DNA from: a virus
IMG/VR virus record: IMGVR_UViG_3300017991_000083
Coordinates: 27,367 to 91,366 of that record
Length of the DNA stretch: 64,000 nucleotides
Reading direction: 5' to 3' (one strand)
In this document: positions 1 through 64,000 of the stretch, one piece after another
Layout of the letters: each line of letters begins with the position of its first letter
Numbering within the stretch: position 1 is the first letter of the stretch
Program-made: the position numbers and the translations under genes
The notes under the pieces: model-generated
The model's database searches: none
What the model saw: only the letters and a program-made list of their open reading frames with translations
Told to the model about the DNA's origin: nothing

Positions 1-135
1 CCGGGCCAGTGTCCGGGACGTGACGGGCACCACGTCCGAGACGATCCGCAGCAGCAGCCAGGTCGTTTTCGCGGCGTCTTCGAGCTTCGAGTAGCCGAGT
101 AGCAGCACCATCAGGGCATCAAGCAGCTCCACCAT
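1..135 (-). CDS. 5' part of a gene running off the window; possible HTH/replication-type protein
   Basis: GAGGAGGAG immediately upstream; open to the window edge (MVELLDALMVLLLGYSKLEDAAKTTWLLLRIVSDVVPVTSRTLAR). Function is a guess. Confidence 0.5.
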   Translation of the reverse strand, partial: MVELLDALMVLLLGYSKLEDAAKTTWLLLRIVSDVVPVTSRTLAR

Positions 136-276
136 CTCCTCCTCGGCCCCGTGTAGGGCAGCTTACGCAAGTCAGCACAGATGCGGGTCAGCCGCATATC
201 TGCGGACCGCACGGTCCTTACAAACTTGGCGCCCTCTGTAAGTATAACTTCTAGGCGCTTACAGTGAGCTGTCAGG

Positions 277-714
277 CTAACCACAGTCGCACCCTTTCAG
301 CGTATCTGCTGGTTCCCGCCCGTGCCATCCGACCACCAGGGTCCAGCGCCAGAGCGGGACGAGAATCTCCCCCTTCCAGCACGGCGCCGCAGGCCGGATG
401 AACCTCTTGCCGGCGCGTCGGCCGGACACCATCATCGCCCATACGATCCGGTCGTCCATCACGACCTCCTTGACGAGTGCGTCTACAGCCTTCTCCGCCA
501 AGGCTGACGCTATCGTCTTGAGAAGTGGAGCGGCTGACCCCTCTAGCTGTCGGACGTCGCGCTCCAGCTCTATCCTGCGAAGCACTGTCAGGGCGTGCTT
601 GAGACAGATCTGGCGCTGGTTCGAGAACGACTGTCTGAACGGGAGTAGCCCTATGTCCTGGGCCATCTCGTCGTAGGCCTGCTCGAAGATCAGCATCCTC
701 TGTCGGCTGTCCAT
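277..714 (-). CDS. hypothetical protein
   Basis: Start MDSRQRML coupled (TGATG) to the upstream stop. Confidence 0.6.
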   Translation of the reverse strand: MDSRQRMLIFEQAYDEMAQDIGLLPFRQSFSNQRQICLKHALTVLRRIELERDVRQLEGSAAPLLKTIASALAEKAVDALVKEVVMDDRIVWAMMVSGRRAGKRFIRPAAPCWKGEILVPLWRWTLVVGWHGREPADTLKGCDCG

Positions 715-920
715 CAACGTCTCCTTCGCAGGGCAGGATGCCGGTCGGGGCCGCGATGTTTCCGGTTGTCCATGAACGTGCGAATGCCGTTGTAGCAGGC
801 AGGACAACACTCGAACCAGACCCCCGGGCGGACGTCGATACGCTTCTTTTTGGGATTCTGCACCCTGCCCTTACAGATAGGGCAGTCCTCGAATAGCTCG
901 GTCTCGCCTTGCCTGTGCAT
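714..920 (-). CDS. small zinc-finger protein
   Basis: CPIC...CPAC motifs; TGATG coupling on both sides. Confidence 0.6.
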   Translation of the reverse strand: MHRQGETELFEDCPICKGRVQNPKKKRIDVRPGVWFECCPACYNGIRTFMDNRKHRGPDRHPALRRRR

Positions 921-1111
921 CAGCTCACCCCCTCGAGCTGTTCGACCCTCTGTCTCAGATCGTTGATGTCGCTTCGGAACTGCCACGGCCACCACTGCCA
1001 GACCCAAGTCGTCAGCCAGATGGAGACTATCAGCGCGATGAGGGAGATCACGATAGCCCATCTCTGCCGAGCCTCCATCTTGGCCTCTTCACTGACGAAG
1101 ATGTCGTCCAC
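920..1111 (-). CDS. small membrane protein
   Basis: One TM segment (WAIVISLIALIVSIWL) plus a short coiled coil; AGAGGGGG SD. Confidence 0.65.
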   Translation of the reverse strand: MDDIFVSEEAKMEARQRWAIVISLIALIVSIWLTTWVWQWWPWQFRSDINDLRQRVEQLEGVS

Positions 1112-1121
1112 TGTGCCCCCT

Positions 1122-2927
1122 CTATGAGATCAGCGCCCGGATCTTCTGGACGGTCAGGCGGTCGCTTCGCCACCCGCCCTCCACGACTATGTCGAACAGA
1201 TCCTGCTTATCCTCGAGGACGGCCTTCATCCGGGCCTCGACGGTGTCCTCGGCGATGATGTTGATGACGTTCAGGATGGGGCTCTTCTGGCCTACGCGGT
1301 CGATGCGGCCGGTCCGCTGGCGCATGGCCTGGGGGTTCCAGAGCAGGTCGAAGTTGATGAGCGTGCTGGCGCCCTGCATGTCCTGGCCCTCACGGAGCGC
1401 GTCTGAGGCGACGATGACTCGGCAGGGGCGCTTGCCCGTCATCAATGTGCCCTCGTTGAACTGTCGGCAGAGCTCGTTCCGCTCGTCGGGCTTCGAGTTC
1501 TTTCCGTGAACGGAGAGGGCCCCGTAGCCGCGCCTGTTCAGTTCGTGGGCGATCATGTCGCACATGTCGGTGAAGAAGCAGAAGACCACGAACTTCTCGT
1601 CAGGCTCGAATCCTCCGAGGATGCGGTAGAGCTCAGTGAGCTTGGTGCTGCCGCGATGGCTCTCCTTGGCCCCGATAAGGACCGGGGAGAGGCAGGCCTG
1701 GCGGAGATAGGTGAGGAGCGGGAGCACTTCGGCCATGATGATCTTCTTGGCCTTCTGCATGTCCTCGAGGAGCCCGGCGAGCTGGTCCTTGACCTGATCG
1801 TACAACTGACGCTGTTCGGGCGCCAGTTCTATCCAGCGGTCGGTCTCGATGATGTTGCCGGCGATGCGGCCCTTGAGCTGCTCGGCGACCTCTTCCTTCC
1901 GGCGCCGAAGTACGTAGGGCCCTATCCGCTCGGTCACGATCTCCAGGTTCTTGTAGCCCTTCACGCCCCCGAAGAAGTCTCGGACGATGAACCTCGAGTC
2001 GAACAGGGCGAAGTTGTCGAGGAACGCTCCCGGATCGATGATCTGGAACACGCTGAACAGGTCCTCGAGCGTGTTCTCGAGGAACGTCGCCGAGAGCCCA
2101 ACGACTCTTGGAACCCGCTTCGCGAGCTTGATCGCGGCCTTTGTGCGCTTCGCCTTCAGAGACTTCGCGTACTGAATCTCGTCCAGGACGAGCAGGCCAG
2201 GCTTCATGCCGGCGAACTCGTCGGGATAGCGCCAGAGCAGATCGTAGTTGACGATGGTGTAGGGATGTCCCGCGGACCACTGTTCTGCCCAGGCTTTCGC
2301 TCCCACCTTGCTCTTCGCCTGCAGGACCGTCACGGGATGGTCGGTGAACTTATGGATCTCCGCCTCCCACTTCTTCTTGAGCGAGGCGGGGCAGACTACC
2401 AGGACGGTCGCGAGCTCCCCCTGCTCCCGGAGCGATTCGGCGAACGCGATGGCCTCGACCGTCTTCCCGAGCCCGACCACGTCACCCAGGATAGCGCCGC
2501 CCTCCCTAGAGGCCGAAAAAGCCCCGTGAAGCCATTCGACGGCCGCAGACTGGTATGGGGGCAGTTCGCCCTTGAACGTCGCAGGAACGAGCAATTTGGG
2601 GGGCTCAGCGCCGTTCTGAGGGGCCTTTTGAGACCTGTCCAGGCCCTGGCCCTGGGCCTGGACCATGCTCTCGCGCCAGGCCATGTGCCGATCGTAGGCC
2701 ACCTGGGCCTTCGCATCGACCGCGATGACGCCCTGGCCGCACAGGTGCTCGTCGACGAGCACCCTGAGCTCGTCCAGGCACTCGAGCGGTGCGATCCACA
2801 CGCGCTCGCGAGGCTTCCACTCCCGGGTAGAGAGCTTCGTTCCGGCCACGTGCTTGTAGCGCGTGAAATGGGGACCGTTGAACCGGAACGCAAAGGTCCG
2901 GCTGTCACGATATGACACCGTCAGCAT
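1122..2927 (-). CDS. SNF2-family DEAD/DEAH helicase/ATPase
   Basis: GDVVGLGKT, VVCPAS, LVLDEIQ, GLSAT, LRRRK, EGQDM and QRTGRIDRVGQ motifs. Confidence 0.93.
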   Translation of the reverse strand: MLTVSYRDSRTFAFRFNGPHFTRYKHVAGTKLSTREWKPRERVWIAPLECLDELRVLVDEHLCGQGVIAVDAKAQVAYDRHMAWRESMVQAQGQGLDRSQKAPQNGAEPPKLLVPATFKGELPPYQSAAVEWLHGAFSASREGGAILGDVVGLGKTVEAIAFAESLREQGELATVLVVCPASLKKKWEAEIHKFTDHPVTVLQAKSKVGAKAWAEQWSAGHPYTIVNYDLLWRYPDEFAGMKPGLLVLDEIQYAKSLKAKRTKAAIKLAKRVPRVVGLSATFLENTLEDLFSVFQIIDPGAFLDNFALFDSRFIVRDFFGGVKGYKNLEIVTERIGPYVLRRRKEEVAEQLKGRIAGNIIETDRWIELAPEQRQLYDQVKDQLAGLLEDMQKAKKIIMAEVLPLLTYLRQACLSPVLIGAKESHRGSTKLTELYRILGGFEPDEKFVVFCFFTDMCDMIAHELNRRGYGALSVHGKNSKPDERNELCRQFNEGTLMTGKRPCRVIVASDALREGQDMQGASTLINFDLLWNPQAMRQRTGRIDRVGQKSPILNVINIIAEDTVEARMKAVLEDKQDLFDIVVEGGWRSDRLTVQKIRALIS

Positions 2928-2938
2928 CTAGGCTCCGG

Positions 2939-3337
2939 CTAGTGATATGGCCCTGCAGGACAGCCCTTGTCGCGCCACTTCTGGATGATCTCTTCGTAGC
3001 GTGCGCGGAACTGCATCGTGGACATGCCGCCGATGTGACGCATGAACTCGGCCACCAGATCTGCTACCCGATTGTCGAGGGTGCGGGGTGGTGTGGCCGG
3101 CAGCGGCTTGGGCTCGATGCGATGAATGACCCTGTGTGCCACAACGCTCCAGGGACAGTAAGGCCCGGGCTTGGTCGGCGGTGGCTGGCGGAACAGCGGT
3201 GTCCCGCCGCAGATCGTTATCTTCGACCGCGGCGCACAGCGCCGGCGCCAGAACCAGAGATGGGTCACGAGGATAGCGCTGTAGGACGCCAGGACGAAGA
3301 GGCAGAACAGCAGGATCTTGAAGAACACAATCGACAT
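2939..3337 (-). CDS. hypothetical membrane-anchored protein
   Basis: N-terminal TM segment; GGGAAGGGGG SD. Confidence 0.55.
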   Translation of the reverse strand: MSIVFFKILLFCLFVLASYSAILVTHLWFWRRRCAPRSKITICGGTPLFRQPPPTKPGPYCPWSVVAHRVIHRIEPKPLPATPPRTLDNRVADLVAEFMRHIGGMSTMQFRARYEEIIQKWRDKGCPAGPYH

Positions 3338-3413
3338 GGGAGCCCCCTTCCCGTGTGAGAGAGACCGTTCCTACTCGATATACGCCAATCGGGCGCGTTT
3401 TGGGCGCTACTTT

Positions 3414-4025
3414 CTAGGAGAAACTCTCTGGTCGGAACGGGACCCTGGCCGGATCGAGACAGGCTGCCCACATGTGACGCTTCTTCTTCGTCGTCGTCGT
3501 GAGCTTCGCCCGGTGCTCGTAACGCTCCTTCGCGCACTGATACCAGGGCCGTTCAGCGTCGTGCAGCAGCAGGATCCCGTTCGGCTTGAGGAGAGTCCGG
3601 GACCTGATAACGCATCGCCGACGGAAGCGGCCGTCGACAATGACGATGTCGAACTTCTGACGCTTGATCGCACTCTCCGGGACGTCCTTGAGCTCCTCGG
3701 GATCTCCGTCTAGCCAGGGGAGCGCGATGTAGGTGTTCCCGTTCGTGTTCAGGGGCATGAAGTGGACGGTGACGGCCCCTTTCGGTATCTTCTCTTCCTT
3801 GACGCTGACCGCCACCTTGCCGCGGACGCGCTTGTTCCAGCTCTGGTGATGTTCGATGGACCGCCAGCGGAACCGGACCCCGAGCTTGTGCAGGAGCTCG
3901 GCGCACATGAGCGTACTGCCGCCGGAGCCCCACTCGAGGATCTCGAGCGGCTGGCCGGTCTCGGCGTAGGCCCGCATCACTTCCCGGAGAATCTCTATGT
4001 CGTCGGGGTCCATCCAGGGCTTCAT
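3414..4025 (-). CDS. class I SAM-dependent methyltransferase
   Basis: ILEWGSGGST, SIEH, FDIVIVDGRFR and GILLLHDAER; ATGA overlap with the lysin stop. Confidence 0.88.
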   Translation of the reverse strand: MKPWMDPDDIEILREVMRAYAETGQPLEILEWGSGGSTLMCAELLHKLGVRFRWRSIEHHQSWNKRVRGKVAVSVKEEKIPKGAVTVHFMPLNTNGNTYIALPWLDGDPEELKDVPESAIKRQKFDIVIVDGRFRRRCVIRSRTLLKPNGILLLHDAERPWYQCAKERYEHRAKLTTTTKKKRHMWAACLDPARVPFRPESFS

Positions 4026-4681
4026 AGCTGGCTCATGTAGCCGGCGACCTTCCGCCGGAACTCGTAGGGGTCGAGGTTCTCGCCGGGACACATCTTCCTG
4101 TAGACCTTCTCGCCGCTCGGACCCATGCTCCACCCGGTCCCCTGGAGCTCGCGATGGAACACGGCGCCCGTCGACGGTAGGCCGAGCTCGTGCAGGACCC
4201 AGGCGACGGTCTTCGCCGCTGCTGCCCACTTCATCTCCGGGAGATTCGAGATGCCGTCATAGTCGATGGCGACCGCGAGCGAGGTCTTGTTCCAGGATGC
4301 AACGTGCCAGGCCCGAACGTCGTAGTCGAGACACCAGTGAACGACGCAGTCCCCACCCACAAACTCGATGACATAGTGATAGGTGATCGTCGGACAACCC
4401 TCGTTCGGGTTGATGTGGCATTCGGGGCTCGTGTCGTAGAGCGCCAGGTCGTAGACGTCGGCCGCGGGCTTGTCGTCGTCGGCCGTGCAGTGCAGCACAA
4501 CGCGCTCGATGACGTCGACCGGGCGCCGGGGGATCGGCAGGGTCGGATGCGCGTACTCGCCCTGCATCTCTTCGCGGATGTCAGAGAACTTTACACTCTC
4601 GCCGAGCAGATCTGCCAGGCTACTGAATGTCTTCTTCTGTCCCAAGATGAGCCTTATCCAGTTGAGGAATCGCGTCCACAT
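4022..4681 (-). CDS. endolysin, N-acetylmuramoyl-L-alanine amidase (Amidase_2/T7 lysozyme-like)
   Basis: VVLHCTA, YHYVI, AWHV, FHREL and KMCPG zinc-amidase motifs. Confidence 0.9.
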   Translation of the reverse strand: MWTRFLNWIRLILGQKKTFSSLADLLGESVKFSDIREEMQGEYAHPTLPIPRRPVDVIERVVLHCTADDDKPAADVYDLALYDTSPECHINPNEGCPTITYHYVIEFVGGDCVVHWCLDYDVRAWHVASWNKTSLAVAIDYDGISNLPEMKWAAAAKTVAWVLHELGLPSTGAVFHRELQGTGWSMGPSGEKVYRKMCPGENLDPYEFRRKVAGYMSQL

Positions 4682-5502
4682 CAGCTACCGCCACTGGTGA
4701 TGATCGACTCGGAGAAGAGTAGATCAAGTCCTTCGAGCAGGAGAGCCTCGTCGTCGTCGGGAGTGAACCTGCTATTGAACACGTAGCGCATGACCGCGGC
4801 GCTGGACGACGGCCGGCACGACGCACAGTCTTCTTCGTCGGAGTGCGGCCAGTAGACTATAACCTCGGCATTCTGAAGGGCGCTGACGACAGCCTGCTCG
4901 TCCAGGGTCAGGCCCGGCCACTTGAGATAGCCGTAGAACCGCCAGCCTGTGGCCAGGGCACTGATGGAGAGCCCGTTTATCGTCTGCGGCCTGAGCTCGC
5001 GAGCGTGCTTCAGCTCCTCGTATGTCGGATTCGGCATACCCAGGGAGACAGTGTCGACTTCGTAGCACTTGACTCCGTCGATGTTCAGCGTCCCCGAGCT
5101 CGTGATCTTCACCAGGAACGACGTCGCCTCGCGGTAGTGCGCGAACGTCTTGATAACGGCCCGCTCCTTGTAGGCCGAGCTTGAGAGCCCTGTGATGGAG
5201 AAGCTCTCGTCTCCGACCATCACGGTCGCTGTCGCCGTTGCCGACTTCGCAAAGAAGCTCACTACGAAGGACCGCGACCCAAGAGCGCCCGTGACCGTGC
5301 AGGTGGTCTGTACGGTCTCGCTGCTGATCTTGAAGGAGTAGTCGCCAAGCGGCGTCGAGGAGTCGGCCTCGCGGGTGCCTCCGGTCCATCCGCTCGTGTC
5401 GGTCTCGAACTCGCCGTTCGTGATGTAGTCCGTATCGTCATCGCAGACGGCGAACTTCGGCTGTTCGTCGCCGATCGTGAGCGGGTGTATCCAGAGCGGC
5501 AT
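4681..5502 (-). CDS. tail-associated protein with a CBM-like jelly-roll domain
   Basis: ITNGEFE...W start and IDGV end typical of CBM4-like folds; paralogous to 5502..6341; tail module position. Confidence 0.65.
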   Translation of the reverse strand: MPLWIHPLTIGDEQPKFAVCDDDTDYITNGEFETDTSGWTGGTREADSSTPLGDYSFKISSETVQTTCTVTGALGSRSFVVSFFAKSATATATVMVGDESFSITGLSSSAYKERAVIKTFAHYREATSFLVKITSSGTLNIDGVKCYEVDTVSLGMPNPTYEELKHARELRPQTINGLSISALATGWRFYGYLKWPGLTLDEQAVVSALQNAEVIVYWPHSDEEDCASCRPSSSAAVMRYVFNSRFTPDDDEALLLEGLDLLFSESIITSGGS

Positions 5503-6341
5503 TAGCTAATCACCTCTATCGGCTTCGCAGACAGCAGGTCGGCTCCGATGAGTGCGATGGTCCCGACGTGGCCGAGGTATCTGTTGTGGAAGTAGCGCCG
5601 GCGGTACTTCGTGTCGTCCCACAGGCACGACATGACGAAGTTGGCGTCCGTGTGCGGCCAGAAGATAATGATCCCTGCCTCGCTGATCTGCGTCCGACGG
5701 ATCTCCTGCATCGCCGTCAGCAGATCGTACTTGAGCTCCGCAGTGAACCGCCAGCCCAGGACGTAGTCCGTGATGGTCAGGTCAGCGCGAATGGTCCGGG
5801 CCTGGAGTTGGCGCTCGAAATCATACTGGTCCACGGACGGCAGTGGCAGCCCCGTGATGTCGCGCATAACCCTGTGACAACGGATTCGGTCTACGTGGAG
5901 AGCCGCTGTGGCAGTACACGACACGGTGAACTCCGTGTCTGTCTGGCCGGCGGAGAACGTGACCACGCCGGCCCTCGGGCGATACTCCGAAGAGTCGAGG
6001 TCTCTGAGATAGACGGTGTGTGACTCTGCCGGCGACGTTGCTGAGATGGTGAACGACTCGACGCCCGAGCCTCTTGCGAACAGGGTCAGGGCGAAGGACA
6101 TCCCGCCGAGAGCCCCGAGGCTAGGAGATATCGTCTGATACATCGTGTCTGTCGGATCGAGGCGCCCAACGAAGTCTCCGAACGGGGTTAGAGGGTCGGC
6201 GTACTGAGATACGCCCCCGCCGTCCCAATCGTCGCCGTTGACCTCGAACTCGCCGTTTGTGATGTGGTTCTCGGAGTCGCAGAGCACGAAGCGCGGGGGG
6301 AGCACTCCACCGATGACGTTCGCTTCCCAAGGATGTGACAT
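5502..6341 (-). CDS. tail-associated protein with a CBM-like domain (paralogue of 4681..5502)
   Basis: Shared ITNGEFE, TPxGD, GWRF and WPHxD motifs. Confidence 0.65.
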   Translation of the reverse strand: MSHPWEANVIGGVLPPRFVLCDSENHITNGEFEVNGDDWDGGGVSQYADPLTPFGDFVGRLDPTDTMYQTISPSLGALGGMSFALTLFARGSGVESFTISATSPAESHTVYLRDLDSSEYRPRAGVVTFSAGQTDTEFTVSCTATAALHVDRIRCHRVMRDITGLPLPSVDQYDFERQLQARTIRADLTITDYVLGWRFTAELKYDLLTAMQEIRRTQISEAGIIIFWPHTDANFVMSCLWDDTKYRRRYFHNRYLGHVGTIALIGADLLSAKPIEVIS

Positions 6342-6350
6342 GCTAACCCC

Positions 6351-9300
6351 CTACGTTTCTTCTCCGTCCCACACCAGGGCCTTGACATCGAGTGAGTTCT
6401 TCCTCATATCCAGGCCGAGCTCCGAGATGCTCCATCGAACGGTTCTGTCAGAGCACCCGAACGTCGAGGATACAAAGAGCCTAAAGACGTCCTTCAGCTC
6501 GAGCCAGGGCATGAACACCACTGCCATGTCCACAACCATCCTGGCGACCTGGAAGTAGGCATCGTACACCTGCGCCATCGCGTCTGCAACGTACATGTCC
6601 TGGACGAACGGGTTCGTCAGTTGCAGAACCTTGGCTCCCCACTCAGACGAGCCAGATATCTCAGTCCCGTTCTCGCCGTAGATATCTGTCCAGTCCACGT
6701 GGACGCCGTCGTACTGATGGGGCCAGGTCTCTACGCCGTTGATCTTGACCAGGTGTTCTGGCTCCGTGATCTGAAGGACGTTGCCACTGGCGATAGAGTG
6801 GTCTCGCTTCTGCACGTAGGCCTCGCGCTCGGGCGAGATTCGGAAGACGGTGTTTGTGATCTCGCAGAGGTACGTGATGGCCTGTCGAATGCTCATGCCC
6901 TGACCGAAGTTGGCGATGGTCACGCGAGGGTAGACCTCAGTGTCGTAGTGAAACAGGATCCCTCGAGGATGCGTCACGCCGTAGATGCGTCCCGTCCCCG
7001 TGGCGAGCAGCTTGCCCGAGATGCCCCAATCGGATGCTTGTAGGTTATCGAGGCGCGTCAGCGTGATGGTGCTCCCGTTGTAGGTCGCGCTTACGAGGAT
7101 GGCGCCGCGGTCCTTGTACAGTGGATGCGCCAGGACAGAGTAGACCTTGTCGCTATGCGGGTCGAAGACGTGGCCCATGAACTGGCTGTTGCTCGTGTCC
7201 GTGGCGTCGGACAGGGACTGAGACTTGACCATCGTCACGCCGCTGGAGTCGATGTCGAGCACGAAGTAGAAGTACTGAAGCGCGTCCAAGTCCCCGGTTT
7301 CCGCACCGTCATCGCGGTCCCAAAGGGCGCCGTGGATGATGTGGTTGCTCGAGGAGCTGTCGCCGTCGCAGAGGTTGAGGATGGTATAGCCCTTGTGCCC
7401 TCCGTCGTCGTATATCCAGTTGTCCCACACGACTACGGACTCGGAGTAGACCCTGTCTATCCGGACCGTGTTCGATGAGATGGAACTCATCCGGATGCGG
7501 ATCCAGTAGAACTCATCCGTATTGGAGACCTGGGTCTGTGTCCCGGGGTTCGTCAGGTTATAGAACGTAGACGGGGTCCACCTTTGCTTGTCTGCCGAGT
7601 TGAACGGTGGATGGATGCAGATGACTCCGCTCGCAGACAGCTCGTACGTCCCGTCGAAGTAACGCCTCTCTGACGACTCATCGCTGCCGACGTCGGACAT
7701 CGTCTCCCAAGCAGAGCCGGTCCAGATCTGTATCTCCATCGTCCCGCTGACGGTCGGGTCCACGAACTCGAGCTGGACGGAGAGGAACTGCTCTGCCATG
7801 CCGAGGTAGAGATAGTCGTCAGTGCTGTCGAGCTCGACGGTGTACGAAGGCGCGTCCTCCGATGCGAGGTCTGACGAAGAGTCGGTCCACCCCGACGCCG
7901 AGTTGTACCAGTAGGCCACACCCGGGCGCTGGAGATTGGGGGCGCCGGAGCTGACGAAGAAGAACCCTTCGTCCTTGTAGCTAATGACACGGAGCGCCGC
8001 CATGCTGGTCTCGCCGTACCCCATCTCAACGATCTGCATGACCGCGATGTACCTGTAGTCGTCTATGCCGAGGCACCCGCACAGAACCTGCGTGTCGACA
8101 CCCTTCCTGTGCCATCGCAGGTACTTGGGACCGTCCGCGTGCCAGGTGTCGTCTCCTATCCGATGGCGATACATCGCAGAGTGAAGGACACAGCCCGATC
8201 CGTTCGTCTCGATGTTCTGGAACCGTTGCTGGTGGATGCTACCTGTGGCAGATTCGTACTCCAGGAATCCCTCCTGGCCGAACGTGTAGCGCAGTCGGGC
8301 AGGATACTTGTGAATGTTGATGGGGAAGTGATCCCAATGACTGTAGAAGCCTGCCGGGAGATAGATCCACGGGTAGCCCTTAGCCCCGGTAAAGATGGTC
8401 GAGACGTCTCGGCCGATGTACATGTAGAGCCCCATGAAGAAGACTCCCCTGGACACCAGGCCGGCAGCCGACTGCATTCCAGAGAACAGGTACTGCGCTC
8501 CGTTGTACTTGAACTTGCCGCACGTTACGAGCTGGCCGAACGGGAGAGAGATGTTCTCCCCGTTGTTCATCCCGGCCCCGCCCTCGGTCCACTGTCCGGT
8601 CATTCTCTGGTAGGTGCCAGAGGCCTCTCCATCGATGTGCTGATCTCGCCCCGGGCGGACGATGTGGGTGCCGGGCCAGACGCCGTAGTAGTAGTCGTCG
8701 GCCGCGGCATTCTTCAGGTCATACGTGTATATCTCGAGGACCGCATCGTCGATGTCGTACTGGAACGCGATGCCAGGACAAGTGTACTGGCTCCAACACC
8801 AGTACTTGTATGGGTGAATGGCCAGTCCCCGCAGGGTCAGATTGCCAGAGACGGTCTCAAGTGCGAGAACGACGATCTGGTAGTCCTCAGACCAGGTGGT
8901 CTCATAGTTCCATCCGGTGTCGGATCCCTCTACGGGGTCTGTGTACCCTGGCCGCGGCACAGTGTAGACGTGCTCGAACTCGGTGTCGCCCTTCACGCGC
9001 CAGATCTCGAGCCCTGACGCGACGTAGAGATAGCCACTCGAAGAGTCGTAGGTCATCGCGGAAATGGGATGCCGGGCCGTCAGGTGTGGGCACCTGCCCC
9101 CGTACCCGAATATCTGAGCAGTGTCTATCTCGAGGTTGAGATCGTCGATGTGCTGAATGCCGGGGGCATACCCGCCACGGACGAGCAGCTTCTGGATGAG
9201 CCCGTGTGCGGACATGAGCTGATACCAAGTCGCCGGCACGGGAATGACCGTGTTGTTCTCGTCGACGTCATGCTTGATTATCACCTGCTGATTCACGGAT

Positions 9301-11990
9301 TCGCCGGGGATGTTCGGGATGTCGACCATTACATTGAGCTGGTCGCCGCGCTTGCCCACCAGGCCGATGATCTTCTGGACCCGGTTGCAGGTGCCGGCAA
9401 CAGGCGGGTCTCCTGCTGTCGGGGTTCCGGGCCCGATGACGGCAACGTGGTCGAGCGAGTACATCGTGACGAAGAGATACTCTCCGCACCAGAAGATGAA
9501 GTCGGGCGTGATGAACCCCTCGTCGTAGTCTCCGCTGATGCCCCAAGACTGATGGTCGTAGTACTCGACAGTGGCCCCGTTGTCCTTCAGGACGGTAATC
9601 ATGTGCTGCTCGGCGGCGACGCCACTAGTGATGCAAATATAGCCGTCCCTGTCGGGATAGTGCTGGCGGCTGACTCCGCGGACGTTGCGGATCCATCCGT
9701 TCTCGGGATCTTCGTTGCCCTGGCCAGGCCCTGCCGCATCGTCCGATCGTCTGCCCCATCGCCAGATGACCGACTCCGTGTCGGCCCAATCGTACTTGTA
9801 CAGGGCCCGATCTTCGGTCGTCGGCAGGTGCCAAACCGTCGTCGCGAAGAGGCCGTCCTCTTCCTCTACACAGAGCTCAAGGTCATACGTCCTGTCGCCA
9901 GCATCGATAAACTCTGGCTGCGTCTCTGTCGTATCCTCCGACTTGTTCGTGATGTAGACGTCGTTGTTCCCGCCCTCCCGGCAGATGAACAGCTTGTCGT
10001 CCATGTCGAAACGGTCCTGATGCGACGCGACAATGCCCCTGTGGGTCTGAGACGGAGAGCTCCCGTAGTCGAAGTAGCCGGCGAAGGTGTAGGGGGCTGT
10101 CTTGAGATAGGCCTTCGTCAGTACCCCGTAGGGAAAGTTGCCGTTGGAACCGTGGACATAGATGTAGGTCCCGTCGCCAGTGATGCTGCGAATGACAAAG
10201 CCGCTACCTTCCGTTTGGATGTCCGCTACCCATGTGCATCCGTCGGGCGGGTCGTTGGTATAGATGAGGACCTTGTTGGCGGTTGTGCCGTTGGTCGCAT
10301 CGGCCACATAGATGTAGTCCTCGTCAGCCCAAATGCCCTTCGGCTGATTCATCTGCCCTTCGCCCGTCCCACTCTCGCCGAAAGTGGCGGCGACCTCGAG
10401 GTAGGGCGTCTCGGGGATCTCGTAATCGGCCTCGGTCTCTATCTTCACGAAGTAGAGTCCGGCCCACCCGAAGTCGGCATCGGGGTCGTTCTCGTCTACG
10501 ATAGTTACAGGGCGCCAGTCCTCGGGCATCTGCCAGGTGATCCATCCGTCGACAGAGAATCTCTCCGTTCCGTCGACGTACCCCTCAATGCCGAGATCAG
10601 GATCCGCCTCAGGGATCTCGACCCAATTCCCCGGGCCCTTGCTATAGTAGACCTTGATAGAGAAGTCGCCAGAGGCGGGGTCCTGGATGTCGAAGTACAC
10701 TCCGCCGAACCGCTCATTGTCGCCCAGGTACAGCGTGTCGTTTGATCCAAGGAGATCGAAGGGGGTCCCTGGGATTGCGGCCTGATTCGTTCTGTCAGTC
10801 CACGTGTCGGTATCGCTGTCGTGGACGATGACAGCATTGAAGTCGGGTATCGCCTCAGCCTTTCTGCCGCTATCGAACGTGAGAGTGGGCAGGCCCTTCT
10901 CATATACCTGTGTCCCGTTCTCCGCAAAGTCTATCCAGACGATGTCGGCAGTGTGGTAGTTGGGATTCTTCGCGATGGCCGTCGGACGTCCGAAGTTGAA
11001 GATGGCCCGGTTCCCTGCATAGTCGTAGAGATTCTTGTCGCCGTCAGAGTTGACGTCGTCTTCGTCCTGCACCAGAACCGTGTCGCCGTAGTCCCACTGA
11101 TATCTGTTCGGATGGACGTACTTGAAGACACGCCCGCCGGTACGCATGTCGAGACCCGACACCCGGACAATGTCGACCCCCTCGGTCGCTTCGCCGTCAG
11201 GGAAGACATACGCCAGGTTCTTCGGTCCGTAGTAGACCTCGCTCCCATCTAGGGGAGCGTAGTACCGAACAAGCTGGACGCCGGTGAGCTCGACCATCGG
11301 GCCGTACGCATTCGAGCACTCGTAGGCGGCCTTATGATCGAGATCCTTCATGTAGCCGTAGACTTGGATGGTCAGAGATCGCTCGCTCTTACTCCAGGTT
11401 GTCCCGGACGGGTCGACGACGCCGCCGATGATGATGGGGCGCTCGTTTGTCTCTGTTAGCCCCTTGTATCCCAACTTCACGGTTATCCAGATGCGATCCG
11501 TCGTGTTGAAGAACCCGTCTTCGGTTATCTCGTTGTAGAGATCCCTGTCGGGGTCGAGCATACTGACCTTGAACGTCCCCGTGTCGAACACGTTCAGGGT
11601 CTGTGACTCGACGGACTGTCGGATTCTGGCGATAGGGCGCTGCGCGAGGTAGGACACAAGCGAGAACTTGTACGCTATGAGACTGTAGAGATCCTCGGTG
11701 GCGCTGTAGGTGAAGCCGCTGAGTGTGAGGGTGGTCCAGTCGTCCGAAGATGAGTACGCCGGCGCCGAGCCGATGGTATATTCGGTCGCAATCCCGCGTG
11801 ACATCACGCAGACCACGTCGCCGTTCGAGAAGTGCGAGGTCGCATCGCCGGCCACCCGGATAGCCGTTCCCGACCCACTGACTACGATGCCCGCCCACTG
11901 ATGCCAGGCATAGACTTCAGTGACAACGGGCGGGGCCTTGCCCACCCGCGACGACTGCAGTTTGTACCTGTCTGTGACTGTCAGGGTCAT
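6351..11990 (-). CDS. large tail tip/hub protein (1879 aa) with beta-propeller and repeated beta-sandwich domains
   Basis: Directly follows the tape measure; NHL-like GEGQMNQPKGIWADEDYIYVAD; two DxLYLG...DGT...YW/FxRI modules. Confidence 0.8.
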   Translation of the reverse strand: MTLTVTDRYKLQSSRVGKAPPVVTEVYAWHQWAGIVVSGSGTAIRVAGDATSHFSNGDVVCVMSRGIATEYTIGSAPAYSSSDDWTTLTLSGFTYSATEDLYSLIAYKFSLVSYLAQRPIARIRQSVESQTLNVFDTGTFKVSMLDPDRDLYNEITEDGFFNTTDRIWITVKLGYKGLTETNERPIIIGGVVDPSGTTWSKSERSLTIQVYGYMKDLDHKAAYECSNAYGPMVELTGVQLVRYYAPLDGSEVYYGPKNLAYVFPDGEATEGVDIVRVSGLDMRTGGRVFKYVHPNRYQWDYGDTVLVQDEDDVNSDGDKNLYDYAGNRAIFNFGRPTAIAKNPNYHTADIVWIDFAENGTQVYEKGLPTLTFDSGRKAEAIPDFNAVIVHDSDTDTWTDRTNQAAIPGTPFDLLGSNDTLYLGDNERFGGVYFDIQDPASGDFSIKVYYSKGPGNWVEIPEADPDLGIEGYVDGTERFSVDGWITWQMPEDWRPVTIVDENDPDADFGWAGLYFVKIETEADYEIPETPYLEVAATFGESGTGEGQMNQPKGIWADEDYIYVADATNGTTANKVLIYTNDPPDGCTWVADIQTEGSGFVIRSITGDGTYIYVHGSNGNFPYGVLTKAYLKTAPYTFAGYFDYGSSPSQTHRGIVASHQDRFDMDDKLFICREGGNNDVYITNKSEDTTETQPEFIDAGDRTYDLELCVEEEDGLFATTVWHLPTTEDRALYKYDWADTESVIWRWGRRSDDAAGPGQGNEDPENGWIRNVRGVSRQHYPDRDGYICITSGVAAEQHMITVLKDNGATVEYYDHQSWGISGDYDEGFITPDFIFWCGEYLFVTMYSLDHVAVIGPGTPTAGDPPVAGTCNRVQKIIGLVGKRGDQLNVMVDIPNIPGESVNQQVIIKHDVDENNTVIPVPATWYQLMSAHGLIQKLLVRGGYAPGIQHIDDLNLEIDTAQIFGYGGRCPHLTARHPISAMTYDSSSGYLYVASGLEIWRVKGDTEFEHVYTVPRPGYTDPVEGSDTGWNYETTWSEDYQIVVLALETVSGNLTLRGLAIHPYKYWCWSQYTCPGIAFQYDIDDAVLEIYTYDLKNAAADDYYYGVWPGTHIVRPGRDQHIDGEASGTYQRMTGQWTEGGAGMNNGENISLPFGQLVTCGKFKYNGAQYLFSGMQSAAGLVSRGVFFMGLYMYIGRDVSTIFTGAKGYPWIYLPAGFYSHWDHFPINIHKYPARLRYTFGQEGFLEYESATGSIHQQRFQNIETNGSGCVLHSAMYRHRIGDDTWHADGPKYLRWHRKGVDTQVLCGCLGIDDYRYIAVMQIVEMGYGETSMAALRVISYKDEGFFFVSSGAPNLQRPGVAYWYNSASGWTDSSSDLASEDAPSYTVELDSTDDYLYLGMAEQFLSVQLEFVDPTVSGTMEIQIWTGSAWETMSDVGSDESSERRYFDGTYELSASGVICIHPPFNSADKQRWTPSTFYNLTNPGTQTQVSNTDEFYWIRIRMSSISSNTVRIDRVYSESVVVWDNWIYDDGGHKGYTILNLCDGDSSSSNHIIHGALWDRDDGAETGDLDALQYFYFVLDIDSSGVTMVKSQSLSDATDTSNSQFMGHVFDPHSDKVYSVLAHPLYKDRGAILVSATYNGSTITLTRLDNLQASDWGISGKLLATGTGRIYGVTHPRGILFHYDTEVYPRVTIANFGQGMSIRQAITYLCEITNTVFRISPEREAYVQKRDHSIASGNVLQITEPEHLVKINGVETWPHQYDGVHVDWTDIYGENGTEISGSSEWGAKVLQLTNPFVQDMYVADAMAQVYDAYFQVARMVVDMAVVFMPWLELKDVFRLFVSSTFGCSDRTVRWSISELGLDMRKNSLDVKALVWDGEET

Positions 11991-14900
11991 CAGTCAATCG
12001 CCTCGCCAGTGGCGTTGCGGAGCCGCTGGATCATCCGCCTCTTCGCCGGGAGCATCACCTTCTCGTAGAAGTCGTCGACGGAGTCCTCGTCGATCGAGAG
12101 CATCCCGCCAGGAGCGACGATGATCTGGTCCGGAGTGCTTCCGGCGATGATGGAGAGAAAGTCCTCTCTGTCCATGCCCATCGACTCCCAGGGCGCCTGT
12201 GCCGGCCGGGTCTCCGGTATCGTTGCCTGTCCCATGCCGGCGCCAGGAAACGGCATCTCTGCCATCGACTCGACAAGGTCTGTGAGCTTCGGCGACAATA
12301 GCCGTTCGTCATGGTGGATGTAGGCGAATCCGTCCCGGACATTCTTGCCACCGACCTTTCCCACGAACGGCGTGTTGCCAGATACCGGGTCCTGCGTGCT
12401 GAACGCCGTCGACGCTGCTCCACTGGACGTCGATGAGCTAGCCGCGCCTGCAGCGTCTCCGAGGCCGGGGAGCAGGTTCAGCATCCAGGCCAGGGCCTTC
12501 GCGAAGAGCAGGCGCCAGATGAGCTTGCCGACCTCCTCGAGCATGATGGCAACGGCGTTGACTACGGCCTCGGCGACCGGGTCCAGGGCCTTCTTGATGA
12601 TGGCGTCCTTGATGGTCTGGCCGAGATCCGTCCAGATCTGTTCGGCCTCCTTCGAGTCGCGCCGCAGGGCGTTCAGCCAGTTGACCGTCGCGTTGCTCAG
12701 GGAGTTGGCGATATTGCTCGACCAGCGCTCCCACGACTGGCGGCGCTGTTCGGCGATCTCCTGCTCAACTTCCACAAGCTCAGCCTGCAGTGCGAGATAA
12801 TCTTCGTTCCCCTCGGCCGTCGCCGCCAGACGTGCCTGTATGTAGTCGCGGTACTCTGTCAGGCTCATGCGGTTCTTGTTTCGTTCGGCCTGGAGCTCCT
12901 CCTCGAGCTCGCTTCTGCGAATGGCTACAAGGGCCTGCTTCAGAACGATGGCCGCCAGGGTCTCGATCTCGTTGCGGTGCTCGCCGGCCTCTTTGGCCAG
13001 ATCCATGTCTTCAGCGTACTGGGCATGGGCCCGGGCCCGGGCTTCGGCGTACTGCCCCTCTTCGGCAGCTATCCGGAGCTGCTTGAGCCTGTCGAGGAAC
13101 TGCTTCCGGTTCCTGAGGGTCTCTTCGTCAGCGTCCTTCTGGATCTGTGCCTTGGCGAGCTGCAGGGCCTTCTCGGCCGCGAGGCGGAGATCCGATTCCT
13201 GACTCGCAAGGTCCTCGATCAGAGTAAGCAGGATATCCCTCGTCGCCTCGGCTTCGGCGATCTTCTGGACGTCGGTCTCCTTGGCCATTGACGCTTCGAT
13301 GTCCGCGACCTGCTCCCTGAGATTCTCCTGGTATCCCGCCAGGCCATCGGCCAGGGCAATATCCTCGTCATACTGACGCTGTGCGGCCTCGCGACGGCGG
13401 TCGAACTCGTTCTCGATATTGTCGAGGGTGATAGCCTTCAGCCTTTCGGCCGCTTCCGTCTGCAGCTTGACGATGGCGTCTATCTCTTCCTCGCTGAGGC
13501 CGTAGTTGGTGTCCTCGCCCCCTCCGAGATCGGTGAGCCAGCCTTTCAGTGTGGCGATGGTCATGATGAGCTCGCGCATCTCCGCGTCTATCTCGTTGAT
13601 CCTCGCGAGCTGCTCGTTGTACTCCTTCTCGGTGCCCAGGTACTCGGAGATGGAAATGCCACCAGCGCCGCCCTCCCCGGCCGACAGCGCCTCGAGCCTG
13701 GCCTTCTTATAGCCCTCCCACTTCGCCGAAAGCTCGGCAAAGCCTTCGTTCTCTGTGGCGAATCGCTTCTTGACCATCTCCAGATCCATCTGAGCGATCT
13801 CGAGCTGAGCCTGCCACCTGTCCTGGTTCAACTTCAGCATCATCTGGTGATTGGCTACGAGAGTCGTGCGGTACTCCTCCAGGGCATCGCGGTTGATCCC
13901 GATCACGTTCCCGAGATCATCGAACCCGGTGACGACCTGCGGGAGTGCGTTGCCGAGCATGTTCATGACGCGCTGGAGCTCTGCTGTCTCGGCGTTGCTC
14001 TTGGCGGTGATGCCGTTGAGCTCGTCGAGCTTGGTGGTGAGCTTGTCCAGGCTCTCGATCTCGCTACCCATCGCGTCGATGGTCTTCTTTATCTCGGCAC
14101 TACGCTCGACCTGGCCCTGGATCGAGAGCTCTTCCATCTTCCGGGCGGCGGCGCCAACTCCCACGAACGCGGCGACAAGGGCACCGAGCGCGGCGACGAT
14201 CCACCCGACCGGACCGGCCAGGCCAAGAAGCACGTTCTTGACCATTGATAGGCCAACGGCGATGCGCGGCAGCAGCGACACCATGAATCCAAGGACGCCC
14301 GTGAGCAGGGTGAGTCCGCCCGCGGCCGTCGTCGAGAACGCGGCGACACGCTGCATCCATTCCGGCAGATCGCCGAGAAATAGCGCCGTCTCTCGTAGGC
14401 CGTCCGCGACCTTGCGGAGCACGGGGACCAGCGCCTGGCCGAACTGGAGCACGATCTCGTTGATGGAGTTCCGGAGTTTCTTCAGGGTCCCAATGAACGT
14501 GTCCGTCTGGATATCGAGCATCTCGTAGGCCTTGTTCGTGCCGGAGATGCTCATCTCCATCTCCTCGAGCCTGGCCGAGCCGGCCGTCACAAGGTTCAGA
14601 ATGCCCGCCAGAGCACGAGCGCCGAAGATGACCGAGGCCGCTCGCGGCGTTATCTTGTGCTCCTCGAACTGCCTGACGATATCGACGAGGCTGTTCAGGG
14701 TCGGATCGACGTCCTTCGCTGCGATGCCTAGGTTCTCGATTTCGCGACGGGCCATAGGCGTGAGTCTCGCGAGCCGGACCAGCGACATCCTGAGCGCCGT
14801 GCCGGCCATCGAGGCCTCCATGCCAGAGTTGTAGAGCAGCCCAAGCGCGGCAACGACGGTCTCGAACTCCTGGCCGGCGTTGTGCGCGATAGGCGCCACA

Positions 14901-15502
14901 TACCTCATGGAGATCGCCAGGCGCTCGGCCGTGGCCTGAGACTTGGAGATGGCCGCGGCGTAGGCGTTCGCGACACGGTCCGCGTTCTCCGTCCCCATCG
15001 CGAAGGCGTTCATGGCGGCGACGACCATCTGAGTCGTCTGACCCAGGTCGTTCATCGTCGCGCCGGCAAGGGTCAGGGTCGCGCCAAGGGCCTCGACGGT
15101 CTGTTCGGCATTGTAACCGGCACTGGCCAGGTAGTACATCGCCTGGGCCGTCTCGCGGGCGGAGAAGATGGTCGTCTGACCCCAATCTCGGGCAATCTCG
15201 CGCATCGAGGTCATGTCCCGGAAGTGCTCGCCCAGGACCGACCCGACGTTCGCCATCTCCTGCTCGAACTGCGCGAACTGCCGGACCGACATCGCGGCCA
15301 TCGCGGTGATGGCGGCGCCGGCGATCGTCGCCGCCATCCCCATCCGCTGGAGCTGAGGGCTGACCTCAGCGACCTGACGCTGGAAGTGACCGAGATGAGC
15401 CTTGGCGAGCTGTGTTCCGGAGACAAGCCCGGTCAGGTTCGCGTTGATAGCCACGAACACTGTGCCGAGCGATACCGCCCCCATGCCTACGCCGAACGCC
15501 AT
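11990..15502 (-). CDS. tail tape measure protein (TP901-like)
   Basis: FEQEMANV, FSARETAQAMYYLASAG, ASMAGTALR; long helical Ala-rich protein. Confidence 0.95.
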   Translation of the reverse strand: MAFGVGMGAVSLGTVFVAINANLTGLVSGTQLAKAHLGHFQRQVAEVSPQLQRMGMAATIAGAAITAMAAMSVRQFAQFEQEMANVGSVLGEHFRDMTSMREIARDWGQTTIFSARETAQAMYYLASAGYNAEQTVEALGATLTLAGATMNDLGQTTQMVVAAMNAFAMGTENADRVANAYAAAISKSQATAERLAISMRYVAPIAHNAGQEFETVVAALGLLYNSGMEASMAGTALRMSLVRLARLTPMARREIENLGIAAKDVDPTLNSLVDIVRQFEEHKITPRAASVIFGARALAGILNLVTAGSARLEEMEMSISGTNKAYEMLDIQTDTFIGTLKKLRNSINEIVLQFGQALVPVLRKVADGLRETALFLGDLPEWMQRVAAFSTTAAGGLTLLTGVLGFMVSLLPRIAVGLSMVKNVLLGLAGPVGWIVAALGALVAAFVGVGAAARKMEELSIQGQVERSAEIKKTIDAMGSEIESLDKLTTKLDELNGITAKSNAETAELQRVMNMLGNALPQVVTGFDDLGNVIGINRDALEEYRTTLVANHQMMLKLNQDRWQAQLEIAQMDLEMVKKRFATENEGFAELSAKWEGYKKARLEALSAGEGGAGGISISEYLGTEKEYNEQLARINEIDAEMRELIMTIATLKGWLTDLGGGEDTNYGLSEEEIDAIVKLQTEAAERLKAITLDNIENEFDRRREAAQRQYDEDIALADGLAGYQENLREQVADIEASMAKETDVQKIAEAEATRDILLTLIEDLASQESDLRLAAEKALQLAKAQIQKDADEETLRNRKQFLDRLKQLRIAAEEGQYAEARARAHAQYAEDMDLAKEAGEHRNEIETLAAIVLKQALVAIRRSELEEELQAERNKNRMSLTEYRDYIQARLAATAEGNEDYLALQAELVEVEQEIAEQRRQSWERWSSNIANSLSNATVNWLNALRRDSKEAEQIWTDLGQTIKDAIIKKALDPVAEAVVNAVAIMLEEVGKLIWRLLFAKALAWMLNLLPGLGDAAGAASSSTSSGAASTAFSTQDPVSGNTPFVGKVGGKNVRDGFAYIHHDERLLSPKLTDLVESMAEMPFPGAGMGQATIPETRPAQAPWESMGMDREDFLSIIAGSTPDQIIVAPGGMLSIDEDSVDDFYEKVMLPAKRRMIQRLRNATGEAID

Positions 15503-15505
15503 CTT

Positions 15506-16066
15506 CTATCCCTTCTTCCGTTTCTTCTTCCGCTTGTCGATTACCTGGAAGCCCGGCACTGTCCCTGGCTTGGCGCCCGGAAGGCCGAACAGGGCCCGAG
15601 GGTCTTGGATCTTGAGCTTCGACTTCGTGATGCGGCCGGACTTGTCCTTGACCTGATCGACCTCTGTCGTCGCTCTAGGTGGGCAGACCAGGACATTACC
15701 CTTCCCCTTCACGTAGCGGGCGGTATAGGCGCCCTGTCCGTCCCCTCGCTGTCCTCCTACCTTGAGCCCGGGGCCGGGGGTTTCCCCGGCATCTCCCCCA
15801 TGTGCCTTCAGCGCTTCCTTCTGCAGATGGCTCCTTACCTGCATCGACTCACGGAGACCCTGCAGCAGCAGCCTGGCCTGAGGACGGGTAAGCTGCAGGA
15901 TGTCCCCCAGGGGCCACTTGAACTCTTGAGCAAATCGGACCACCAGTGCCCGCCACGAGCCCATCGCCTTGAGGAGCTCAGGGGGCAGGGTCTCTATTTG
16001 CTCGCCGGTCTCGCTGCGAGGACCGCTTCGCCCGCCGCCGAGACCGTTTTCATCCCGTCGAAAAAA
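15506..16066 (-). CDS. tail assembly chaperone, -1 frameshift extension (gpGT-like)
   Basis: Open -1 frame entered at T TTT TTC (16066-16060); WPLGDILQLT motif; sits between the chaperone and the tape measure. Confidence 0.75.
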   Translation of the reverse strand, partial: FFRRDENGLGGGRSGPRSETGEQIETLPPELLKAMGSWRALVVRFAQEFKWPLGDILQLTRPQARLLLQGLRESMQVRSHLQKEALKAHGGDAGETPGPGLKVGGQRGDGQGAYTARYVKGKGNVLVCPPRATTEVDQVKDKSGRITKSKLKIQDPRALFGLPGAKPGTVPGFQVIDKRKKKRKKG

Positions 16067-16464
16067 TCGTTGAGGTTGAGAATCGCCATCAGGAGCGGCG
16101 GGAAGCACCCGATCGGCATCTTCTTCAGCCGCTCAACGGTCAGATGTGGGTGGTGCTGGCGAAGTCCGTAGTGCGCGATATCGGCCAGGACCTGAATCGC
16201 CTCCTCAGGAACGACCTGCCCATCTTTCAGCTCCAGGGCATCCAGCTCGAAGAGCTTCGCCTGCAGGTCCGGAAGCTCGTCCATCGGGACGGCGCAGACC
16301 TTGAACGGCACGCCGCGCAGAATCACGGGCTCCGGGGCGTTCCGGAGCGCATCGATCTCATCCTGCTCGGGCGGTATCGCGGATTCGTCGACCGCCGCCG
16401 CGATCGGCTTCTCCTCAGGTGCCGCTCCGTCCTGCTCCACTGCCTCGTTCTTCTCTTCGGCCAT
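15994..16464 (-). CDS. tail assembly chaperone (gpG-like)
   Basis: Between tail tube and tape measure; AAGGAG SD; slippery site near the 3' end. Confidence 0.8.
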   Translation of the reverse strand: MAEEKNEAVEQDGAAPEEKPIAAAVDESAIPPEQDEIDALRNAPEPVILRGVPFKVCAVPMDELPDLQAKLFELDALELKDGQVVPEEAIQVLADIAHYGLRQHHPHLTVERLKKMPIGCFPPLLMAILNLNDFFDGMKTVSAAGEAVLAARPASK

Positions 16465-16490
16465 TTACAGGCTCCTTTTCGAGGGGCGGT

Positions 16491-16518
16491 CCGGGCCAGG
16501 TCGACACCCCTGGCCCGG
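16491..16518 (-). terminator. GC-rich hairpin after the tail tube gene (terminator or mRNA stabiliser)
   Basis: CCGGGCCAGG-N8-CCTGGCCCGG; no U-tract. Confidence 0.4.
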
Positions 16519-16532
16519 CCCTATCCCCAGGC

Positions 16533-16985
16533 CTAGCTCTCGTCTCCGAGTTCGATCGTGCCGACGCTGTTGCTGCTGTCGGCCGTGGCCTCGAAGTCGA
16601 AGTTGGGAATGACGTGCGAGTCTCGTGCGAACGGGAACCTCAGGTTCGTCGCCCGGCACTCGTTGAGCGTGATGGTGAACGTCACGCTGTCGGTTGTCAT
16701 GGTGAACTCGAGCTGCCAGGTGTCGGGATACGACGTGTTGGAGAGCGCCACCGACGTCCCGGTTCTCGTGCCACCAGTGAGTCGCTCGACTCCCTTCGCG
16801 GTCAGATTCGCGAACTCGGCGCTGCCGGTGATCGACCCGGTATGCGTCCGAATGTCCTTCGGGAAGAGACCCGCACCGCTGTAGAGCTTCGCGACGTCGA
16901 AGCTGAAGTCGAGACTGAAGTTCTGCAGATGGCCCAGGATCTCCCCGTCCTGGCGCATTGTGCCAAGACCGAACTGGATAGCCAC
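16533..16985 (-). CDS. major tail tube protein
   Basis: 150-aa Thr/Ser-rich beta protein; strong GGAGGGGGTG SD; position. Confidence 0.8.
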   Translation of the reverse strand: MAIQFGLGTMRQDGEILGHLQNFSLDFSFDVAKLYSGAGLFPKDIRTHTGSITGSAEFANLTAKGVERLTGGTRTGTSVALSNTSYPDTWQLEFTMTTDSVTFTITLNECRATNLRFPFARDSHVIPNFDFEATADSSNSVGTIELGDES

Positions 16986-17016
16986 TAGATATTCACCCCC
17001 TCCCTAAGTGGGTCTA

Positions 17017-17472
17017 TTACGTCGTTCCGAGGACGACCGTGAAGGTCATCGACGTATGGAGCAGGTTAGCCTCTGGCTCCGGGATCTCGATCGAGGAGAC
17101 CAGGTTACAGCGCCTGCACCTAACTGTGAACGCCTGGGCGTTCAGATTCGTGACTCCTGCCTCTCCTACCTCACCATGCAGCAGGTCGAACACTTCCTGC
17201 TCCAGGGTATCCATCGTCGTTTTCGGGTAGCCTCTGTTCGTGGGCACCCAAAGGTGGATCTTGACGTCGAAGCCGGCCGAAGGGAGCCGGTGCGCTGCAT
17301 TGGTCCATGTCACCTGGAACGTGAGCTGCGGGTAGTCCCGGTCCTTCACCCGTACAACGGGCAGCGCCGAGTCGTGGATGCGCGTACTGCACTTCCCCGT
17401 GATGATCGCGCTGGACGTGAACAGCGCTTTCAGGGCCCCCTTCAGGGCGATCTTCATGCGCTCGTTGCTCAT
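17017..17472 (-). CDS. tail terminator/completion protein
   Basis: Size and position before the tube; RIHD...YPQLTF pattern. Confidence 0.7.
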   Translation of the reverse strand: MSNERMKIALKGALKALFTSSAIITGKCSTRIHDSALPVVRVKDRDYPQLTFQVTWTNAAHRLPSAGFDVKIHLWVPTNRGYPKTTMDTLEQEVFDLLHGEVGEAGVTNLNAQAFTVRCRRCNLVSSIEIPEPEANLLHTSMTFTVVLGTT

Positions 17473-18020
17473 CTACCTGCCGCTCCTGCAGCCCCTACTG
17501 TGCCACTTGCCCTCATCGCCGCGGCTACCGCGGCGCCGATCTCTGCCTGGACCTGCTGCTGCTTGTTTATCATCGCGGTCCGGATGTAGGGTCGCGGAGC
17601 CATCGGCGGCTCCGCACGGCCCTCATGGACGTAGAGCACGTAGAACGGGGTTGTCCTCCTCCGGCCGTACTTGTCGACCCACTTGCCGGGGGCCGTGTAG
17701 CCGGGATGCACGCCAATCTTCCAGCGCCAGTGCAGGAACGAGACCTCCTCGGGCATGAATGCCTTCGTCGATGCCCTCATGAGGCCGGTGTCAACCGCAC
17801 GGAGAGCGCCAGACGATACGAGTTCTACCGCCTCCCTCTCGATGAGCTGAGCGCCCCTGGTGCCGGCCAGGACCACGTTCTTGACCGCTCTCGAGGCGAA
17901 CAGGGTCAGGGCGACCTGCACTTCCTTCACGCCGATCACATGGACTCCGCCCCGGAACAGTGTCCCGGGAATGACCCCTGTCGCCCCGCCCGTGAGGCCC
18001 GAAAGTGTGCTGAGAGGCAC
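17469..18020 (-). CDS. HK97 gp10-like neck protein
   Basis: AVDTGLMRAS, YVHEG and MAPRPYIR motifs. Confidence 0.8.
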   Translation of the reverse strand: MPLSTLSGLTGGATGVIPGTLFRGGVHVIGVKEVQVALTLFASRAVKNVVLAGTRGAQLIEREAVELVSSGALRAVDTGLMRASTKAFMPEEVSFLHWRWKIGVHPGYTAPGKWVDKYGRRRTTPFYVLYVHEGRAEPPMAPRPYIRTAMINKQQQVQAEIGAAVAAAMRASGTVGAAGAAGR

Positions 18021-18376
18021 TAGCTATACCCGCCCTCTCCGTAAGCGTCCATGTAGACCTGCTTGTGGTGATCCTTCACGCCGCCTGGTCGATTGTCGAC
18101 ATAGCGGACGATGAACGTCTCGCCTGTGACCTCCTGGGTCAGAATGTCGTCGACCTTGACTATCGCCGTCGGCAGCATAAACCCGAGATGGGAGCTCGAC
18201 CCGATGACGCCGCCGACGCCGGCCTCTGCGGCCCCCTTGTTGCGCGTGATGCGGATGGGCTGATCGGTCGCCGCGAGCCGAGGGCCAGTGGCGATGTCGC
18301 CTGTGGCCGTGGTCGCCTGCGCCGGCACCCGCGCTATGCTCACCCGCTCGGGGAGTAGCCCCACCTTGATTGCCAT
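18020..18376 (-). CDS. head closure/stopper protein
   Basis: 118 aa; VKVDDIL...TFIVRYVD...HH pattern; position. Confidence 0.7.
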   Translation of the reverse strand: MAIKVGLLPERVSIARVPAQATTATGDIATGPRLAATDQPIRITRNKGAAEAGVGGVIGSSSHLGFMLPTAIVKVDDILTQEVTGETFIVRYVDNRPGGVKDHHKQVYMDAYGEGGYS

Positions 18377-19356
18377 CAGACCATCCCGTAGCCGTACTTC
18401 TGAACCACGAGCTTCATCATCCTCTGGACGCCGCCCGTGACCTTATCTCCGAACTTGGACTCGACCATCTTGAGATCCTGGCCGAACGTCGCCTCGTAGT
18501 CGGCCATGACGATGCTCTTCACGCCGAGCGCACTCACTGAGGCCTGCTCCTCCTCCAGGAGCCAGACCTGGGCCCGGAACGCGACCAGCATGTTCGCGAG
18601 CATCCTTACGTCGCTTGGGACCTCGGTGTAGCCGTAGGTGTACTGCACGTCGACGTTGACCGGGCCCTTCGTGAAGTAGGAGTAGGTATCGCTCACGAGC
18701 CGGATGCGCCCGTCGGCCGTGTAGACGTGGTAGTGGTCGCTCGAGATGGTCGTGGGCGTCGAGGAAGTCACGCCGTTGATGCAGTCCCTAAGGCGCGTCA
18801 CTGAGAGAACAGGCCAATGCCTGAGGATCACAGTGTCCTGGTCGTCGCGGTCGATGTCATGAACCTCGGTGCCGGCATCGTTGGCGTAGAAGTCATGCTG
18901 GCATTCCTGGTCGATGATAGTCTTTGCCCAATCGCGCCAGGTCTCCTTGATGTCGTCGACGGTGACTCCCTCGACAAGCTCCACAACCTCAGCCTTACTG
19001 TCGTAAGGATTTGTGTAGGCAGCCGCCCCGCCGGTCGTGACCTCGAAGTATTCCGTCCTGGCCGTGGCAGCTATCAGATTCCCGTTGACCTCGAAGTACC
19101 ACACGATCCGCCAGTTGGACCCTACGGTCGCGTCGACCGGCAGCGTGTAGCCCGTGAACTGGTAGTGGCCCTCTGCGAGCCTGGTGATGTTGCTGTTGTC
19201 CGTCTCCTCGTGGACCAGGGTCCCGCCCTGGTCATAGATCTTGAGAGTGGGCTCGGTCCCGCCGGCGTAGCCGTCGGGGTCGACGAGCGCCCCGCCCTCA
19301 GACACGTAGATGTAGATGTCGAGGTTGACGGCGTTGCCCTGTGCAAATGTCAGCAT
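18376..19356 (-). CDS. head-tail adaptor (gp6-like) with an N-terminal Ig-like domain
   Basis: LRHWPVLSV and VQYTYGYTEVPSDV adaptor motifs; extra ~110-aa beta domain. Confidence 0.8.
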   Translation of the reverse strand: MLTFAQGNAVNLDIYIYVSEGGALVDPDGYAGGTEPTLKIYDQGGTLVHEETDNSNITRLAEGHYQFTGYTLPVDATVGSNWRIVWYFEVNGNLIAATARTEYFEVTTGGAAAYTNPYDSKAEVVELVEGVTVDDIKETWRDWAKTIIDQECQHDFYANDAGTEVHDIDRDDQDTVILRHWPVLSVTRLRDCINGVTSSTPTTISSDHYHVYTADGRIRLVSDTYSYFTKGPVNVDVQYTYGYTEVPSDVRMLANMLVAFRAQVWLLEEEQASVSALGVKSIVMADYEATFGQDLKMVESKFGDKVTGGVQRMMKLVVQKYGYGMV

Positions 19357-19371
19357 GACCGAATCCCCCTT

Positions 19372-20775
19372 CTACTCGAACTCACAGTAGCCGCCCTCTG
19401 CAGACGTTGTGTCATAGATGGCCTGAAGAATCGCCGACAGCGAGCCGGCGGCAGTGTGCTCGCTCAGGAGCTCGTCCAGGACAGCGTCTGCAACGTCAAG
19501 TGCCGTGATGCTTATCCCGTCTATCTGGTCACTCAGCGTCTCCAGCGTATCGCTGTCGGCCCCGCGAATGTTCGACTCTGTCGTGCTGATAGCCTGATCG
19601 AGGTCGGACAGGTTCGCGATGAGCGCTCCGGCGAACGGGGTCGAATCGGACAGGATGTCTGTCACGGCGATGTCGTTCAGGCTGGCTATGGCCGCATCGA
19701 TGGCATCGAGCTCGGACGCGGTGTCCGCCGGCAGATTGTCCGTCTTCGTCTTGATGGCGGAGACGTTCGATCCGACCACGGCCAGGGCGACAGTTGTGGC
19801 AAGGCCGCTAACGTCTGCCTTGAACTGGTCAGGATTGTCGAGGTCAGCCTGGACAGCCGCGATCTCGTCACTGAGATCCTTCAGGTCGTCGGAGTCCGCT
19901 CCACGGATATTGCTCTCGGTCGTGCTCAGGGCCTGGTCCAGAGTGCTGTCCAGGAGCTCAGCCAGGGATCCGGCAACTCCGGAGTGATCTGCAATCGCCT
20001 CCTCGAGAACGGCGTCGGCGATAGCGCCCGCTGTCGGATCGTTCAGGCCGGCTATGGCCGCATCGATAGCATCGAGCTCGGACGCAGTGTCCGCCGGCAG
20101 ATTGTCGGTCTTTGCCTTGATGCCCGCCATGTCGATCACCAGGTTGACAACGGCGCCGCCGAATGTGCCTCCAGTAGCGTGTCCGGCAGTAGACTCGTCC
20201 CACACGGCATCTGCGTTGTCTCCGGCGGTCGGGATGCTGAGTCCGGCTATCTCGTCTGAGATATCCTTCAGATCGTCGTCATCTGAGCCGCGGATGTTGC
20301 TCTCAGTCGTGCTGATGGCCTGATCGACCCGGGTGTTCAGGCTATCCATGTACCCGCCGAACGTGCCGCCGGTCGTGTGGCCGGCCATCGCTTCATCCAG
20401 GACAGCGTCGGCGATGGCCGCAGCGGTCGGGTCATTCAGTCCGGCGATGTCTGTGGCGAGGTCGTCGAAGACGTTGTCGGTTACATAGACGGCGCCCTCG
20501 TACTGTACACAGTCGTTCGCCTGGACGATGTAGAGGAGCGGGCCCTCTGTATCCAGGTCGCCTGAGGCGGGGTTCCAGGTATAGTGCCCGTCCCCGACCT
20601 CCGTCCAGTTGTCCGCGGTGATGGAATCGGTAGTCCAGGACGTCGCGTTCTTCTTGCGAAACTTCAGCGTGACGGACCCGTAGGCGATGCCCGTCTTGAC
20701 GGAATGATAGGTGTCGTCATCGCGAAAGATGACAGGCAGCTCTTCTGTAGACGAGTCCTTCGTTACGGGGTACAT
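19372..20775 (-). CDS. putative virion fibre/decoration protein with acidic helical repeats
   Basis: Repeats IADAVLDE/W, TTESNIRGADSDDLKDLSDEI and IKxKTDNLPADTASELDAIDAAIA. Confidence 0.65.
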   Translation of the reverse strand: MYPVTKDSSTEELPVIFRDDDTYHSVKTGIAYGSVTLKFRKKNATSWTTDSITADNWTEVGDGHYTWNPASGDLDTEGPLLYIVQANDCVQYEGAVYVTDNVFDDLATDIAGLNDPTAAAIADAVLDEAMAGHTTGGTFGGYMDSLNTRVDQAISTTESNIRGSDDDDLKDISDEIAGLSIPTAGDNADAVWDESTAGHATGGTFGGAVVNLVIDMAGIKAKTDNLPADTASELDAIDAAIAGLNDPTAGAIADAVLEEAIADHSGVAGSLAELLDSTLDQALSTTESNIRGADSDDLKDLSDEIAAVQADLDNPDQFKADVSGLATTVALAVVGSNVSAIKTKTDNLPADTASELDAIDAAIASLNDIAVTDILSDSTPFAGALIANLSDLDQAISTTESNIRGADSDTLETLSDQIDGISITALDVADAVLDELLSEHTAAGSLSAILQAIYDTTSAEGGYCEFE

Positions 20776-20777
20776 GC

Positions 20778-21500
20778 CTAAGCCATCCTTGGAGCGAATC
20801 GGGTGACGACGTGGATGTCCGCGCCGTCGACCCTATCTACGCGACTGTTCGGCGGGATGATCCCCTCTGCCATCAGAAGCCTTGACAGGGCCATCAGGCA
20901 GCCGCCGTAGAAGGTCAGGTTGCCGCTTGGCAGCTTGTTGAGGGCACCCTGGCGAACGTAGCCGACCTGCAGATAGCATCGATAGCCGCCCTTGCTCCGC
21001 CAGCCCTTGAACCTCCAGAGCAGGGAACCAGGCGGATCGGTGAAGCCCCCAACGTCGCGGAGCTCACAGTCTGTGTCGCCATCGATGTTGATGCACGAGA
21101 AGTCTGTGGCGTCGATAGTGAAAACGGCCGATGACCCTGGGTTCGAGGCCCAAGACTTGCTCCCCCAATAGTTCCCGGTTGGGAAGCCGTAGTCGCCGAG
21201 ATCGAGCGCCCCCCCGATGATATCGTGGTCGTAGTACAGGCCCACGACATACGTCCCGTTGTACCCTATTGGCTCCGTGACGGAGTGTGTTTCGCACGTG
21301 AACCTGGCCAAGTCCAGGACAACGCCGCCGGGAATGCTCGACGTGTCGAACGAATAGTAGGCCCTCCACTCCACAGGGTCGACCGAGTCGCCCTGCTGGA
21401 CGTTCGGATTCCACTCCGTTCCCGTGAAGTCGTGCGCTGACACCCCGTCCTTGATGTAGCCCCAAACGTCGGGGTTGAAAGAGTCGATGACGAGCGACAT
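20778..21500 (-). CDS. hypothetical virion-associated beta-rich protein
   Basis: MSLVIDSF start with GGAG SD; RAYYSFDTSSIP motif seen in surface proteins. Confidence 0.6.
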   Translation of the reverse strand: MSLVIDSFNPDVWGYIKDGVSAHDFTGTEWNPNVQQGDSVDPVEWRAYYSFDTSSIPGGVVLDLARFTCETHSVTEPIGYNGTYVVGLYYDHDIIGGALDLGDYGFPTGNYWGSKSWASNPGSSAVFTIDATDFSCINIDGDTDCELRDVGGFTDPPGSLLWRFKGWRSKGGYRCYLQVGYVRQGALNKLPSGNLTFYGGCLMALSRLLMAEGIIPPNSRVDRVDGADIHVVTRFAPRMA

Positions 21501-21561
21501 AGGGCGTCTCCAGGCCGGTTCCAGGTCATCTCCCGGCCATACTGCGACTGACGTACTCTGA

Positions 21562-21595
21562 AAGCAAGACCGTAAGTGCTCAACATCTGAACAGC
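21562..21595 (-). promoter_or_regulatory. conserved late-module regulatory element, copy 1
   Basis: AAGCAAGACCGTAAGTGCT overlapping TGCTCA-ACATC-TGAACA; recurs at 33.6 and 39.5 kb. Confidence 0.6.
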
Positions 21596-22699
21596 TTAGC
21601 CGACGATGTTCTTCGAGCTGCCCTCTACGAGCTCGAGCGCGGTCCGGCCCCGGCCCAGGCTCCGGTTCAGTTCCTCGTACCAGGTCGCGTGAGCCGCGAG
21701 CAGTTCTTCTGCCCGGTGCCTGTATGTGTGGCCTGCCAGAACGAGCTCGCGGCCGGCCCTGGCGATCCGGGTTCGGTCCTGATCCCGACGCGGGTCGACG
21801 AGGTCCTGGATGACTGCCACTGCCTTTTCTATCCGGTTGAACGAGACCAGGTTCACGCCGTTCTTGAACAGGCCCCCCATCCCCTCGAAGGCATAGGTCA
21901 CATAGACAGCCGTGCCGCAACACATCACGTTCCAGGTCCGGTTGCTCGTGTACTGGTCGATGTCGTTGTAGGCGTTGATTCCGAGCACAACCTTGGCGCT
22001 TGCGACTGCGATCGAGAAGTCCTTCTCATAGACCTTCCCGAAACAGGGGGCCCCGGCACCCCAATTCGTACCGTAGACCCGCAGCTTCAGGTCCGACTGT
22101 GCCACCAGGGACATGAGCTTCGCCCGCAGCGCCGAGTCCGGGAAGTGGGAGTAGTTTCCGCCCATGAATGCCACATCGCACTCGAACGCGGGGTCGGGCT
22201 TGACGGGCTTGTAGACATCCGGGTCACTGGCCGTGTGCCAGGTCATCACCCTGGGCACACCCAGGCGCCGGTAGCACTCGAACTGCAGCTCATCGGCGTT
22301 GCTCAGGAGCAGCATGTCACACACCGCTCCGAGCCTGGCGATGTCCCGCACCGCCATCCCGCGCTGATCCCCAAAGAACAGGGCGACGAATGTGCGAGGG
22401 GCGCTCTGCTTGATCGAGCGGACTATCGCGGGGTCGAGTCGCTCGCCCTTGTTGATGAGCACGATGTCAGGCTTCCAGGATCCGACCTTTTGCAGAACCT
22501 CTATTCCCATCCCCTCACCGCCGAGCTTCTTGGCTCTCGAACGGTAGTCGTAGTCGATGACCTCACATCCGGCCTGGCGAAGGCCCCGCGTACGCAGGTG
22601 ATCTGATACGTGGTCCTGCAGGAAGGTCCCGATGTGGAAGACCTTCAGCGGCCCGTCACTTTCCGACCTTGTCGGGGATGAACTCCGGAGCGGCGCCAT
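21596..22699 (-). CDS. glycosyltransferase, CgeB/Glyco_trans_1_2-like (GT-B)
   Basis: KPDIVLINKG, DVAFMG, LRVYGTNW, SAKVVLGIN and SNRTWNVM; start at the ATG after AAGAGGAG (uncertain). Confidence 0.88.
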   Translation of the reverse strand: MAPLRSSSPTRSESDGPLKVFHIGTFLQDHVSDHLRTRGLRQAGCEVIDYDYRSRAKKLGGEGMGIEVLQKVGSWKPDIVLINKGERLDPAIVRSIKQSAPRTFVALFFGDQRGMAVRDIARLGAVCDMLLLSNADELQFECYRRLGVPRVMTWHTASDPDVYKPVKPDPAFECDVAFMGGNYSHFPDSALRAKLMSLVAQSDLKLRVYGTNWGAGAPCFGKVYEKDFSIAVASAKVVLGINAYNDIDQYTSNRTWNVMCCGTAVYVTYAFEGMGGLFKNGVNLVSFNRIEKAVAVIQDLVDPRRDQDRTRIARAGRELVLAGHTYRHRAEELLAAHATWYEELNRSLGRGRTALELVEGSSKNIVG

Positions 22700-23444
22700 C
22701 TGGACTCCTCTTGATGCGGCCTCGCTTGGCCTGGTCTCTGAACGCGGTGTACTTCTTGTAGGCCTGGCGCTTGCACTTGGGGTGCTTCGGGTGGTCCATC
22801 GCCTCGACATAGGAGTGGATCTTCCCCTTCTCGTCTTCCCACCTGTTCGCGAGCTGTGCAACCTGCCAGCCCTTGGCCCGGACCCTGGCACAGAGCGGCG
22901 TTCCTGCGAAGCCCATGACCTGTCGCGGTCCGAGCTGGAACCCGCCGGCGTCTACGAGCGCCTTCTTGTGGCACACCCAATGGATCGGGCAGAGCATCTT
23001 CCTGAAGATGACCGTGATGTCGCCTCGGGTCTCGGTCCCGATGACGTTCGTCTTCCTGGGCTCCCCGTGATTGTGCCCGTTCACAAAAGCGAGCTCAGGG
23101 AATAGGCGTAGCGCCTCCATACAGATTTCGAGCCAGCCCGGGTTGTACCAGGCGTCGTCGTCGCTGATGGCGATTATCTTGCTCTTCGTCGCCTTGATCC
23201 CGATCATCCGGGCCTTCGCCGAGCCCTTGTTGTCGTCGAGCAGGATGGCAGTGAGCTTTCCCTGGTCCTGCATCTCCTGGAGCCATTCGCGGGTGCCGTC
23301 GGCGGAGTTGTTGTCGACCACGATGATACGGTGCGGATGGAGAGTGTTCTCGATCATCGAGCCGATGCAGTCCTTGAGATAGAGCAGCCGGTTGAACGTG
23401 ATGACAACGATGTCGACCACGGGGCGATCGTCCTTAGCTGCCAT
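22656..23444 (-). CDS. glycosyltransferase family 2
   Basis: DIVVITFNR, IIVVDNNSADGT and ISDDD. Confidence 0.9.
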   Translation of the reverse strand: MAAKDDRPVVDIVVITFNRLLYLKDCIGSMIENTLHPHRIIVVDNNSADGTREWLQEMQDQGKLTAILLDDNKGSAKARMIGIKATKSKIIAISDDDAWYNPGWLEICMEALRLFPELAFVNGHNHGEPRKTNVIGTETRGDITVIFRKMLCPIHWVCHKKALVDAGGFQLGPRQVMGFAGTPLCARVRAKGWQVAQLANRWEDEKGKIHSYVEAMDHPKHPKCKRQAYKKYTAFRDQAKRGRIKRSPDGAAPEFIPDKVGK

Positions 23445-24276
23445 TGTCTTCTCCCTTCTCCACTGGCTTTGGCACGAACTCGGGATCTCCGCCGAGCTTC
23501 GCACGGCGGGCGAACTCCTTGTATCCCGTGCTCTCATAGTAGTCATGGTGCGACTTCGGATGAGACGGATGGGCCATGTGTTCGACGTACCGAACGCCTT
23601 CGGCATCTGCGTTGCCGAGCTCTGTATAGGGCCGGATGAGTCGGTTGACGTTCCCTCGGTCCGCCAGTGTCTCGATAGTGAACTTCGCAGAATGCCCTCC
23701 GATCTCGTGCAGCTTGCCGAACGGGAACCCGCTCCCGAGCAGCTTGCCACGTGCGATCTTCATGCCGCCGGCCTCCTCAACGATGGAGCGTCGGAAGACC
23801 AGATGAAACGTCCGAAGCGAGGTCCGGAAGTCTATCGAGATGCCCTTGCGCCGTTCCGTTCTGACGTACTCCAACGTGCGACGATGGTCGGCCGACGTCA
23901 CAGAGACTTCGGGCCAGAGCTCGAGAATCCTCATGCAAACGGTTAGCCAGCCCGGGTTGTACCAGGCATCGTCATCGCTGATGGCCACGATCTCGCAGTC
24001 CGAGAGCTCCATGCCGGCGTAGAGCCCCTTGATGCGTCCGACGTTCTTCTCGAGGAAGACCGGAATGAGATTGCCCTCTGCAGCCTGTTCCTGGAGCCAT
24101 TCTACAGTCCCATCCTCGGAATGGTTGTCGACCACGATGAGCTTCCCGTAGGGGTAGCGCGTGTTCTCGCGGATTGACCGGATACACTCCTTGAGGTAGA
24201 GCAGCCGGTTGAAGGTAACTACGATGATGTCGACGGGCTCTGTGGGTGTTCCGTCATCCCATTCCGCATGGCTCAT
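23434..24276 (-). CDS. glycosyltransferase family 2 (paralogue of 22656..23444)
   Basis: DIIVVTFNR, VVDNHSEDGT and ISDDDAWYNPGWL. Confidence 0.9.
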   Translation of the reverse strand: MSHAEWDDGTPTEPVDIIVVTFNRLLYLKECIRSIRENTRYPYGKLIVVDNHSEDGTVEWLQEQAAEGNLIPVFLEKNVGRIKGLYAGMELSDCEIVAISDDDAWYNPGWLTVCMRILELWPEVSVTSADHRRTLEYVRTERRKGISIDFRTSLRTFHLVFRRSIVEEAGGMKIARGKLLGSGFPFGKLHEIGGHSAKFTIETLADRGNVNRLIRPYTELGNADAEGVRYVEHMAHPSHPKSHHDYYESTGYKEFARRAKLGGDPEFVPKPVEKGEDNGS

Positions 24277-24277
24277 G

Positions 24278-25435
24278 TCAGACCCCCATCATGTGCGACG
24301 CGACCTCGACGATGGTCTCGGCCCGCGCCTGGAACGTGTGCTTGTGCGCTATCTCCATGCCCTTCGCCGAGAGCTCGGCGCGTGCCGCGTCGTCGGCCAG
24401 GAACCGATGCACGAGACGGTTCAGGTCGTCGGCATTCCGGTACTCGGGAACGGTCTCCTTCATGAACGACTTCAGACCCTTGGCCCGATCACTGATACAG
24501 AACCCGCCACTGGCCAGGACGTCGAGAATCCTGAACGACAGGAAGCCTTCCTTGGCCATCGGCTTATGATGGTCATTGAGCGAGATGGCGGTAGAGTTGT
24601 AGAGGTCGGGCAGGCGCTCATAGGGCCAGTACTGGCCGGCGTACCAGCTCAGATCGAACCCGGGCTTTGACGGCCACTTGCATCCGATGACGACCGGCGT
24701 GTACCCGACCGGCTCCAGGTCCCGGATGATCTCGCGCCCAAAGCCCAGGGACCCGCGGGCGTTCCCAACGAACACGACGTTGTGCGAGAACGGCGGTTTC
24801 TTCTTCGGCGGCCGCATATCTGTACAGACCTCGAGCGGATGGACCGGCGGGCCCATGTCCCTGATCTGACTGATGAACGACGGCGACAGACAGAACACTA
24901 CGTCGTACTTCGCCATCTCCTCAGCGTCCATCTTCTGAGGATGAGAGTGGAACCAGCAGACGTTGAAGCTGCTCGGGTTGTAGAAGAACGGGTACTTGTC
25001 CTTCTGCGGGAACGGGTGCCCGAACAGGTAGACCGTCACATCAGCGAGCTCCGGGAAGACCTCAACGGTGTGCCCCATCGCCAGGAACCCGGCCTCGAGC
25101 CGTTTCTTGACCCACCAGTCGCCCCAACACTCGAAGGTCCTGGGATCGGTCTCGGCCCAGGTCCTGACGTTGATCGCCAGGCCCTTGATGTTCTTCGAGT
25201 TGTTGCGGATCTCCGTGAGCCTCCGTTCCGTCACCATCCGAGAGAGACGATTGCGCTCGGCCTTCAGAGCGTCGCGTTGGTTCGACCGACGGCCGCCGTC
25301 CACGCCGGCCAGCCTCGCCTCGAGCTTGCGGTCCTCTTCCGTCTGCTCTCGGAGCGGCTTGTTCACAAAGAGATGTCTTACCCGTTCACGTTCCGCGTCT
25401 ACCGGATTCAGGAAGTTCTTCGAGCTCTTGGGCAT
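24278..25435 (-). CDS. glycosyltransferase, CgeB-like (GT-B)
   Basis: WGDWW, VVFVGNAR, LPDLYNS, ISLNDH and SFRILDVLASGGFCISD; HTFQAR. Confidence 0.88.
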   Translation of the reverse strand: MPKSSKNFLNPVDAERERVRHLFVNKPLREQTEEDRKLEARLAGVDGGRRSNQRDALKAERNRLSRMVTERRLTEIRNNSKNIKGLAINVRTWAETDPRTFECWGDWWVKKRLEAGFLAMGHTVEVFPELADVTVYLFGHPFPQKDKYPFFYNPSSFNVCWFHSHPQKMDAEEMAKYDVVFCLSPSFISQIRDMGPPVHPLEVCTDMRPPKKKPPFSHNVVFVGNARGSLGFGREIIRDLEPVGYTPVVIGCKWPSKPGFDLSWYAGQYWPYERLPDLYNSTAISLNDHHKPMAKEGFLSFRILDVLASGGFCISDRAKGLKSFMKETVPEYRNADDLNRLVHRFLADDAARAELSAKGMEIAHKHTFQARAETIVEVASHMMGV

Positions 25436-26403
25436 CAGAGATTCTCCACTGCCGCGATAACTCGCTTCGCGGCGCCAAGGAACGTCAGGGGCGGGACCTG
25501 GGCCCGCATCTTCTCGCAGATCCTCTTTCTGTCAGCCTCTGTCAGGGACGTCAGGTGCGCGAGTTGTATCCTGGCGTCTGCGGGACTGAAATAGGTCGGC
25601 CAGTGAGTCTGGATGGCGCCGTCGTCGGACAGCTTGACCGGATCAACCAGGGGCAGTCCGCCGGCCGCGATGACGTCGAGGACCTGGTGCTTCAGGAACC
25701 CGCGTATCGCCATTGGGGTCTGATGGTCGATGAGAACGACCTTCGCAGAGTGATAGAGATCCTGCAGGCGCCAGAAGTCATGGTACTTCGCAATCCACCT
25801 GTCTCCTGCCCTGTTCCAGTTCCGGCCCCATACCCCGAACGAGAATGCCAGGTCCCGGCGATCCAACAGATAGTCGGCAACCGGGCGCCCCCCGCGACTA
25901 GGCCGGGCGTTGCCGATGAACACCACGTCGGGACACTCTGCGTCGATCTGCGTAGTGGTCTGATTCACGAAATTCTTGCCCTGGATCATCCGGTCGGTGC
26001 TCGGTCGGATGAGGACAGGATCGGCTGTGCCGAACAGGTGCGAGCAGGGGGGCAGGTACTTGACCACGGCCTCGGCGTCGCGGATCTGCCCGTTGGCCTC
26101 CTGTTCTATCCACGTGGCAGATGTGCAGAATACGATGCTGTACTTCCGCAGCTCGCTCAGGGTCATCAGTTCGGGATGACTGTAGAACCAGGCTACGTTC
26201 AACTTGCCCGGGGGAACGGCCCGCTTGGCCGGCGCCTTCCCCCAACAGTAGAAGTTCAGATCTGATCGATAGGGATTGTCGACGAGCCGATGCCCGAGCT
26301 CCTCGAATGCGTGCCCCATCAGAACCCGGACCCAATGATCGCCCCAAAAGGGCTGTGAGGGCCCGGGTTCGTGACTGGACCTGTCGTAGAGATGTATCCG
26401 CAC
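25435..26403 (-). CDS. glycosyltransferase, CgeB-like (paralogue of 24278..25435)
   Basis: WGDHW, WFYSHP, VVFIGNAR, VWGRNW, LYHSAKVVLIDH. Confidence 0.85.
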   Translation of the reverse strand: MRIHLYDRSSHEPGPSQPFWGDHWVRVLMGHAFEELGHRLVDNPYRSDLNFYCWGKAPAKRAVPPGKLNVAWFYSHPELMTLSELRKYSIVFCTSATWIEQEANGQIRDAEAVVKYLPPCSHLFGTADPVLIRPSTDRMIQGKNFVNQTTTQIDAECPDVVFIGNARPSRGGRPVADYLLDRRDLAFSFGVWGRNWNRAGDRWIAKYHDFWRLQDLYHSAKVVLIDHQTPMAIRGFLKHQVLDVIAAGGLPLVDPVKLSDDGAIQTHWPTYFSPADARIQLAHLTSLTEADRKRICEKMRAQVPPLTFLGAAKRVIAAVENL

Positions 26404-28715
26404 TAGAGCTCCCTGACGTCTGCAACCCCGTAGTACATGTGCGTTATCATCCGAGGCGGCAGATCCCCACGGAACGGTTCCGCAGTCCCGCCGCCGGTTG
26501 TGGGCTGAGTCTCTTCGCCAGGCTGCCAGTTGGAGTAGCGGTCCTCAACATTCCGCTCGATGCCGCGGCCGGCATAGTAGCCGAGCTTAGCCCGGATCTT
26601 CGAGGTCGGCTGCACGTAGCCGAAGTGGTAGACCAGTTTGTCTGCCACTACCGCCTCTTTGTAGCCCGTCTCTGAGCGGACCGGGCGGCCCTCGCTGTCG
26701 ACGAACGTATTGAACGACTTCTCGTGATGGAAGCCCTGACTCCAGCGCCACATTCTCGGGATCTTCGACTCCCACTGAGGGCAGCCGACAGCGACCGTTG
26801 TGAAGTTCGTCCAGAAGTGATGGAAGCCCACGCGGACGATTGCCAGCTCACGGTCGTCTACGAACATCTTCATGAGGCGAGCGACGTCTTTCGGCTCCCA
26901 TATCTCGTCGCTATCGACCTTCATGTAGATGTCGCCCGTCACACGCTTGGCGATCGCGTTCTGCATCTCAACCTTGTCCTTCCACCGATGATCCTTGGGC
27001 GGGGGGACGAGAGTGATCTTCTCATCCGGGTCGGGATAGGCCGCGATCTTCTGGAGTGTCGCATCGGTGCTGGAGCCGCGCTCGTCGGCGTGTTGCCACA
27101 TCCCTTCGACTGCCCCCTCGACGATGATGATCTCGTGGGCGAGATCGTAGATGCCGTCGAGCGCCTCCGTGATGTAGGAGTCGCCGTTGAAGACTATCAT
27201 GCCGACGGAGAGCTTCGGGCCGTAGCCCCCTACCCGGAAGATGTCGAGGGACTTCTTGGTGCTCGCCTCGATGGTACACCAGTCCAGAATCCGGTCCCGG
27301 CCTCGGGCCACAGTCGCTGAGACTTCGGCGCGGTTTTCTGGCTCGAGCACCCAGGACACCTTTTCCGCGAAGTCGCCAGGGTCGCCCAGGCGTGCGTAGA
27401 AGACGCCGTCCCCGTAGGAACCACGGAGCACCGGGAGATCGTAAGCGACAACGGGCGTGTTCATGTAGAGCGCCTCTTCGGGGGGCATTCCGAACCCCTC
27501 GAACATGCTCGGGAACAGCAGTACGTCGGCTTTCTTGATGGCCTCGAACTTGGAGCGGTCGTCGACAATGCCCTGAACGTCGACGTAGAGATGGTTCTCA
27601 GCCCACTCGGGCCTCTTGGCGTCGAGCCTCTTCTGCTCGTTCGGGCCGACCTTACCCATCACCGTCACATGTGCCGAGCACTGCAGGGTCTCCGCAAGCG
27701 CATCGAACACCGCGATCGGGTTCTTGAAGTCGACCATCCTGGCACAGAACACGAGCTCGGCCCCGTACTCGGGCTCCTGCTCCCGCTCACGCGCCTCCGC
27801 CCTCGAGAGCTCGTCGTCTATCTCGTCCACATCATCGAAGATGGGATCGGCGATGCCCGCCAGAGTGGCGTCGGCCACAAGCTGGTTGATCGGCGGCTCG
27901 AGCACGAACCAGGGACCCTCGAAATCCGGAAGCCACTGTTGGGCCCATCTCGAGCTTACCGCGGACGGACTCACGATCCCGTCGCAGGTGAGCAGGCACT
28001 TCTTGTAGTTCGCCCAGTACTCCTCTGTCGCATCTCTGCCAGACGGATAGGTCATCCCCTTGAAGTTCGGGCTCTCGAAGAGGATCAGGTAACAGGGAAT
28101 GCCGAAACGCTCGGCGTAGGACTTGGCGAACTGGCCTCCGATGTTCGGCACACCAATGACGAAGTCGAACTCGTTCTCGGAGATGTCCATCCCCCATCGG
28201 GTGTCGACGATGCGCTCGAACCGCTCGAGGTTGTAGCCAAGGAAGTCCTTCTCGAACGGCGCCGGCGTGTTCGTGATGACCTTGACGTCCATGACCTGGG
28301 ACAGGATGACGCCAAGCAGATACATTGAGTAGCGTCCGCCCGTGTAGTGCGGCATCTGCTCCATGAAGATAGCGCAGCTCCGCGGGGCCTTGCTCGGGCC
28401 GTAGGTCAGATACTGGCGTTCTGATGGGAGAGGGATGAAGAGCGGGCTGGTCGCAAGCGCGACGAGCTGCCCGAGCTTGTGCGAGTCAGCGTTCTCGATG
28501 AACTTCTTGGGGATGGTTAGCTGATAGGCAGTAGGCAGTTCTTCAATGGAGATGTCCGGCACATCCTCATCGGCAGCGATGACGGGGCCGGACTCTACTG
28601 GCGTAGGGGCGGTTTCGCCCACAAAGGCCTTGCGACTCTCCAGCGGTGCGCCCCCGCCTTCGACGAAGTTCTTTGTGGGCTCGTCCCGCTCGAGGGACCG
28701 TTTCGTATCTCCCAT
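26403..28715 (-). CDS. bifunctional glycosyltransferase (GT4 plus GT2-like)
   Basis: ADVLLFPSMFEGFGMPPEEA (GT4), then LSVGMIVFN...IIIVEG...STDAT...VDSDEIW (GT-A). Confidence 0.92.
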   Translation of the reverse strand: MGDTKRSLERDEPTKNFVEGGGAPLESRKAFVGETAPTPVESGPVIAADEDVPDISIEELPTAYQLTIPKKFIENADSHKLGQLVALATSPLFIPLPSERQYLTYGPSKAPRSCAIFMEQMPHYTGGRYSMYLLGVILSQVMDVKVITNTPAPFEKDFLGYNLERFERIVDTRWGMDISENEFDFVIGVPNIGGQFAKSYAERFGIPCYLILFESPNFKGMTYPSGRDATEEYWANYKKCLLTCDGIVSPSAVSSRWAQQWLPDFEGPWFVLEPPINQLVADATLAGIADPIFDDVDEIDDELSRAEAREREQEPEYGAELVFCARMVDFKNPIAVFDALAETLQCSAHVTVMGKVGPNEQKRLDAKRPEWAENHLYVDVQGIVDDRSKFEAIKKADVLLFPSMFEGFGMPPEEALYMNTPVVAYDLPVLRGSYGDGVFYARLGDPGDFAEKVSWVLEPENRAEVSATVARGRDRILDWCTIEASTKKSLDIFRVGGYGPKLSVGMIVFNGDSYITEALDGIYDLAHEIIIVEGAVEGMWQHADERGSSTDATLQKIAAYPDPDEKITLVPPPKDHRWKDKVEMQNAIAKRVTGDIYMKVDSDEIWEPKDVARLMKMFVDDRELAIVRVGFHHFWTNFTTVAVGCPQWESKIPRMWRWSQGFHHEKSFNTFVDSEGRPVRSETGYKEAVVADKLVYHFGYVQPTSKIRAKLGYYAGRGIERNVEDRYSNWQPGEETQPTTGGGTAEPFRGDLPPRMITHMYYGVADVREL

Positions 28716-28762
28716 TCCTCCATCGCTTGACCACGACGAGCTGCCTGACGGGGCGCTCTAGG

Positions 28763-29131
28763 CTAGAAGACTCCCATGATACCGACGTTGACTGTCGTTG
28801 CCGTCGACGCTATCCGGCGGACATAGAAATGGTCCTCGGGCTCGTCCAGGACGATGTCGAGCGGGGCCGCGACCCCGACCATAACACGCCCGTTCTCGTG
28901 CGCTGTGTGATCGGTGCCCCACGAGAACCACACCGACCAGGCGGTCGAGACCGATCCGTCGACCACAACCCGTATCCTGCGACACGGCTTCGAGAGAACG
29001 ATCTCAGAGGTCGCGTCGTGAACCACTGCCAGAGCCTCGCCGCAGCAGACCTTGTTCTGTGGAATGACGATCGCGGCCTTGAGGATACTGTCGCCGTCCT
29101 CGAGTTCGTGCTTCCTGACTCCCGGGGGCAT
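28763..29131 (-). CDS. hypothetical protein
   Basis: GGAGGAGG SD; beta-rich, 122 aa. Confidence 0.65.
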   Translation of the reverse strand: MPPGVRKHELEDGDSILKAAIVIPQNKVCCGEALAVVHDATSEIVLSKPCRRIRVVVDGSVSTAWSVWFSWGTDHTAHENGRVMVGVAAPLDIVLDEPEDHFYVRRIASTATTVNVGIMGVF

Positions 29132-29135
29132 AGTC

Positions 29136-29432
29136 CTACCCTCCTCCAGATGACATCGCCCGTGCAACGGCTCCCAGGGCGGCCGTTATCTTGTCGAGAT
29201 TCGCCAGAACGGCAACGATCAGGCCAGTGGACCCGCCCGATATCGCAGCCCGTCTACTCAGCTCTCCCTTGATGCGCTCGTCAGCCAGGCGGAGATCGAT
29301 GACCTCCCTCTTGAGCTGCTTGCGCTCCTCTTCGGCCCGTTCCAGGGCGTTGAGCAGCAGTCGACGGTACTCTGCGAACTCACCGTTGCCGTGCCCGTTC
29401 CCGCCTCCGTTGCCGTTGCTAACAGGGACCAT
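29136..29432 (-). CDS. coiled-coil protein with a C-terminal hydrophobic segment (XhlA/holin-like architecture)
   Basis: Coiled coil followed by GGSTGLIVAVLA; GGAGG SD. Confidence 0.5.
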   Translation of the reverse strand: MVPVSNGNGGGNGHGNGEFAEYRRLLLNALERAEEERKQLKREVIDLRLADERIKGELSRRAAISGGSTGLIVAVLANLDKITAALGAVARAMSSGGG

Positions 29433-29880
29433 CGGGCCAGCCCTCCAGCTCCCCAGGGTCTGTGGTGTAGATGATGCCAATCATCCAAGTCTCGCAGTCG
29501 GCTATGAAGGTATGGACCTGACCCGGTTCCAGAATGGCCTCATCTCCAGGAAGGAGCTCGAAGGACCTGTTGTCTATCGTCAGAGTGCCGCCACCATCCA
29601 GGATGATGAGCCACTCCTTGCCTACATGTGCATGGTCCGGGAACGATGCCCCGGCCGCGAAGTACGCCTTCTGCCCGGCGCTCACGCGATTCTTCCACAG
29701 CCCGAACCCGAATACGGTTCCGCATCCGGGCTGAGATAGATCTACAAATGATACACCCTTCGGCGCGAGTTCGAGCTCGCTCAGGCGAGGCGTCAGAGCG
29801 CGGAGTTTGTCCAGCGGGGTAGACTCCAGGCTCTGCTCTTGGTCGTGCTGTTCAAGTGCTGGTGCTGAATGCTCAGGCAT
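29419..29880 (-). CDS. cupin-domain protein
   Basis: FPDHAH...EWLIILDG and LLPGD...PGQVHTF cupin motifs. Confidence 0.85.
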   Translation of the reverse strand: MPEHSAPALEQHDQEQSLESTPLDKLRALTPRLSELELAPKGVSFVDLSQPGCGTVFGFGLWKNRVSAGQKAYFAAGASFPDHAHVGKEWLIILDGGGTLTIDNRSFELLPGDEAILEPGQVHTFIADCETWMIGIIYTTDPGELEGWPDGPC

Positions 29881-29898
29881 GAAGCCCCCAGGTTCGTG

Positions 29899-29933
29899 GC
29901 GCCCGCCGCGATGTGTCGGACCGCGGCGGGCGC
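29899..29933 (-). terminator. 12-bp GC hairpin after the capsid gene
   Basis: GCGCCCGCCGCG-N11-CGCGGCGGGCGC; no U-tract. Confidence 0.45.
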
Positions 29934-29956
29934 ACACGCTATCTACTCGAGACGGC

Positions 29957-30943
29957 CTAGCTCGTGGAGCTCGGGTGCTCGAGGTTGTAGATCTGGCACA
30001 GCGCCGCGTGATGCTCGACGTTGAAGTCCATCCTCACGCTGATGACCGACCTGCGAGCGTCGTAGTGGATGACCTCCTCCGACTTGAACTTGATGAGCCG
30101 CCTGTCACCGATGACAGGGTTCTGCACATGCGTCATCACGCCGCCGCCGTCAGGAAGGTAGTTGCTCGCGAAGACGGTGATCTTCCCGTAGAGCTTCCCG
30201 AACTCGCCGGAGTGGATGGTCGCGTTCGGACCGTACTTGTCGACGGTCACGAGCTTCGCATCGTCCAGGAGCTGGTTCACGCTCCACGGATTGAGGAAGA
30301 CGACCAGGTCCTGCATCTTGCGCCCGTACTTGCCGAGGTTGAACATCGCCTCGCGCAGGAACGCTGTACTCATCGCAGCGCCATTCGCGTTGACTCTCGG
30401 AGCCGAAGACGCGACGCGGCCGGCGCGAGTGTAGAGCCCGTCCCAGGTCGTCCTGTGGTCCTTCGTGAACCAGTTGGCGTCCGTCGCGAGCGCCTCGGTG
30501 GCGGCCGTAGCCGTGTGGGTGGTATCACCCACGAGCATGGCCTCCTCCTCAGCCTCCGCGATAGCAGCGCCGAACTGGTCACGGACGATTGCCTGGAAGT
30601 CCGTGTTGGCGTCCTCGTAGAGCTCTTCACTGACCATCATCTGCGACATGAGCTTCTTCGCCGTCAGGCGAATCGTGCCCGTAGTGAAGCTGGTCTCGGT
30701 CGCCTCGGCAGCCTGGGTCGACTGATGGTAGACCTTGGCCGCACTCAGAACCTTCGGGAAGTCGAGCGTCATGCTCGTCATCGTGACGGTCCTGAAGATC
30801 TGACGGCAGACGTTCCTCTCCCTCACGAAGTCGATAAACTCATCGGCCAGTGGGGTCGGAAGGAAGTCGCCGCCGGTGCCGGCCGTAGTGTTCATCGCCT
30901 TTCGCAGGGCATCGCCGAGCGTACCGATTTTCCTCTTAGCCAC
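29957..30943 (-). CDS. major capsid protein (HK97 fold)
   Basis: GGDFLPTPLADEFI, LTAKKL...VSEELYED, GKLYG and VIGDRR; GAGGAGGTG SD. Confidence 0.93.
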   Translation of the reverse strand: MAKRKIGTLGDALRKAMNTTAGTGGDFLPTPLADEFIDFVRERNVCRQIFRTVTMTSMTLDFPKVLSAAKVYHQSTQAAEATETSFTTGTIRLTAKKLMSQMMVSEELYEDANTDFQAIVRDQFGAAIAEAEEEAMLVGDTTHTATAATEALATDANWFTKDHRTTWDGLYTRAGRVASSAPRVNANGAAMSTAFLREAMFNLGKYGRKMQDLVVFLNPWSVNQLLDDAKLVTVDKYGPNATIHSGEFGKLYGKITVFASNYLPDGGGVMTHVQNPVIGDRRLIKFKSEEVIHYDARRSVISVRMDFNVEHHAALCQIYNLEHPSSTS

Positions 30944-31012
30944 GTTAGTTTCACCTCCTCTCGTATAGAATCTATGCAGCGGCGTTTCCGCCCCGCGAAG
31001 TGTACCTATGTG

Positions 31013-31756
31013 CTACGACCGCGAATGCAGGTGCATCCAGCGGCTGAGCAGTGCCTTCCGAACGTCCTTGTCCAGAGACTTGAAGACGTCCGCGTCGTCC
31101 TCGCCGATGTCCATCAGGGTCTCGTCCGGGACGTCCTCGGCCTTCTTCACCTTGCTGAAGTCAAAGCCCTCGGAAGCGTCCACGTCGGCGCCCTTCTCAA
31201 CCAGACGGCTACGCTTCCCGACCCTGACGATCTCCAGCTCGGACATGCGCTTGGCGACCCCGGCCTCCACGGCCTTGGCGATCCGCTTGTCCAGATCCTC
31301 GCCGAGCTTCTTGACGAGAGAAGTCGTAAGAGCCTCGACGTCGACGGACTTCTCAGCGGCATCGTCTTCCTCCTCCTCCTCCTCCTCCTCCTCTTCCTCT
31401 TCCTCGTCGTCATCGCCGCCCTCGTCCTCGTCGTCCTCGGGCTCTTCCTCCTCGTCGTCCTCGCCCTCTTCGTCCTCGGTCTCCTCGGCCTCTTCCTCCT
31501 CGTCGTCCTCAGACTCGTCGTCGCCCTCGTCGACCTCTTCGGTCTCCTCGGCCTCCTCCTCGCCCTCGGTCTCCTCGGTCTCTTCGGTCTCCTCGGTTTC
31601 CTCGGCCTCGTCAAGGGCCTTGCCGAACGCCTCGGCGAGCGCGTCCTCTACCGCGCCCTCGAGATCAGGCATGATCTCCGCCTTCGCAAGCTGGACGATC
31701 TCGCCCAGGTTGATGAGATCGATACCGCCGGCCTCGTCCTTGCTCTTCTTCGCCAA
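31013..31756 (-). CDS. acidic capsid scaffolding protein
   Basis: Between protease and capsid; long Glu/Asp tract; AGGGGGTG SD with TTG start. Confidence 0.7.
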   Translation of the reverse strand: MAKKSKDEAGGIDLINLGEIVQLAKAEIMPDLEGAVEDALAEAFGKALDEAEETEETEETEETEGEEEAEETEEVDEGDDESEDDEEEEAEETEDEEGEDDEEEEPEDDEDEGGDDDEEEEEEEEEEEEEDDAAEKSVDVEALTTSLVKKLGEDLDKRIAKAVEAGVAKRMSELEIVRVGKRSRLVEKGADVDASEGFDFSKVKKAEDVPDETLMDIGEDDADVFKSLDKDVRKALLSRWMHLHSRS

Positions 31757-31797
31757 TCAGTTCACCCCCTCTCACCGTAGTCTTTCGGGCAGCAGGT

Positions 31798-33615
31798 TCA
31801 CTGCTGGTATGGCTCCTGGCCGAACAGGTCGCTCACGACCTTCCCGATGAGCTCTGAGCCGATATGGCCCATGCTCGTACTGATCGCCTTCCGGAGAGCC
31901 ACCTTCTGGTTGCCGTCCAGATTGCGTATGTCGATGTCCTTCGCGAGCCTCACGATCGCACTGCGAAGCTCATCGAGAACGTCCGTGTCCTTCAGGACGT
32001 ACTCGACACTGCACTTCACACAGAGCTCTATGCCCTCGCGTGCCACGCTCTTCTCGAGGCCGAGAGCCTTCCTGTGCCTCTGGACGTGCTGGATCGCAGC
32101 CTGCGGGCCGCGCTGACCAGACCTGGCGCCCATAAGGGCACTCCAGGCCGCGATGACGCCGCCACGATGGCACAGCATGTCGCCCGTCGTGTAGACGCCA
32201 AGGTCACTCAGCTTGCCGCCTCCCTTCACCCAATGATGGGGGTACTTCCAGGTCGACTTCTTGTTCGCTTCCCCGGTGACGGCATGTGCGCCGCGGGGGA
32301 GCTTCGTCTTGTCGACGCTGCCCCACGAGGGCTCATTGGAGTCGATCTTGCTGTTGTGAGTCAGAGCCTTGTCCATGCGCTCACCGTCGTCGCTCTTCGC
32401 CATCTCCGCCGACTCGTCACCGTCCGCGTCGTCCTCGTCCTCGACCTCGTCGTCAAGACCGCCTCGGAACGACTTGACGGCTCGGACCAGGGACAGGTCC
32501 TCGGCATCCGGATTCGAGGGCATCGATGTGATGGAGTACTCGGCGAGCTCGCCGTCCATGATCGTCGGGACCTCTCTGCCGTGTTCCTGGTAGAAGACGT
32601 CCTCGACCTTCGTCACCCATCCCGCCACGGAATACCCAAGGGTCGTTCCGTGCTCGAGCTTCATGACGATGTCCGACACTACCCTGTTGCCACGTTCCTT
32701 GACGGGATCCCACTGCGGCTCGAGATGGGTCCAGGCCTTGAACGCCCGTCCATCCCTGATGAGCTCGGTCTCCGTGCAGACCCCGACTGTGTGCTGGATT
32801 CCGTACCTGTGCTCCTCGTAGACGTTCAGTCCCTTGGCCATCGCAGCCATCTTCTGAACGAACGCCGCGGCCATGATCTCCCCGTCACGGTCGAGCGAAT
32901 CGCTGCTCGCGATGCCGCAGACGTAGAGCCCGTCCTTCCGCTTCTCGAGAATGCACTTGCTTCCGCCCTCGGCATTCTTGGCCATCTCGAACGGGACGAA
33001 GACCCGGAAGTAGCCGGGGCGCTTCCTGCGCCGCTTCTCTTCCTGTTCCCATTCCCGGTCGAGATCCTTGGGGCTCGAGCTCTTCATGATGACCCCCTTA
33101 GTGTCCAGGTCCAGGGGCTCGCCATCCGCGCACTGGTGCAGTGCCTTCGTGAGAGCCTCGCCCATCCGACGGCGCCGGCCGTGCCGGCGGCTCTTCTTGT
33201 AGTGCCATTCGCCGTCGTAGTAGCTGTAGAGCTTCTTGACCGCGTCCCACGCCTCGTTGCAGCGCCGTTCGCGGGATGATGCCGTGCTCCGGTTGTAGAC
33301 GTCAGCCCACAGCTTCATGCCGAAGATGGGGAGCTCCTGCACGTCGTCGGGGAGCTCGTCGGATCGTTGGTAGGTGTCCTGCAGAGGGACTCGGGTCTTC
33401 TTCGCGTGCCAGCGACCGTCCTCGAGATAGAACCGGCGCCGGACGGCACGCCAGCCGGCGTCGTCACACAGCTTCGCCTGATCCGCGCCATTCTTGAACG
33501 GCCGATTCGATCGGGCGTTGTATCCGAAGACGTAGGCTTTCTGAACGCCTGGCCCATGCGTTTTGACCGCATCGGGCACGTCACCAGGGAAGCTGAGCTT
33601 CGCTATCTTGGACAT
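31798..33615 (-). CDS. prohead protease with two N-terminal ChaB-like repeats and a C-terminal accessory domain
   Basis: GIASSDSLDRDGE, EEH, GYSVAG and EYSITSMPSNP (HK97-type protease); ELPDDVQ...WADVYN...AWDAVKKLY...GEW (ChaB-like). Confidence 0.85.
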   Translation of the reverse strand: MSKIAKLSFPGDVPDAVKTHGPGVQKAYVFGYNARSNRPFKNGADQAKLCDDAGWRAVRRRFYLEDGRWHAKKTRVPLQDTYQRSDELPDDVQELPIFGMKLWADVYNRSTASSRERRCNEAWDAVKKLYSYYDGEWHYKKSRRHGRRRRMGEALTKALHQCADGEPLDLDTKGVIMKSSSPKDLDREWEQEEKRRRKRPGYFRVFVPFEMAKNAEGGSKCILEKRKDGLYVCGIASSDSLDRDGEIMAAAFVQKMAAMAKGLNVYEEHRYGIQHTVGVCTETELIRDGRAFKAWTHLEPQWDPVKERGNRVVSDIVMKLEHGTTLGYSVAGWVTKVEDVFYQEHGREVPTIMDGELAEYSITSMPSNPDAEDLSLVRAVKSFRGGLDDEVEDEDDADGDESAEMAKSDDGERMDKALTHNSKIDSNEPSWGSVDKTKLPRGAHAVTGEANKKSTWKYPHHWVKGGGKLSDLGVYTTGDMLCHRGGVIAAWSALMGARSGQRGPQAAIQHVQRHRKALGLEKSVAREGIELCVKCSVEYVLKDTDVLDELRSAIVRLAKDIDIRNLDGNQKVALRKAISTSMGHIGSELIGKVVSDLFGQEPYQQ

Positions 33616-33632
33616 CCGAACCCTCTCTCTTG

Positions 33633-33700
33633 GCTGTTCAACATCTGAACACCTACTCTGCATAAGGGCTTCGTCAACTGTAAGCAAGACTGAAAGTGCT
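33633..33700 (-). promoter_or_regulatory. conserved late-module regulatory element, copy 2
   Basis: TGTTCA-ACATC-TGAACA (33635-33651) and AAGCAAGACTGAAAGTGCT (33682-33700). Confidence 0.6.
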
Positions 33701-35204
33701 ACGCCGGGCGTCTGAGACCGGCGATCTTATACTCTCCGCCCCTCAGTCGAGACACGACGATGTCGTTCTGGTGCGACTTCTGTGTCACGTCCTGGATGAA
33801 CTCGAGTGTCATGCGCCGGCCCTCGTCGGTATCGGTGTGCTCGGCCTCCTGATGTACATAGGACTCCAGGTCTTCCCGCCCGACGATGGCGAGCATCCGG
33901 TTGAACACCTGATGCTGGAGCGTCCCGGTCTCGAAGGGGTTCTTCACGTCCTCGGGCGGCGCGGTCATCATGTAGTAGGCAACCGCGTTCCGCCAGGCGA
34001 GCTCGGTCATGGCCTCGAGCTGCTCCGGCGTTGACTCCTCGAGTGCCGACGGGGGCAGGGCCTTCTCGACGTACGGTCGAGGATCGAGTCCAAGCAGCTC
34101 GATCAGCGGCAGCATCTCGGCGTGATCTGCCAGGGACCAGCCCGGGCCCAGGATCTGGTAGCTGAGCTCGAGCGCTTCCGGCCCTGCCTCTGGCACGGCG
34201 ATCTCGAACATGAGCTCGGTCGGCTCCCCAATGACGGGTCGCCAGGTGCAGCGGCACCGGCAGTGCAGGGGCAGCATCCCCGATGCGTCCTCGACGGAAT
34301 AGACCTGATCGTGTTCCGCAAGGCAATCGGGGCATGTGCGATGGTCGTCGGTCGCCGTGTACTGGACGTAGCCGACACCCGTCTGCCGGTAGCCCTCGAG
34401 CTTCCCCTCGTTGTACCAGCGCAGGACCTCGGTCCTGGCCGTGATAGTCGCCCAATTCGAGGCCTCCAGGTTGTACTCGTAGCCGCGGCGTAGAACCTCG
34501 TCAGTCACGGGGTCGATGAGCGGCTCTACCGCGATCGGGATGGGCTTGTTCCAGACCGCCAGGATGCGATCGCGGATCACCGGGATGGACTCGCCCTGGC
34601 GCAGCCCCTCGACGAGTGCCGCCTTGATCTGGTCCGAGATGTGCAGTGCGATGTGCGCCGAGAGCTGCAGGATGTACTCTTCGGCTATCTGGACGGTCAG
34701 CGGATCGCGCATCTCGAACTCGATGGGGATCTCGAACTCGGCGAACGCGCTGTCGCCGCCGGCCTTCAGGGCCTCGAACAGGTTCGCGGCGAAGATGTTG
34801 CGGTAGGGCTCGTAGTCGACATAGCTGATGGTCCTGATGGCATCGGACGCGATGTCCTGCTTCTGGAGCCATCGGCGGACGGGTGCCGGCATGGGCCGGC
34901 GCTCGAAGACGGTCTCGATCTGGTAGGGATGCTTCCAGGGGAACTCTTTGACTCGCTTCTCGACCTTGCGGCCCTTGAGGTAGCTGAAGGCCTCTTTCCT
35001 GGCCTTTTCGGTCATGTGCTTATCGAACAGGGCCAGGCACCGATCGCGCTGAGTCTCGAGGACGCGCATGAGCGCGACCTCTATCCAGAGCTGCTGGAGC
35101 ATCGTCCACTGGTAGAGGGGCGCATCGGGATCGAAGAACCGATCCCACACGTCGACCCGGCGCGAGCCGGTTATCTGTTCTGCGAGCTGTTCCTTCAGCG
35201 GCAT
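33699..35204 (-). CDS. Mu gpF/SPP1 gp7-like minor head protein
   Basis: EGLRQGESI, TARTE, DDHRTCPDC and PLHCRCRC. Confidence 0.9.
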   Translation of the reverse strand: MPLKEQLAEQITGSRRVDVWDRFFDPDAPLYQWTMLQQLWIEVALMRVLETQRDRCLALFDKHMTEKARKEAFSYLKGRKVEKRVKEFPWKHPYQIETVFERRPMPAPVRRWLQKQDIASDAIRTISYVDYEPYRNIFAANLFEALKAGGDSAFAEFEIPIEFEMRDPLTVQIAEEYILQLSAHIALHISDQIKAALVEGLRQGESIPVIRDRILAVWNKPIPIAVEPLIDPVTDEVLRRGYEYNLEASNWATITARTEVLRWYNEGKLEGYRQTGVGYVQYTATDDHRTCPDCLAEHDQVYSVEDASGMLPLHCRCRCTWRPVIGEPTELMFEIAVPEAGPEALELSYQILGPGWSLADHAEMLPLIELLGLDPRPYVEKALPPSALEESTPEQLEAMTELAWRNAVAYYMMTAPPEDVKNPFETGTLQHQVFNRMLAIVGREDLESYVHQEAEHTDTDEGRRMTLEFIQDVTQKSHQNDIVVSRLRGGEYKIAGLRRPA

Positions 35205-35207
35205 CGT

Positions 35208-36689
35208 CTAGCCCAGGCCCCCGGGCTGCAGAAAGAGCTTGTTCAGGGCGCTCTCGCGCCTCGAGAGGTAACGCACGATCCCGAGCTCGACTTCGGTCTC
35301 ATCCAGACCCTCGAGGCCTGGCGAGGACATCAGAGCATCATGCGATACCATCTTGGCCGCCGCCGGCATCTGGCCCGTAGCGGCCAGGGTCGCGGCCATG
35401 TCGACCGGAATGAAGTCAGACGAGATGAACGGCGTGTCCGCCCACTCCTCGTCGATGCGATCGAGACCAAGCTCCTCGCGGATCATGTTGATTGTGAGAG
35501 CGCCTATCTTCCAGTAGATCTCGTGGATCTTGGCGAGCTCCTCTTCGTCCTTCTGCAGGAACGCACGCCAGTCGAGATAGACGTCCCTGTAGCCGAAGCC
35601 TAGGTCGGACCAGATGACTTCCTGGTTGAAGTGGTGCTTGAACAGGCGCAGGTGCGGCGCCACAGCGTCGCGCTTGAACTGCTCCGTCTGCTCCTGCGAG
35701 TTCAGCTTGCCCGTGGTCTGGTCGACGACCCCCAGGATGAACGGGGGGACGCCGTACATCGCCGCGATCTTGAGCATGAGAACACGGCTGTACTCCTGGT
35801 ACTGCATCTCGTTCTGTGTGTTGGCCACCTTGGCGAACTGGACGCCGCCGCCGGCCGTACCCAGGAGCAGGGGCCGGTGCGGGTTGCCACGGAGCTCGTG
35901 ATCCCACCACTGGCGTATCCGGGTCATGGCCTCATTCACGGTCCCGCTCGGCAGGCCACTGAACATGACAGCGAACCGCGGAGTGGCGTCGTTCGCGAAG
36001 AAGTCCAGGTTGTACTGCGATGCGTAGAGCTCCGCTGTCACCGTCTGGCGGAGACTCTCGAGCGGCGAGAGCGGGTAGATGCGCCCGGACTCGGGGTAGG
36101 CGTTCATGTAGATGAGCTCGTCGCTCGGGAACTTGGCGACGACCTTGCCGCCGCCGTCGACCTGGTGGTAGGCCTCGGCGAGGCTACGGAAGATGCCCCG
36201 GTTGTCGACGTTCAGCTTGACCGTCTGTGAGGGCACCGAATAGAGCTCGAACGGGGTCTTGGTCCCCTTTCCGCTGACGGCCTTGACGACCTCCATCGCG
36301 CCGGCGCCGTAGATGAGAGAGTCCTTCGTCACGCGCTGACGGATGGCGCTGAAGCTCTCCGTCGTCGCGTTCGGGTTCGCGATGAAGTCCTCGATCTCTT
36401 CCTTGTGGCGCAGCGTTTCGTCGGAGACCTTACCGCCCTTCCCCGGGACCACCTTGACGATCGGCTCGACTGAGACGATCCGATTCGTTGTCCTGTCGAC
36501 GCAGACGCGCACCCACACGTTCCCGACATACATCAGTCGCATCTCGACGTAGGACAGGCCCTTATAGAGCTGCTTCGTCGGGAGCTCCTGTGCGTGCGAG
36601 AACTCCGGACCTCCGATCACGCTCTCCTTGCCCGAAGTCGCCATCGCAGGCAGGGGCGCCCGCGCTTTCTTCAGTCCGAATGCTGGCAT
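35208..36689 (-). CDS. portal protein (HK97 family)
   Basis: SPLESL, FFANDATP, EMQY and IAAMYGVPPFILG; TINMIREELGL. Confidence 0.92.
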   Translation of the reverse strand: MPAFGLKKARAPLPAMATSGKESVIGGPEFSHAQELPTKQLYKGLSYVEMRLMYVGNVWVRVCVDRTTNRIVSVEPIVKVVPGKGGKVSDETLRHKEEIEDFIANPNATTESFSAIRQRVTKDSLIYGAGAMEVVKAVSGKGTKTPFELYSVPSQTVKLNVDNRGIFRSLAEAYHQVDGGGKVVAKFPSDELIYMNAYPESGRIYPLSPLESLRQTVTAELYASQYNLDFFANDATPRFAVMFSGLPSGTVNEAMTRIRQWWDHELRGNPHRPLLLGTAGGGVQFAKVANTQNEMQYQEYSRVLMLKIAAMYGVPPFILGVVDQTTGKLNSQEQTEQFKRDAVAPHLRLFKHHFNQEVIWSDLGFGYRDVYLDWRAFLQKDEEELAKIHEIYWKIGALTINMIREELGLDRIDEEWADTPFISSDFIPVDMAATLAATGQMPAAAKMVSHDALMSSPGLEGLDETEVELGIVRYLSRRESALNKLFLQPGGLG

Positions 36690-36702
36690 CTACATCACGC
36701 TC

Positions 36703-37095
36703 CTATTCAGCCCCGAGATGCTGGTTCATCCAGATGATAACCAGCAGAGCCGGCACGCAGCACAGGGCCACGATCCACTGATTCCCGCCTGTCTCCAGGG
36801 CCCGCCAAAGGGCCTGGATCATTGTGGCCACAACCGATATCGCGGCCAGCAGAGTGAAGACGGATGTCGCCGCAGTCCCGATGCCGATGATGACCTCCCA
36901 CACACCAGAGGCCTTCTTGCCGAACACTGCGAGTGCCGCAGCGATGTTCTTCTTGCGGGCTTCCTTCTTCTGCGCCTGGGCCTTGGCCCGTTTCTCGCGC
37001 TTCAGGCGCTTCCTGTTCTCGATGCAGGTAGAGCAGGTGCAGTCCGGGGCATGTGCGCCAGGGAACTGCTCGTCGGCTGTACTAGGTGTCTCCAT
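36703..37095 (-). CDS. membrane protein with an N-terminal Cys/His cluster
   Basis: HAPDCTCSTC, basic helix, two TM segments; GGAGGAGG SD. Confidence 0.6.
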   Translation of the reverse strand: METPSTADEQFPGAHAPDCTCSTCIENRKRLKREKRAKAQAQKKEARKKNIAAALAVFGKKASGVWEVIIGIGTAATSVFTLLAAISVVATMIQALWRALETGGNQWIVALCCVPALLVIIWMNQHLGAE

Positions 37096-37744
37096 CGATG
37101 TCCTCCTCCCCCTCTTCGTCTCCCGGCTCCGGCTCCGGCTCCGGTGCGGCCTCCGGCTTCTGTATCCACCAGATCTGACGCTGCCAGGCGTCCTTGCCCT
37201 TCCGGAGCTCGTCGAGCCTCGCACGTGATGTCGTGTCGGGCAGGAGCCCGATGTCCAGACGGTGCATCGCGGCGAAGGCGCGGACGGCCTCCTCGATCTC
37301 GGGGTAGCGTGCGAAGTCGTGGCCGGCCAGGATGCCCCCGGGCCTGACGACACTCCACCAGGCACTGAGGACCCGGCGGTAGATCGGCTTGTTGTAGAAG
37401 TAGTCGATGTAGACGACGTCGGCGGCGTCCGGATGGGAGAACTGCCGGGCCTCGAGTCCGTCCAGGCGATGGATCTGGAACGCGGCCTCGTCTCTCTTCA
37501 GGGCCTCGGCCTTGACGTGCTCGTACATGGCATCCATGCGCTGACGCTCGCCTACGGTGTCACAGTTCGGGTGAGGGGCCCAGGGGTCGATGAGGACGAA
37601 ATGGGCGCCCTCCCAACCCCGATCGTAGAGGCCGAACGAGAGCTCGCCCTCGAGGACCCCGAGCTCAACTAGGACAGGCTCTGACTTGCCCGTCGATTCC
37701 AACAGTGAACCTACGCTCTCCCACTTCGTCTGCAGCGCTCCCAT
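37082..37744 (-). CDS. class I SAM-dependent methyltransferase (Methyltransf_24-like)
   Basis: VELGVLEG, LIDPW, DVVYID and VRPGGILAGHDF; start uncertain because it overlaps the terminase end. Confidence 0.88.
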   Translation of the reverse strand: MGALQTKWESVGSLLESTGKSEPVLVELGVLEGELSFGLYDRGWEGAHFVLIDPWAPHPNCDTVGERQRMDAMYEHVKAEALKRDEAAFQIHRLDGLEARQFSHPDAADVVYIDYFYNKPIYRRVLSAWWSVVRPGGILAGHDFARYPEIEEAVRAFAAMHRLDIGLLPDTTSRARLDELRKGKDAWQRQIWWIQKPEAAPEPEPEPGDEEGEEDIDGDT

Positions 37745-39467
37745 TGTCGCTATCCCCCTCTAGGGCCCCGAAATAGATGTCAGGGTCAAGGTGTATATCG
37801 TTCTCGATCTTGAAAGCAACAGCCGCGAGTCCGTCCGCGACGTCTTTGCTGCCTTTCAGTACTCCCTCTGTCGACTGACGCTCGTAGCTGAAGTCGGGAT
37901 GGTCGACCTTGTCCCCGCGCCTCTCGAGCTCTCTGAGCTCTCTCTGCAGGATGGGATGCGGATAGAACCGGATGAGGCCCTGGTAGAGCTTAGACTTCAT
38001 GGTGTCGTAGGGGGCCATCGACTTGTCGACACTGAGGGTACTGGCATCGATGCCGTGCCGTATGATGTCCTGGATGCTGTCAATCGACTGGAACCCGTCG
38101 AAGGTCACGTAGAGGATGTTGAACCCGTACATGGTCTTCAGGCGATAGACGAGCTGGCGGACCTCCATGAAATCGACCTCGCTCCCCGACTCCGACGTGA
38201 TCTGGAGCGCCAGGTCGATCTTGACTCCCTTGCGGGGCGTCTTCGGGTCGCTGTCGAGATTGCTCGTGATGTCGATGCCAAGCTCCAGGAGCTCGTCGAC
38301 GGTCCGCTGATCGTAGTGCGCGAACATCTGTTCTGCGTGCGCCATCACGAACGACGCGGCGTCACCGCGCTCTTTCGTCTTCCCTTTCGCGAGGTCGATA
38401 TGGACAACGTAGTGCCGGCCGAGCGAGCCCCTGAACCAGTCCTTGAACCCGATCGAACCGGGGCTGTCAGTAGACAGCAGGTCGCCCAGGATAGGATTCT
38501 CGCCATCGACCGCCTGCGGGATCGTCTGGCGCCGGCGGATGTAGCCTCCGATGTGGCCCTCGCCCTTGCACTCGAACGCCATCTGAGCACCCTCGGGATC
38601 CTCAGCGTACTCCTCTGCGAGGCCCTGGCGGTCGACGCCCAGGTTCACTTCCCAGGTCGCGTGATGAGACGAGAACACGTGGGGCTTGCTCTTGCCCTGC
38701 TTGAACAGGATCTCCATCAGGTCGTTATCGTGGTACTTGTAGGAGAGCAGGCACAGCTTCCCGTGCCCGCGGGAGAACCGGGACGTGATCGTACGCCTGA
38801 GCGCCTTGTACAGGTCCATCCCCTTCTTGACTCGGAAGGACCCGACCTCGTCCATGACAGCGAACAGGATGTTCAGGCCCTCGCCGGTGTACTTCTCGCT
38901 GTTCAGGGAGTGCGCCGTGATGCCGCGGGGGAAATTGATCTCGAGCTTCTTGCTATCCTTGCCTTCCTCGAGATCGACACCCTGCTCGGCGAACCAGTTC
39001 TGGCCCGTCTTCGGGTTCTTCGTGGCCTTGAGGATGCCCTTCAGGTTCGCGAAGAAGACGTCCTTGGCGAGCTTCGCGTTGATCGAGACGTTGACCAGGT
39101 CCAGCGGACTGCCCTTGGCCAGGCCGAGATGCTCCGCCGGCGACCGCATACAGAGCAGTCGGTAGATGACGTAGGCGAACAGCTTGGCGTTCGTCCGGTC
39201 CTTGCCCGAGCCCTTGCCCCAAAAGGCGTGCGCCTCCTGGATGTCAGTAGACCATTCGTAAGGGTCAGTCCCCAGGACGGCGTCGCAGTATTCCTGCTGC
39301 AGCGGGTACATCGGCTCGTGGAGAAAGTCGCGGAAGAACGTGCGGGAGTCTACTGGCTTCTCGTGCCAGAGCTCGTCAGAGTCCTTGGGCAGAGACCCAA
39401 ATGCGGACGCCAGAAGGGATTTGGTGGCCCGACGGACGTCGACGTCCGTCTTCTGTGCCCTCGGCAT
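37665..39467 (-). CDS. terL: terminase large subunit
   Basis: Walker A GKGSGKD, Walker B AVMDE, nuclease HIDLA...TFDGFQS...KDVADG; near the portal. Confidence 0.9.
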   Translation of the reverse strand: MPRAQKTDVDVRRATKSLLASAFGSLPKDSDELWHEKPVDSRTFFRDFLHEPMYPLQQEYCDAVLGTDPYEWSTDIQEAHAFWGKGSGKDRTNAKLFAYVIYRLLCMRSPAEHLGLAKGSPLDLVNVSINAKLAKDVFFANLKGILKATKNPKTGQNWFAEQGVDLEEGKDSKKLEINFPRGITAHSLNSEKYTGEGLNILFAVMDEVGSFRVKKGMDLYKALRRTITSRFSRGHGKLCLLSYKYHDNDLMEILFKQGKSKPHVFSSHHATWEVNLGVDRQGLAEEYAEDPEGAQMAFECKGEGHIGGYIRRRQTIPQAVDGENPILGDLLSTDSPGSIGFKDWFRGSLGRHYVVHIDLAKGKTKERGDAASFVMAHAEQMFAHYDQRTVDELLELGIDITSNLDSDPKTPRKGVKIDLALQITSESGSEVDFMEVRQLVYRLKTMYGFNILYVTFDGFQSIDSIQDIIRHGIDASTLSVDKSMAPYDTMKSKLYQGLIRFYPHPILQRELRELERRGDKVDHPDFSYERQSTEGVLKGSKDVADGLAAVAFKIENDIHLDPDIYFGALEGDSDNGSAADEVGERRFTVGIDGQVRACPS

Positions 39468-39512
39468 GAAGCCCCCTGCTACGCTGAGGCCGGATCCAGT
39501 GTCGTCGGCCGC

Positions 39513-39567
39513 AGTATAACAGGGGGCAACAAGGGTGCAAACTGAAAGTGCTCAGATGTTGAACAGC
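39513..39567 (-). promoter_or_regulatory. terminase promoter with conserved late element, copy 3
   Basis: Minus strand TTTGCA-N17-TATACT with TG extension; TGCTCA-GATGT-TGAACA at 39549-39565. Confidence 0.6.
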
Positions 39568-39953
39568 TACTTCGGCAGTTCTATCTCGAGCTTCGCGAAA
39601 GCGATGGTCCTCATGTCGTTCAGATGATTCCAGAGAGTAGCCTGGACGTCGGGACTGTCTCTCTCTGCATCCTTCGGTCGCAGGCCCGTCCGCCAGAGCT
39701 CGTCCATCAGCATCTGCGCCTCATCTTCCGTGAGAACGAACGCCGGTCTGGATATCTCCATAGGGTCCGTCTCGCGGACGGCGAAGGACGTCACCGTAAG
39801 CATCCGACGGACGCCGTCACCCATGACCTGCCGCATACCGAAGAAGAACTCGTAACCGTCTGAGGCGAAGTTGTAGTTGGCATGGAGTCTGAGCCTGACG
39901 CCCGGCTCCGACTTCATCGTTCCCTGGATGGTGTCCCTGTAAGGCTCGCTCAT
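39567..39953 (-). CDS. hypothetical phage protein
   Basis: AAGGGGG SD; AQMLMDELWRTGLRP...HLNDMRTIAF. Confidence 0.7.
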   Translation of the reverse strand: MSEPYRDTIQGTMKSEPGVRLRLHANYNFASDGYEFFFGMRQVMGDGVRRMLTVTSFAVRETDPMEISRPAFVLTEDEAQMLMDELWRTGLRPKDAERDSPDVQATLWNHLNDMRTIAFAKLEIELPK

Positions 39954-39978
39954 CAGCGCCCCCTTTTGACTCACCCGT

Positions 39979-40003
39979 TTGACATAACCGCTGTTATGTA
40001 CAA
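39979..40003. promoter_or_regulatory. AT-rich inverted repeat, candidate operator
   Basis: TTG-ACATAAC-CGCT-GTTATGT-A-CAA in an intergenic gap. Confidence 0.4.
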
Positions 40004-40040
40004 GAAGCGGGCGATTTTGTGACAATACATCCTGTCGGCT

Positions 40041-40325
40041 CTACGGTATCGTCGTTCGGTGCCGATCCGCGAGCTCGGCGGTCTTCCCCTTGTTCCAGCC
40101 GCTCACACGCGAGAAGTAGCCCGTGACCCGCGTGATCTGCGTCACGTCCTTGCCCTGGGCCGTCGACTTCAGGATGGTCTCGGCACCGTTCTCCTCGACG
40201 GCCTTGAACGTGACATGGGTCAGGGTCTGGAATCTGTCGTTCTTGATGAGGATGCCCTTGTCGTCCATCTGGTAGTCCAGATGACTTGCAGCGTCAATGA
40301 TGTCTTGCAGCTCCGCGAGTTCCAT
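40041..40325 (-). CDS. stand-alone NrdD-type glycyl-radical domain protein (94 aa)
   Basis: ITRVTGYFSRVSGWNKGKTAELADR matches the class III RNR C-terminal glycyl loop. Confidence 0.85.
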   Translation of the reverse strand: MELAELQDIIDAASHLDYQMDDKGILIKNDRFQTLTHVTFKAVEENGAETILKSTAQGKDVTQITRVTGYFSRVSGWNKGKTAELADRHRTTIP

Positions 40326-40414
40326 GATGCCTCTACTTGCTGAAGTCGTGCCTGTCACGGAGCGAGTCTATCGCCCGCTGGATCTCATCGACCTCGGCCT
40401 GACGACCGAACCTC

Positions 40415-41311
40415 TTAGCCTTTGCCAGCTTCCTTCGGAGCCGCCTGAGCTCCGTCTCCTTGTCCTGCACTCTCTCCGCCGTCGTGATTCTCTTCCCCAT
40501 TCGGCGCATGTGTCGTCAACTCCTCAATCCTGAACGGACGCCCCGTGGCGACCGCCTTGGATATCTGCCTGTATATCCTCATCAGCGCATCGAGCTCTTC
40601 CGGGGCATCGCCGTGGACTCTGGCGGCCGGCAGCGCTCCCCGGAAATGCCGGTATTGCGGCTGATAGAGATTGCCGGCCGAGACGCGCATGTGCCCTGTC
40701 CCGAGCCGATCTGCGAGTTCCTCCATCGCCAGGTCGAAATGATGCCGCTTGCCCGACCCCGCGTCGATCGCCATCCATCGGTCCGTCTCGAGCGTGCTCA
40801 GGAACCACATGGCGCGAGCGTTGTAGAAGCGCCAGAGGTCCAGGCCTTGGCCCAGGTCCATGCCCCATGCACGCTGCAGGGACAGGGCCACTTCGGCCGG
40901 CGACCGGACAACGTAGATCACCTGGATGTTCTCGGGCTTGTAGACCTCGAGCGCGGCCGCGTACCAGTAGGGGATCAGCACACAGAGCCGGGGATCCTTG
41001 ATGACGCTGACCTTGTGCTTCGCGAACTTACGAACGACCCCCATGATGCAGTCGCGCTGAACGCACGTGACCATCGGGGGCTGTTGTACCTTGCGCCAGC
41101 TCGTGCCGGACGCCTCGAGGATACGTTCGTTGAGGCGATACACCTTCTTAGACTCGAAGTAACCGGGCACGTTTCTGTCGTTCGCCGCGAGGAGATCGGC
41201 CCCCTCGGCAACGAACGCGCCCAGGCAGAGCTGCACCATCCGCGTGATGCAGCTCGTCAACGAACGGTGCATTCCTACGACGAACACGAGCTTATTCGAG
41301 CTCTTCGTCAT
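40415..41311 (-). CDS. sulfotransferase-family protein
   Basis: VVGMHRSLTS, GYFE, IKDPRLC and YVVRSPAEVALSL. Confidence 0.85.
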   Translation of the reverse strand: MTKSSNKLVFVVGMHRSLTSCITRMVQLCLGAFVAEGADLLAANDRNVPGYFESKKVYRLNERILEASGTSWRKVQQPPMVTCVQRDCIMGVVRKFAKHKVSVIKDPRLCVLIPYWYAAALEVYKPENIQVIYVVRSPAEVALSLQRAWGMDLGQGLDLWRFYNARAMWFLSTLETDRWMAIDAGSGKRHHFDLAMEELADRLGTGHMRVSAGNLYQPQYRHFRGALPAARVHGDAPEELDALMRIYRQISKAVATGRPFRIEELTTHAPNGEENHDGGESAGQGDGAQAAPKEAGKG

Positions 41312-41633
41312 CGTCCTCTTCCGCTGACGGCTCTATCACGCCGGCGTCCTCGAGCTCCTTCTGCACAAGGATCTTGAAGGCGTCGAGGTCGAACGCGCCG
41401 GACTCCGCCAGCTCACCCGCGATCTTCTCGAGCATCTCTTTCTGCGACTCGAGCCGGCCTATCGTGATCTTGAGCGAGAGCGCGGTCCGATTGGCCCGAA
41501 GGATACGGGACTCCAGCTCCGCGACATTCCGGGCCAGTGCGATCTCGGCCTGTCCTCCAGACAGTTTCTCCTTGTCCTTCGGGGGCTGCTTCCGACGCCG
41601 CGCCTCCGAATCTCGCTTCTTCCCTAGAGCCAT
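41292..41633 (-). CDS. hypothetical coiled-coil protein
   Basis: GGAGGGG SD; basic N-terminus and acidic C-terminus. Confidence 0.65.
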   Translation of the reverse strand: MALGKKRDSEARRRKQPPKDKEKLSGGQAEIALARNVAELESRILRANRTALSLKITIGRLESQKEMLEKIAGELAESGAFDLDAFKILVQKELEDAGVIEPSAEEDDDEELE

Positions 41634-41723
41634 ATCCCCTCCCGATGTAGCAGGGGCCGCCGTCGCTCGTCGTGCCCGATCCTTTCGGCAAGCTCGAGAG
41701 CGCCCCGTCAGGGACGACGGCCC

Positions 41724-42119
41724 CTAAGGCGTCAGCCTACTGGACTCCTGGAGCATGATGTACTGCGCGATGACCTGGCTCTCCCCGTCCGCGTCGACAT
41801 TCGCCAGGGCTCCGAGACGGAGCTTGGCACCGGCGTTGTAGCGGTACTGCGGCGAGACGTCGACGTAGGACGCGGGCGGGACAGTGATCGTCTCGATATC
41901 GACCCACCCTGCACCTGTGTCCTCCTGAATCGTGTACTGCATCGCCACAGACCCGCCGTTGATGACAAGCAGGGTGTGGATCAGGGTCTTCCGCGGGAGA
42001 GTGACGTTGAAGATGATAGCCGGGCCGGCGGTCGGGTTCGCGACAGCCGGCGGCGAGTACATCTTTGTGAGCCCTACTTCCGCGAGCCAGTCGAACAGAG
42101 TGTTCCGATCGAATCCCAC
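41724..42119 (-). CDS. hypothetical beta-rich protein
   Basis: AGGAGGT SD with GTG start. Confidence 0.65.
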   Translation of the reverse strand: MGFDRNTLFDWLAEVGLTKMYSPPAVANPTAGPAIIFNVTLPRKTLIHTLLVINGGSVAMQYTIQEDTGAGWVDIETITVPPASYVDVSPQYRYNAGAKLRLGALANVDADGESQVIAQYIMLQESSRLTP

Positions 42120-42129
42120 AGGATACCTC

Positions 42130-42501
42130 CTACATCAGTCCGAAGAACGCAAGGATTCTCCAGAGCAGAAGAGCCCCGGAGATGATGACGAGGGCCGCCC
42201 CCAACGAGTTGAGCCGGTTCCCTTCGTCAATGACACTAGGCTCGTCGCGCCAGGTCAGCCGCGGCGCACCCTCGTCAACGATCACTGGCCGCCCACGAAA
42301 CATCCCGACACAGCCGCGCATCGAGTTGGCCTTGGGGCTGAAATTGGCCCGCGAGACGAACCCGACGTCACAGATAAGGTCGAAGTACTGATCCGGCGTA
42401 AGGTAGAGCGGGTCCCGCGGCCCCCCGTAACGGAGCTGAGGATACCTCTCGAGCGCGGTGCCCTTTGTCGTTGTGCGAGCGAGCCCGAACCGGACTGCCA
42501 C
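42130..42501 (-). CDS. hypothetical protein with a C-terminal TM segment
   Basis: AGGGGG SD; hydrophobic C-terminus. Confidence 0.55.
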   Translation of the reverse strand: MAVRFGLARTTTKGTALERYPQLRYGGPRDPLYLTPDQYFDLICDVGFVSRANFSPKANSMRGCVGMFRGRPVIVDEGAPRLTWRDEPSVIDEGNRLNSLGAALVIISGALLLWRILAFFGLM

Positions 42502-42633
42502 TGCGTTGCCCCCTAGAGGAAACGGGGGAGTCGGCGGGTCCTAGAAGGTGGGGGTCCCATGTCCAGCGTCTAGGAGATGAATTGCGAGAGCTGACCGGAG
42601 TGGTCAGGTGGGAGCCGACTCCCCCTACATCAG

Positions 42634-43143
42634 CTATCGGTTCGCGGTCTTCTGCCGCTCGACGTTGCCTTGATCGAATGAAAGATCGACGATGCTCGCC
42701 ATGAAGCCGAAAGACACATCGCGCTCCGCGAAATCGTACCTCAGATACGGGCCCACGTTCACTCCGAAGTAGTCTGCCCAACTCACTTCGATCCCCATGT
42801 CTCGTAGGTTCCCGAGATCGTAAGTGAGGCCGAGCACACCCGCAACGGGACCGTGTGCCTCCGTCTTCTCGTCGACATCGATCTCGGCGCCGCCCTCGAG
42901 TGTTACCTTCCGGTAGCCGAGTATCGGGACCGTCAAGTACGGCGTGAACTCCTCCGTCTCGAAACTGAATAGCCCGCCGGAACGCAGCGACAACTGCCCG
43001 TACCAGTCATCGAATGCACTCGCAGGCTCCGCCTCTGCCGACTCCGCCGCCGGCGCCTCGTCCTCTGCCCAGGCGACTACCACTGGACACATCGCCAGGA
43101 GCGCCGCCAGGATCAGAACGAGCCAACAAGACAAGCGAACCAT
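42634..43143 (-). CDS. exported protein with amphipathic beta strands (outer-membrane-like)
   Basis: Signal peptide ending VAWA; alternating aromatic beta strands; GGAGGAGG SD. Confidence 0.6.
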   Translation of the reverse strand: MVRLSCWLVLILAALLAMCPVVVAWAEDEAPAAESAEAEPASAFDDWYGQLSLRSGGLFSFETEEFTPYLTVPILGYRKVTLEGGAEIDVDEKTEAHGPVAGVLGLTYDLGNLRDMGIEVSWADYFGVNVGPYLRYDFAERDVSFGFMASIVDLSFDQGNVERQKTANR

Positions 43144-43157
43144 CTCTCCCTCCTCCG

Positions 43158-43658
43158 TTATGGCCCTGGGCGCCGTAGATCCTCGATATCCGGGACCACC
43201 AGCATTCCCGTCATCCACGGAACCAGGACCAGTTCCATGCCGTAGATAGTCCACGTCCCCGCGGGGCCTGTCAAGTGCAAGTCGGACTTCACAGGGATGC
43301 GTACCGCCCCCATACGTTCCATCGTTCGTACCGTCCCGCTCGACAGGAACCTGTCGAACTTATCCCGTCCCATGTAGACGGTCAGGCGATGAGCCCGCCC
43401 GTAGGCCCGCAAAATGGCCTGGCGGGCGGCCAGGACCTCGTTCGCGATGTCGTGGTGCCTGATGACGAACCGCTGCATCGCAACGTAGTCCACACGATGC
43501 GCGTACTCCTTGCCGTACCGCGCCAGGACCCTCTGCGCGAGCCTCTGCAGTGGCCAGGTCCAGCGCGGCTTAGATCCGTCGAACTGGTACTGGCCATAGC
43601 ACAGGAACGAGGCCTGCAACGGGACAGGCTCCAGCATGTCGACTACCTGAGTATCCAC
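43158..43658 (-). CDS. hypothetical protein
   Basis: AAGGGGGAG SD; coupled to the upstream gene. Confidence 0.6.
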   Translation of the reverse strand: MDTQVVDMLEPVPLQASFLCYGQYQFDGSKPRWTWPLQRLAQRVLARYGKEYAHRVDYVAMQRFVIRHHDIANEVLAARQAILRAYGRAHRLTVYMGRDKFDRFLSSGTVRTMERMGAVRIPVKSDLHLTGPAGTWTIYGMELVLVPWMTGMLVVPDIEDLRRPGP

Positions 43659-44311
43659 TACTCCCCCTTGACAATGAACATGTCATCCGGGCTGTGCTCG
43701 TATCCGTAGCGCCCTGCCAGATTCATGATGTCGACCGCAAGTCGGGGATCGGCGGTGAAGAGGTCGCTCCATCCTACCCCCGGGTGCTCCCGCGTGTTCA
43801 CGTTCCTGGGGATGGACTTCAGCACCCTCTTCGAGTAGCGGACGTCAAGCGTCTCACAGAGATCACGCAGGATGGCGTCGATGTTCTCGATGCGGAACGT
43901 CCGCTCCGCCTGACGCTCGAACATCAGGTTCATGAAGTACCAGAGCTGCATCGACCGGAGCAGCTTCGGCGCCCGCGGGTCCACTTTCGGCATCGTCTTG
44001 TGGATGTACCTCCAGGCGTGAGGTCCCATCGTCGACATCGAAGCGATTGTCAGGAGCGGCGCCCGGACCTGGTGGAACGTATGGGCAAACTCGACAGGCC
44101 CGCGCTCGTCACCGCCGTCGACCTTGACCCGGCGATAGGTGAACGGTTTCCCCTTCGCCTCGCGCCAGGACACCGCGCCGTCGTAGCCCATCGCCTCGTG
44201 TCGAACGTCCAGGCCCAGGGCCTGGAGCAACGTCGCCATATACATGGTCCCGCTTCGCGGGCATCCAACTACCAGAACCTTAGCTCGGTGGGGTCTCATC
44301 GGGCTCCTCAT
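43658..44311 (-). CDS. sulfotransferase-like P-loop protein
   Basis: VVGCPRSGT, VRHE, HQVRAPLLTIAS and FRIENI. Confidence 0.8.
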   Translation of the reverse strand: MRSPMRPHRAKVLVVGCPRSGTMYMATLLQALGLDVRHEAMGYDGAVSWREAKGKPFTYRRVKVDGGDERGPVEFAHTFHQVRAPLLTIASMSTMGPHAWRYIHKTMPKVDPRAPKLLRSMQLWYFMNLMFERQAERTFRIENIDAILRDLCETLDVRYSKRVLKSIPRNVNTREHPGVGWSDLFTADPRLAVDIMNLAGRYGYEHSPDDMFIVKGE

Positions 44312-44783
44312 CGATGGGGATGAACGCCATGAGGACGGGATCGCCGTCCTTGATCTTCTCGGGAAGGAAGAGCTCGCCCCCGTCGAGCGTCAGGTACTGA
44401 TTGCCCATCCTCTTGACCTTGGCGACCTCGGTCGGCACGATGAGATGGGCCGCGTCAAGTGCCGCGAGCACTGCCGCATCCCACTCCGGGCCGACAATCG
44501 TGTCAGGAAGTGTCAGGTTCACCATGATGGCCCTGTCATGCGCGACCTTCGCCTGTTCGGCCATCAGAGCGACCGGAGTCGGCACGAGGAGCATCTTGTG
44601 TGAGCCCAGGATCGTCGCAACGACCGACGTCCAGGCATCTCTCTCACTCTCCTCAAGGTCCTCAAAGGGCGTTATCTCCGCGCCCTCGAGGTCTACTACC
44701 CCCGCAGCGTCAAGCCGACCGGCCTGAAGCGCCAGATACGCAAGCGCCGCCAGGCCGTCAAGCGGACTCCTCGTCGACATCAT
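44280..44783 (-). CDS. hypothetical protein
   Basis: AGGGG SD; PFEDLEESERDAW motif. Confidence 0.6.
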   Translation of the reverse strand: MMSTRSPLDGLAALAYLALQAGRLDAAGVVDLEGAEITPFEDLEESERDAWTSVVATILGSHKMLLVPTPVALMAEQAKVAHDRAIMVNLTLPDTIVGPEWDAAVLAALDAAHLIVPTEVAKVKRMGNQYLTLDGGELFLPEKIKDGDPVLMAFIPIDEEPDETPPS

Positions 44784-45120
44784 CGTCCCCTGTTTCACGT
44801 GAAACGCCCTTTGGCGGGATAGCCGGCGCCAGGATGGCCGTCGGCAGCTTCGCGCCAATCTGGCCGTATCCGTGGCGTATTAGCTTGTCGGCCAGCCCGT
44901 CCTCGAGCGTCATCAGTTCTATCGCCACGGGAACCCGAACCCCCGTCTCCTTCAGGACCGCGATCCCCGCCTCTATCCAGGGCCGCTGTCCCTCGGCATC
45001 GAGCCGGTCCCAGGCCGCCGACGGAAACTCGGCCCCCTTCGCCGTGTGGAACGCGACGTAGGCCGCCTTACCGATCTTCTCCGGCGCCGTCGTCGACACC
45101 CTCATGCCCGGCACTCTCAT
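44758..45120 (-). CDS. hypothetical protein (contains the parS site in VSRET codons)
   Basis: AWDRLDAEGQRPW motif related to the neighbouring gene; start uncertain. Confidence 0.6.
   Translation of the reverse strand: MRVPGMRVSTTAPEKIGKAAYVAFHTAKGAEFPSAAWDRLDAEGQRPWIEAGIAVLKETGVRVPVAIELMTLEDGLADKLIRHGYGQIGAKLPTAILAPAIPPKGVSRETGDDDVDEESA
44791..44806. promoter_or_regulatory. parS-like ParB/Spo0J binding site
   Basis: TGTTTCACGTGAAACG is a 15/16 match to the consensus TGTTTCACGTGAAACA. Confidence 0.75.
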
Positions 45121-45502
45121 CCTCCATCACGTAGACCTCGACGTAGATCTTCCCCCTCAGGAACGGGGGCTCGTATAACTTCTTCGGCTTGTCGTGGAGC
45201 TTGATATCTACCTGGGTGCCGCCCTCGACGACGTGGACCTGGACGTCCATCAGCTCGAACGGACCGAACCGGAAGATATCGTTGCGCCCACGCTCGAGCT
45301 CCAGCGAGAACTTGGTCTTCGGCTGCACGGCCATCGGATTCTCCTTCGGACACCAGTCGGGGGTATGATCCCCTACGATCTGTCCAGAAGATGTCGAATG
45401 CCCGAGCGTCGGATGCCGGCAGAACAACGCTCCGTCAGTCAACGGCTGAGGTCTCACTTCCAAAAACGGACAGTCCTCGCACGCCCTGGGTAGTATAGGC
45501 AT
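45068..45502 (-). CDS. hypothetical protein with an N-terminal Cys cluster
   Basis: CEDCPF...C...PDWCP; possible internal start at MAVQPK. Confidence 0.55.
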   Translation of the reverse strand: MPILPRACEDCPFLEVRPQPLTDGALFCRHPTLGHSTSSGQIVGDHTPDWCPKENPMAVQPKTKFSLELERGRNDIFRFGPFELMDVQVHVVEGGTQVDIKLHDKPKKLYEPPFLRGKIYVEVYVMEDESAGHEGVDDGAGEDR

Positions 45503-45848
45503 TCAGCTTCTCCATCCGGTAGCGGTTCGTGTTGCCTGGCTCGTCCTCTCGCGGCGGGCGCGATCGTATCGTGAACTCGCCCGTCGCCTTGCCGTGCTTC
45601 TTCAGCTCGCTCACTCTGTTCCTGGCAGTGTAGAAGTCCGTCGGGACCTCGACCGCGTGACGCTCCCCGCACCGCGGGCAGTTGACCCATACCGTCCGGG
45701 TCTTAGCGCCCACGACGCCCGCCACTTCCACCAGGGAATGCCATTCTCCTACGCCCGTCCGCACGTAGGTCTCGTCGGCGAGCAGACTGTGAACCCGACC
45801 TATCTGCGTACGGCTGGACAAATCGTGCGTTCCGCTGCTGTTCTTCAA
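45435..45848 (-). CDS. zinc-ribbon/winged-helix-like protein
   Basis: CPRCG and ARNRVSELKK. Confidence 0.5.
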   Translation of the reverse strand: MKNSSGTHDLSSRTQIGRVHSLLADETYVRTGVGEWHSLVEVAGVVGAKTRTVWVNCPRCGERHAVEVPTDFYTARNRVSELKKHGKATGEFTIRSRPPREDEPGNTNRYRMEKLNAYTTQGVRGLSVFGSETSAVD

Positions 45849-46332
45849 GCGCCTTCTCCATCGCCTCGCCGAACTCGCGAAGCCGCTCGATCGTTCGCTG
45901 CAGGACCGGGGTCAGGTCCCGGGCCAGGGCCGCCGCGGCAGTTCTCATACCCCGCACGGCGACCTGCATGGCTGAGAGCATCTGTTCGCACTCGTTCTGC
46001 GACATCTCCTCGGCCTCGAACCGCTCGATGTAGCTGAGCATCCGCCTGGCCGCCTCGCGGTTGAGCGCGTTGTCGAACGCCCGTTTCTTGTAGGAGAGCA
46101 GGACATAGTCGCCACTGCGGGTCACGTTGCGCCCGTGCCGGCGCCGCGTCAGCGGGATCGAGATGACCGACGCCCTCCGAATGATCTCGCGGCACTCTCG
46201 CTTGCGATGCTCGCGGTAGGCCGGATTGCTCATGCCCCAATTCTGCATGTCGATGACCGTCGTGCTGTCAGATACGTCACCCACTGTAAGTCTCCGTTCG
46301 TCAACAGTCATTCGACTGGTTTGGCCGGTCAT
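45703..46332 (-). CDS. hypothetical protein
   Basis: Helical ORF; 3' end overlaps the next gene. Confidence 0.55.
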   Translation of the reverse strand: MTGQTSRMTVDERRLTVGDVSDSTTVIDMQNWGMSNPAYREHRKRECREIIRRASVISIPLTRRRHGRNVTRSGDYVLLSYKKRAFDNALNREAARRMLSYIERFEAEEMSQNECEQMLSAMQVAVRGMRTAAAALARDLTPVLQRTIERLREFGEAMEKALEEQQRNARFVQPYADRSGSQSARRRDLRADGRRRMAFPGGSGGRRGR

Positions 46333-46642
46333 CTTCGCGCCACTCCTCGCCGTGCTCGTCGATCGTCGGGATGAGTCGCCTGGGCACGAATATCCGACAT
46401 CGCCGCTCGTCTCCGTCCGGGAGATGGAGCACGCCTGTCCTGGCCAGGCGAACGTGCCCCTCCTCCGCGTCCGGCATGAGCGTCACGTCGACAGTGAACA
46501 GCCCCTCGACGAACTCCCGGCCGGCATCGGTCAGCTCAACGCTCTCGAACTCAACCGACACGCCTACGTCCGAAAACAGCATCTTCGGGCACGACAAAGA
46601 GGTAGTCCCTCTCTCCACACCGTCGGCACTCTCGCTCTGCAT
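46301..46642 (-). CDS. hypothetical protein
   Basis: Phage-like codon pattern; start uncertain. Confidence 0.45.
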   Translation of the reverse strand: MQSESADGVERGTTSLSCPKMLFSDVGVSVEFESVELTDAGREFVEGLFTVDVTLMPDAEEGHVRLARTGVLHLPDGDERRCRIFVPRRLIPTIDEHGEEWREDDRPNQSNDC

Positions 46643-46762
46643 AGTGTCTCCTATCAGGATCCCACCAGCGCCAGAGCCAGTCCGTCCAGTCGTGATCGAA
46701 CACGCTACATCGCCACTTCACCGACCGTACCTGCGCTATCGCCCGTCGGATCGCGACCGTTG

Positions 46763-47404
46763 TCAGGCGTCCCTGAGCTCCTTGATGTCCCTCTTGAGTA
46801 CGCACACCTTCTCCTGGAGCAGCGCCGCCTGCGCCGAAGCGCTACGAGCCTGCTCAACCGCAACCTCGAGATCGCTCTCGAGGCGCTGGTTCTCGCCCTG
46901 TGCCAGTTCCAGGGCCCGGTCCGCGTCCTTGAGCTCGCCCTGGAGCTCGTGGATCTTCGCGAGCTGCCGGACGCCCGTCGACGGCAGCATCTGGAGCGCG
47001 TTCGGCTCCGGCGCCTGCCAGCGGTGCATGTGACAGATCGCCCGGAGCCTGGCCCTGATCTCCTCGGTCGCCTTCAGGTAGCCGCGGGCGTAGTAGAGCC
47101 TGTTCAGGCAATCGCGCCTGGTTGTGCCGAACTTGCCCGGCCGCGCCTTCTGCTGCTTCGTCTCGATGATGTACTCGATGGTCTCAGTGACCTGGGTCTT
47201 GAGTGAGTGCTTGAGCCGGATGACGGCCCGTCGCGCCTCGAACCACTTGTTCACCCCACGCGCCATCAGGACACGCTGCACGTCCTGGGGCGAGATCCCG
47301 AGCTTGGCGAGGTCGTCTACGATGAGACGGACTCTGTTCTGTGCAAACGACGGGATGTTCGCAGGTGTCACCAGCAGTGGATCCAGCGGCTTGTCTTTCT
47401 TCAT
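46763..47404 (-). CDS. hypothetical protein with a C-terminal coiled coil
   Basis: GAGGGGG SD. Confidence 0.65.
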   Translation of the reverse strand: MKKDKPLDPLLVTPANIPSFAQNRVRLIVDDLAKLGISPQDVQRVLMARGVNKWFEARRAVIRLKHSLKTQVTETIEYIIETKQQKARPGKFGTTRRDCLNRLYYARGYLKATEEIRARLRAICHMHRWQAPEPNALQMLPSTGVRQLAKIHELQGELKDADRALELAQGENQRLESDLEVAVEQARSASAQAALLQEKVCVLKRDIKELRDA

Positions 47405-47416
47405 CGCCCCCTCGAT

Positions 47417-47743
47417 TCAGTTGATCTGGTCCTTGCCCTCGCGCCAGCGACGGCGGCGCGAGACAGGCTTCGGCGGATTGCTTGGGTAGACCTCCTGTGC
47501 CCTCTCGACCTTCTTCAGAATCTCGTTCGTGTCATAGACGCCCTCGAGCGGGACGTTGAACTTGGTCAGAACAGTGTCGATGAAGATCGCACCGCGGCTG
47601 CACCAGCACAGGCACGCAACGGCAAGGACCAGGAACGTCCCCGCCGGCCACCAGGCCCGGAGCCCGAAGCAGAGCCCGGACACGAACGCCGTCACGATAC
47701 CGAAGAACGCGGCACCCACACAACGGCTCGACATCTTCAGCAC
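47417..47743 (-). CDS. membrane protein
   Basis: Two TM segments; GGAGGA SD. Confidence 0.6.
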   Translation of the reverse strand: MLKMSSRCVGAAFFGIVTAFVSGLCFGLRAWWPAGTFLVLAVACLCWCSRGAIFIDTVLTKFNVPLEGVYDTNEILKKVERAQEVYPSNPPKPVSRRRRWREGKDQIN

Positions 47744-47997
47744 GGCAGGTCCTCCCCAGGATGAAGACCCAGGACCTCCCAGGCTCTGTCGAACTCAGCC
47801 TGGCGAACCAGCATCAGGTCGTCATCGGTCTGATTGGAGTCGGCACGCTCCACGATCCAGTCACCGATGAGGACCGTGCAACCCTGCAGGTCCATCTTCG
47901 TAGACGACTGGCGTGCGTGCAGAACCGCGCCGTTCGGCTTCTCCCGAACGAGCATGTGCGGCCCCATAGGCATCAGCTCTATCCCGCTCCTGTTCAT
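47737..47997 (-). CDS. hypothetical protein
   Basis: ATGA overlap; IGDWIVE...EFDRAWE pattern. Confidence 0.55.
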   Translation of the reverse strand: MNRSGIELMPMGPHMLVREKPNGAVLHARQSSTKMDLQGCTVLIGDWIVERADSNQTDDDLMLVRQAEFDRAWEVLGLHPGEDLPC

Positions 47998-48542
47998 TTC
48001 TTGAACACCCCCAGGGTCTCGCCCGGACTGCGGATGCCCTCGAACTCCTCGATGGTCATGCGGACGAACCTCTCCGCGATCACCTGGAGCTCTTCGGGCA
48101 GAACACGCGGCCGCTTGGTCCGGTTGTCGATGTCGCCGTTCATGTAGCTCCACCAGAGCCAGTCACTGGCCTTATGTTCTCCGTCTTGGAGCACTTTCGC
48201 AAGCTGTCTGTGCGTCAGACCGAGCGCCAGCATCGCCATCTTGAGCTGATAGCCCGTAGGGAACGGCTGTCCCTTCCAGGGATCCTTGATCTTCCGCGGG
48301 GGCCGGCTGCCGGCATAGAGCTTCCGGAGCTTGTCCTTGATCTCCATGTCGTCGGCGACTTCATCGATACCCCGCTCGATACGGCTGATCTTGGCCGCAG
48401 AGACGCCGATCTCGCGGGCGACATCGATGAGGAACCATCCTCGATCGTGTCTGTCCTTGCGGAACGACGTCTCTCCCCTGACCGGCTTGCGCCAGCAGCT
48501 CTTGACCTTCCCGCGGCCGTAGACCCTGCCTGTTTTCGCCAT
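47994..48542 (-). CDS. XRE-family HTH regulator (two HTH-like domains)
   Basis: LIDVAREIGVSAAKISRIERG and LGLTHRQLAKVL. Confidence 0.8.
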   Translation of the reverse strand: MAKTGRVYGRGKVKSCWRKPVRGETSFRKDRHDRGWFLIDVAREIGVSAAKISRIERGIDEVADDMEIKDKLRKLYAGSRPPRKIKDPWKGQPFPTGYQLKMAMLALGLTHRQLAKVLQDGEHKASDWLWWSYMNGDIDNRTKRPRVLPEELQVIAERFVRMTIEEFEGIRSPGETLGVFKK

Positions 48543-48544
48543 CG

Positions 48545-48757
48545 CTATCTCCGGAGAACGGATATCGTCGGGCGATCCAGTCGAGCGCACTCGAGCGAGA
48601 TTTCGAGCATGATACGTCGAGAGTCGCTCTTGACTACGAGTGTGACGTCGTCCCCTTCCTCGGCAACCGTCACTATCGCCAGGGCGTCGGCGAGGTCCTC
48701 CCGCCAGTGGTCGTTCCGCAGGTAGTACGAAACGACCCCTGGCACATCCTCGCTCAT
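48545..48757 (-). CDS. hypothetical protein
   Basis: Fills a gap in the operon; start uncertain. Confidence 0.45.
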   Translation of the reverse strand: MSEDVPGVVSYYLRNDHWREDLADALAIVTVAEEGDDVTLVVKSDSRRIMLEISLECARLDRPTISVLRR

Positions 48758-48809
48758 GCGGGTGATGTCCCGCGGCAACCGCCCGCGGAAACTCGTCCTC
48801 TTGGCGGAC

Positions 48810-49739
48810 CTAGCCGTCAACGACGTTCTTCCTTTCCGTCCGGTCGGGCGTCGGCTCCGCCACTGACGGCTCGCCAGACTCAGGAGCGTCCGTCCCGTGC
48901 TCCGGGGTCGCCTCGACTTTCGGGGAATCCGCCTCGGGCTTCGCGGCCGTGAGCTTCAGATTGGGCCCCTCGCCTGGCGGCAACGGCAGCGCGACCTTGA
49001 CCGTCTCACCTGCCTTGCCGATGGAGAAGAACTCTGAATCCTCACCGGGTTCGCCCTCGACGAGCAGACCTACCTCAGTGACTACATCACTGCCGCCGCG
49101 AACGGCCAGCACCCCCACCCGCTCCCTGTAGCCGATCGCGAACCCGGCGTCCTTCAGGCTCTGCTTGATACCCTCGGCCAGGTTCTCTGCATCGATCTTG
49201 ACCTCGAGCTTCGGGGGCGCCGGGAAGTCCTCGGCGCTCGTCACGATGACGTTGCTCATCGCGACCGTAGCGCGGACGTCACCGAGCTCCGGCACATTGT
49301 CCGCGTCCTCTCCCCTCGCGTCCCGGCTCAGGGCCAGGTCCTCGCGTCGTCTCGAGACCGCCTCGAACACCCAGAGGAGCTCCTTCCGGTTCGCGACCAC
49401 GAAGATGGTCTCCGGATCGAAGTCCGGCTCGGAGAGCTTGTCGTAGACCTCCGCCTTGATGCTGGCCTCGTCCTCGCCCTGGACCATGTACTCGAGGATC
49501 GTCTGGTCGAACTCGACCTCCTCCATCGTCGGCGCGATCTCGAACCCGATGCCCAGGTCCCCGCCTTCCTCGTCGACACCGAATCCGAACTTGCCGGCGG
49601 CCTCACGGACCCGCTTCTCCGATTCGGCGTCCGGGACCACGATGACGTCGCCCGGATGGACGTCCGACAGAACCTCAGCGACCGCCTCCTCGAACCCCTG
49701 CTGTCCCGCGGCCACGTTCACCACATGTCTCTCTGGCAC
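48810..49739 (-). CDS. acidic hypothetical protein
   Basis: 309 aa; AAGGAGGGG SD. Confidence 0.7.
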   Translation of the reverse strand: MPERHVVNVAAGQQGFEEAVAEVLSDVHPGDVIVVPDAESEKRVREAAGKFGFGVDEEGGDLGIGFEIAPTMEEVEFDQTILEYMVQGEDEASIKAEVYDKLSEPDFDPETIFVVANRKELLWVFEAVSRRREDLALSRDARGEDADNVPELGDVRATVAMSNVIVTSAEDFPAPPKLEVKIDAENLAEGIKQSLKDAGFAIGYRERVGVLAVRGGSDVVTEVGLLVEGEPGEDSEFFSIGKAGETVKVALPLPPGEGPNLKLTAAKPEADSPKVEATPEHGTDAPESGEPSVAEPTPDRTERKNVVDG

Positions 49740-49783
49740 TGCCCCTCCCTTGTGAAGAGATCTTTACTACACCTACGCCCTAT

Positions 49784-50068
49784 TCAAGTTTTCGGCCGAT
49801 TCCTTTGCTCAGCCCTGTCGAGCCGCCTCTCCGCGGCCATCGCCTTCCGATACGCTCGCCCGAGAGCAGCATGAAGCCCGCGCACTCGGGGATTGTCTCG
49901 CAGGTGCTCGTACACTGACCCGCCATCTCGATACACCAGGCCCCGCATCCGCCAGATCAAAGACCAGTCCCGGGGCCCGACGTCCGCGAAGAAGATCATG
50001 AAGTCCAGGAACCGGGCCAGGGCCCGGGCCTCGAGCTCCGTCAGCTCCAGCGTGACGTATCTACGCAC
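49784..50068 (-). CDS. hypothetical protein
   Basis: GGAGG SD with GTG start. Confidence 0.55.
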   Translation of the reverse strand: MRRYVTLELTELEARALARFLDFMIFFADVGPRDWSLIWRMRGLVYRDGGSVYEHLRDNPRVRGLHAALGRAYRKAMAAERRLDRAEQRNRPKT

Positions 50069-50243
50069 TCTTCTTCCTCCCCCGATTCTCGGTCGCATTC
50101 TTCAGCGCGTCGACCACCAGAGGCATGTCGTTGAAGTACCTGAACGCCCACACGTCCTGGGTCTCTACCCACTTGTCCCGGGCGTCGTCGATCTTCCCCT
50201 GGATCGACTTCAGAAGTTTCTCGAGCTTCTCAGCATCCGTCAC
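50061..50243 (-). CDS. hypothetical protein
   Basis: GGAGG SD; overlaps both neighbours. Confidence 0.55.
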   Translation of the reverse strand: MTDAEKLEKLLKSIQGKIDDARDKWVETQDVWAFRYFNDMPLVVDALKNATENRGRKKSA

Positions 50244-50634
50244 TAGGCGCCTCCCGCCTGTCGCCGCCCTCGCCTTCTATCGGCGAGTCAGAGTCCGGGA
50301 ACCAGACAGCGACCGTCATGTGCTTGAGCCTTTCCCCTACAGGACGCCGGCCAGCAGGCCAAGTCTCGTCCCGGACGAAGAGAGCGACGGAGTCCTGTTC
50401 CAGGTTCCACTTCAGGACCCCGTCCAGTACCAGGGCCAGGATGACCATCGGGTTCGGGTCGTTGTCCTTGCCAACGACGTAGACCGGATTCCCCAGGCCC
50501 ATCCCCGTCAGCTCGCGGGCACGCTCATCCATGACGGCCCACTGGTGCGCGACCGCGTCCCCCTCGAGCTTCGTACAGACGAAATGGAGTCCACTATCGG
50601 GCCCCAGGACCGCCTTGAACTCAATCATCGTCAC
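50230..50634 (-). CDS. hypothetical protein
   Basis: GAGGAG SD. Confidence 0.6.
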   Translation of the reverse strand: MTMIEFKAVLGPDSGLHFVCTKLEGDAVAHQWAVMDERARELTGMGLGNPVYVVGKDNDPNPMVILALVLDGVLKWNLEQDSVALFVRDETWPAGRRPVGERLKHMTVAVWFPDSDSPIEGEGGDRREAPSDGC

Positions 50635-50977
50635 TCCTCTCGGGGTCGTCCTCGCCGCGCTTCTTGAGCTCGGCCAGGAGCTCCTTCTCTCGCGGCTCTA
50701 CCTCAGATATCAGGACCCGATCCTCTCGGATGCGCTTCTCGCAATCGGCGATGCGCTGACGCCAGCCCTTCAACCGAGCCCGGACCTCCTCGAGCCCGCG
50801 GCGGAGCTCCAGGATCGCGATGTCGCGATGTTCCACGTGCCTAGAACACGTATTGCGAGACGAGGTCCACTTATTCAGCCCCACCCCGTCGACATAGCAG
50901 CGCCCCTCAGAACTGTCAGTGTAATCGACCTTGGAGCTGTAGAACTCACAGACCCCACAGGTCCCTAGCCTCTCCAT
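50621..50977 (-). CDS. Cys-rich plus coiled-coil hypothetical protein
   Basis: CGVCEFY...C...C; GAGGAG SD. Confidence 0.6.
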   Translation of the reverse strand: MERLGTCGVCEFYSSKVDYTDSSEGRCYVDGVGLNKWTSSRNTCSRHVEHRDIAILELRRGLEEVRARLKGWRQRIADCEKRIREDRVLISEVEPREKELLAELKKRGEDDPERSDDD

Positions 50978-51072
50978 CTCGACTCCTCTCTCTGACCCAC
51001 ACGTGGGGGCTCCCAAGGGTCAGGGCGCTCGGTCGCCGGCATCGCTATTCAGCGTTTCTCCCCCGGCAGGGC

Positions 51073-51100
51073 GACACGACGGGTCCGGACCCGTCGTGTC
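51073..51100. repeat. perfect 28-bp palindrome
   Basis: GACACGACGGGTCC|GGACCCGTCGTGTC. Confidence 0.9.
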
Positions 51101-51152
51101 CTTCGCGGCCTTTAGCTAACCCCTTCGTCGACAGCCCCCGCGTCTAGGCCCG

Positions 51153-51371
51153 CTAGTCGTCCTCCTGGATGCTCGTGCAGACCGCCCTCATCTCCCTGGC
51201 CCACCCGGACTCGCGCATCAGCTTGAGCGCGTAGGCACAGGCGTCTAGCCAGGTCGGGGCCCGATGCCCGAGATGCTCTCGGACAGGGCGGCCGAATACC
51301 GTCGGAGTGAAGATCGGCCAGAGCTTCGTCGATCCGTCCTCGAGCGTCTCCTCGACCGCGTACATGAACAT
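51153..51371 (-). CDS. hypothetical protein
   Basis: GGAGAGGGGG SD. Confidence 0.5.
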   Translation of the reverse strand: MFMYAVEETLEDGSTKLWPIFTPTVFGRPVREHLGHRAPTWLDACAYALKLMRESGWAREMRAVCTSIQEDD

Positions 51372-51513
51372 CAGTCCCCCTCTCCAGTCGACCGCTCGGC
51401 CGCAGATATCGTCGAGAGGTCGAGCCGTCGACCGCCTCGACCAGGGCCTTGAACTCTCCCCAGGTCAGGCGGATACGCGGGCTACGAACCGTCCCCCTTC
51501 GACTGTCTGGCAT

Positions 51514-51744
51514 CTATCCCTCCCTGCAGACTACGATTTCGACCCTGCTCTTGTCCGGATCGTCCAGGACTACCGACGAGAGCTCCTGTATCCAGACGCC
51601 GACCGCGACGCCCCCGTCCTCGAGGCCGATGGAATGCTCGTAGGCCTCGAATTGCCCGGCCTGCTCGAGCATATCCACAAACGTCGGGTCACAGCGTATC
51701 TGCGATGTGGGCCTGTTCATTAGCCGAACCTCTTCAGAATCCAA
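51514..51744 (-). CDS. hypothetical protein
   Basis: Fills the operon; acidic. Confidence 0.5.
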   Translation of the reverse strand: MDSEEVRLMNRPTSQIRCDPTFVDMLEQAGQFEAYEHSIGLEDGGVAVGVWIQELSSVVLDDPDKSRVEIVVCREG

Positions 51745-51845
51745 CGCAGTCCCGCGGCAAGCAGGACCGCTCCTACGAAACAGAGGATGACGATCTTCAC
51801 GATCTCCTCATACGCTACGATGATTGTGTCAGGCGACGGGGACAT
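51720..51845 (-). CDS. small membrane protein
   Basis: AGGAGG SD; single TM segment. Confidence 0.55.
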   Translation of the reverse strand: MSPSPDTIIVAYEEIVKIVILCFVGAVLLAAGLRWILKRFG

Positions 51846-51854
51846 GGCATCCTC

Positions 51855-52186
51855 CTGTCGATTCGCGGGGCTCCGTGCAGGTCTCGATCCCGCTCCGAGC
51901 TTGCGCCGGCCAGGGGCTTTGTCAGTGCCCGTCCGACGGTCGCCCTTCCTCTCCCTATTACTCAGAGCCGGAGCCCCACACCGCCCGTTCTGCCCCGGCG
52001 CCGGGGCTACCTCCGAGCGGCCGCGTCCTAGAAGCCTCATGCGGGGGCGGGGGCACGTAACCTGGTTCTTCGAGAGTCCGTCTGAGCACGGTCTCAGCTC
52101 TCTTCTCCGATGCCCCTCACAATCCCTCCGACCGGGATACGGCGGGACGGTCGAGAGCGTCCGCCTCCCCCGCAATCGGCTTTCAC
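51855..52186 (-). ncRNA. candidate structured non-coding RNA (two multibranch domains)
   Basis: 330-nt gap with nested long-range helices; no family recognised. Confidence 0.45.
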
Positions 52187-52495
52187 TTACAGCTTGCTGG
52201 CCTTGACGAACAGGTGGCCGACGTAGTCGCCTCCGTTGAGCTGGAACGTCCCGACGTAGGCCCAATCGAGCAGCCCGTCCGTCGTCAGGCCGGTATCGAC
52301 GACCTGGAACCTGACGTTCTCCTTCCTGGCCGTCGGGTTCACGAACGCCCACACGACGAGCGTCTCCTGTTCGCGCCCGTCGATGACCTGCGTCTGTACC
52401 TGGCAGGTCATGATCTGCGGGTTCTCAGGCATCTCGAGCGTGAAGTGCCGCTTCGTGCCACGCTCCACTGTCCACTTCCAGATAACTCGCTCCAT
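52187..52495 (-). CDS. small beta-rich phage protein
   Basis: IWKW...EMP...VWAFV...DTG...YVGTFQ...HLF pattern. Confidence 0.7.
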   Translation of the reverse strand: MERVIWKWTVERGTKRHFTLEMPENPQIMTCQVQTQVIDGREQETLVVWAFVNPTARKENVRFQVVDTGLTTDGLLDWAYVGTFQLNGGDYVGHLFVKASKL

Positions 52496-52498
52496 CGG

Positions 52499-52996
52499 CT
52501 ACTCCCCGATCAGGTGGTCCTGAATGACCGCGTTCACTTTCGCCTTCCGCCAGAACTCGTCACCGCGCTCTACAATGCCGGCGAACTTCCGGAGCAGGTC
52601 GAATCCCGCCGAGGTCTGGCAGGTGACGTGTTCCGGAAACCCGTCGACAAGCTGGTTCACTGCCCGGAGCAGGTCGTCCAGCAGCCGCGACTCCCTGTTC
52701 TTCCGCAGCTCGCGCCCGAGCATCTTCGACCACTCGTCCCATCCGAACCGGGACTGGTGGATCGCGAGCTGATCTATCGTCACGCACTTGAACCCGGGCT
52801 GATCCCCGGGCTCGTCGGTCATGTACTCGAAGGGCATCTCGAGCTCGGCCCGCGTGTAGGGCCGGTATGTGTGCTGTGCCGGGATAGGCACGCTCACGTG
52901 CGTCGACCAGACTGTCACGATCCTCTGACTGTCGTCCCGCTTACAGACGAACCGCGGATCGCGCTCCACACAGGCTATGAAGTTGGCGATTTTCAC
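52499..52996 (-). CDS. hypothetical protein
   Basis: AGGGGGG SD; GTGA overlap. Confidence 0.6.
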   Translation of the reverse strand: MKIANFIACVERDPRFVCKRDDSQRIVTVWSTHVSVPIPAQHTYRPYTRAELEMPFEYMTDEPGDQPGFKCVTIDQLAIHQSRFGWDEWSKMLGRELRKNRESRLLDDLLRAVNQLVDGFPEHVTCQTSAGFDLLRKFAGIVERGDEFWRKAKVNAVIQDHLIGE

Positions 52997-53442
52997 TCGC
53001 CCCCCTGGTCTATGAGCAGGTAGAACGTCCCTTCCTGGATCTCTGGATTGACGTCGACCCGCAGGTTCACCAGCTCGTCGGGATAGCCGGCGGCTGACAG
53101 CAGGGTCGACCGGAACATACAGCCCTCGCCTGTGCTCCGGGCCGCGAGCGAGTCCGGATATCGGCCGGAACACCGGACGAAGTCCTCGAGTCCCTTGCGT
53201 AGCCCGGGGGCATCCACGCCCTGCCCGCCGCCCTCGAGCTCGACCATCGGCAGCTCGAACCGGCGATCGAACTTCAGATCCTCGAGCGGAACACCGATGT
53301 CCCAGGACTCCGGGATCAAGATGATCGTCTCGCCCAGGTGCTTGACCAGGAGCGTAAGTGCCATCGACAGCGACCCGTGGTGCGTCTTCACGAGCTTGTC
53401 GGCCAGATTCCCTAGCCGTATCGGGCGCAGGCGCTCGTTCAT
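52993..53442 (-). CDS. hypothetical protein
   Basis: GGAGGGGAG SD; ATGA overlap. Confidence 0.6.
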   Translation of the reverse strand: MNERLRPIRLGNLADKLVKTHHGSLSMALTLLVKHLGETIILIPESWDIGVPLEDLKFDRRFELPMVELEGGGQGVDAPGLRKGLEDFVRCSGRYPDSLAARSTGEGCMFRSTLLSAAGYPDELVNLRVDVNPEIQEGTFYLLIDQGGE

Positions 53443-53705
53443 TCGTTCTCCCCTCCCTGGGGGCCCGCCATCAGAACTGTCAGACCGCGCTTCTTGTCTG
53501 TCGCCTTGAACCCGAGTTGTCTGATCCGCAGGCCCTTCACGAAGTACAGCGTCAGGCTCTTCACGCCCAGGTAGATGTCCATTTCGCCCTCGAAGAACGG
53601 ATGCTCGCCAAGCTCCGGGAACCGATCTACCAGCCAGCCCCAATCACAGTCGGCCATGTCGGCATCGGCCAGGATCTCCTGTACGCGCTCAGCGAACGTC
53701 TTCAT
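53439..53705 (-). CDS. hypothetical protein
   Basis: GAGGAG SD. Confidence 0.6.
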   Translation of the reverse strand: MKTFAERVQEILADADMADCDWGWLVDRFPELGEHPFFEGEMDIYLGVKSLTLYFVKGLRIRQLGFKATDKKRGLTVLMAGPQGGENE

Positions 53706-53850
53706 CGGGCTCCTCTCTCAGGGCCTGGCGCAGGTCCGAGCAGACAGCGTGAATCTCCTCCCCGCAGTCACCCTGGGGATTCGCCATCGCCAGGTAGTGC
53801 TGGACGATGTTCACGAAGTTTGTCAGCGCCTGTTTCGTCGTCTTCTTCAT
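53689..53850 (-). CDS. hypothetical protein
   Basis: ATGA overlap (MKKTTKQAL). Confidence 0.5.
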   Translation of the reverse strand: MKKTTKQALTNFVNIVQHYLAMANPQGDCGEEIHAVCSDLRQALREEPDEDVR

Positions 53851-54035
53851 CGCAGTAGGTCCATCAGCGGCGTGTCGCCGAATAGAATCGAGTAGATCCC
53901 GGCCAGTATCGCGACAGTGCCTGCGATGCCACACTCGAACGCGATATGCGGGAGCGTCGGGATCTTCTCCTGCACGACCTTCCCGATGACGAAGAAGAGA
54001 GCCCCCCACAGGAACAGCTCAATGGTTGCTATCAT
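53847..54035 (-). CDS. small two-TM membrane protein
   Basis: Two hydrophobic segments; AAGGGGG SD. Confidence 0.55.
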   Translation of the reverse strand: MIATIELFLWGALFFVIGKVVQEKIPTLPHIAFECGIAGTVAILAGIYSILFGDTPLMDLLR

Positions 54036-54430
54036 TCGTCCCCCTTCCCCAGGTCCCAACGCCCGCCCTCGCAGACCAGAAGATCCGGGCGCCGGCGCAG
54101 GGCCAGGCCGATGGTACTGACCGAATGGTCCCGCTCGAGCTCCGCGAACCGCTCGCGCAGCTCGCCTGTCGTGAGCGGCCCTTCCTGATCGATGAACCGG
54201 GCGGCAAGCTCCGCGATCGTCTTACCCTTCGCCAAGCTGGCCGACTTCCTGTCCGGCGGCAGCCCGTAGGCCGCGCACTCGTCGTCCAGGGCACGCTGCC
54301 AGGTACGGAACCGCGCCTTCGCCTCGCGTGCCTTACGAATGGCGACCTCGCTCGCCTTCCGCGCCGCCTCGAACTCCTCAAACGCCGCGTCCCGCCTGGC
54401 CGTCAGATCAGCGATCATGCTATTACCCAT
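54032..54430 (-). CDS. coiled-coil plus winged-HTH protein
   Basis: GPLTTGEL...STIGLALRR...GRWDL wHTH pattern. Confidence 0.6.
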   Translation of the reverse strand: MGNSMIADLTARRDAAFEEFEAARKASEVAIRKAREAKARFRTWQRALDDECAAYGLPPDRKSASLAKGKTIAELAARFIDQEGPLTTGELRERFAELERDHSVSTIGLALRRRPDLLVCEGGRWDLGKGDE

Positions 54431-54657
54431 CAGCCCTCCAGCAGATCCTCGCAGACGACGTCCACTACAACCCGACCGCGTCGCCTCTCAATCGCGTCCA
54501 CACGGACAACCTGCAACCCCTTCGAGAGCATCCCCATGTAGACCCGAGCGAGCAGATGCGGATACTGGACCGGGCTCGGCGTCTTCCCATTCTTCAGGTC
54601 CCGGACGCTGACGGTCTCGATTCCCGTATCTGTCAGAATCTCAATGTCGGCCATCAA
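54430..54657 (-). CDS. hypothetical protein, first gene of the long leftward run
   Basis: GAGGGGAG SD. Confidence 0.55.
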   Translation of the reverse strand: MMADIEILTDTGIETVSVRDLKNGKTPSPVQYPHLLARVYMGMLSKGLQVVRVDAIERRRGRVVVDVVCEDLLEG

Positions 54658-55299
54658 CTCTCTCCCCTCGAAAGATCGTCCTCGGCGTAGGGGGCACTCG
54701 GGCCATCAGGAATTACCCCCTGTATCCACCCAACAGCAGGCCCCGCTCCGCCCTCGCCCCCCCCCACGCCTCGGACCCGTAACACGCCCTCATCCCATAT
54801 ACGCCAATCCCCCGCCCCCTGGGACAAGGATTCTCGACCATCGTTGCGGCCCGCCGCCCTATGTGACAGTTTTCCTCTCACTTCCCCCCGCTTACAGCAA
54901 CTGTCAGACGATTCCTGGGCCAGCCCTCAGGAACTGAGACTTTTTCGATTTTTCCCTGGTGGCGGTGAAGGGGATAATGCACAGGATGGTGGATTTTCTT
55001 CGTGGTGGTGGAAGTCGTTGCAGGGCAACAACTTAGGGGCGCGACCTTGACAACTTGCGAGGGGTCGCTCAGGAATCCCCTAACCGTCGACGGGGCGCCC
55101 GGTTGCGGCGCTCGAGGGCGCCGGCGCCGTCGGCCGGCCCTGGCCCTGGCCCGGGGCCCTGGGGCAATCCCCAGGGGGCCGCGGGTCGGCCTAACTTGCG
55201 ACCGGGCCGGCGTTTGGGCCGGGTCCAGGGGGCCCAGGTTTACAGAATAGCTATTATGCGACGCTGGCCGGCCTAACTGACGGCGGGGCAATCACTTAG

Positions 55300-56950
55300 C
55301 GCCTGACGTCAGGGCGCCCGGGGGGCCGGGCCGGGGCCAGGGCCGGGGCGATCCGGGGGGCCGGCCCCAGGGGAGACGGGCGACGGCCGGGCCCCGAATC
55401 CGGCCCCGGCGCCGGCCCTGGCCCTGGACCCGACCGGCGACACGGGGGCGTCAGGGGGTCCCCGGGTGCGCCCGGGGTCCAGGGGGGGCGCTCGAGGGGC
55501 GCCGGGGGTGCGGGTGCGGGGGTCCAGGGGGCGGGCCTGGGGGTCGGTTGCCGGCCTGGGGGGGGCGGCCAGGGTCGGGGGCGTTCGTCGATCCTGGGGC
55601 GATCCTGGGGCCCTGGCGGGCGCCCTGGTCGGGGGTCCGGCCCTGGCCCTGGGGCGGGCGCTCGAGCTCTCCGGGCGCCGGCCCTGGCCCTGGCGCTCGA
55701 GCTCTCCGGGCGGGGTCCAGGGGGCGGGGGGGGCGCTCGAGCTCTCCCCCTGGGGCGTCGGGTGCGGGGGAGCTCTCGAGGGGGCGGGCCAGGGCGGGGG
55801 TGCTCAGGGTCGGGGGCGGGGGCGTTCGTGTCTCCTGGGGGGCGTACGGGGGCCGGTTTGGGTGCGGTCGGGGCGTTTGGGCGTTTTCGGGGGCCTTTTG
55901 GGGTCGCCGGCGGGCGTCAGGGGTCGGGCGGTCGGCGCTCCTGGGGGCGCTCTCGAGCTCTCCGGGCGCCGGCCTGGGGCCTGGGGGGGCGATCCTGGGG
56001 GCGTCAGGGGGCGGGGGCGCTCTCCGGGTGCGGCGTCAGGGCGTCAGGGTCGCCCCTGGGCGGGCCCTGGGGCCTGGGGCGGCCAGGGGTGCGGCCTGGG
56101 GGCGTTCGTGTCTCCTGGGGCGATCCTGGGGCCCTGGCGGGCGCCCTGGTCGGGGGTCCGGCCCTGGCCCTGGGGCGGGCGCTCGAGCTCTCCGGGCGCC
56201 GGCCTGGGGGCGCTCTCGAGGGTCGGCGGGGGAGCTCTCCGGGCGGGGGTCCAGGGGGGGCGCTCGAGCTCTCCCCGGGGGGCGCTCTCGAGGGGGCGCC
56301 CTTGCGCCCTGGGTGCAGGGGGCGCCCTGGGGGCCGCGGGCGTTTTCGGCGGTTTCGGGGGATCCCCGGCGCCGTTTTCGGCGGTTTCGGCGTTTGGGCG
56401 GTTTCGTTTGGGCGGGGCGTTTTCGGGGGGGCCTATTCGATCGCGGCCGGGGGCCGCGGGCGCCCTCGAGGGGGGGGCGCCGGCGCCGGCCGGGGCCGGT
56501 GTCGGCGGGTCGGGTCCGGGGGCCCTCGAGGGCCGGCCCTGGGGCGCTCTCGAGCTCTCCGGCCGCGGCCAGGTCGGGGCGCTCTCGAGGGGGCGGCCCT
56601 GGGGCGATCCTGGGGCCGTCAGGGCGCCCCGGCGGCCTGGGGCGGCCAGGGGTCCGGCCTGGGGGCGTTCGTCGATCCTGGGGCGATCCTGGGCCCCTGG
56701 GGGGCGCTCCTGGGGGCGCTCTCGAGCTCTCCCCAGGGGCGCTCTCGAGGGGGCGGCCTTGCGGCATATCCGCGGCGATCCTGGGCGATATGCGGCGCCG
56801 GTACGGGGAGCGCCCCCCGCGGCCCTGGGACCTGGGCGCGGGGGGCGGGTGCGGTGTTGCGGGGATCGGGGCGGGCGGGCGGGGGCGCCCTGGGCGCCGG
56901 CGGGGTCCTCACGCCGGCGGGCGCCCCCTGGGGGCGGTCCCGGCGGGCGT
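55300..56950. repeat. G-rich non-coding repeat tract
   Basis: 92-bp exact duplication (55592-55683 = 56113-56204); many CTCGAGCTCTCC and GGGGCGTTCGT motifs. Confidence 0.8.
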
Positions 56951-56951
56951 G

Positions 56952-57815
56952 CTACGGTCCCGCAATCGTCGCCAGGCCGGCGGCGCTCTCGAGCGCTCCG
57001 GCCACGGGGCCCAAAGCCACGGCGGCGGCGGCCAGTACGGCGGCGGCCAGGGCGGCCCCTGCTATGACGGCCAGGCGGACGGCGCCCAGGTCGGGCGGCG
57101 GGCCGGCCGGCCCGCGGGGGGCCGGCGCGGGGTCCGATCCGCGCCAGGTTGCAGGCGCGGGCCCCAGGGCGCCGGCCGCGATCGCGTCACGGGCGGCGGT
57201 TGCGAGTGTTCCGGCGCCGGCCAGGCCGGCCCGGATAACGCCGACCAGGGCCAGGGCCAGGGCCCCGGCCAGGGCCAGGGCCCCGGCCAGGGCCAGGGCG
57301 CCGGCCTGGTCGGCTGTCTCTGTTAGCTTGTCGCCGGCGGCCTCGAGGCGGGCGCGGCGGCCGCGGGCGACCGTCAGGCGCCAAACGGGCGGCCAGGGGC
57401 GCGGGCCCCCGACGTCGCCCCCGGCGACCTGGCGCCAGGCCCAGGCGACGGCCTGGGCGCCCTGGCGGGCGTGGTAGGCCGTCGACCTGACGGCCCCCCA
57501 GGCCCTCGAGCGCTCGAGCGCCCAGGGGCCCAGGGGCCGGGTTGCGATCGCCCAGGCGATCGGGGCCAGGTCGGCCAGGTGGCGGGCCCGGCGGCGGGTC
57601 CAGGTGCGGCCGGCGCGGCCGGCGCGGGCGATCCTGGCGCCCAGGGTGCGGGCGGCCGCGGCCTGGGCGGCGTCATAGTCGGCCAGGGCGTCGGCCAGGG
57701 CGGCGGCGGCGTCATCGGCGCCAAACGGGGCGTGTGATCCCCGGGCGGCAACCTCGGCGGCCTCGAGTACGGCGGCCAGGGCGCGGCGGGTGCGGGTGCG
57801 GGCGGTCTCTTTCAC
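56952..57815 (-). CDS. Ala-rich hypothetical protein with a hydrophobic C-half
   Basis: Starts at the repeated leader's SD (AAGGGGGAGACA GTG); C-half is low complexity. Confidence 0.5.
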   Translation of the reverse strand: MKETARTRTRRALAAVLEAAEVAARGSHAPFGADDAAAALADALADYDAAQAAAARTLGARIARAGRAGRTWTRRRARHLADLAPIAWAIATRPLGPWALERSRAWGAVRSTAYHARQGAQAVAWAWRQVAGGDVGGPRPWPPVWRLTVARGRRARLEAAGDKLTETADQAGALALAGALALAGALALALVGVIRAGLAGAGTLATAARDAIAAGALGPAPATWRGSDPAPAPRGPAGPPPDLGAVRLAVIAGAALAAAVLAAAAVALGPVAGALESAAGLATIAGP

Positions 57816-57870
57816 TGTCTCCCCCTTGCGGGGGGGCCGGCCAGGAGCCGGCCCCGGTTGCGGTTGACTA
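57816..57870 (-). repeat. repeated intergenic hairpin/SD element, copy 1
   Basis: TAG-TCAACCGCAACC-GGGGCCGGC(TCCTG)GCCGGCCCC-CCCGCAAGGGGGAGACA-GTG. Confidence 0.85.
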
Positions 57871-58680
57871 GCTGTTGGCGCTCTCGGCGAAACGGGCCGC
57901 GACGGTCACGGGCTCCCCCTCGAGGCGGGCGACCAGGGGCGCCAGGCGCTCGAGCACGGCCACCAGGGCGGCGCGGGCCCTGACCTCGAGCTCGGCGCGG
58001 GCCTGGTCGGCCTCGGGGCCCTCGGCGTGGATCACGTCCAGGGCGCCGGCGTCGGTCGGGCCCTCGGGGTCGAAACGGCGCCCAAACTCGGCGCCGGCCT
58101 TGTCGACGTCGCCGGCGGTATCAATGGCGGCCTGGTATAGCACGGCCTCGACGGCGCGGGCGCCGGCCTGGGCCTGGCCGACCCGGCCGCGGTTGACGTC
58201 GGCCAGGTGCGCCAGGCGCTCGGCGTCGGTGTCATCCCGGGCCAGGTCTCCGGCCTCGAGGGCGGCGCCGGCCAGGACGTCGACGGCCCAGGCCTGGCCC
58301 AGGGCCCGGCCCAGGGCGTCGGCCAGGGCCTCGAGGCCCCGGGCGGCGGCGTCGATCTTCGCCCAGGCCAGGCCGGCGGCGTACGTCGCCCCGGCGGCGC
58401 CGGCCAGGGCCTGGCGGCGGTACGATCGGCCCGCGGCGATCACGGCCGCGGCGGTGTCCTCACGGCGGGCGCCGGCGGTCCGGGCCGCGGCCTCGAGCTC
58501 GAGGGCGGCGGCCTCGGCGTCGGCGTCGCCGGCCAGGCGGTCGGCCTCGAGGCGGGCCAGGTCGGCCGCGGTGCGGGCGGCCTCGGCGACGTTGCGGGCG
58601 GCGCGGTTGCAGGTCGCCAGGTCGCGGGCGTCGGCCGGGGCGACCAGGGCGGGCGGGGCGGTTTCGGTTGCGTTTCTCAC
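57868..58680 (-). CDS. Ala-rich helical hypothetical protein
   Basis: Bounded exactly by two repeat elements. Confidence 0.7.
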   Translation of the reverse strand: MRNATETAPPALVAPADARDLATCNRAARNVAEAARTAADLARLEADRLAGDADAEAAALELEAAARTAGARREDTAAAVIAAGRSYRRQALAGAAGATYAAGLAWAKIDAAARGLEALADALGRALGQAWAVDVLAGAALEAGDLARDDTDAERLAHLADVNRGRVGQAQAGARAVEAVLYQAAIDTAGDVDKAGAEFGRRFDPEGPTDAGALDVIHAEGPEADQARAELEVRARAALVAVLERLAPLVARLEGEPVTVAARFAESANS

Positions 58681-58737
58681 TGTCTCCCCCTTGCGGGGGG
58701 CCGGCGCCCAGGGCGCCGGCCCGGTTGCGGTTGTCTA
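58681..58737 (-). repeat. repeated intergenic hairpin/SD element, copy 2
   Basis: TAG-ACAACCGCAACC-GGGCCGGCGCC(CTG)GGCGCCGGCCC-CCCGCAAGGGGGAGACA-GTG. Confidence 0.85.
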
Positions 58738-59481
58738 CAGGTTGCCGGCCGGCGTGTCGCCGGCCAGGGTGTCGGCCAGGGCCTGGGCGCAGCCGGCGAG
58801 CTCGGCGGCGGCGGCGTTGTCCAGGCGGCGGGCGATCGCGTCGGCGTCGCCGGCGGCCCCCCTGGCGTCGGCCAGGGTGCGACGGGCGGCCCGCATATCG
58901 CGGGCGGCCTTGTCGGCGGCCTCGGCGGCCTTGCGGGCCCGGCGGGTCGCCAGGTCCAGGGCGCCGGCGGCCCTCGACGCCCGGCGGGCGGCCTTGCGGG
59001 CCAGGCGGTCGGCGGTCCGGCGCTCCCGGGCCAGGCGGGCGCGGTCGGCGACGTACTCCGGCCGCGGATCACAGCCGGCCGCGGTCCGCTGATCCTCGAG
59101 GGCCTGGGCGCTCTCGAGGCGGGCGACGGCCTGGGCGGCGGCCGTCAGGGCGGCGCCGGCCTGGGCCTCGGCCTCGGCCTCGACCTGGCGGGCCTCATCT
59201 CTCAGGCGCTCGACCAGGGCCGCGGCGCCGGCCAGGACCTCGGGCGCCGGGTTGCGGTAGGCCTCGAGGCGGACCGTTGCCAGGTGCCAGGAATGGCCCC
59301 CGCTGTGCATGTGCGGCGCCAGGCGGACCCGGGCGCGGTCGGTTTCCTCGTCGGCGTAGGCCTGGACCTCGACGCGACCCGACCAGCCGGCGGCGTGCGT
59401 GCGTACCCCCGACCCGGCCGACCCTAGACGGGTGGCGGCGGTCCGGCCCTGGCCCTCTGTCATCCCCTGGAAGCGTGCCAT
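58735..59481 (-). CDS. hypothetical protein (N-terminal beta domain plus Ala-rich helix)
   Basis: MARFQG...ATRLGS...GW motif; TAATG coupling. Confidence 0.7.
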   Translation of the reverse strand: MARFQGMTEGQGRTAATRLGSAGSGVRTHAAGWSGRVEVQAYADEETDRARVRLAPHMHSGGHSWHLATVRLEAYRNPAPEVLAGAAALVERLRDEARQVEAEAEAQAGAALTAAAQAVARLESAQALEDQRTAAGCDPRPEYVADRARLARERRTADRLARKAARRASRAAGALDLATRRARKAAEAADKAARDMRAARRTLADARGAAGDADAIARRLDNAAAAELAGCAQALADTLAGDTPAGNL

Positions 59482-59813
59482 TAGTGGCCCCCTCTCTGGC
59501 CGGCGACGTCGCCGGCGGTTGTGGTGTCGGTTGCGATCACGGCGGCCGCGAATCCGGCCGCGGTCAGGCGCCGGGCGCCGACCCTGGCGGCGTCGGCGTC
59601 GGCGTCGGCCTGGTCGGCCAGGCGGGCGGCCCGGCGGAATGCGGCCGCGGCCCGGCGGGCCTGGCGCTCGGCGGCCTGGTCGCCCGGCCGGCGGGCGGCC
59701 GCGGCGTCGGCCGCGGCGGCCAGGCGGGCGGCCCTTGCGACCTGGCGGGCGGCCCGGTCGGCGGCGGCCTCGAGCTCGGCGGCGGCGTCTCTGATTGCGT
59801 CGGCGGTTGTCAT
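59481..59813 (-). CDS. Ala-rich hypothetical protein
   Basis: Starts at the repeat-element SD. Confidence 0.65.
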   Translation of the reverse strand: MTTADAIRDAAAELEAAADRAARQVARAARLAAAADAAAARRPGDQAAERQARRAAAAFRRAARLADQADADADAARVGARRLTAAGFAAAVIATDTTTAGDVAGQRGGH

Positions 59814-59867
59814 TGTCTCCCCCTTGCGGGGGGCCGGCCAGGGGCCGGCCCCGGTTGCGGTTGACTA
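59814..59867 (-). repeat. repeated intergenic hairpin/SD element, copy 3
   Basis: TAG-TCAACCGCAACC-GGGGCCGGCC(CCT)GGCCGGCCCC-CCGCAAGGGGGAGACA-ATG. Confidence 0.85.
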
Positions 59868-60224
59868 GCTGTCGGCGGATGCGTCGCCGACGGTCCCGGC
59901 CAGGTGCTCGGCCTCGAGCTCGGCGTCGGCCTGGGCGTCGGCGATCCGGGCCAGGGCCTGGCCGGCGCGGAGAGTGTGCAGGCGCTCATCTCCGGCGGCC
60001 CTGATCCGGCCGGCGATCGCGGCGACGGTCTCGGCGATCCGGTCGGCGTCGCCGGCCTGGATCGCGTCGGCGACGGTGTGCAGGTCATCCGGGCGGACGG
60101 CGACGCCCCCGGCGGGCGCGGCCTTGCGGGCGGCGGCCAGGTCGGCCAGGTCGGCGGCGGTCTCACTGGCGGCGGCGGCCTGATCGGCGGCGGCGGCCTT
60201 GCGGTCGGCGGTGCTCTTGCTCAC
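59865..60224 (-). CDS. Ala-rich hypothetical protein
   Basis: CCCGCAAGGGGGAGACA GTG start; first gene after the promoter. Confidence 0.65.
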   Translation of the reverse strand: MSKSTADRKAAAADQAAAASETAADLADLAAARKAAPAGGVAVRPDDLHTVADAIQAGDADRIAETVAAIAGRIRAAGDERLHTLRAGQALARIADAQADAELEAEHLAGTVGDASADS

Positions 60225-60332
60225 TGTCTCCCCCTTGCGGGTGCTCCCCTCGGCGGCCCCGGCCGGATTGCCGGCGGCGGTCTCGGGGGGCGGTTTGTGT
60301 CCTGCTGTTGGGCGGTTTGTCGTCATGGGGGC

Positions 60333-60362
60333 ATGGTAGCACGCCGGCGCCCAGGCCGTCAA
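60333..60362 (-). promoter_or_regulatory. sigma70-type promoter
   Basis: TTGACG-N18(ending TGC)-TACCAT with upstream AAAATAAT. Confidence 0.75.
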
Positions 60363-60664
60363 GGATTATTTTCTCCCCCGTGTCGATTGTCGGCCGGCCC
60401 CCCTCGAGGCCGGGCCGGCGCCCCCTCGGGGGGCGGCGTATTCCGGCGGATTGCGGGCGCACGTTGCAAGCGGCGTGCCAAACGGTCGGCGACGCCCAGG
60501 GGCCGGGCCTCGAGGGCGGGCCCAGGGGGCGCTGGCGGGGGAGCTCGGCGCCGGCCTCGAGGGCGCCCCCTGGGGGCCGCGGGCGGCCTGGGGCGGCCCG
60601 GTGTCCAGGCCGGGGGCGTTCGTCGATCCTGGGGCGATCCCGGGGCCCTGGGCGACGCCCTGGC

Positions 60665-60801
60665 GCCGGCCCTGGCCCTGGCGGGGGAGCTCGAGCGCCG
60701 GCCGGCCCTGGCCCTGGCGGGGGAGCTCGAGCGCCGGCCGGCCCTGGCCCTGGCGGGGGAGCTCGAGCGCCGGCCGGCCCTGGCCCTGGCGGGGGAGCTC
60801 G
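60665..60801. repeat. 36-bp tandem repeat (3 exact copies plus 1 partial)
   Basis: GCCGGCCCTGGCCCTGGCGGGGGAGCTCGAGCGCCG. Confidence 0.9.
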
Positions 60802-60835
60802 GCGCCGGCCTCGAGGGCGCCGGGGCGGTTCGGCC

Positions 60836-60865
60836 TTGACTCGAGGCCGGCCGGCGTGCTACAAT
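60836..60865 (+). promoter_or_regulatory. sigma70-type promoter facing array A
   Basis: TTGACT-N18(ending TGC)-TACAAT. Confidence 0.7.
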
Positions 60866-60996
60866 CGCGGTTCGGGTCGCCCCTGGGCGGCCCTGACGCC
60901 GGCCCCCGCGGCCCCCGACCTGGGCGGCCCCCGGCCGGCCCCCTCGAGGCGCCCCCGGCGCCCCCCCGGCCCCCTGGCCCCCCGGCCATATCACGC

Positions 60997-61204
60997 CCCC
61001 TAGCTTGCGAGCGATATGCCGACCCCTAGCTTGCGAGCGATATGCCGACCCCTAGCTTGCGAGCGATATGCCGACCCCTAGCTTGCGAGCGATCCCGACC
61101 CCCTTAGCTTGCGAGCGATCTCGAGACCGCGACCTTGCGAGCGATCTCGAGACCGCGACCTTGCGAGCGATCTCGAGACCGCGACCTTGCGAGCGATCCC
61201 GACC
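60997..61204 (+). repeat. array A: 8 x CTTGCGAGCGAT with an exact 26-bp period
   Basis: Cores at 61004, 61030, 61056, 61082, 61108, 61134, 61160, 61186. Confidence 0.92.
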
Positions 61205-61296
61205 AGGCCCCAAACGGTCGGCGCCCCGGCCTCGACAAGGGGAGAGACCAGGGCGCCCGGGCCCCCGTTTGTGCGGGGGCGTTTTCGTTGTGTTTT

Positions 61297-62097
61297 CTAG
61301 GTCGCCGGGGGCGCCTCAAGGGCCCCGGCGACCCGGGCCGCGGCCTTGAGCTCGGCGTCGCGGGCGGCCTCGGCGTCGTCATAGTCGACAATCCGAACCT
61401 GGACCCCCGGCGTCGCGTCGCCGACGTGGGCGACGCCCCCCAGGACCTCGACGGTCACAAACGGGGCGCCGTCGATCTCCAGGCCGGCCAGGGCGATCTC
61501 GAGCTCTCCGGCGACGTACTCCGCGGCCTGGCGCCTCGGCTCGATCTCCGGGAACTCGCCCCCCTCAACGTCGGCGGCGGCCGCGGCCAGGAGCTCGACC
61601 TCGGCTCTCAGGGCCCGGATTGCGAAACGGGCCCGGTCGGCCAGGGCCTCGGCGCCGGCGCGGGCGACCTCGAGGGCCTGGGCGTACTCCTCGACCTCGC
61701 GGGCGTGTCGGTACTCCGTCATAACTTCCTGATCCTCGGCCTCGAGCGAATAGTACGCCCTCAGGTCGGCGGCCCAGGTGTCCAGGACCTCGGCGTCGCC
61801 CCGGCCCCCGTGTACCTGGGCGCCCGGCGACACGTACTCAGCCAGGGCGTCGATCACGTACTGCACGCCGTCAGGCGTCAGGGAAGCGCCCAGGTACTCC
61901 CCACATTCTGCACAGTGCAGGGGCGAATCCGTTTCGCCCCCGCCGTCAGGATACGGGCCGGCCGGCCAGGTGTCGGTGTCGGCGTCATCACGCGACGGGC
62001 GCCGGGCCGGGGCCCTGCCGGCGGCCTCGAGCTCGGCCTGGATCGCGGCGGCGCAAGTTTCACAGTAGATGTCGGCCTGGTAGATGTAGACGTCCAT
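61297..62097 (-). CDS. zinc-binding hypothetical phage protein
   Basis: YQADIYCETC...DSPLHCAECG; C-terminal VEVLGGVA...VRIVDYD; AAGGGGGG SD. Confidence 0.75.
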   Translation of the reverse strand: MDVYIYQADIYCETCAAAIQAELEAAGRAPARRPSRDDADTDTWPAGPYPDGGGETDSPLHCAECGEYLGASLTPDGVQYVIDALAEYVSPGAQVHGGRGDAEVLDTWAADLRAYYSLEAEDQEVMTEYRHAREVEEYAQALEVARAGAEALADRARFAIRALRAEVELLAAAAADVEGGEFPEIEPRRQAAEYVAGELEIALAGLEIDGAPFVTVEVLGGVAHVGDATPGVQVRIVDYDDAEAARDAELKAAARVAGALEAPPAT

Positions 62098-62177
62098 GTT
62101 GCCCCCCTTGTCGGTTGCGGCCCCCTCGAGGGCCAGGCGGCCCCCGGGCGACGGCGCCCGGGGGCCTGATCGGCGTG

Positions 62178-63386
62178 CTACTTCTCGAGTCTCAGGGGCA
62201 TCAGGATCGACCTGACGCCCTGGGCGCCCTGGTCGCCGGCGGCCTCGATCACGGCCGCGGCGACGGGCTTGGTCCATCCGACCCTGATCCGCTCCCCCTC
62301 GGGGAGATGCACCAGGGCGGCGGCCAGGTAGTCGCCATTGTATCCGGCGGTGAACTCGGCGGGCCCGCCGTCGACGTCGATGTACTCCCAGGCCTCGCCG
62401 ACGTCGGGCGTCGACACGGCGACCTTGCAGCGCCCCTTGCGGACCTCGAGACGAACCTGGTTCGTCAGGGTGTCGGCCAGGGGGGCGACGCGATCCAGGG
62501 CGCCGGCCAGGGCGGCCCGGTCGAACGTCGCCCAGGTCGCCGGCGTCGGGATCACTTGACGGTAGTTTGGGAATGGCCCCTCGAGCGCCCGGGCGACGAT
62601 AGTGACCAGGCCGATCTTGAACCCGACCCGGCCGGCCCCGTCGGCCTCGACGTATCCGAACCTGACAGGCGCCGGGGGCAGTTTCGCCTTGCGGGCGGCC
62701 TTCAGGTCGGCCGCGGCCTCGGCGGCGGCCAGGGCCAGGGCCTTTGGCGGCACTATGACGGCCTTGTCGGCCAGGCCGTTGGTGCGGGCGGGGAGCTCGG
62801 CGGAGACCAGGCGGTGGCCGTCGGTCGCCGTCGCCAGGACCTGGCCGTCGCCGACCTCGACAAACACACCGTTTAGACTCGGGCGCGTTTCGTCGGTCGA
62901 CGTGCAGAACCTGACGCGATTGTCCAGGGCGACCAGGGCCTCGGCGTCGATCTCGAGGCCCGGCGCCGGCGCCGGCCGGATCGACGGGAACTCGGGCGCC
63001 GGGAATCCCAGGACCTTGACGGTTGTCGGGCCCAGGGTGAGCTCGGCGCTCTCCGGGTCGCCGGGCTCGGTCTCCCCCTCGGCGGGCGCCGGGGTCTCGG
63101 CGTATATGGTCACGGCCTCGATCCCCTTTGCGCCCTTCAGGACCTTCAGGAGACGGTCGACGCCCAGGACCACGGCCCCGGCCTCGAGCTCGGCGCCGGC
63201 CTCGGCGGCGATCCGCCGGGTCACGGTCACGTCTAGGTCGGTCGCCGTCGCCAGGAGCTCTCCGGCCTCGACGTCGACGGTCATGTACGCCCCCGACAGT
63301 ACGGGGAGCGTCGCCTTGTTCGATGCTACTTTCTTCAGGCCCCTCAGGGCGCTCTCCAGGTCGGCACGTGCTACGGTTGCCCTCAT
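62178..63386 (-). CDS. dnaN: DNA polymerase III beta sliding clamp homologue
   Basis: TLPVLSG, ATDLD, STDETRPSLNGV, ATDGHRL, VIVPPK, EGPFPNYRQVIP and ILMPLR. Confidence 0.92.
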   Translation of the reverse strand: MRATVARADLESALRGLKKVASNKATLPVLSGAYMTVDVEAGELLATATDLDVTVTRRIAAEAGAELEAGAVVLGVDRLLKVLKGAKGIEAVTIYAETPAPAEGETEPGDPESAELTLGPTTVKVLGFPAPEFPSIRPAPAPGLEIDAEALVALDNRVRFCTSTDETRPSLNGVFVEVGDGQVLATATDGHRLVSAELPARTNGLADKAVIVPPKALALAAAEAAADLKAARKAKLPPAPVRFGYVEADGAGRVGFKIGLVTIVARALEGPFPNYRQVIPTPATWATFDRAALAGALDRVAPLADTLTNQVRLEVRKGRCKVAVSTPDVGEAWEYIDVDGGPAEFTAGYNGDYLAAALVHLPEGERIRVGWTKPVAAAVIEAAGDQGAQGVRSILMPLRLEK

Positions 63387-63460
63387 ATCTTGCCCCCTTG
63401 TCTCGGCGGCCTCGGCGGCCGCGGCCCTTGTCTGATGTCGGCCGGATTGCCGACGTTTAG

Positions 63461-63490
63461 AGTCTAGCATACATGCCCCCATGCTGTCAA
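63461..63490 (-). promoter_or_regulatory. sigma70-type promoter of the dnaN operon
   Basis: TTGACA-N18(ending TGC)-TAGACT with upstream AAAAA. Confidence 0.8.
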
Positions 63491-63504
63491 GCGCCTTTTT
63501 GTGC

Positions 63505-63534
63505 TTGCGTCAGGGTCGGCCGGCGTGCTAGACT
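63505..63534 (+). promoter_or_regulatory. divergent sigma70-type promoter facing array B
   Basis: TTGCGT-N18(ending GGCCGGCGTGC)-TAGACT. Confidence 0.55.
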
Positions 63535-63592
63535 CGAGGCCTCGAGCGATCCCCAGGGCCCGGCCCTGGGGAGCTCGACGTCGGCCCCGGCC

Positions 63593-63716
63593 GGCGCCCA
63601 GGGGGAGCTCGAGGGCCCCGACCTGGCGCCGGCCTCGAGGGGGCGCCCAGGGGGAGCTCGAGGGCCCCGACCTGGCGCCGGCCTCGAGGGGGCGCCCAGG
63701 GGGAGCTCGAGGGCCC
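63593..63716. repeat. 49-bp tandem repeat (about 2.5 copies)
   Basis: GGCGCCCAGGGGGAGCTCGAGGGCCCCGACCTGGCGCCGGCCTCGAGGG at 63593, 63642 and partially at 63691. Confidence 0.9.
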
Positions 63717-63737
63717 GGGACCGGCGGCGATATGTCG

Positions 63738-63919
63738 CCCCCTAGCTTGCGAGCGATCCCGACCTCGAGCTTGCGAGCGATCCCGACCTCGAGCTTGCGA
63801 GCGATCCCGACCTCGAGCTTGCGAGCGATCCCGACCAACACAAGGGGCCCCAGGTCTATAGACCTGGGGCCCCTTAGCTTGCGAGCGATATGTCGCCCCC
63901 TAGCTTGCGAGCGATCCCG
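63738..63919 (+). repeat. array B: 6 x CTTGCGAGCGAT interrupted by a palindrome
   Basis: Cores at 63746, 63770, 63794, 63818, 63878, 63904. Confidence 0.92.
63842..63875. repeat. perfect 34-bp palindrome
   Basis: AAGGGGCCCCAGGTCTA|TAGACCTGGGGCCCCTT. Confidence 0.92.
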
Positions 63920-64000
63920 TCAACCGGCGGCGGCGGCCGACGTGGGCTCTCGGTAGCCCAGGGGGACCCGGTTGCGAATCTGCCCCTTCAGTCGGTCGGC

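Follow-up and report, generated by a model that had tools for sequence, protein, structure and literature searches.

We propose that six glycosyltransferase (GT) genes of an uncultured phage form a virion protein O-glycosylation system, a reading to which we assign a probability of roughly two in three. The phage genome is complete (91,366 bp with direct terminal repeats), and all coordinates below refer to the window, i.e. the whole 64,000-nt stretch that was analyzed. Positions 21596-28715 of its minus strand carry six co-oriented GT genes encoding seven GT domains, placed between the genes for the major capsid protein (MCP) and the head-tail adaptor on the same strand. Virion glycosylation is the most likely function because MCP and the tail tube protein both end in Ser, as they do in mycobacteriophages Che8 and Corndog, from whose enzymes those of this phage would be unrelated.

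A glycosyltransferase cassette in the late operon

The genes of the region, in the direction of transcription, are as follows.

29957-30943, minus strand: MCP (PF05065, 6e-19; phrog_1623), ending PSSTS-COOH; proposed acceptor
29419-29880, minus strand: Cupin_2 protein just downstream of MCP (PF07883, 7e-11)
28763-29131, minus strand: small protein between MCP and GT_A, kept in the closest relatives
26403-28715, minus strand: GT_A, a 770-aa fusion of GT4 (PF00534, 7.5e-15) and GT2 (PF00535, 5.7e-7)
25435-26403, minus strand: GT_B, CgeB-like GT-B enzyme (PF13524, E 3e-4, 21.2 bits, under the curated cut-off of 25)
24278-25435, minus strand: GT_C, CgeB-like GT-B enzyme (PF13524, 2e-19, 70.3 bits, cut-off 25)
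23434-24276, minus strand: GT_D, GT2 enzyme with GT-A fold (PF00535, 4e-22)
22656-23444, minus strand: GT_E, GT2 enzyme (PF00535, 1e-24), a paralogue 43% identical to GT_D
21596-22699, minus strand: GT_F, second subtype of CgeB-like GT-B enzyme (PF13524, 3e-19, 70.0 bits, cut-off 25)
20778-21500, minus strand: 240-aa protein, called from a GC3 frame plot, 95-nt gap after GT_F
19372-20775, minus strand: very acidic 467-aa repeat protein (sequence and charge count)
18376-19356, minus strand: head-tail adaptor (phrog_442, 9e-15), downstream boundary of the cassette, with homologues flanking the cassette in relatives

Pfam and PHROG matches thus bear out the original prediction of a six-gene, seven-domain cluster with capsid on one side (PF05065) and neck on the other (phrog_442). 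Adjacent GT genes are at most 1 nt apart and overlap by up to 44 nt, and neither a promoter-like site nor a convincing terminator was found inside the cluster; with its overlapping genes, the cassette is part of the late morphogenesis operon. Refined starts place the gene at 20778-21500 after GT_F, instead of a long ORF extending to 21923, and its product has no Pfam, PHROG, or PDB match. The small protein encoded at 28763-29131, which has no family match, was recovered by tblastn at the equivalent position in two relatives, L002 and L017, with 41-58% identity. The Cupin_2 protein matches generic cupins in the PDB, has no NCBIfam match above cut-off, and has no counterpart that we could find in relatives; it is a generic metal-cupin with at most a conjectural role in sugar chemistry.

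GT_A consists of a disordered N-terminal tail (residues 1-53) with a KNFV motif, a GT4 domain of GT-B fold (~112-495), and a GT2 domain of GT-A fold (~500-770). The first domain scores 55 bits against PF00534 and has the features of CAZy family GT4, namely a GT-B fold whose C-terminal Rossmann domain bears an E-x7-E motif, while the GT-A fold and DxD motif of family GT2 are found in the C-terminal half of GT_A, in GT_D, and in GT_E. Across 18 homologues (32-71% identity) the residues E406-x7-E414, D551, and D601-x-D603 of GT_A are invariant. The AF2 model (pLDDT 80.7) gave GT4 enzymes as best Foldseek matches, among them GlgA, BshA, MshA, and PimA, with probability 1.00.

Among the other enzymes, GT_B is a paralogue of GT_C (31% identity) whose GKNFV motif is in an inserted loop at residue 142, and GT_C carries SKNFL at its N-terminus. 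The DDD motif is invariant in both GT_D (D102-D103) and GT_E, whose true start at 23444 is indicated by a start codon and ribosome-binding site. GT_F, with its start refined to 22699, has SKNIVG at its extreme C-terminus. Orthologues of GT_C and GT_F are present in relatives.

Spread and synteny of the cassette

The GT_A family matched 103 IMG/VR stretches; no relative of this lineage was found among GenBank phages. Of 30 records in which PF05065 was matched, 27 have GT_A immediately after MCP on the same strand, and the median spacing between the stop of MCP and the beginning of the GT_A alignment is 405 nt (n = 70). The same order is common to two MCP families without BLAST similarity to each other. 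Two checks had been named in the original prediction, synteny in related phages and retention of the catalytic motifs, and both came out in its favor: the cassette is syntenic in all relatives with enough flank, at 55-84% MCP identity and a locus GC of 28-63%, and E-x7-E and DxD are invariant across homologues, with no loss of either. The cassettes of relatives also carry DegT sugar aminotransferases, a pyruvyl transferase, and methyltransferases, which fits a variable glycan on a fixed anchor. GT_A is this conserved anchor, and we propose that it is also the priming enzyme.

A C-terminal serine on capsid and tail tube

The second proposed acceptor lies beyond the adaptor gene.

16533-16985, minus strand: tail tube protein (AF2 and Foldseek), ending LGDES-COOH

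Its AF2 model has a pLDDT of 75, and Foldseek ranked nothing but siphophage tail tube proteins at the top (probability 1.00). Nine out of nine homologues end in GD-x-S. The C-terminal Ser of MCP is likewise invariant in relatives. A terminal Ser was found in 69 of the 70 distinct MCPs followed by GT_A and in 0/4 of those without it (Fisher p = 4e-6, without phylogenetic correction); because the latter amount to just four different sequences and lean toward the more divergent members of the family, part of this correlation could be explained by shared ancestry. Despite having GT_A, L085 (..TAA) and L083 (..TGV) lack the terminal Ser, and the last residue is Thr in L165 and L166. One residue at the very end of a protein also makes for a slender signature. 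For comparison, Ser is terminal in 14% of 1090 background ORFs and, among control proteins of the same phages, in 0/9 adaptors, 0/7 for g18020, and 4/32 portal proteins; the mark is not a trait of the adaptor, the portal, or other neck proteins.

For mycobacteriophages, Freeman et al. 2023 (Cell Host Microbe 31:1216; cited through PMC12619734, PMC11600133, and PMC12363180) describe capsid and tail tube proteins that carry glycans at their C-termini, and the same sources assign Che8 (gp108-110), Corndog (gp35-38), and Myrna to this O-glycosylation system. In Che8, MCP ends in ..TGS and the tail protein in ..DGS, whereas its other structural proteins lack a terminal Ser; in Corndog, MCP ends in ..VGS and gp49 in ..GDS. 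Judging from these C-termini, the published glycan may sit on the terminal Ser itself.

Modification of another virion component, such as the acidic repeat protein, a decoration protein, or Ser/Thr residues within the capsid protein sequence, would be equally compatible with a position in the late operon. The acidic protein, encoded directly downstream of the cassette, contains 87 D/E versus 18 K/R and three copies of ISTTESNIRG, so that its Ser/Thr clusters (STTES) are repeated three times; its Atlas neighbors are exclusively viral hypothetical proteins, and its sequence makes a role in fibre or decoration probable. It is an alternative candidate for the glycan acceptor. However, it is not conserved in relatives that retain the cassette, and such an acceptor leaves the association of GT_A with Ser on MCP and tail tube unexplained, so we consider this explanation unlikely.

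Other potential targets of the enzymes

Remodeling of a host glycan (cell-wall precursors, exopolysaccharide, or receptor), by which the phage might block superinfection or stop progeny from sticking to debris, has in its favor that GT2, GT4, pyruvyl transferase, and DegT enzymes are typical of polysaccharide loci and that PHROGs labels the families nearest to the GTs as morons or host takeover. Nevertheless, the GTs show no membrane segments (highest Kyte-Doolittle 19-residue mean ≤1.37, versus 2.26 in a control membrane ORF), and scans of the complete genome revealed no flippase, polymerase, or lipid-carrier enzyme and no GtrA-like family. Pfam scans also detected no integrase or other lysogeny family, and the phage appears to be lytic. 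Together with the obligatory pairing of these late genes with the capsid gene across unrelated phages and with the Ser correlation, for which remodeling offers no explanation, these results make a host glycan a distinctly improbable target. The hydropathy and genome scans agree with what had been predicted at the outset, i.e. GTs without transmembrane segments and no flippase or Gtr-type membrane GT; the predicted absence of nucleotide-sugar synthesis genes also held, as family scans of the genome found none.

The GT4 domain of GT_A groups, by fold and sequence searches, with enzymes for sugar, lipid, or small-molecule acceptors rather than with known protein O-glycosyltransferases, and its nearest solved relatives (BshA, MshA, sucrose-phosphate synthase, and SenB) use small acceptors. 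Synthesis of a soluble cytoplasmic oligosaccharide, or glycosylation of a small molecule that has nothing to do with the virion, would account for this relationship, but it provides no rationale for the strict post-capsid placement or the Ser correlation, and we regard it as very doubtful.

DNA glycosylation resembling that of T4 is unlikely for this phage, and indeed barely credible: multi-GT sets that decorate DNA with glycans are known in phages (Pyle et al. 2024, as cited in PMC12619734), but the complete genome has no thymidylate-synthase-like hydroxymethylase (PF00303, for which 10 positive controls matched), no match to TET/JBP (PF12851; a weak negative, since the controls of that search were silent too), and no base-modification families among its replication genes, and the GT genes lie in the late head operon, away from those for replication.

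Proposed pathway of virion glycosylation

In the virion O-glycosylation system that we infer, from acceptor residue, priming by GT_A, and order of enzyme action to methylation and the purpose of the coat, the six GT genes would be translated late, alongside capsid and tail genes, and the soluble enzymes would work in the cytoplasm with host nucleotide sugars. GT_A, the one enzyme that is always present and always immediately follows the capsid gene, would most likely prime a sugar on the last residue, Ser, of MCP and tail tube and then attach another. Extension or branching of the glycan would fall to the two GT2 and three CgeB-like enzymes, and its O-methylation probably to one or two PF13578 methyltransferases. 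The outcome would be a multi-sugar coat over the two polymeric surfaces of the particle.

The candidate methyltransferase genes are the following.

37082-37744, minus strand: SAM methyltransferase between terminase and portal (PF13578, 30.6 bits, above cut-off)
3414-4229, minus strand: second PF13578-like methyltransferase, adjoining the endolysin (E 2e-4, 24.1 bits, just under cut-off)

The first belongs to the same family as Corndog gp35 (PF13578/PF05711) and is a candidate sugar O-methyltransferase, while it is uncertain whether the second is part of the glycan system. By analogy with Corndog, methylation of the glycan is plausible, since both genes resemble O-methyltransferases of the gp35 family. 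The original prediction of two SAM methyltransferases was therefore correct, with both falling in PF13578, the second just under cut-off. In contrast, the two sulfotransferases that it also contained could not be confirmed: a single ORF (43658-44311) gave an N-terminal match of 20-31 residues (model positions 1-31) at 16.5-18.1 bits, under cut-off, and nothing in the PDB. The predicted multi-sugar virion glycan, built by phage GTs from host nucleotide sugars, is thus supported by the MCP-GT_A order, the terminal Ser, and the Che8 and Corndog parallel, whereas family and PDB searches lend no support to its sulfation.

More tentatively, and with somewhat less than even odds, we suggest that O-glycosylation directed to a terminal Ser, parallel to the mycobacteriophage mechanism yet carried out by unrelated enzymes, occurs widely among uncultured phages of diverse GC content. 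Its invariant core would be the GT4+GT2 fusion after the capsid gene, priming capsid and tail tube proteins at their final residue; variable GTs, aminotransferases, pyruvyl transferases, and methyltransferases would diversify the glycan; and a short K-N-[FIL]-[VIL] peptide shared by their disordered tails would tether several of the enzymes to a common platform.

Implications and comparison with known systems

To our knowledge, glycosylated phage particles have been demonstrated experimentally only for mycobacteriophages, and the primary study of these is said to have seen few indications of such particles elsewhere. The present locus suggests that an independent enzyme set acts on the same two targets, with the same terminal-Ser mark, in about 100 uncultured phage contigs of very different base composition. 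If this is true, sugar-coated virions would be common rather than a peculiarity of actinobacteriophages, and the coat could alter the encounters of particles with hosts, mucus, grazers, and antibodies. Glycosylated virions would then be predictable from sequence by a simple rule, a terminal Ser combined with a downstream GT4+GT2 gene, and the two would offer a compact enzyme-and-tag pair for trials of capsid glyco-engineering.

The Gtr-type cassettes of temperate phages likewise encode GT2-family enzymes, and a weak phrog_841 match was obtained here. Those, however, are embedded in the membrane, work on sugars linked to bactoprenol, and are expressed from prophages, whereas ours are late genes without membrane segments; O-antigen conversion by GtrA/GtrB/GtrC was rejected on the lack of a membrane-range hydrophobic segment and of a GtrA-like family. 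Chlorovirus PBCV-1 uses virus-encoded, cytoplasmic multidomain GTs (A064R among them) to build a methylated glycan on its major capsid protein. The likeness is that of a multidomain viral GT with the capsid as target, and PBCV-1 differs as a eukaryotic virus with N-linked glycans and a double jelly-roll capsid.

CgeB, the type member of PF13524, serves in spore-crust glycosylation of Bacillus subtilis, where CgeB-like GT-B and SpsA/CgeD-type GT2 enzymes are combined. There, as proposed here, cytoplasmic GTs would modify a self-assembling protein shell without a lipid carrier or flippase. The similarity is at the family level only (PF13524), with no NCBIfam equivalog match, and the phage context and the acceptor are different.

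With the Che8 and Corndog system our cassette shares soluble, phage-encoded GTs and two targets (proposed ones in our case), capsid and tail tube, that end in Ser. As in Corndog, the cassette is inside the head module, here with the GTs between MCP and adaptor, and is accompanied by a TylF/PF13578 O-methyltransferase gene (37082-37744). The C-terminal glycans of the mycobacteriophages are published, whereas here the terminal Ser on MCP and tail tube serves as a sequence proxy. BLASTP and profile searches found no similarity of the GTs to Che8 gp108-110 or Corndog gp36-38 better than E = 0.03, so mechanistic equivalence rests on analogy. Three small GT-A enzymes in the mycobacteriophages compare with six genes and seven GT domains in this phage, where the anchor is a GT4+GT2 fusion consistently located after MCP and the lineage is uncultured and spans 28-63% GC.

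Organization of the glycosyltransferase cassette

Every element of the glycosyltransferase (GT) cluster described in the original prediction was reproduced, and the observation of the cluster is confirmed; three gene starts in the region were corrected. The six genes, GT_A to GT_F, nearly abut or overlap, with no promoter-like site within the block, and belong to the late module, which is listed here in transcription order.

Late module of the phage (window coordinates; minus sign, minus strand)
37665-39467, putative large terminase by position only, 600 aa, no Pfam match
37082-37744 (-), PF13578 methyltransferase, between the terminase and portal genes
35208-36689, portal
33699-35204, MuF-like protein
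Between the MuF-like gene and the MCP gene, ChaB-domain protein, 629 aa
29957-30943 (-), major capsid protein (MCP), followed by a cupin and two small ORFs, then the six GT genes
26403-28715 (-), GT_A, GT4+GT2 fusion
25435-26403 (-), GT_B, CgeB-like
24278-25435 (-), GT_C, CgeB-like
23434-24276 (-), GT_D, GT2
22656-23444 (-), GT_E, GT2
21596-22699 (-), GT_F, CgeB-like
Between the GT cassette and the adaptor, two genes without assigned function
18376-19356 (-), head-tail adaptor, followed by neck genes
16533-16985 (-), tail tube, 150 aa
15994-16464 and 15506-16108, overlapping ORF pair, putative tail assembly chaperones by position
11990-15502, tape measure by position, 1170 aa
After the tape measure, tail protein, 1879 aa
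Last of the late module listed, endolysin amidase

The window covers bases 27367-91366 of a source record that is complete (91,366 bp, with direct terminal repeats, according to IMG/VR), and nearly all genes lie on the minus strand. GC content is ~62% over most of the window, whereas the segment 54000-64000, which adjoins the terminal repeat and makes up the final 10 kb of the phage sequence, reaches 71-81%, with GC3 values of 0.84-0.95 in its ORFs. No tRNA genes were found in the phage. Among GenBank phages, neither megablast nor tblastn with GT_A returned a match, and the MCP search gave one weak match, to a Bacillus phage; the matches in the genome collection were two MAG contigs, one binned with Chloroherpeton, both of which are probably phage contigs.

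The GTs had been noted to have no obvious transmembrane segments, and no hydrophobic stretch in any of them reaches membrane range. A loss of catalytic motifs, which would have counted against the prediction, was not seen in GT_A, GT_D, or GT_E: the E-x7-E motif of the GT4 domain and the D-x-D motif of the GT2 domain of GT_A are invariant in 18 homologues (32-71% identity), as is DDD in GT_D, GT_E, and their homologues. The predicted structure of GT_A (pLDDT 80.7) comprises a disordered tail (residues 1-53), a small domain, a GT-B domain, and a GT-A domain; its closest solved folds are ordinary GT4 enzymes, and PDB sequence and fold searches revealed no acceptor class for it. In two GT_A homologues, P0016 and P0018 (1043-1051 aa), the two GT domains are followed by a third one that is GT2-like and C-terminal. 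Searches with the CgeB-like profile hit no solved structure, the NCBIfam search returned nothing at or above the curated cut-off, and searches with the cupin, a 240-aa protein, and a 467-aa acidic protein gave no link to glycan chemistry.

Only four copies of the peptide [STGDN]-K-[NH]-[FIL]-[VIL] are present in the proteome of 28,240 residues, all of them within GTs, and in relatives the peptide is again seen close to the N-terminus of enzymes of the GT_A and GT_C types. This shared peptide may act as a short docking motif, bringing the GTs together on one platform.

Occurrences of the shared peptide (window coordinates)
~28662-28676, disordered N-terminal tail of GT_A
~25966-25980, inserted loop of GT_B
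~25409-25423, N-terminus of GT_C
~21602-21616, last residues of GT_F

Linkage of GT_A to the capsid gene

Synteny in related phages had been proposed as a check, and the GT_A gene follows the MCP gene in all relatives with 55-84% MCP identity. The GC content of the loci with this arrangement ranges from 28 to 63%. A profile search of IMG/VR with GT_A gave 103 matching stretches, from which 80 loci were kept, and PF05065 was searched on 35 of those records. An MCP match was obtained in 30 records; in 27 of them the MCP gene immediately precedes that of the GT_A homologue on the same strand, and the other three are single-domain matches on contigs of 111-269 kb. Distant GT_A matches (25-29% identity, on 110-270-kb contigs) have other gene contexts and were not counted as orthologues. 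The MCPs upstream of GT_A belong to at least two families without mutual BLAST similarity, one of ~330 aa, which includes that of the window, and one of ~450-aa ORFs. Conservation of this order with capsid genes that are unrelated to each other suggests that GT_A and the capsid protein are functionally connected.

Beyond GT_A, the cassette differs among relatives: the numbers of CgeB-like and GT2 genes vary, and additional genes in some relatives encode DegT/EryC1-type sugar aminotransferases (L003:16865-18055, L004:19791-20981, and L005:17232-18389), a polysaccharide pyruvyl transferase (L012:18791-19603), and several methyltransferases. The aminotransferase and pyruvyl transferase genes indicate that some relatives, unlike the window phage, tailor nucleotide sugars themselves. 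From these gene contents, the cassette can be pictured as a fixed anchor, GT_A, with a swappable set of glycan-tailoring genes.

A terminal serine on capsid and tail tube proteins

Nearly all MCPs encoded next to GT_A end in serine after small residues, e.g. PSSTS, TGSGS, SSGTS, or DEADS. For the count, all loci were run through one pipeline, with profiles for both MCP families and GT_A and deduplication on the last 150 residues. Of 70 MCPs followed by GT_A within 5 kb, 69 have a C-terminal serine. Four MCPs have no GT_A despite downstream room of at least 1.2 kb, and their last residues are V, L, A, and T, never serine; the comparison gives a Fisher p = 4e-6, with no correction for shared ancestry. 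Among phages with GT_A, the MCPs of L085 (..TAA) and L083 (..TGV) do not end in serine, and those of L165 and L166 end in threonine; L083 and L085 may use a different acceptor. In L083 (region L083:7660-11740), the GT_A-like protein has 953 aa. L158 was rejected as an exception, the contig being frameshifted and the true end ..PSDES.

For the modelled tail tube protein (16533-16985), Foldseek gives a probability of 1.00 to its siphophage counterparts, and its gene is directly upstream of the overlapping ORF pair (15506-16464) and the gene for the 1170-aa protein. Judged by position and overlap, the two ORFs resemble tail assembly chaperone genes linked by a programmed frameshift. The tail tube protein ends in ..LGDES, and the GD-x-S end is found in 9/9 distinct homologues (39-55% identity). 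As controls from the same phages, the adaptor (0/9), a 118-aa neck protein (0/7), and the portal (4/32) were scored for C-terminal serine, which is not conserved in any of the three; the background is 14% of the 1090 ORFs in these loci, MCPs and tail tubes included.

Possible acceptors and modifications

The capsid linkage and the terminal serines strengthen the reading of the cassette as a virion glycosylation system. The sulfation that had been part of it was dropped, because neither of the two proposed sulfotransferases gave a real sulfotransferase match; both proposed SAM methyltransferases are real. The methyltransferase at 37082-37744 is of the same family as the O-methyltransferase in the head-module glycosylation cassette of mycobacteriophage Corndog.

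It is possible that the GTs act on a different virion acceptor, such as the very acidic repeat protein encoded at 19372-20775, but this protein has no conserved counterpart in relatives retaining the cassette. It has 467 aa with a net charge of ~-69. Its N-terminal domain of ~100 residues precedes three to four long repeats, and the sequence ISTTESNIRG is present in three of these; the protein is probably a head or neck fibre. Remodelling of the host surface is unlikely, since neither membrane enzymes nor lysogeny genes were found and since it leaves the capsid linkage and the serine pattern unexplained. Glycosylation of phage DNA is likewise unlikely and was rejected as the main reading: no ThyA-like hydroxymethylase was found in the complete genome, the replication genes (DnaE, DnaB, primase, RecA, SbcCD, UDG) include no base-modification family, and the GT genes are late genes.

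Comparison with mycobacteriophages

Virion glycosylation has a precedent in Che8, Corndog, and Myrna, for which published reports describe glycosylation of capsid and tail tube at their C-termini by phage GTs (PMC12619734; PMC11600133; PMC12363180). In the deposited genome of Che8, the MCP gp6 ends in ..NKTGS and the major tail protein gp11 in ..YSDGS, and 0/8 other structural proteins end in serine; in that of Corndog, the MCP gp41 ends in ..PLVGS and gp49, the tail tube by position, in ..IKGDS. The Corndog cassette, which encodes a PF13578/TylF methyltransferase and three small GT-A enzymes, is flanked by the portal and protease genes and so sits within the head module, like that of the window. 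The enzymes themselves are unrelated, no pair of window and Che8 or Corndog GTs scoring better than E = 0.03, which places the window cassette outside the mycobacteriophage GT enzyme families. The window system thus most likely parallels mycobacteriophage virion glycosylation.

Follow-up and report, generated by a model that had tools for sequence, protein, structure and literature searches.

A native block of 80% GC and its candidate early role in an uncultivated tailed phage

The genome of an uncultivated tailed phage (approximately 91 kb, background GC 62%) contains a block of approximately 5.9 kb with a GC content of 80.5%, located at 55,091 to 60,988 of the 64,000-nucleotide stretch analysed here (the window, to which coordinates refer unless given as genome positions). 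The block is native to the phage and not chimeric, and its vocabulary is an exaggerated form of a genome-wide rule by which some palindromes are forbidden and others tolerated. We favour, at a probability of roughly 55%, the explanation that the block, as native DNA, forms a discrete unit within the promoter-proximal (early) region of a siphovirus-type phage. This explanation leaves the 80% GC level and the sharp edges of the block unaccounted for.

Composition, word usage, and origin of the block

The block was delimited by a change-point fit, segment composition, and GC profiles. Maximum-likelihood change points fell at 55,091, where GC rises from 0.62 to 0.81, and at 60,988, where it drops to 0.71, and both edges are sharp. 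An earlier note on this DNA had described a switch to approximately 80% GC running to the end of the window; the abrupt step was recovered, but the 80% level is confined to 55.1–61.0 kb, with a GC of 0.71–0.72 from 61 to 64 kb. The block makes up 6.5% of the genome and is uniform in composition. On one side of it GC declines in a gradient from 80 to 71, 66, and 63%, and the cumulative GC skew reaches its minimum at 54.9 kb. Because the coding and untranslated parts of the block all have the same GC content (80.3–80.7%), the high GC belongs to the DNA region as such and does not stem from coding.

The same note had proposed a restricted vocabulary common to coding and non-coding DNA, and this was borne out by both 6-mer diversity and word coverage. 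Between 55,050 and 61,000 there are 1,084 distinct 6-mers, versus approximately 2,300–2,470 in pieces of equal length taken from the remaining DNA and 1,203–1,584 in Markov simulations of order 1–3. Six words (GGCC, GGCGCC, CCAGG, CTCGAG, GAGCTC, and GTCG) and their complements cover 47% of the block, compared with 20% expected from composition; coverage is 47% for coding DNA, 46% and 58% for the main and the short untranslated tract, respectively, and 16% for the rest of the window. Furthermore, repeated 12-mers cover 69% of the block. The vocabulary is largely a bias at the tetranucleotide level, since an order-3 Markov model already reproduces most of the diversity, and the forbidden words alone fail to yield the low k-mer diversity.

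Palindromes of 6 bp occur at 52.6 per kb in the block versus 17 per kb elsewhere. This is 1.4 times the base-composition expectation, although an order-4 Markov model accounts for the total (313 observed, 311 expected). The claimed enrichment for palindromic restriction-type sites thus holds for tolerated palindromes, the excess being confined to sites tolerated or over-used genome-wide (CTCGAG, GAGCTC, GCCGGC, GGCGCC, and CCWGG), whereas forbidden ones are absent. Approximately 22–28 hexamers are absent or nearly so, and approximately two dozen 6-bp palindromes are forbidden genome-wide; absence affects 14 of 41 testable 6-bp palindromes and 4 of 1,626 non-palindromes. Over-use of the tolerated palindromes reaches 5-fold across the genome and 30-fold within the block. 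For example, GCGCGC and CGCGCG do not occur in the block (24 each expected from composition, 9 each at order 2) or in the rest (72 each expected). In addition, among 5-mer sub-words, those found solely in palindromes that the normal-GC part forbids are under-represented in the block (median log2 observed/expected −1.57), and those found solely in tolerated ones are over-represented (+0.63; p = 4e-5). The segment obeys the split seen across the genome, and the suggestions that it follows a sequence constraint of its own and is exceptional in escaping depletion of restriction-type sites were not supported. The A/T-poor, tolerated-word make-up may reflect heavy restriction pressure, and the phage has no match to the two main Pfam families of DNA methyltransferases (PF00145 and PF01555). 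Avoidance of restriction-site palindromes in phage genomes has been surveyed before (PMC6286503). The selective loss of short palindromes is common to both, while the scale seen here is unusual and the outcome is two-state, with tolerated palindromes over-used.

The native origin of the block follows from features shared with the rest of the genome, namely the absence of GCGCGC and CGCGCG, the palindrome split, the promoter family, and the CTTGCGAGCGAT arrays, and from the near-full-length contigs that carry it. An assembly chimera, or a recent foreign insert from a donor of much higher GC, would fit the abrupt 18-point GC step, the weak correlation of tetranucleotide usage between the block and the normal-GC part (r = 0.35), and the failure to find relatives for four of the five block ORFs in searches. 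However, the block shares the forbidden words and keeps to the forbidden/tolerated split; the two sides of it have the promoter family, array motif, ribosome-site style, and gene orientation in common; and untranslated DNA at 80% GC lies above any likely donor. Moreover, contigs as long as 91,190 bp in ENA/Logan and 91,368 bp in JGI/IMG carry an identical module ORF. We therefore regard such an origin as highly improbable, and the k-mer comparison together with these contigs from several sources speaks against the chimeric assembly that the earlier note had raised against its own reading.

The Ala-rich operon and the untranslated repeat DNA

The block carries an operon of five minus-strand genes, all showing 3-base coding periodicity, whose proteins contain 29–41% Ala and mostly lack homologues. 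The first gene encodes an acidic, Ala-rich protein of 119 aa (59,865 to 60,224). It is followed by genes for a basic protein of 110 aa with 41% Ala (59,481 to 59,813), the stop codon of which overlaps the next start (TAATG), a protein of 248 aa (58,735 to 59,481), an acidic protein of 270 aa with 31% Ala (57,868 to 58,680), and a protein of 287 aa with 32% Ala, a pI of 11.6, and two hydrophobic Ala/Leu/Gly segments (56,952 to 57,815; GC1/2/3 0.84/0.70/0.90). The N-terminal 85 aa of the 248-aa protein constitute a six-strand beta domain of phrog_5927, a widespread family of small phage proteins, and an Ala-rich tail follows. When the five ORFs and their neighbours were compared with the T5 pre-early families (A1, A2, and dmp) and Pfam, no match was obtained, and the sole PHROG match was to a family annotated as of unknown function. 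The 270-aa protein matched only itself among 5.8 billion proteins, and the 287-aa protein had no Pfam or PHROG match and no homologue in our searches. A homologue of a block ORF from another sample, at 45% identity, also has an Ala-rich tail (32% Ala).

Ala codons in the operon are GCC in 86% and GCG in 11% of cases, compared with 34–46% and 35–48% elsewhere. We infer that the coding words of the block derive from Ala, Leu, Gly, Glu, and Arg codons with an extreme C-ending bias. This bias would avoid the forbidden GCGCGC and CGCGCG, which Ala (GCG) beside Arg (CGC) would create.

A conserved intercistronic cassette of approximately 52 nt (57,816 to 57,867, minus strand, with copies at 58,681–58,734 and 59,814–59,864; repeat family D20) comprises a stop codon, a GC hairpin, and a CCCC-GCAA-GGGG hairpin overlapping the GGGGGAG ribosome site. 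Cluster K mycobacteriophages have start-associated sequences (SAS/ESAS), a conserved element that includes the ribosome-binding site and lies upstream of several genes. Both elements recur directly upstream of several genes in one region and include the ribosome-binding site, but the cassette has another sequence and is a stop/hairpin/GNRA-hairpin unit within a five-gene operon.

The block further contains 2.7 kb of untranslated G-rich DNA, in tracts of 1.9 kb and 0.77 kb, and tests for 3-base periodicity gave none at 55.2–56.95 kb or 60.4–61.2 kb. The larger tract (55,051 to 56,951; G 0.49 and A 0.055 on the plus strand) stands between the block operon and the normal-GC genes, which agrees with the separation by a repeat tract proposed earlier. 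A degenerate solitary CTTGCGAG-type unit (55,040 to 55,072, plus strand, with a 2-mismatch match at 55,054–55,065) marks the left block edge. Within the tract, three units, u1–u3 (cores at 55,577–55,683, 56,098–56,204, and 56,661–56,767), aligned with a unit at 60,550–60,900, u4, and are decayed copies of it, including a decayed copy of its promoter; the repeat spacings are 521 and 563 nt, neither a multiple of 3. The core of u4 (about 60,590–60,720) and a perfect tandem repeat of 36 bp × 4.1 (60,665–60,810) lie in an untranslated spacer of 80.7% GC (60,363 to 60,996). The plus strand of the 1.9-kb tract has 18 G-quadruplex motifs, which is not clearly above the dinucleotide expectation (12.9 ± 3.2). 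Strong structure is predicted for its C-rich RNA, a feature unfavourable to Rho loading.

Several of these features would also be expected if the block were a by-product of recombination. It would then be a segment prone to recombination and bounded by repeats, its GC raised and its short words homogenised by GC-biased gene conversion, slippage, and unequal exchange, and the tract would be a functionless decaying duplicate. The equal GC of coding and untranslated DNA, the recent expansion shown by perfect tandem repeats of 36 and 49 bp, the decay of u1–u3 along with their promoter, the coincidence of the block edges with CTTGCGAG-type units, and the one-sided GC gradient are all consistent with this. 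Nevertheless, conversion bias leaves the strict absence of forbidden words and the context restriction of A/T bases unexplained, and the relative at 45% identity keeps the Ala-rich composition, which indicates an old and maintained state. We consider this origin unlikely.

Promoters, arrays, and neighbouring genes

A sigma70 scan (TTGACA-N16-18-TATAAT, cut-off 10/12; an E. coli-type consensus that may not be that of the host) identified four sites in the 91-kb genome, at 60,836 (+) and 63,490 (−) of the window and at genome positions 3,177 (−) and 21,033 (−). Three of the four lie in the head region, the one at 3,177 just past the record start. The first two are the only sites in the window, with 0.1 expected from shuffling for 54–64 kb, as anticipated by the claim that its clearest sigma70 promoters are found here. 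The plus-strand promoter (60,836–60,865; TTGACT-N18-TACAAT) is followed downstream by eight CTTGCGAGCGAT cores with a 26-bp period (60,997 to 61,204, plus strand) and an intrinsic terminator (61,261–61,290, plus strand), and a promoter-like site matching at 9/12 (TTGACG-N18-TACCAT; 60,333 to 60,362, minus strand) lies ahead of the Ala-rich operon. At 63,461 to 63,534, two promoters stand back to back and diverge, TTGACA-N18-TAGACT on the minus strand (63,490 to 63,461) and TTGCGT-N18-TAGACT on the plus strand (63,505–63,534). Further along the plus strand (63,593 to 63,919) are a perfect tandem repeat of 49 bp × 2.5 and then CTTGCGAGCGAT arrays, with a 24-bp period × 4 and a 26-bp period × 2 around a perfect 34-bp palindrome (63,842–63,875). 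The divergent pairs share the promoter family TTGACn-N12-GYGTGC-TAnnnT, and the four CTTGCGAGCGAT arrays are located at 61.0 kb and 63.7–63.9 kb of the window and at genome positions 1–40 and 3,487–3,618.

The neighbouring minus-strand genes encode a 267-aa protein with two CxxC motifs (61,297 to 62,100) and the DNA polymerase III beta sliding clamp, DnaN (62,178 to 63,386; 72% GC), which matched all three Pfam clamp domains, phrog_947, and homologues. The best promoter is followed by genes for four acidic proteins, a candidate anti-restriction operon outside the 80% block. Minus-strand coding-like ORFs cover 83% of the genome and form a one-strand gene train that starts at genome 3.2 kb on the closed map, and the block lies near its promoter-rich start.

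Given four phased arrays (24–26 bp period) bracketing dnaN and the neighbouring operons, each preceded by a promoter of its own in the manner of transcription-activated origins, and a cumulative GC skew minimum nearby, the arrays could instead be iterons or centromere-like sites for replication or partition control, with the GC-rich DNA as an origin spacer. We judge this quite improbable. Among the genes of the region, none was recognisable as coding for an initiator, ParA, or ParB, an A/T-rich unwinding element was not seen in what is the least meltable DNA of the genome, and the arrays lie outside the 80% block.

The block as a unit of the early region

Host-type promoters, small orphan genes, and a position close to where the one-strand gene train begins give the segment an early look, in line with the earlier note; the label itself is based on the similarity of its promoters to an E. 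coli-type consensus that may differ from that of the host. According to the explanation that we favour, the gene train would pass three units of the same build, each with a divergent pair of host sigma70-type promoters, the rightward one reading into a CTTGCGAGCGAT array and the leftward one driving a short operon. The 80% block would be the third unit, and its untranslated DNA the unit's own spacer plus three decayed tandem copies. Host RNA polymerase would probably transcribe the block operon early. The 1.9-kb tract, with its C-rich transcript and G4-rich template strand, may then act as a barrier or terminator zone before the next gene block, which lacks a consensus promoter.

In T7-type class I early regions, strong host promoters stand at the leading end of a one-strand genome and Ocr is expressed first. 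Likenesses to this arrangement are the single-strand gene train, the strongest host-type promoters clustered at its start, and a first operon encoding strongly acidic proteins. In contrast, the present phage has three pairs of divergent promoters with a repeat array at each, its acidic operon lies outside the 80% block, and a phage RNA polymerase was not identified in the region.

Like T5, the phage combines host sigma70-type promoters with small early ORFs of poor conservation, and between the early operon and the remaining genome it has large untranslated regions rich in direct repeats and palindromes. In the T5 left terminal repeat, the untranslated repeat regions measure 0.6, 0.2, and 1.2 kb, and the 1.2-kb region lies at the inner edge (bioRxiv 10.1101/866236). 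It is possible, although we hold it doubtful, that the block or the whole high-GC region belongs to a first-step-transfer segment that lies at the entering end as part of a long terminal repeat, with a pre-early operon and with the 1.9-kb tract serving at the inner edge as the injection-stop region. Short-read assembly would collapse such a repeat into a circular-looking contig. The discrete block with two sharp edges, its uniform composition and share of the genome, and the order of promoter, small orphan operon, and large untranslated repeat tract, which mirrors the T5 repeat (bioRxiv 10.1101/866236), agree with this, as does the self-closure of the record. However, the closing overlap of 123 bp is equally long in an unrelated 26%-GC IMG/VR record, so it represents the assembler k-mer and the record ends are arbitrary. 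Furthermore, the two best promoters, the acidic operon, and dnaN all lie outside the 80% block; terminase typing was attempted and assigned no type; and A1, A2, and dmp were not recognisable among the block ORFs. DnaA-box-like sites (TTATCCACA, at most one mismatch, assuming a host box near consensus) numbered 0 in 54–64 kb and 3 in the window versus 3.8 expected, so that the paired DnaA boxes of T5 have no counterpart here. T5 also lacks a comparable GC island, and its virion genes are unrelated.

More speculatively, and with little confidence, the block could be "safe-word" DNA, a first-exposed segment purged of A/T and of all words recognised by the many restriction systems of the host, and so able to survive and be transcribed before the anti-restriction proteins are present, with the tract as a stop or barrier and possibly with a collapsed T5-like long terminal repeat. 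The price would be a block that encodes only Ala/Gly/Arg-rich proteins.

If the composition was selected, the block would be a clear example of a phage tailoring one genome segment at the level of sequence, in its coding as well as its non-coding DNA, so as to get past host defences, and would show how such a constraint limits the proteins that a segment can encode. If it is a by-product of recombination, it would be a striking example of local GC runaway in a virus. The role in T5 of large untranslated repeat regions beside early genes is still debated, and this phage also provides a second system, unrelated to T5, in which to study them. Finally, the restriction systems of the uncultivated host can usefully be read out from the all-or-none use of palindromes across the genome.

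A step to 80% GC and a restricted vocabulary

GC content in the window runs at 0.59-0.65 up to 54.9 kb, rises to 0.79-0.81 at 55-61 kb and stands at 0.71-0.73 at 61-64 kb, with change points placed by likelihood at 55,091 and 60,988. The earlier note had described a switch to about 80% GC from 54.9 kb to the end of the window. The step is indeed abrupt, but the 80% level is confined to 55.1-61.0 kb (hereafter, the block). There, GC is 80.6% in a 1.9-kb untranslated tract, 80.3% in 3.3 kb of coding DNA and 80.7% in a 0.77-kb untranslated spacer.

That coding and non-coding DNA alike are built from a few words, as also proposed from the sequence, was borne out. The block holds 1,084 distinct 6-mers, compared with approximately 2,300-2,470 in equal-length pieces of the remainder, and the six words named in that proposal (GGCC, GGCGCC, CCAGG, CTCGAG, GAGCTC and GTCG) cover, with their complements, 47% of it (20% expected from composition, 16% in the remaining window), to a similar extent in coding and untranslated parts. 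CCWGG contains one-sixth of the block's A/T bases. Markov simulations of the block from order 1 to order 3 gave 1,584 to 1,203 distinct 6-mers, the order-3 model accounting for most of the low diversity (1,203 vs 1,084); repeated 12-mers cover 69% of the block, against 48% under that model. The vocabulary effect is mainly a tetranucleotide-level restriction, plus local duplication.

The coding part comprises five minus-strand ORFs of 119 aa (59,865-60,224), 110 aa (59,481-59,813), 248 aa (58,735-59,481), 270 aa (57,868-58,680) and 287 aa (56,952-57,815). They show clear codon periodicity, with GC at the three codon positions of approximately 0.85/0.6/0.94, and contain 29-41% alanine. Alanine is encoded by GCC in 86% of cases (34-46% elsewhere) and by GCG in 11% (35-48% elsewhere); among other amino acids, CTG makes up 72% of Leu codons, CGC 62% of Arg, ACC 71% of Thr and GAG 96% of Glu. 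The words of the coding part are combinations of these few codons: GCC-CTG-GCC yields CCTGG/CCAGG and GGCC, CTC-GAG and GAG-CTC yield the XhoI and SacI words, and GGC-GCC and GCC-GGC yield the NarI and NaeI words. The untranslated DNA draws on this vocabulary too, where codon choice plays no part, and its GC matches that of the coding stretch; whatever constraint or bias is at work therefore acts at the level of the region's DNA.

Codon periodicity is missing at 55.2-56.95 kb and 60.4-61.2 kb, where repeated blocks are spaced 521 and 563 nt apart, so that their copies fall in different frames. A Gly-rich plus-strand protein over 55.4-57.5 kb was ruled out on these two grounds; open plus-strand frames in the untranslated stretches are an expected outcome of 80% GC. 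Three decayed copies (u1-u3) of a repeat unit, u4, located at 60,550-60,900, make up the 1.9-kb tract. They have a core of approximately 100-150 nt in common, and u3 keeps GGCGTGCTAC, a remnant of u4's promoter. G makes up 49% and A 5.5% of the tract's plus strand, which carries 18 canonical G-quadruplex motifs (0 on the other strand), a count that only slightly exceeds the dinucleotide expectation of 12.9 +/- 3.2. An Rfam search returned nothing credible.

Palindrome usage and native origin of the block

Across the 78-kb normal-GC part of the genome, 22 six-bp palindromes occur at zero copies and six more at 1-2 copies. The absent ones include GCGCGC and CGCGCG (72 each expected from composition), as well as GGTACC, CAGCTG, ACCGGT, ACGCGT, CCATGG, GCATGC, GTGCAC and TGCGCA (26 each expected); TTAA was observed 0 times, against 195 expected. 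Of the hexamers for which an order-2 model predicts 10 or more copies, 14 of 41 palindromes are missing, compared with 4 of 1,626 non-palindromic ones (CACCTC, CATTGC, CCCAGA and CCCAGC). Judged by its sequence pattern, such selective palindrome loss is a signature of restriction avoidance. No C5 or N4/N6 Pfam family of DNA methyltransferases was matched in the genome. Furthermore, CTCGAG, GAGCTC, GTCGAC, GACGTC and GCCGGC are over-used genome-wide by 2-5x, the first three by 4-5x.

The block was said to be under a sequence constraint of its own, and to be enriched for palindromic restriction-type sites. The k-mer comparison does not support the former, the split into forbidden and tolerated palindromes being the same as in the normal-GC part. 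In the block, GCGCGC and CGCGCG stand at 0 (composition predicts 24 of each, order 2 predicts 9), five-mers found only in palindromes that the normal part forbids are under-represented (median log2 O/E -1.57), and those found only in tolerated palindromes are enriched (+0.63; p = 4e-5). As for the latter, six-bp palindromes do reach 52.6/kb in the block vs 17/kb elsewhere, which is 1.4x what composition predicts and matches the order-4 prediction, but the excess is carried by tolerated sites only. The restriction-site claim is therefore to be replaced: the block's palindromes are only those tolerated genome-wide. The shift away from GCG codons would fit the same ban on GCGCGC and CGCGCG, since both words would arise wherever Ala(GCG) and Arg(CGC) adjoin, in either order, in these Ala/Arg-rich proteins.

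Several lines of evidence show that the block is native and not chimeric. The promoter family, the array motif and GGAGCTCGAGGGCC-type repeats are common to both sides of the GC step, occurring also beside normal-GC genes at genome 3.1-3.6 kb. The portal gene was recovered on four contigs, the longest of 91,368 bp (JGI/IMG, ENA and Logan); for the 270-aa block ORF, identical copies were found in ENA/Logan (contigs of up to 91,190 bp) and in JGI/IMG (up to 91,368 bp). In addition, the 248-aa protein has two full-length homologues in other samples, with 45% and 44% identity, whose tails contain 32% and 18% alanine vs 35% here; this gene has therefore long had, and kept, its composition, which is no single-assembly artefact. 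The block is real and unusual in degree, although its kind of element, an early promoter-rich region with untranslated repeat tracts, is already known. To our knowledge, no phage has been described with a 6-kb block at 80% GC within a 62% genome, uniform over coding and untranslated DNA.

The five Ala-rich ORFs form an operon without paralogy among its members. Three copies of a cassette of approximately 52 nt link them, each with a stop codon, a GC hairpin and a CCCC-GCAA-GGGG hairpin overlapping a GGGGGAG ribosome site, and one gene pair is coupled by a TAATG overlap. Searches of Pfam, PHROG and protein collections returned no recognisable relatives for four of the five, and a protein atlas search gave no usable match; one operon protein has two hydrophobic segments. 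The N-terminal 85 aa of the 248-aa protein (59,227-59,481, minus strand) correspond to phrog_5927 (99 representative matches), a widespread family of 75-140-aa phage proteins of unknown function. AlphaFold2 predicted a six-strand beta domain for this part (pLDDT 91), which had no convincing fold match in the PDB, the best being an anti-Cas9-associated protein (Z 5.2), with PC4/Pur-alpha-like folds at Z 4.5-4.8.

Promoter, operon and array units at the start of a gene train

With at least 10/12 matches to TTGACA-N16-18-TATAAT required, an E. coli-type consensus that may not be the host's, the whole genome has four sites, at genome 3,177 (-), window 63,490 (-), window 60,836 (+) and genome 21,033 (-). 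The clearest sigma70 promoters of the window, 60,836 (+) and 63,490 (-), do lie in the region for which the earlier note reported them, and 54-64 kb holds four sigma70-like sites vs 0.1 expected. The site at genome 21,033, TTGACA-N17-TACACT on the minus strand (G000:C1:21005-21033), lies in a 663-bp intergenic gap among replication genes.

Strong sites together with three weaker ones make up a promoter family, TTGACn-N12-GYGTGC-TAnnnT, arranged as three divergent pairs at genome 3,148-3,290, window 63,461-63,534 and window 60,333-60,865. Leftward, the first pair reads into an operon (genome 3,136 to 408) that opens with four genes for acidic products, the second into dnaN and a 267-aa ORF, and the third into the Ala-rich operon. 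The rightward promoter of every pair reads into a CTTGCGAGCGAT repeat array; from 60,836 (+), eight array repeats are followed by an intrinsic terminator at 61,261-61,290. Either edge of the block falls at CTTGCGAG-type units: on the left a degenerate copy (55,040-55,072), on the right the array that begins at 60,997. With three promoter/operon/array sets of like build, the start of the gene train has a repeated design in which the 80% block forms the third unit; minus-strand coding-like ORFs cover 83% of the genome, which is therefore read as one such train. The next gene block downstream, from 54,657 down to 39,567, holds approximately 30 small ORFs, very few of which belong to a known family, and no consensus promoter was found ahead of it.

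Other features of these units were observed. The 60,836 promoter is predicted to yield a non-coding transcript of approximately 420 nt (60,872-61,295, plus strand), with a C-rich leader, eight CUUGCGAGCGAU repeats and a strong hairpin with a U-rich tail; its predicted fold has z = -4.2 vs shuffles. At 11/12, TTGACT-N18-TATAAT is the genome's best promoter; it heads the operon at the genome start (L001:883-3136), whose first four proteins have pI 4.1-4.4 and no known family, one with an (ED)n tail; these are candidate DNA mimics or anti-restriction proteins. A perfect 34-bp palindrome at 63,842-63,875 lies between two CTTGCGAGCGAT arrays and is centred on CTATAG, a word otherwise nearly missing genome-wide.

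The 91,366-bp record, of which the window is bases 27,367-91,366, has 123 identical bases at both ends (window 63,878-64,000 = L001:1-123), labelled a direct terminal repeat in IMG/VR; CheckV grades the genome complete. An end overlap of exactly 123 bp also occurs in an unrelated 26%-GC IMG/VR record, and JGI assemblies were made with MEGAHIT, with k going up to 123. The repeated bases are therefore an assembler k-mer rather than a physical terminal repeat; all they establish is that the assembly is closed, which leaves the record ends arbitrary. Typing of the terminase for inferring the ends gave no match in Pfam or PDB.

The left terminal repeat of T5 carries pre-early genes under host promoters and three untranslated regions (629 bp, 188 bp and 1.2 kb) dense in repeats and palindromes; the proposed stop signal for injection, with paired DnaA boxes, lies in the innermost (bioRxiv 10.1101/866236). 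By analogy, the block could be a T5-like first-entry segment or long terminal repeat. It is discrete (6.5% of the genome) and, like T5, runs from a promoter through a small early-looking operon, here of orphan genes, to a large untranslated repeat tract at its inner edge, and a long terminal repeat would collapse in assembly to give a closed contig, as here. Unlike T5, however, the region has no recognisable T5 pre-early proteins and, assuming a box near consensus, no DnaA-box cluster at 54-64 kb, and the strongest promoters, the acidic operon and dnaN all lie outside the block. We consider such a segment an unlikely reading.

Relatives, host and proposed role

The phage is siphovirus-like, and its genes include a tape measure (11,990-15,502), an HK97-type portal (35,208-36,689), a MuF-like protein (33,699-35,204) and a divergent large terminase (37,665-39,467), all on the minus strand; no tRNAs were found. 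Megablast and tblastn found no close relatives among cultured phages, and IMG/VR searches with DnaN, the 270-aa ORF, the array pattern and the cassette pattern gave no match. Two matches of the array pattern in JGI metagenomes lay in unrelated DNA and were put down to chance. In GTDB, a single distant phage-like contig, from a Chloroherpeton MAG, matched the portal profile, and nothing matched the u-unit core. Portal relatives with 74-81% identity occur in ENA/Logan assemblies, one (74%) on a 94,281-bp contig whose DnaN is 43% identical to that of the phage (62,178-63,386, minus strand); the head region therefore evolves much faster than the virion genes. The Gly+Ala+Arg+Pro share is 0.32-0.40 in these phage DnaN proteins, compared with 0.27 in their portals and 0.24-0.26 in the nearest cellular DnaN, which hints at a GC-elevated head region in the relatives as well. 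Those cellular proteins, from Eisenbacteria and Gemmatimonadota genomes, have 37-40% identity, and this kinship is a weak hint at a host in these lineages. More distant IMG/VR relatives (portal 39-56% identical) are low-GC and without dnaN in the parts sampled. Five of them have no 40-nt stretch of at least 92% GC, which says little as two are phages of 26% and 37% GC, and no GC island was seen in the 40 kb sampled per relative.

Taken beyond its anatomy, we infer that the block is a native early unit. Host polymerase would start at 60,362, leading to expression of the five Ala-rich proteins, and the long untranslated tract would separate transcription of their operon from the next gene block. 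The A/T-poor make-up from tolerated words would fit a phage under very heavy restriction pressure. The sharp-edged 80% GC itself may stem from selection for A/T-poor 'safe' DNA, from GC-biased conversion in a segment that is bounded by repeats or repeated at the termini, or from a structural role.

Follow-up and report, generated by a model that had tools for sequence, protein, structure and literature searches.

Our analysis supports a real, orientation-specific, two-part junction that joins genes of one operon in an uncultured, siphovirus-like phage (genome of 91,366 bp, 62% GC, with a tape-measure gene). The element completely fills the near-identical stop-to-start spacers between g119 and g110 (51 nt), g248 and g270 (54 nt) and g270 and g287 (52 nt). 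Coordinates refer to the window, i.e. the whole 64,000-nt stretch of DNA that was analysed, and the features are collected in Table 1. The 17-mer CCCGCAAGGGGGAGACA is present in four exact copies, all on the minus strand (57816-57832, 58681-58697, 59814-59830 and 60225-60241), where 100 shuffles gave an expectation of zero; TAGNCAACCGCAACCGGG is present in three exact copies (57853-57870, 58720-58737 and 59850-59867), again with none expected, and TAG-N-CAACCGCAACCGGG in three exact minus-strand copies. None of CCCGCAAGGGGGAGACA, TAGNCAACCGCAACCGGG and TAG-N-CAACCGCAACCGGG was found elsewhere in the genome, and a covariance model of the element run over the same genome, from which the bit scores in Table 1 were taken, retrieved E1 to E3, weakly E4, and nothing else. 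The exact copies, their coordinates and the expectation of zero thus confirm the preliminary description, which had reported three full copies and one partial copy filling the intergenic gaps. Both flanking blocks are 100% identical across the full copies and the intervening hairpin differs. E1 and E3 are distinguished by approximately 3 of 70 positions, including one base in the hairpin; in the hairpin of E2 the differences are indels or a shifted register within a GGCC/GGCGCC palindrome. Since E4 holds the 3' half only, the two halves behave as separate modules. Pairwise comparison of the flanking genes detected no similarity, which led us to reject tandem paralogues as the origin of the repeats; the flanking genes not being paralogues, the junction is the conserved part. 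This is an observation made in a single genome on a handful of copies. The source metagenomes include at least two independent assemblies, about 91.2 and 91.4 kb long.

Table 1. Junction copies, their degenerate relative and the operon features around them (window coordinates).
Feature	Coordinates	Strand	Description	Score (bits)
E1 junction	59811..59867	-	TAG, T-CAACCGCAACCG, hairpin 59830-59852 (10 bp, 3-nt loop), CCCGCAAGGGGGAGACA, ATG	93.7
E2 junction	58678..58737	-	TAG, A-CAACCGCAACCG, hairpin 58698-58722 (11 bp, 3-nt loop), CCCGCAAGGGGGAGACA, GTG	74
E3 junction	57813..57870	-	TAG, T-CAACCGCAACCG, hairpin 57833-57855 (9 bp; 10 with U.G), CCCGCAAGGGGGAGACA, GTG	89.2
E4 partial copy	60225..60241	-	Ribosome-binding half only (CCCGCAAGGGGGAGACA), abuts GTG 60224 of g119	18.3
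Degenerate relative, clamp/g266 junction	62098..62177	-	TAG, 12-bp hairpin 62139-62166, second hairpin, CCGCAACCG, ACAAGGGGGG, CAAC, ATG	
Sigma-70-like promoter of the operon	60333..60362	-	TTGACG, 18 nt, TACCAT, TG preceding the -10	
g119	59865..60224	-	Ala-rich ORF, 119 aa from GTG 60224, GC3 0.94	
g110	59481..59813	-	Ala/Arg-rich ORF	
g248	58735..59481	-	N-terminal six-stranded beta domain (phrog_5927), then three long helices	
g270	57868..58680	-	Ala-rich ORFan	
g287	56952..57815	-	Final operon gene; Ala-rich, hydrophobic C-terminal stretches	
Long GC hairpin region, unlike the junction	56885..56951	-	Directly after the g287 stop; -55.1 kcal/mol, z -2.3	

The junction copies lie in an island of 80% GC. 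The operon genes share one strand, with the promoter upstream of them and none between them, and the transcript is predicted to start near 60326. A promoter scan of 54800-64000 returned four promoter-like sites in the island versus 0.1 expected and no site inside E1 to E3, from which an A/T-rich -10 hexamer is also absent. An in-frame AUG of g119 at 60326 coincides with the predicted transcript start, and a 153-aa leaderless form of the protein is possible. The genes g110 and g248 overlap in TAATG and carry no element at that boundary. Among the encoded proteins, g248 belongs to a family of about 100 members and has homologues, the two closest of which are located on short contigs (P0002, Logan, 1.7 kb; P0003, ENA, 1.06 kb); its structure model (pLDDT 83) gave no informative fold match. 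The g270 protein matched only itself among 5.8 billion protein clusters, g287 had no Atlas match, and none of the five operon proteins had a match in Pfam. The hairpin region that marks the end of the operon has neither the CAACCGCAACC motif nor a U tract. TAG is the commonest stop codon genome-wide (49/92) and was therefore rejected as a special feature of the junction.

The GC hairpin of 9-11 bp that had been reported for each copy was confirmed as a perfect stem in all three, with energies of about -22 to -26 kcal/mol (-23.6 for E1, -26.1 for E2 and -21.9 for E3) and loops of 3-5 nt. Each stem begins 12 nt past the stop codon. Perfect stems of at least 9 bp are found 14 times genome-wide, three of them being E1 to E3 and one the clamp/g266 junction. 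A perfect stem of at least 8 bp within 70 nt of the stop is present at 5 of 94 gene ends in the genome, of which four are in the island, and all four of these stems start 11-12 nt after the stop. The degenerate copy announced before position 62097 also proved to be real: at this clamp/g266 junction the 12-bp hairpin begins 11 nt after the stop and is followed by CCGCAACCG and by ACAAGGGGGG-CAAC-ATG. The stems of E1 to E3 are followed by CCCGCAAGGGGG instead of a U tract, and none of the three was called by the terminator scan; an intrinsic (Rho-independent) terminator was rejected on these grounds. As the plus-strand unit of the same island possesses a canonical hairpin-plus-U-tract terminator (61261-61290), the junction hairpins are not simple terminators. 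The element had no match in Rfam.

The idea that the hairpins vary in sequence while keeping their pairing was upheld in part only: the stem is perfect in each copy, but the variation comes from one divergent copy, E2. A column-wise count over the three copies gave no pair changed on both sides, hence no usable covariation, and one C-G to U.G change. After this sole substitution (C to U, in E3) the position can still pair, as U.G, in the sense RNA but not in its complement. The stem arms are perfect palindromes whose words are common throughout the island, so palindrome correction or another process at the DNA level, or simply recency, could maintain them.

The ribosome-binding half is largely standard for this phage. 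Part of the 17-mer CCCGCAAGGGGGAGACA is the general Shine-Dalgarno sequence AAGGGGG, which is used phage-wide, with a start codon 4-9 nt downstream at 16 or more ORFs across the genome. GC content falls to 50-67% in the first six codons behind the four starts, versus approximately 80% for the genes, a dip typical of genuine start sites. The CCCCC-GCAA-GGGGG hairpin has an energy of -9.9 kcal/mol. The predicted Shine-Dalgarno accessibility of the elements (0.31-0.52) falls within the range of the other phage genes (0.27-0.84); special masking by the GNRA hairpin was consequently rejected and a regulatory role of this hairpin is unsupported. The earlier proposal of a portable module is thus supported in part, as a two-part, orientation-specific junction between unrelated genes; its GNRA hairpin is not predicted to make the Shine-Dalgarno sequence less accessible than at other genes of the phage.

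Searches for relatives were negative in every collection covered. DNA searches of the phage collection returned no relative, tblastn gave only matches of about 24% identity or less for the portal protein and no match for g248, and the exact element pattern had 0 matches in viral contigs. No relative was recovered from viral contigs in scans seeded with proteins (g248, its closest homologue P0002, clamp and portal), or from metagenome and genome contigs scanned with the g248 alignment. A loosened element pattern produced at least 118 matches in metagenome contigs, which were dismissed as chance occurrences in coding sequence (RKGE) or as an unrelated CCCTCCCC-GCAA-GGGGAGGG hairpin; their stems did not exceed 7 bp, and the remaining parts of the element were missing from all of them. 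Separately, an exact reverse complement of the 12-mer core occurs at 46855 within coding sequence, where it is probably due to chance.

All functional steps discussed below, whether in RNA processing, translation or recombination, we infer from the sequence. The most likely explanation, which we put forward tentatively and at slightly less than even confidence, is that one junction of a polycistronic early mRNA has been copied, a junction combining a 3'-end-protecting or processing hairpin with a standard ribosome-binding site. E1 to E4 would be copies of one intercistronic junction in an early mRNA for which the host RNA polymerase uses the 60362-60333 promoter. The gene-end module would consist of the stop codon, then an A/C-rich 12-mer free of structure, then a GC hairpin of very high stability. 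The 12 nt between stop and stem place the hairpin at about the edge of the footprint of a terminating ribosome, so that translation need not melt it. The hairpin would most likely act on the RNA, either by blocking 3'-to-5' exonucleases or by signalling processing or pausing and so dividing the transcript of the operon into stable segments. The gene-start module would comprise AAGGGGG, the fixed 5-nt spacer AGACA, the ATG or GTG and A-rich codons, forming a standardised ribosome-binding site in which the G run could pair with the preceding C run around the GCAA tetraloop. The junction would have been physically copied as unrelated ORFan genes joined the operon. Similarity between copies had been said to extend into the last codons, and this holds for E1 and E3, which have 12 of the 13 nt before the stop in common, but hardly for E2; such identity of the E1 and E3 coding ends, despite flanking genes without pairwise similarity, points to a copy-and-paste origin.

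The same identity also speaks for a rival reading, in which the main selected role of the element would be played at the DNA level and the copies would be recombination linkers, promoter-less analogues of the T4-type PeSLs. We regard this reading as unlikely. The direct repeats of 55-70 bp would let homologous recombination delete, insert or swap genes, rebuilding the junction of stop, hairpin and ribosome site each time, and they do flank unrelated genes of which at least one is an ORFan; the continuation of the E1-E3 identity into the coding ends indicates that sequence was physically copied. PeSLs offer parallels in their span from stop to SD/ATG, their stem-loops beside ORFans and their mini-circles (PMC2839356, PMC4122927). 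However, only three full copies are present, in one operon, and the promoter that defines PeSLs is absent. The genome also encodes no recognizable recombinase of the tyrosine type (PF00589, no match in the complete 91-kb genome, with 14/14 control genomes positive) or of the serine type (PF00239, absent from the genome), and recombination would be a side effect inherent to any repeated junction, selected or not.

An account without special function is to be judged unlikely as well. The copies would then reflect a recent tandem expansion of the operon, in which a junction with an ordinary hairpin and an ordinary ribosome-binding site was duplicated along with each added gene and has not diverged yet. 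This is consistent with the few differences between E1 and E3 and their identity into the coding ends, with the nil covariation, with hairpin arms built of common island words, and with a Shine-Dalgarno sequence and a TAG stop that are generic for the phage. It is at odds with the distribution of the changes between E1 and E2, all of which fall in the hairpin of about 25 nt and none in the 29 nt of flanking blocks, a clustering that we estimate, on small numbers, to be uneven for neutral decay. Moreover, the perfect stem was kept in each copy despite length changes in both arms, and the flanking genes have no detectable similarity, meaning that the junction either outlived much divergence or moved alone.

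More doubtful still is a docking site, in which a phage or host protein or RNA that controls translation or the elongation of transcription would recognize the invariant 12-mer and 17-mer. Cluster K mycobacteriophages, with their start-associated sequences, would supply one model; others would be a translational repressor and a nut-like boxA/boxB site for antitermination, with the GCAA hairpin in the place of boxB. The hairpin here, a 5-bp stem with a GNRA loop, may be likened to lambda boxB; no N-like protein and no boxA consensus were identified in this phage, however. A docking site would account for two blocks that are 100% identical in all copies around a hairpin that differs, but the 17-mer is in part the general Shine-Dalgarno sequence. 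Small Arg/Ala-rich proteins encoded in the operon might have been ligands, but richness in these residues is expected at 80% GC and, the five operon proteins being without a Pfam match, no candidate binding protein emerged. The CTTGCGAGCGAT array RNAs, the candidate trans RNA, were rejected as antisense or sponge partners of the ribosome-binding site: in duplex energy with these RNAs, the ribosome-binding-site windows fall in the 83rd-95th percentile, weaker than most operon windows and among the weakest duplex partners of the operon, so that the element is not favoured. The SAS/ESAS sequences offer a precedent, being conserved repeats that contain an SD, have inverted repeats upstream and are found where non-structural genes start (PMC3203893). 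Finally, we consider it improbable that the junction is the active cassette boundary of a promoter-less gene-cassette system within one early operon, where ORFan early genes would be gained, lost and reordered in register through recombination or template switching at the hairpins and a three-hairpin fold might bring the stop and start codons together, letting ribosomes pass from cassette to cassette.

Turning to known systems, a lambda-type nut site combines a linear boxA with a short hairpin whose GNRA-like loop is recognized by an arginine-rich antiterminator, and the only link to it is the resemblance of the 5-bp GCAA hairpin to boxB. As in integron attC cassettes, promoter-less genes in the same orientation are separated by hairpin-forming repeats just after their stop codons. 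Unlike attC sites, the stems are perfect and devoid of extrahelical bases, there is no GTTRRRY core (the plus-strand GTTGCGG and GTTGACT do not fit), and the element also carries the ribosome-binding site of the next gene. An integron-like system was rejected, there being no integrase or other tyrosine or serine recombinase in the genome.

In T7, the host RNA polymerase produces an early polycistronic mRNA whose cistrons are separated by several related hairpins, the RNase III signals; these are longer, irregular helices with internal loops, and after cleavage the hairpin remains at the 3' end of the upstream message. The hairpins described here likewise separate the cistrons of a putative early polycistronic transcript of the host polymerase. 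The T7 early transcript contains five such signals, and an ideal RNase III substrate measures about 22 bp, or about two helical turns (PMC3867540), a size for which stems of 9-11 perfect bp are too short.

The SAS of Cluster K mycobacteriophages has a 13-bp consensus, GGGATAGGAGCCC, which occurs in a single orientation at a distance of 3-7 bp from the start codons of the non-structural genes that follow it, with an inverted repeat directly upstream in a subset and a suspected role in translation; the inverted repeats of the ESAS are imperfect, 17 bp long and conserved in sequence, with a variable spacer and changes that give no support to a hairpin in the RNA (Pope et al. 2011, PMC3203893). 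Here too, the starts are preceded, in one orientation, by an SD-containing sequence that is fixed and asymmetric. It is, however, CCCGCAAGGGGGAGACA and not GGGATAGGAGCCC, and it abuts the start codon; the arms are perfect, 9-11 bp long, with loops of 3-5 nt and a sequence that differs between copies, and the element also takes in the upstream stop and a fixed 12-mer.

T4-type PeSLs extend from the upstream stop to the downstream SD/ATG, and their GGGG...CCCC stem-loops adjoin ORFan early genes in a plastic region, where they were proposed and partly shown to serve as linkers for homologous recombination, such recombination showing as indels between close relatives or as mini-circles; by definition they contain a strong sigma-70 promoter and an AT-rich upstream region, with the stem-loop serving as terminator (Arbiol et al. 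2010, PMC2839356; Comeau et al. 2014, PMC4122927). The element shares with them a stable stem-loop of 9-11 bp within the stop-to-start intergenic space, but it has no promoter, no U tract and a GC-only sequence, and it is limited to 3-4 copies in one operon of a siphovirus-like phage. PeSLs are also recognized by many copies with a preference for flanking ORFans in hyperplastic regions; in the present phage we count three full copies and one partial, next to an ORFan (g270) and to a gene with homologues (g248).

By analogy, the closest known systems would be the T4 PeSLs, of which the element could represent a promoter-less analogue, the mycobacteriophage SAS/ESAS and the T7 RNase III sites. 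If functional, it would be a compact, self-contained part of approximately 55 nt, serving both to close one gene and to open the following one in a message of extreme GC content, and a simple test case for the effect of hairpins just past the ribosome footprint on the stability of operon mRNA. It would then extend, by a promoter-less type, the few repeated modules known at gene boundaries of phages (PeSL, SAS/ESAS, T7 RNase III sites), which are thought to govern the expression and shuffling of orphan early genes.

The intergenic element, a junction made of a stop codon, a fixed 12-mer, a GC hairpin and a fixed ribosome-binding site, was confirmed in three full copies (E1 to E3), which fill intergenic gaps of 51, 54 and 52 nt in an operon of ORFs named by their length in amino acids, and in one partial copy (E4) that holds the 3' half only and lies directly before the start codon of g119. 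The 17-mer CCCGCAAGGGGGAGACA is present in four exact copies and TAG-N-CAACCGCAACCGGG in three, with none expected by chance in either case, and all copies of the element are on the minus strand with none elsewhere in the genome. Between the fixed blocks, each full copy carries a perfect inverted repeat. Perfect stems of at least 9 bp number only 14 in the whole genome, and only 5 of 94 stop codons are followed within 70 nt by a perfect stem of at least 8 bp. The GC-rich island (window 55000-64000) contains four of these, all beginning 11-12 nt past the stop. Since perfect stems this long are rare genome-wide and concentrated at island gene ends, the junction stems are not background. The degenerate copy reported before g266 was also recovered, and comprises a 12-bp hairpin, a second hairpin, CCGCAACCG and ACAAGGGGGG-CAAC-ATG. 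Within the phage's own genome, the covariance model R1 built from the element had no matches other than E1-E3 (74-94 bits) and E4 (18 bits).

Features of the junction region (window coordinates)
Feature	Coordinates	Strand	Details
DnaN sliding clamp, three-domain	63389..62178	-	promoter 63490-63461 upstream
Clamp/g266 junction	62098..62177	-	degenerate relative
g266	62097..61297	-	
Repeat-rich non-coding DNA, ~1 kb	between g266 and second promoter		
Second promoter	60362-60333	-	TTGACG, 18 nt, TACCAT, with TG; ahead of operon
E4	60225..60241	-	partial copy
g119, first operon gene	60224..59865	-	start GTG 60224
E1	59811..59867	-	hairpin 10 bp, 3-nt loop, -23.6 kcal/mol
g110	59813..59481	-	
g248	59481..58735	-	
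E2	58678..58737	-	hairpin 11 bp, 3-nt loop, -26.1 kcal/mol
g270	58680..57868	-	
E3	57813..57870	-	hairpin 9 bp, 5-nt loop (10 bp counting U.G), -21.9 kcal/mol
g287, last operon gene	57815..56952	-	

Two other hairpins are to be noted. An 8-bp perfect hairpin, GGCCGGCG-ACA-CGCCGGCC (window 58747-58765, minus strand), is located within the last g248 codons, 10 nt before the stop, and its arms resemble those of the E2 hairpin just downstream. Outside the island, a single strong hairpin lies after a stop codon (16491-16518, minus strand; 10-bp stem, starting 14 nt past the stop); it follows a 150-aa gene (16985..16533) in the tail-gene region, roughly 1 kb ahead of the tape-measure gene.

The record is a complete 91,366-bp IMG/VR virus with a 123-bp repeat at its ends, the window being its last 64 kb. 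It encodes a tape-measure protein, a portal, a head-morphogenesis protein and a helicase; cultured phages are all distant (best portal identity ~24%), and no searchable collection yielded relatives of this phage, its operon or the element. The minus strand carries 89 of 92 genes under a rough ORF filter, and the window holds no tRNA genes. GC content is 60-66% in the rest of the genome versus 72-85% in the 9-kb island, which contains two minus-strand operons, four sigma-70-like promoters (0.1 expected) and ~3 kb of non-coding DNA rich in repeats. An assembly chimera is an improbable explanation for the island, because the island genes recur in ~91.2- and ~91.4-kb contigs from JGI, ENA and Logan and use the unusual Shine-Dalgarno of the phage, AAGGGGG.

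Codon-position GC (GC3 of 0.90-0.95 > GC1 > GC2) backs the gene frames of the region and identifies 55300-56950 and 60250-61300 as non-coding. None of the five operon proteins matched Pfam, and their alanine content (29-41%) is as expected at 80% GC. There is no doubt that g248 is a genuine gene: ~100 proteins of phrog_5927 (function unknown), most of them small and stand-alone, match its first ~75 residues. In its AlphaFold model (pLDDT 83), a confident beta domain of six strands is combined with three long helices rich in alanine; the model gave no informative fold match and the beta domain no convincing match among solved structures. A protein search with g270 returned only g270 itself.

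An in-frame AUG (60324-60326, minus strand) lies 7 nt past the -10 hexamer TACCAT, at the predicted transcript start, and a leaderless mRNA from AUG 60326 could yield a 153-aa form of g119 with the conserved ribosome-binding site inside its frame. The sequence GGCGTGCTA has five genomic copies, all in the island (window 56946, 60345, 60853, 62172, 63522). Three form the spacer/-10 portion of promoters; the other two, on the plus strand at 56946 and 62172, overlap the g287 and clamp stop codons and are directed antisense into those operons, without a good -35. Three minus-strand copies of GATTGGCGTATAT were detected (window 54797-54809 and 3378-3390, genome 18934-18946). Two are followed, after 30-45 nt, by a Shine-Dalgarno and ATG, and one coincides exactly with the low-GC boundary of the island; GATTGGCGTATAT could represent a second class of promoter specific to the phage.

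We tentatively read the element as the standard junction of a single early transcript made by the host polymerase, a proposal to which we give slightly less than an even chance. Elsewhere, both in operons and in the early transcript of T7, intercistronic hairpins act as exonuclease barriers, processing signals or pause signals, and by general ribosome footprints a ribosome halted at TAG reaches ~12 nt beyond the stop. Being just outside this reach, the hairpin could persist on translated mRNA and would act in one of these capacities, as a barrier to 3'-exonucleases, a processing signal or a pause signal, while the 3' half would supply a uniform, strong ribosome-binding site. Such a design of two modules, one for gene ends and one for gene starts, fits the presence of the 3' half only at g119 and of a different hairpin at the end of g287. 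The codons after each start are A-rich (50-67% GC over 18 nt versus ~80%), which fits real, selected start sites. The similarity that the preliminary description saw in the last codons is strong between E1 and E3 (12/13 nt) but weak for E2; as the E1/E3 identity runs into the coding ends, it indicates that the junction was physically copied, presumably during gene addition.

Three other explanations overlap with the reading as a transcript junction and are not mutually exclusive of it. The element could be a DNA-level recombination linker or a functionless trace of recent duplication, both of which we consider improbable. The preliminary description also held that hairpin sequence varies while pairing is kept. 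Each copy does form a perfect hairpin alone, but alignment of the three copies to one structure reveals no pair with changes on both sides and leaves four E2 cells unpaired. A single base separates the E1 and E3 hairpins, and in E2 both arms of a GGCC/GGCGCC palindrome have changed in length; the sole informative change is C-G to U.G in E3. A perfect hairpin in each copy is equally expected from DNA-level palindrome maintenance or recent copying, and hairpin-arm words are frequent throughout the island.

The fixed blocks could also be a docking site for some factor, which seems less probable still. Their 17-mer core is the generic Shine-Dalgarno, because AAGGGGG followed by ATG or GTG at 4-9 nt precedes at least 16 ORFs spread over the whole genome (versus one for AAGGAGG), and only CCCGC before and AGACA after it are operon-specific.

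TAG is the commonest stop codon of the phage (49 of 92 genes), a preference unusual among GC-rich genomes. The GNRA hairpin described as overlapping the Shine-Dalgarno, CCCCC-GCAA-GGGGG, has a folding energy of -9.9 kcal/mol, but predicted Shine-Dalgarno accessibility does not differ from the values at other phage genes (unpaired probability 0.31-0.52 versus 0.27-0.84). This hairpin and the base of the large one compete for the same C run, and 6-8 kcal/mol are needed to release the G run.

Further readings were rejected or found no support. A spacer of tandem paralogues is contradicted by the lack of significant pairwise similarity among the five operon proteins, and a promoter by the absence of any site or A/T-rich -10 inside the elements. 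The stems are not canonical terminators, having no following U tract, in contrast to a plus-strand unit of the island that ends in a textbook hairpin and U tract. An integron-like attC is excluded: the complete genome encodes neither a tyrosine nor a serine recombinase, and the element has perfect stems but no GTTRRRY core. No known RNA family matched. Pairing of plus-strand array RNA (CTTGCGAGCGAT repeats) with CGCAAG-GGGG in the leaders was tested by duplex energy and is unsupported, since windows over the ribosome-binding sites fall at the 83rd-95th percentile, weaker than most 30-nt operon windows.

The plus-strand unit (60836-61290) is gene-less and consists of a promoter (TTGACT-18-TACAAT, 60836-60865), an array of eight CTTGCGAGCGAT units with a 26-bp period (60997-61205) and the terminator (61261-61290); other units form a second array (63740-63925), and two are found around genome position 3500. 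In many unrelated metagenome contigs (loci L011, L019, L030, L033, L078, L090, L094, L099, L111 and L114, without Rfam match), CCGCAACC and a C-rich tract precede a CCCTCCCC-GCAA-GGGGGAGGG hairpin; this arrangement could represent a widespread type of small repeat or terminator with no relation to the phage element.

Architecturally, the closest known systems are the PeSL cassettes of T4-type phages, which span stop to SD/ATG as the element does, likewise contain stem-loops (GGGG...CCCC), flank ORFans and recombine (PMC2839356; PMC4122927). The element is not a PeSL, however, because the defining sigma-70 promoter is absent. The SAS/ESAS of Cluster K mycobacteriophages, found at non-structural gene starts, similarly join a fixed SD-containing block to an upstream inverted repeat (PMC3203893), but their sequence is different and their repeats do not support hairpins. 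Finally, the T7 RNase III signals are also several related hairpins between cistrons of an early host-polymerase transcript, whereas their helices are longer and irregular (PMC3867540).
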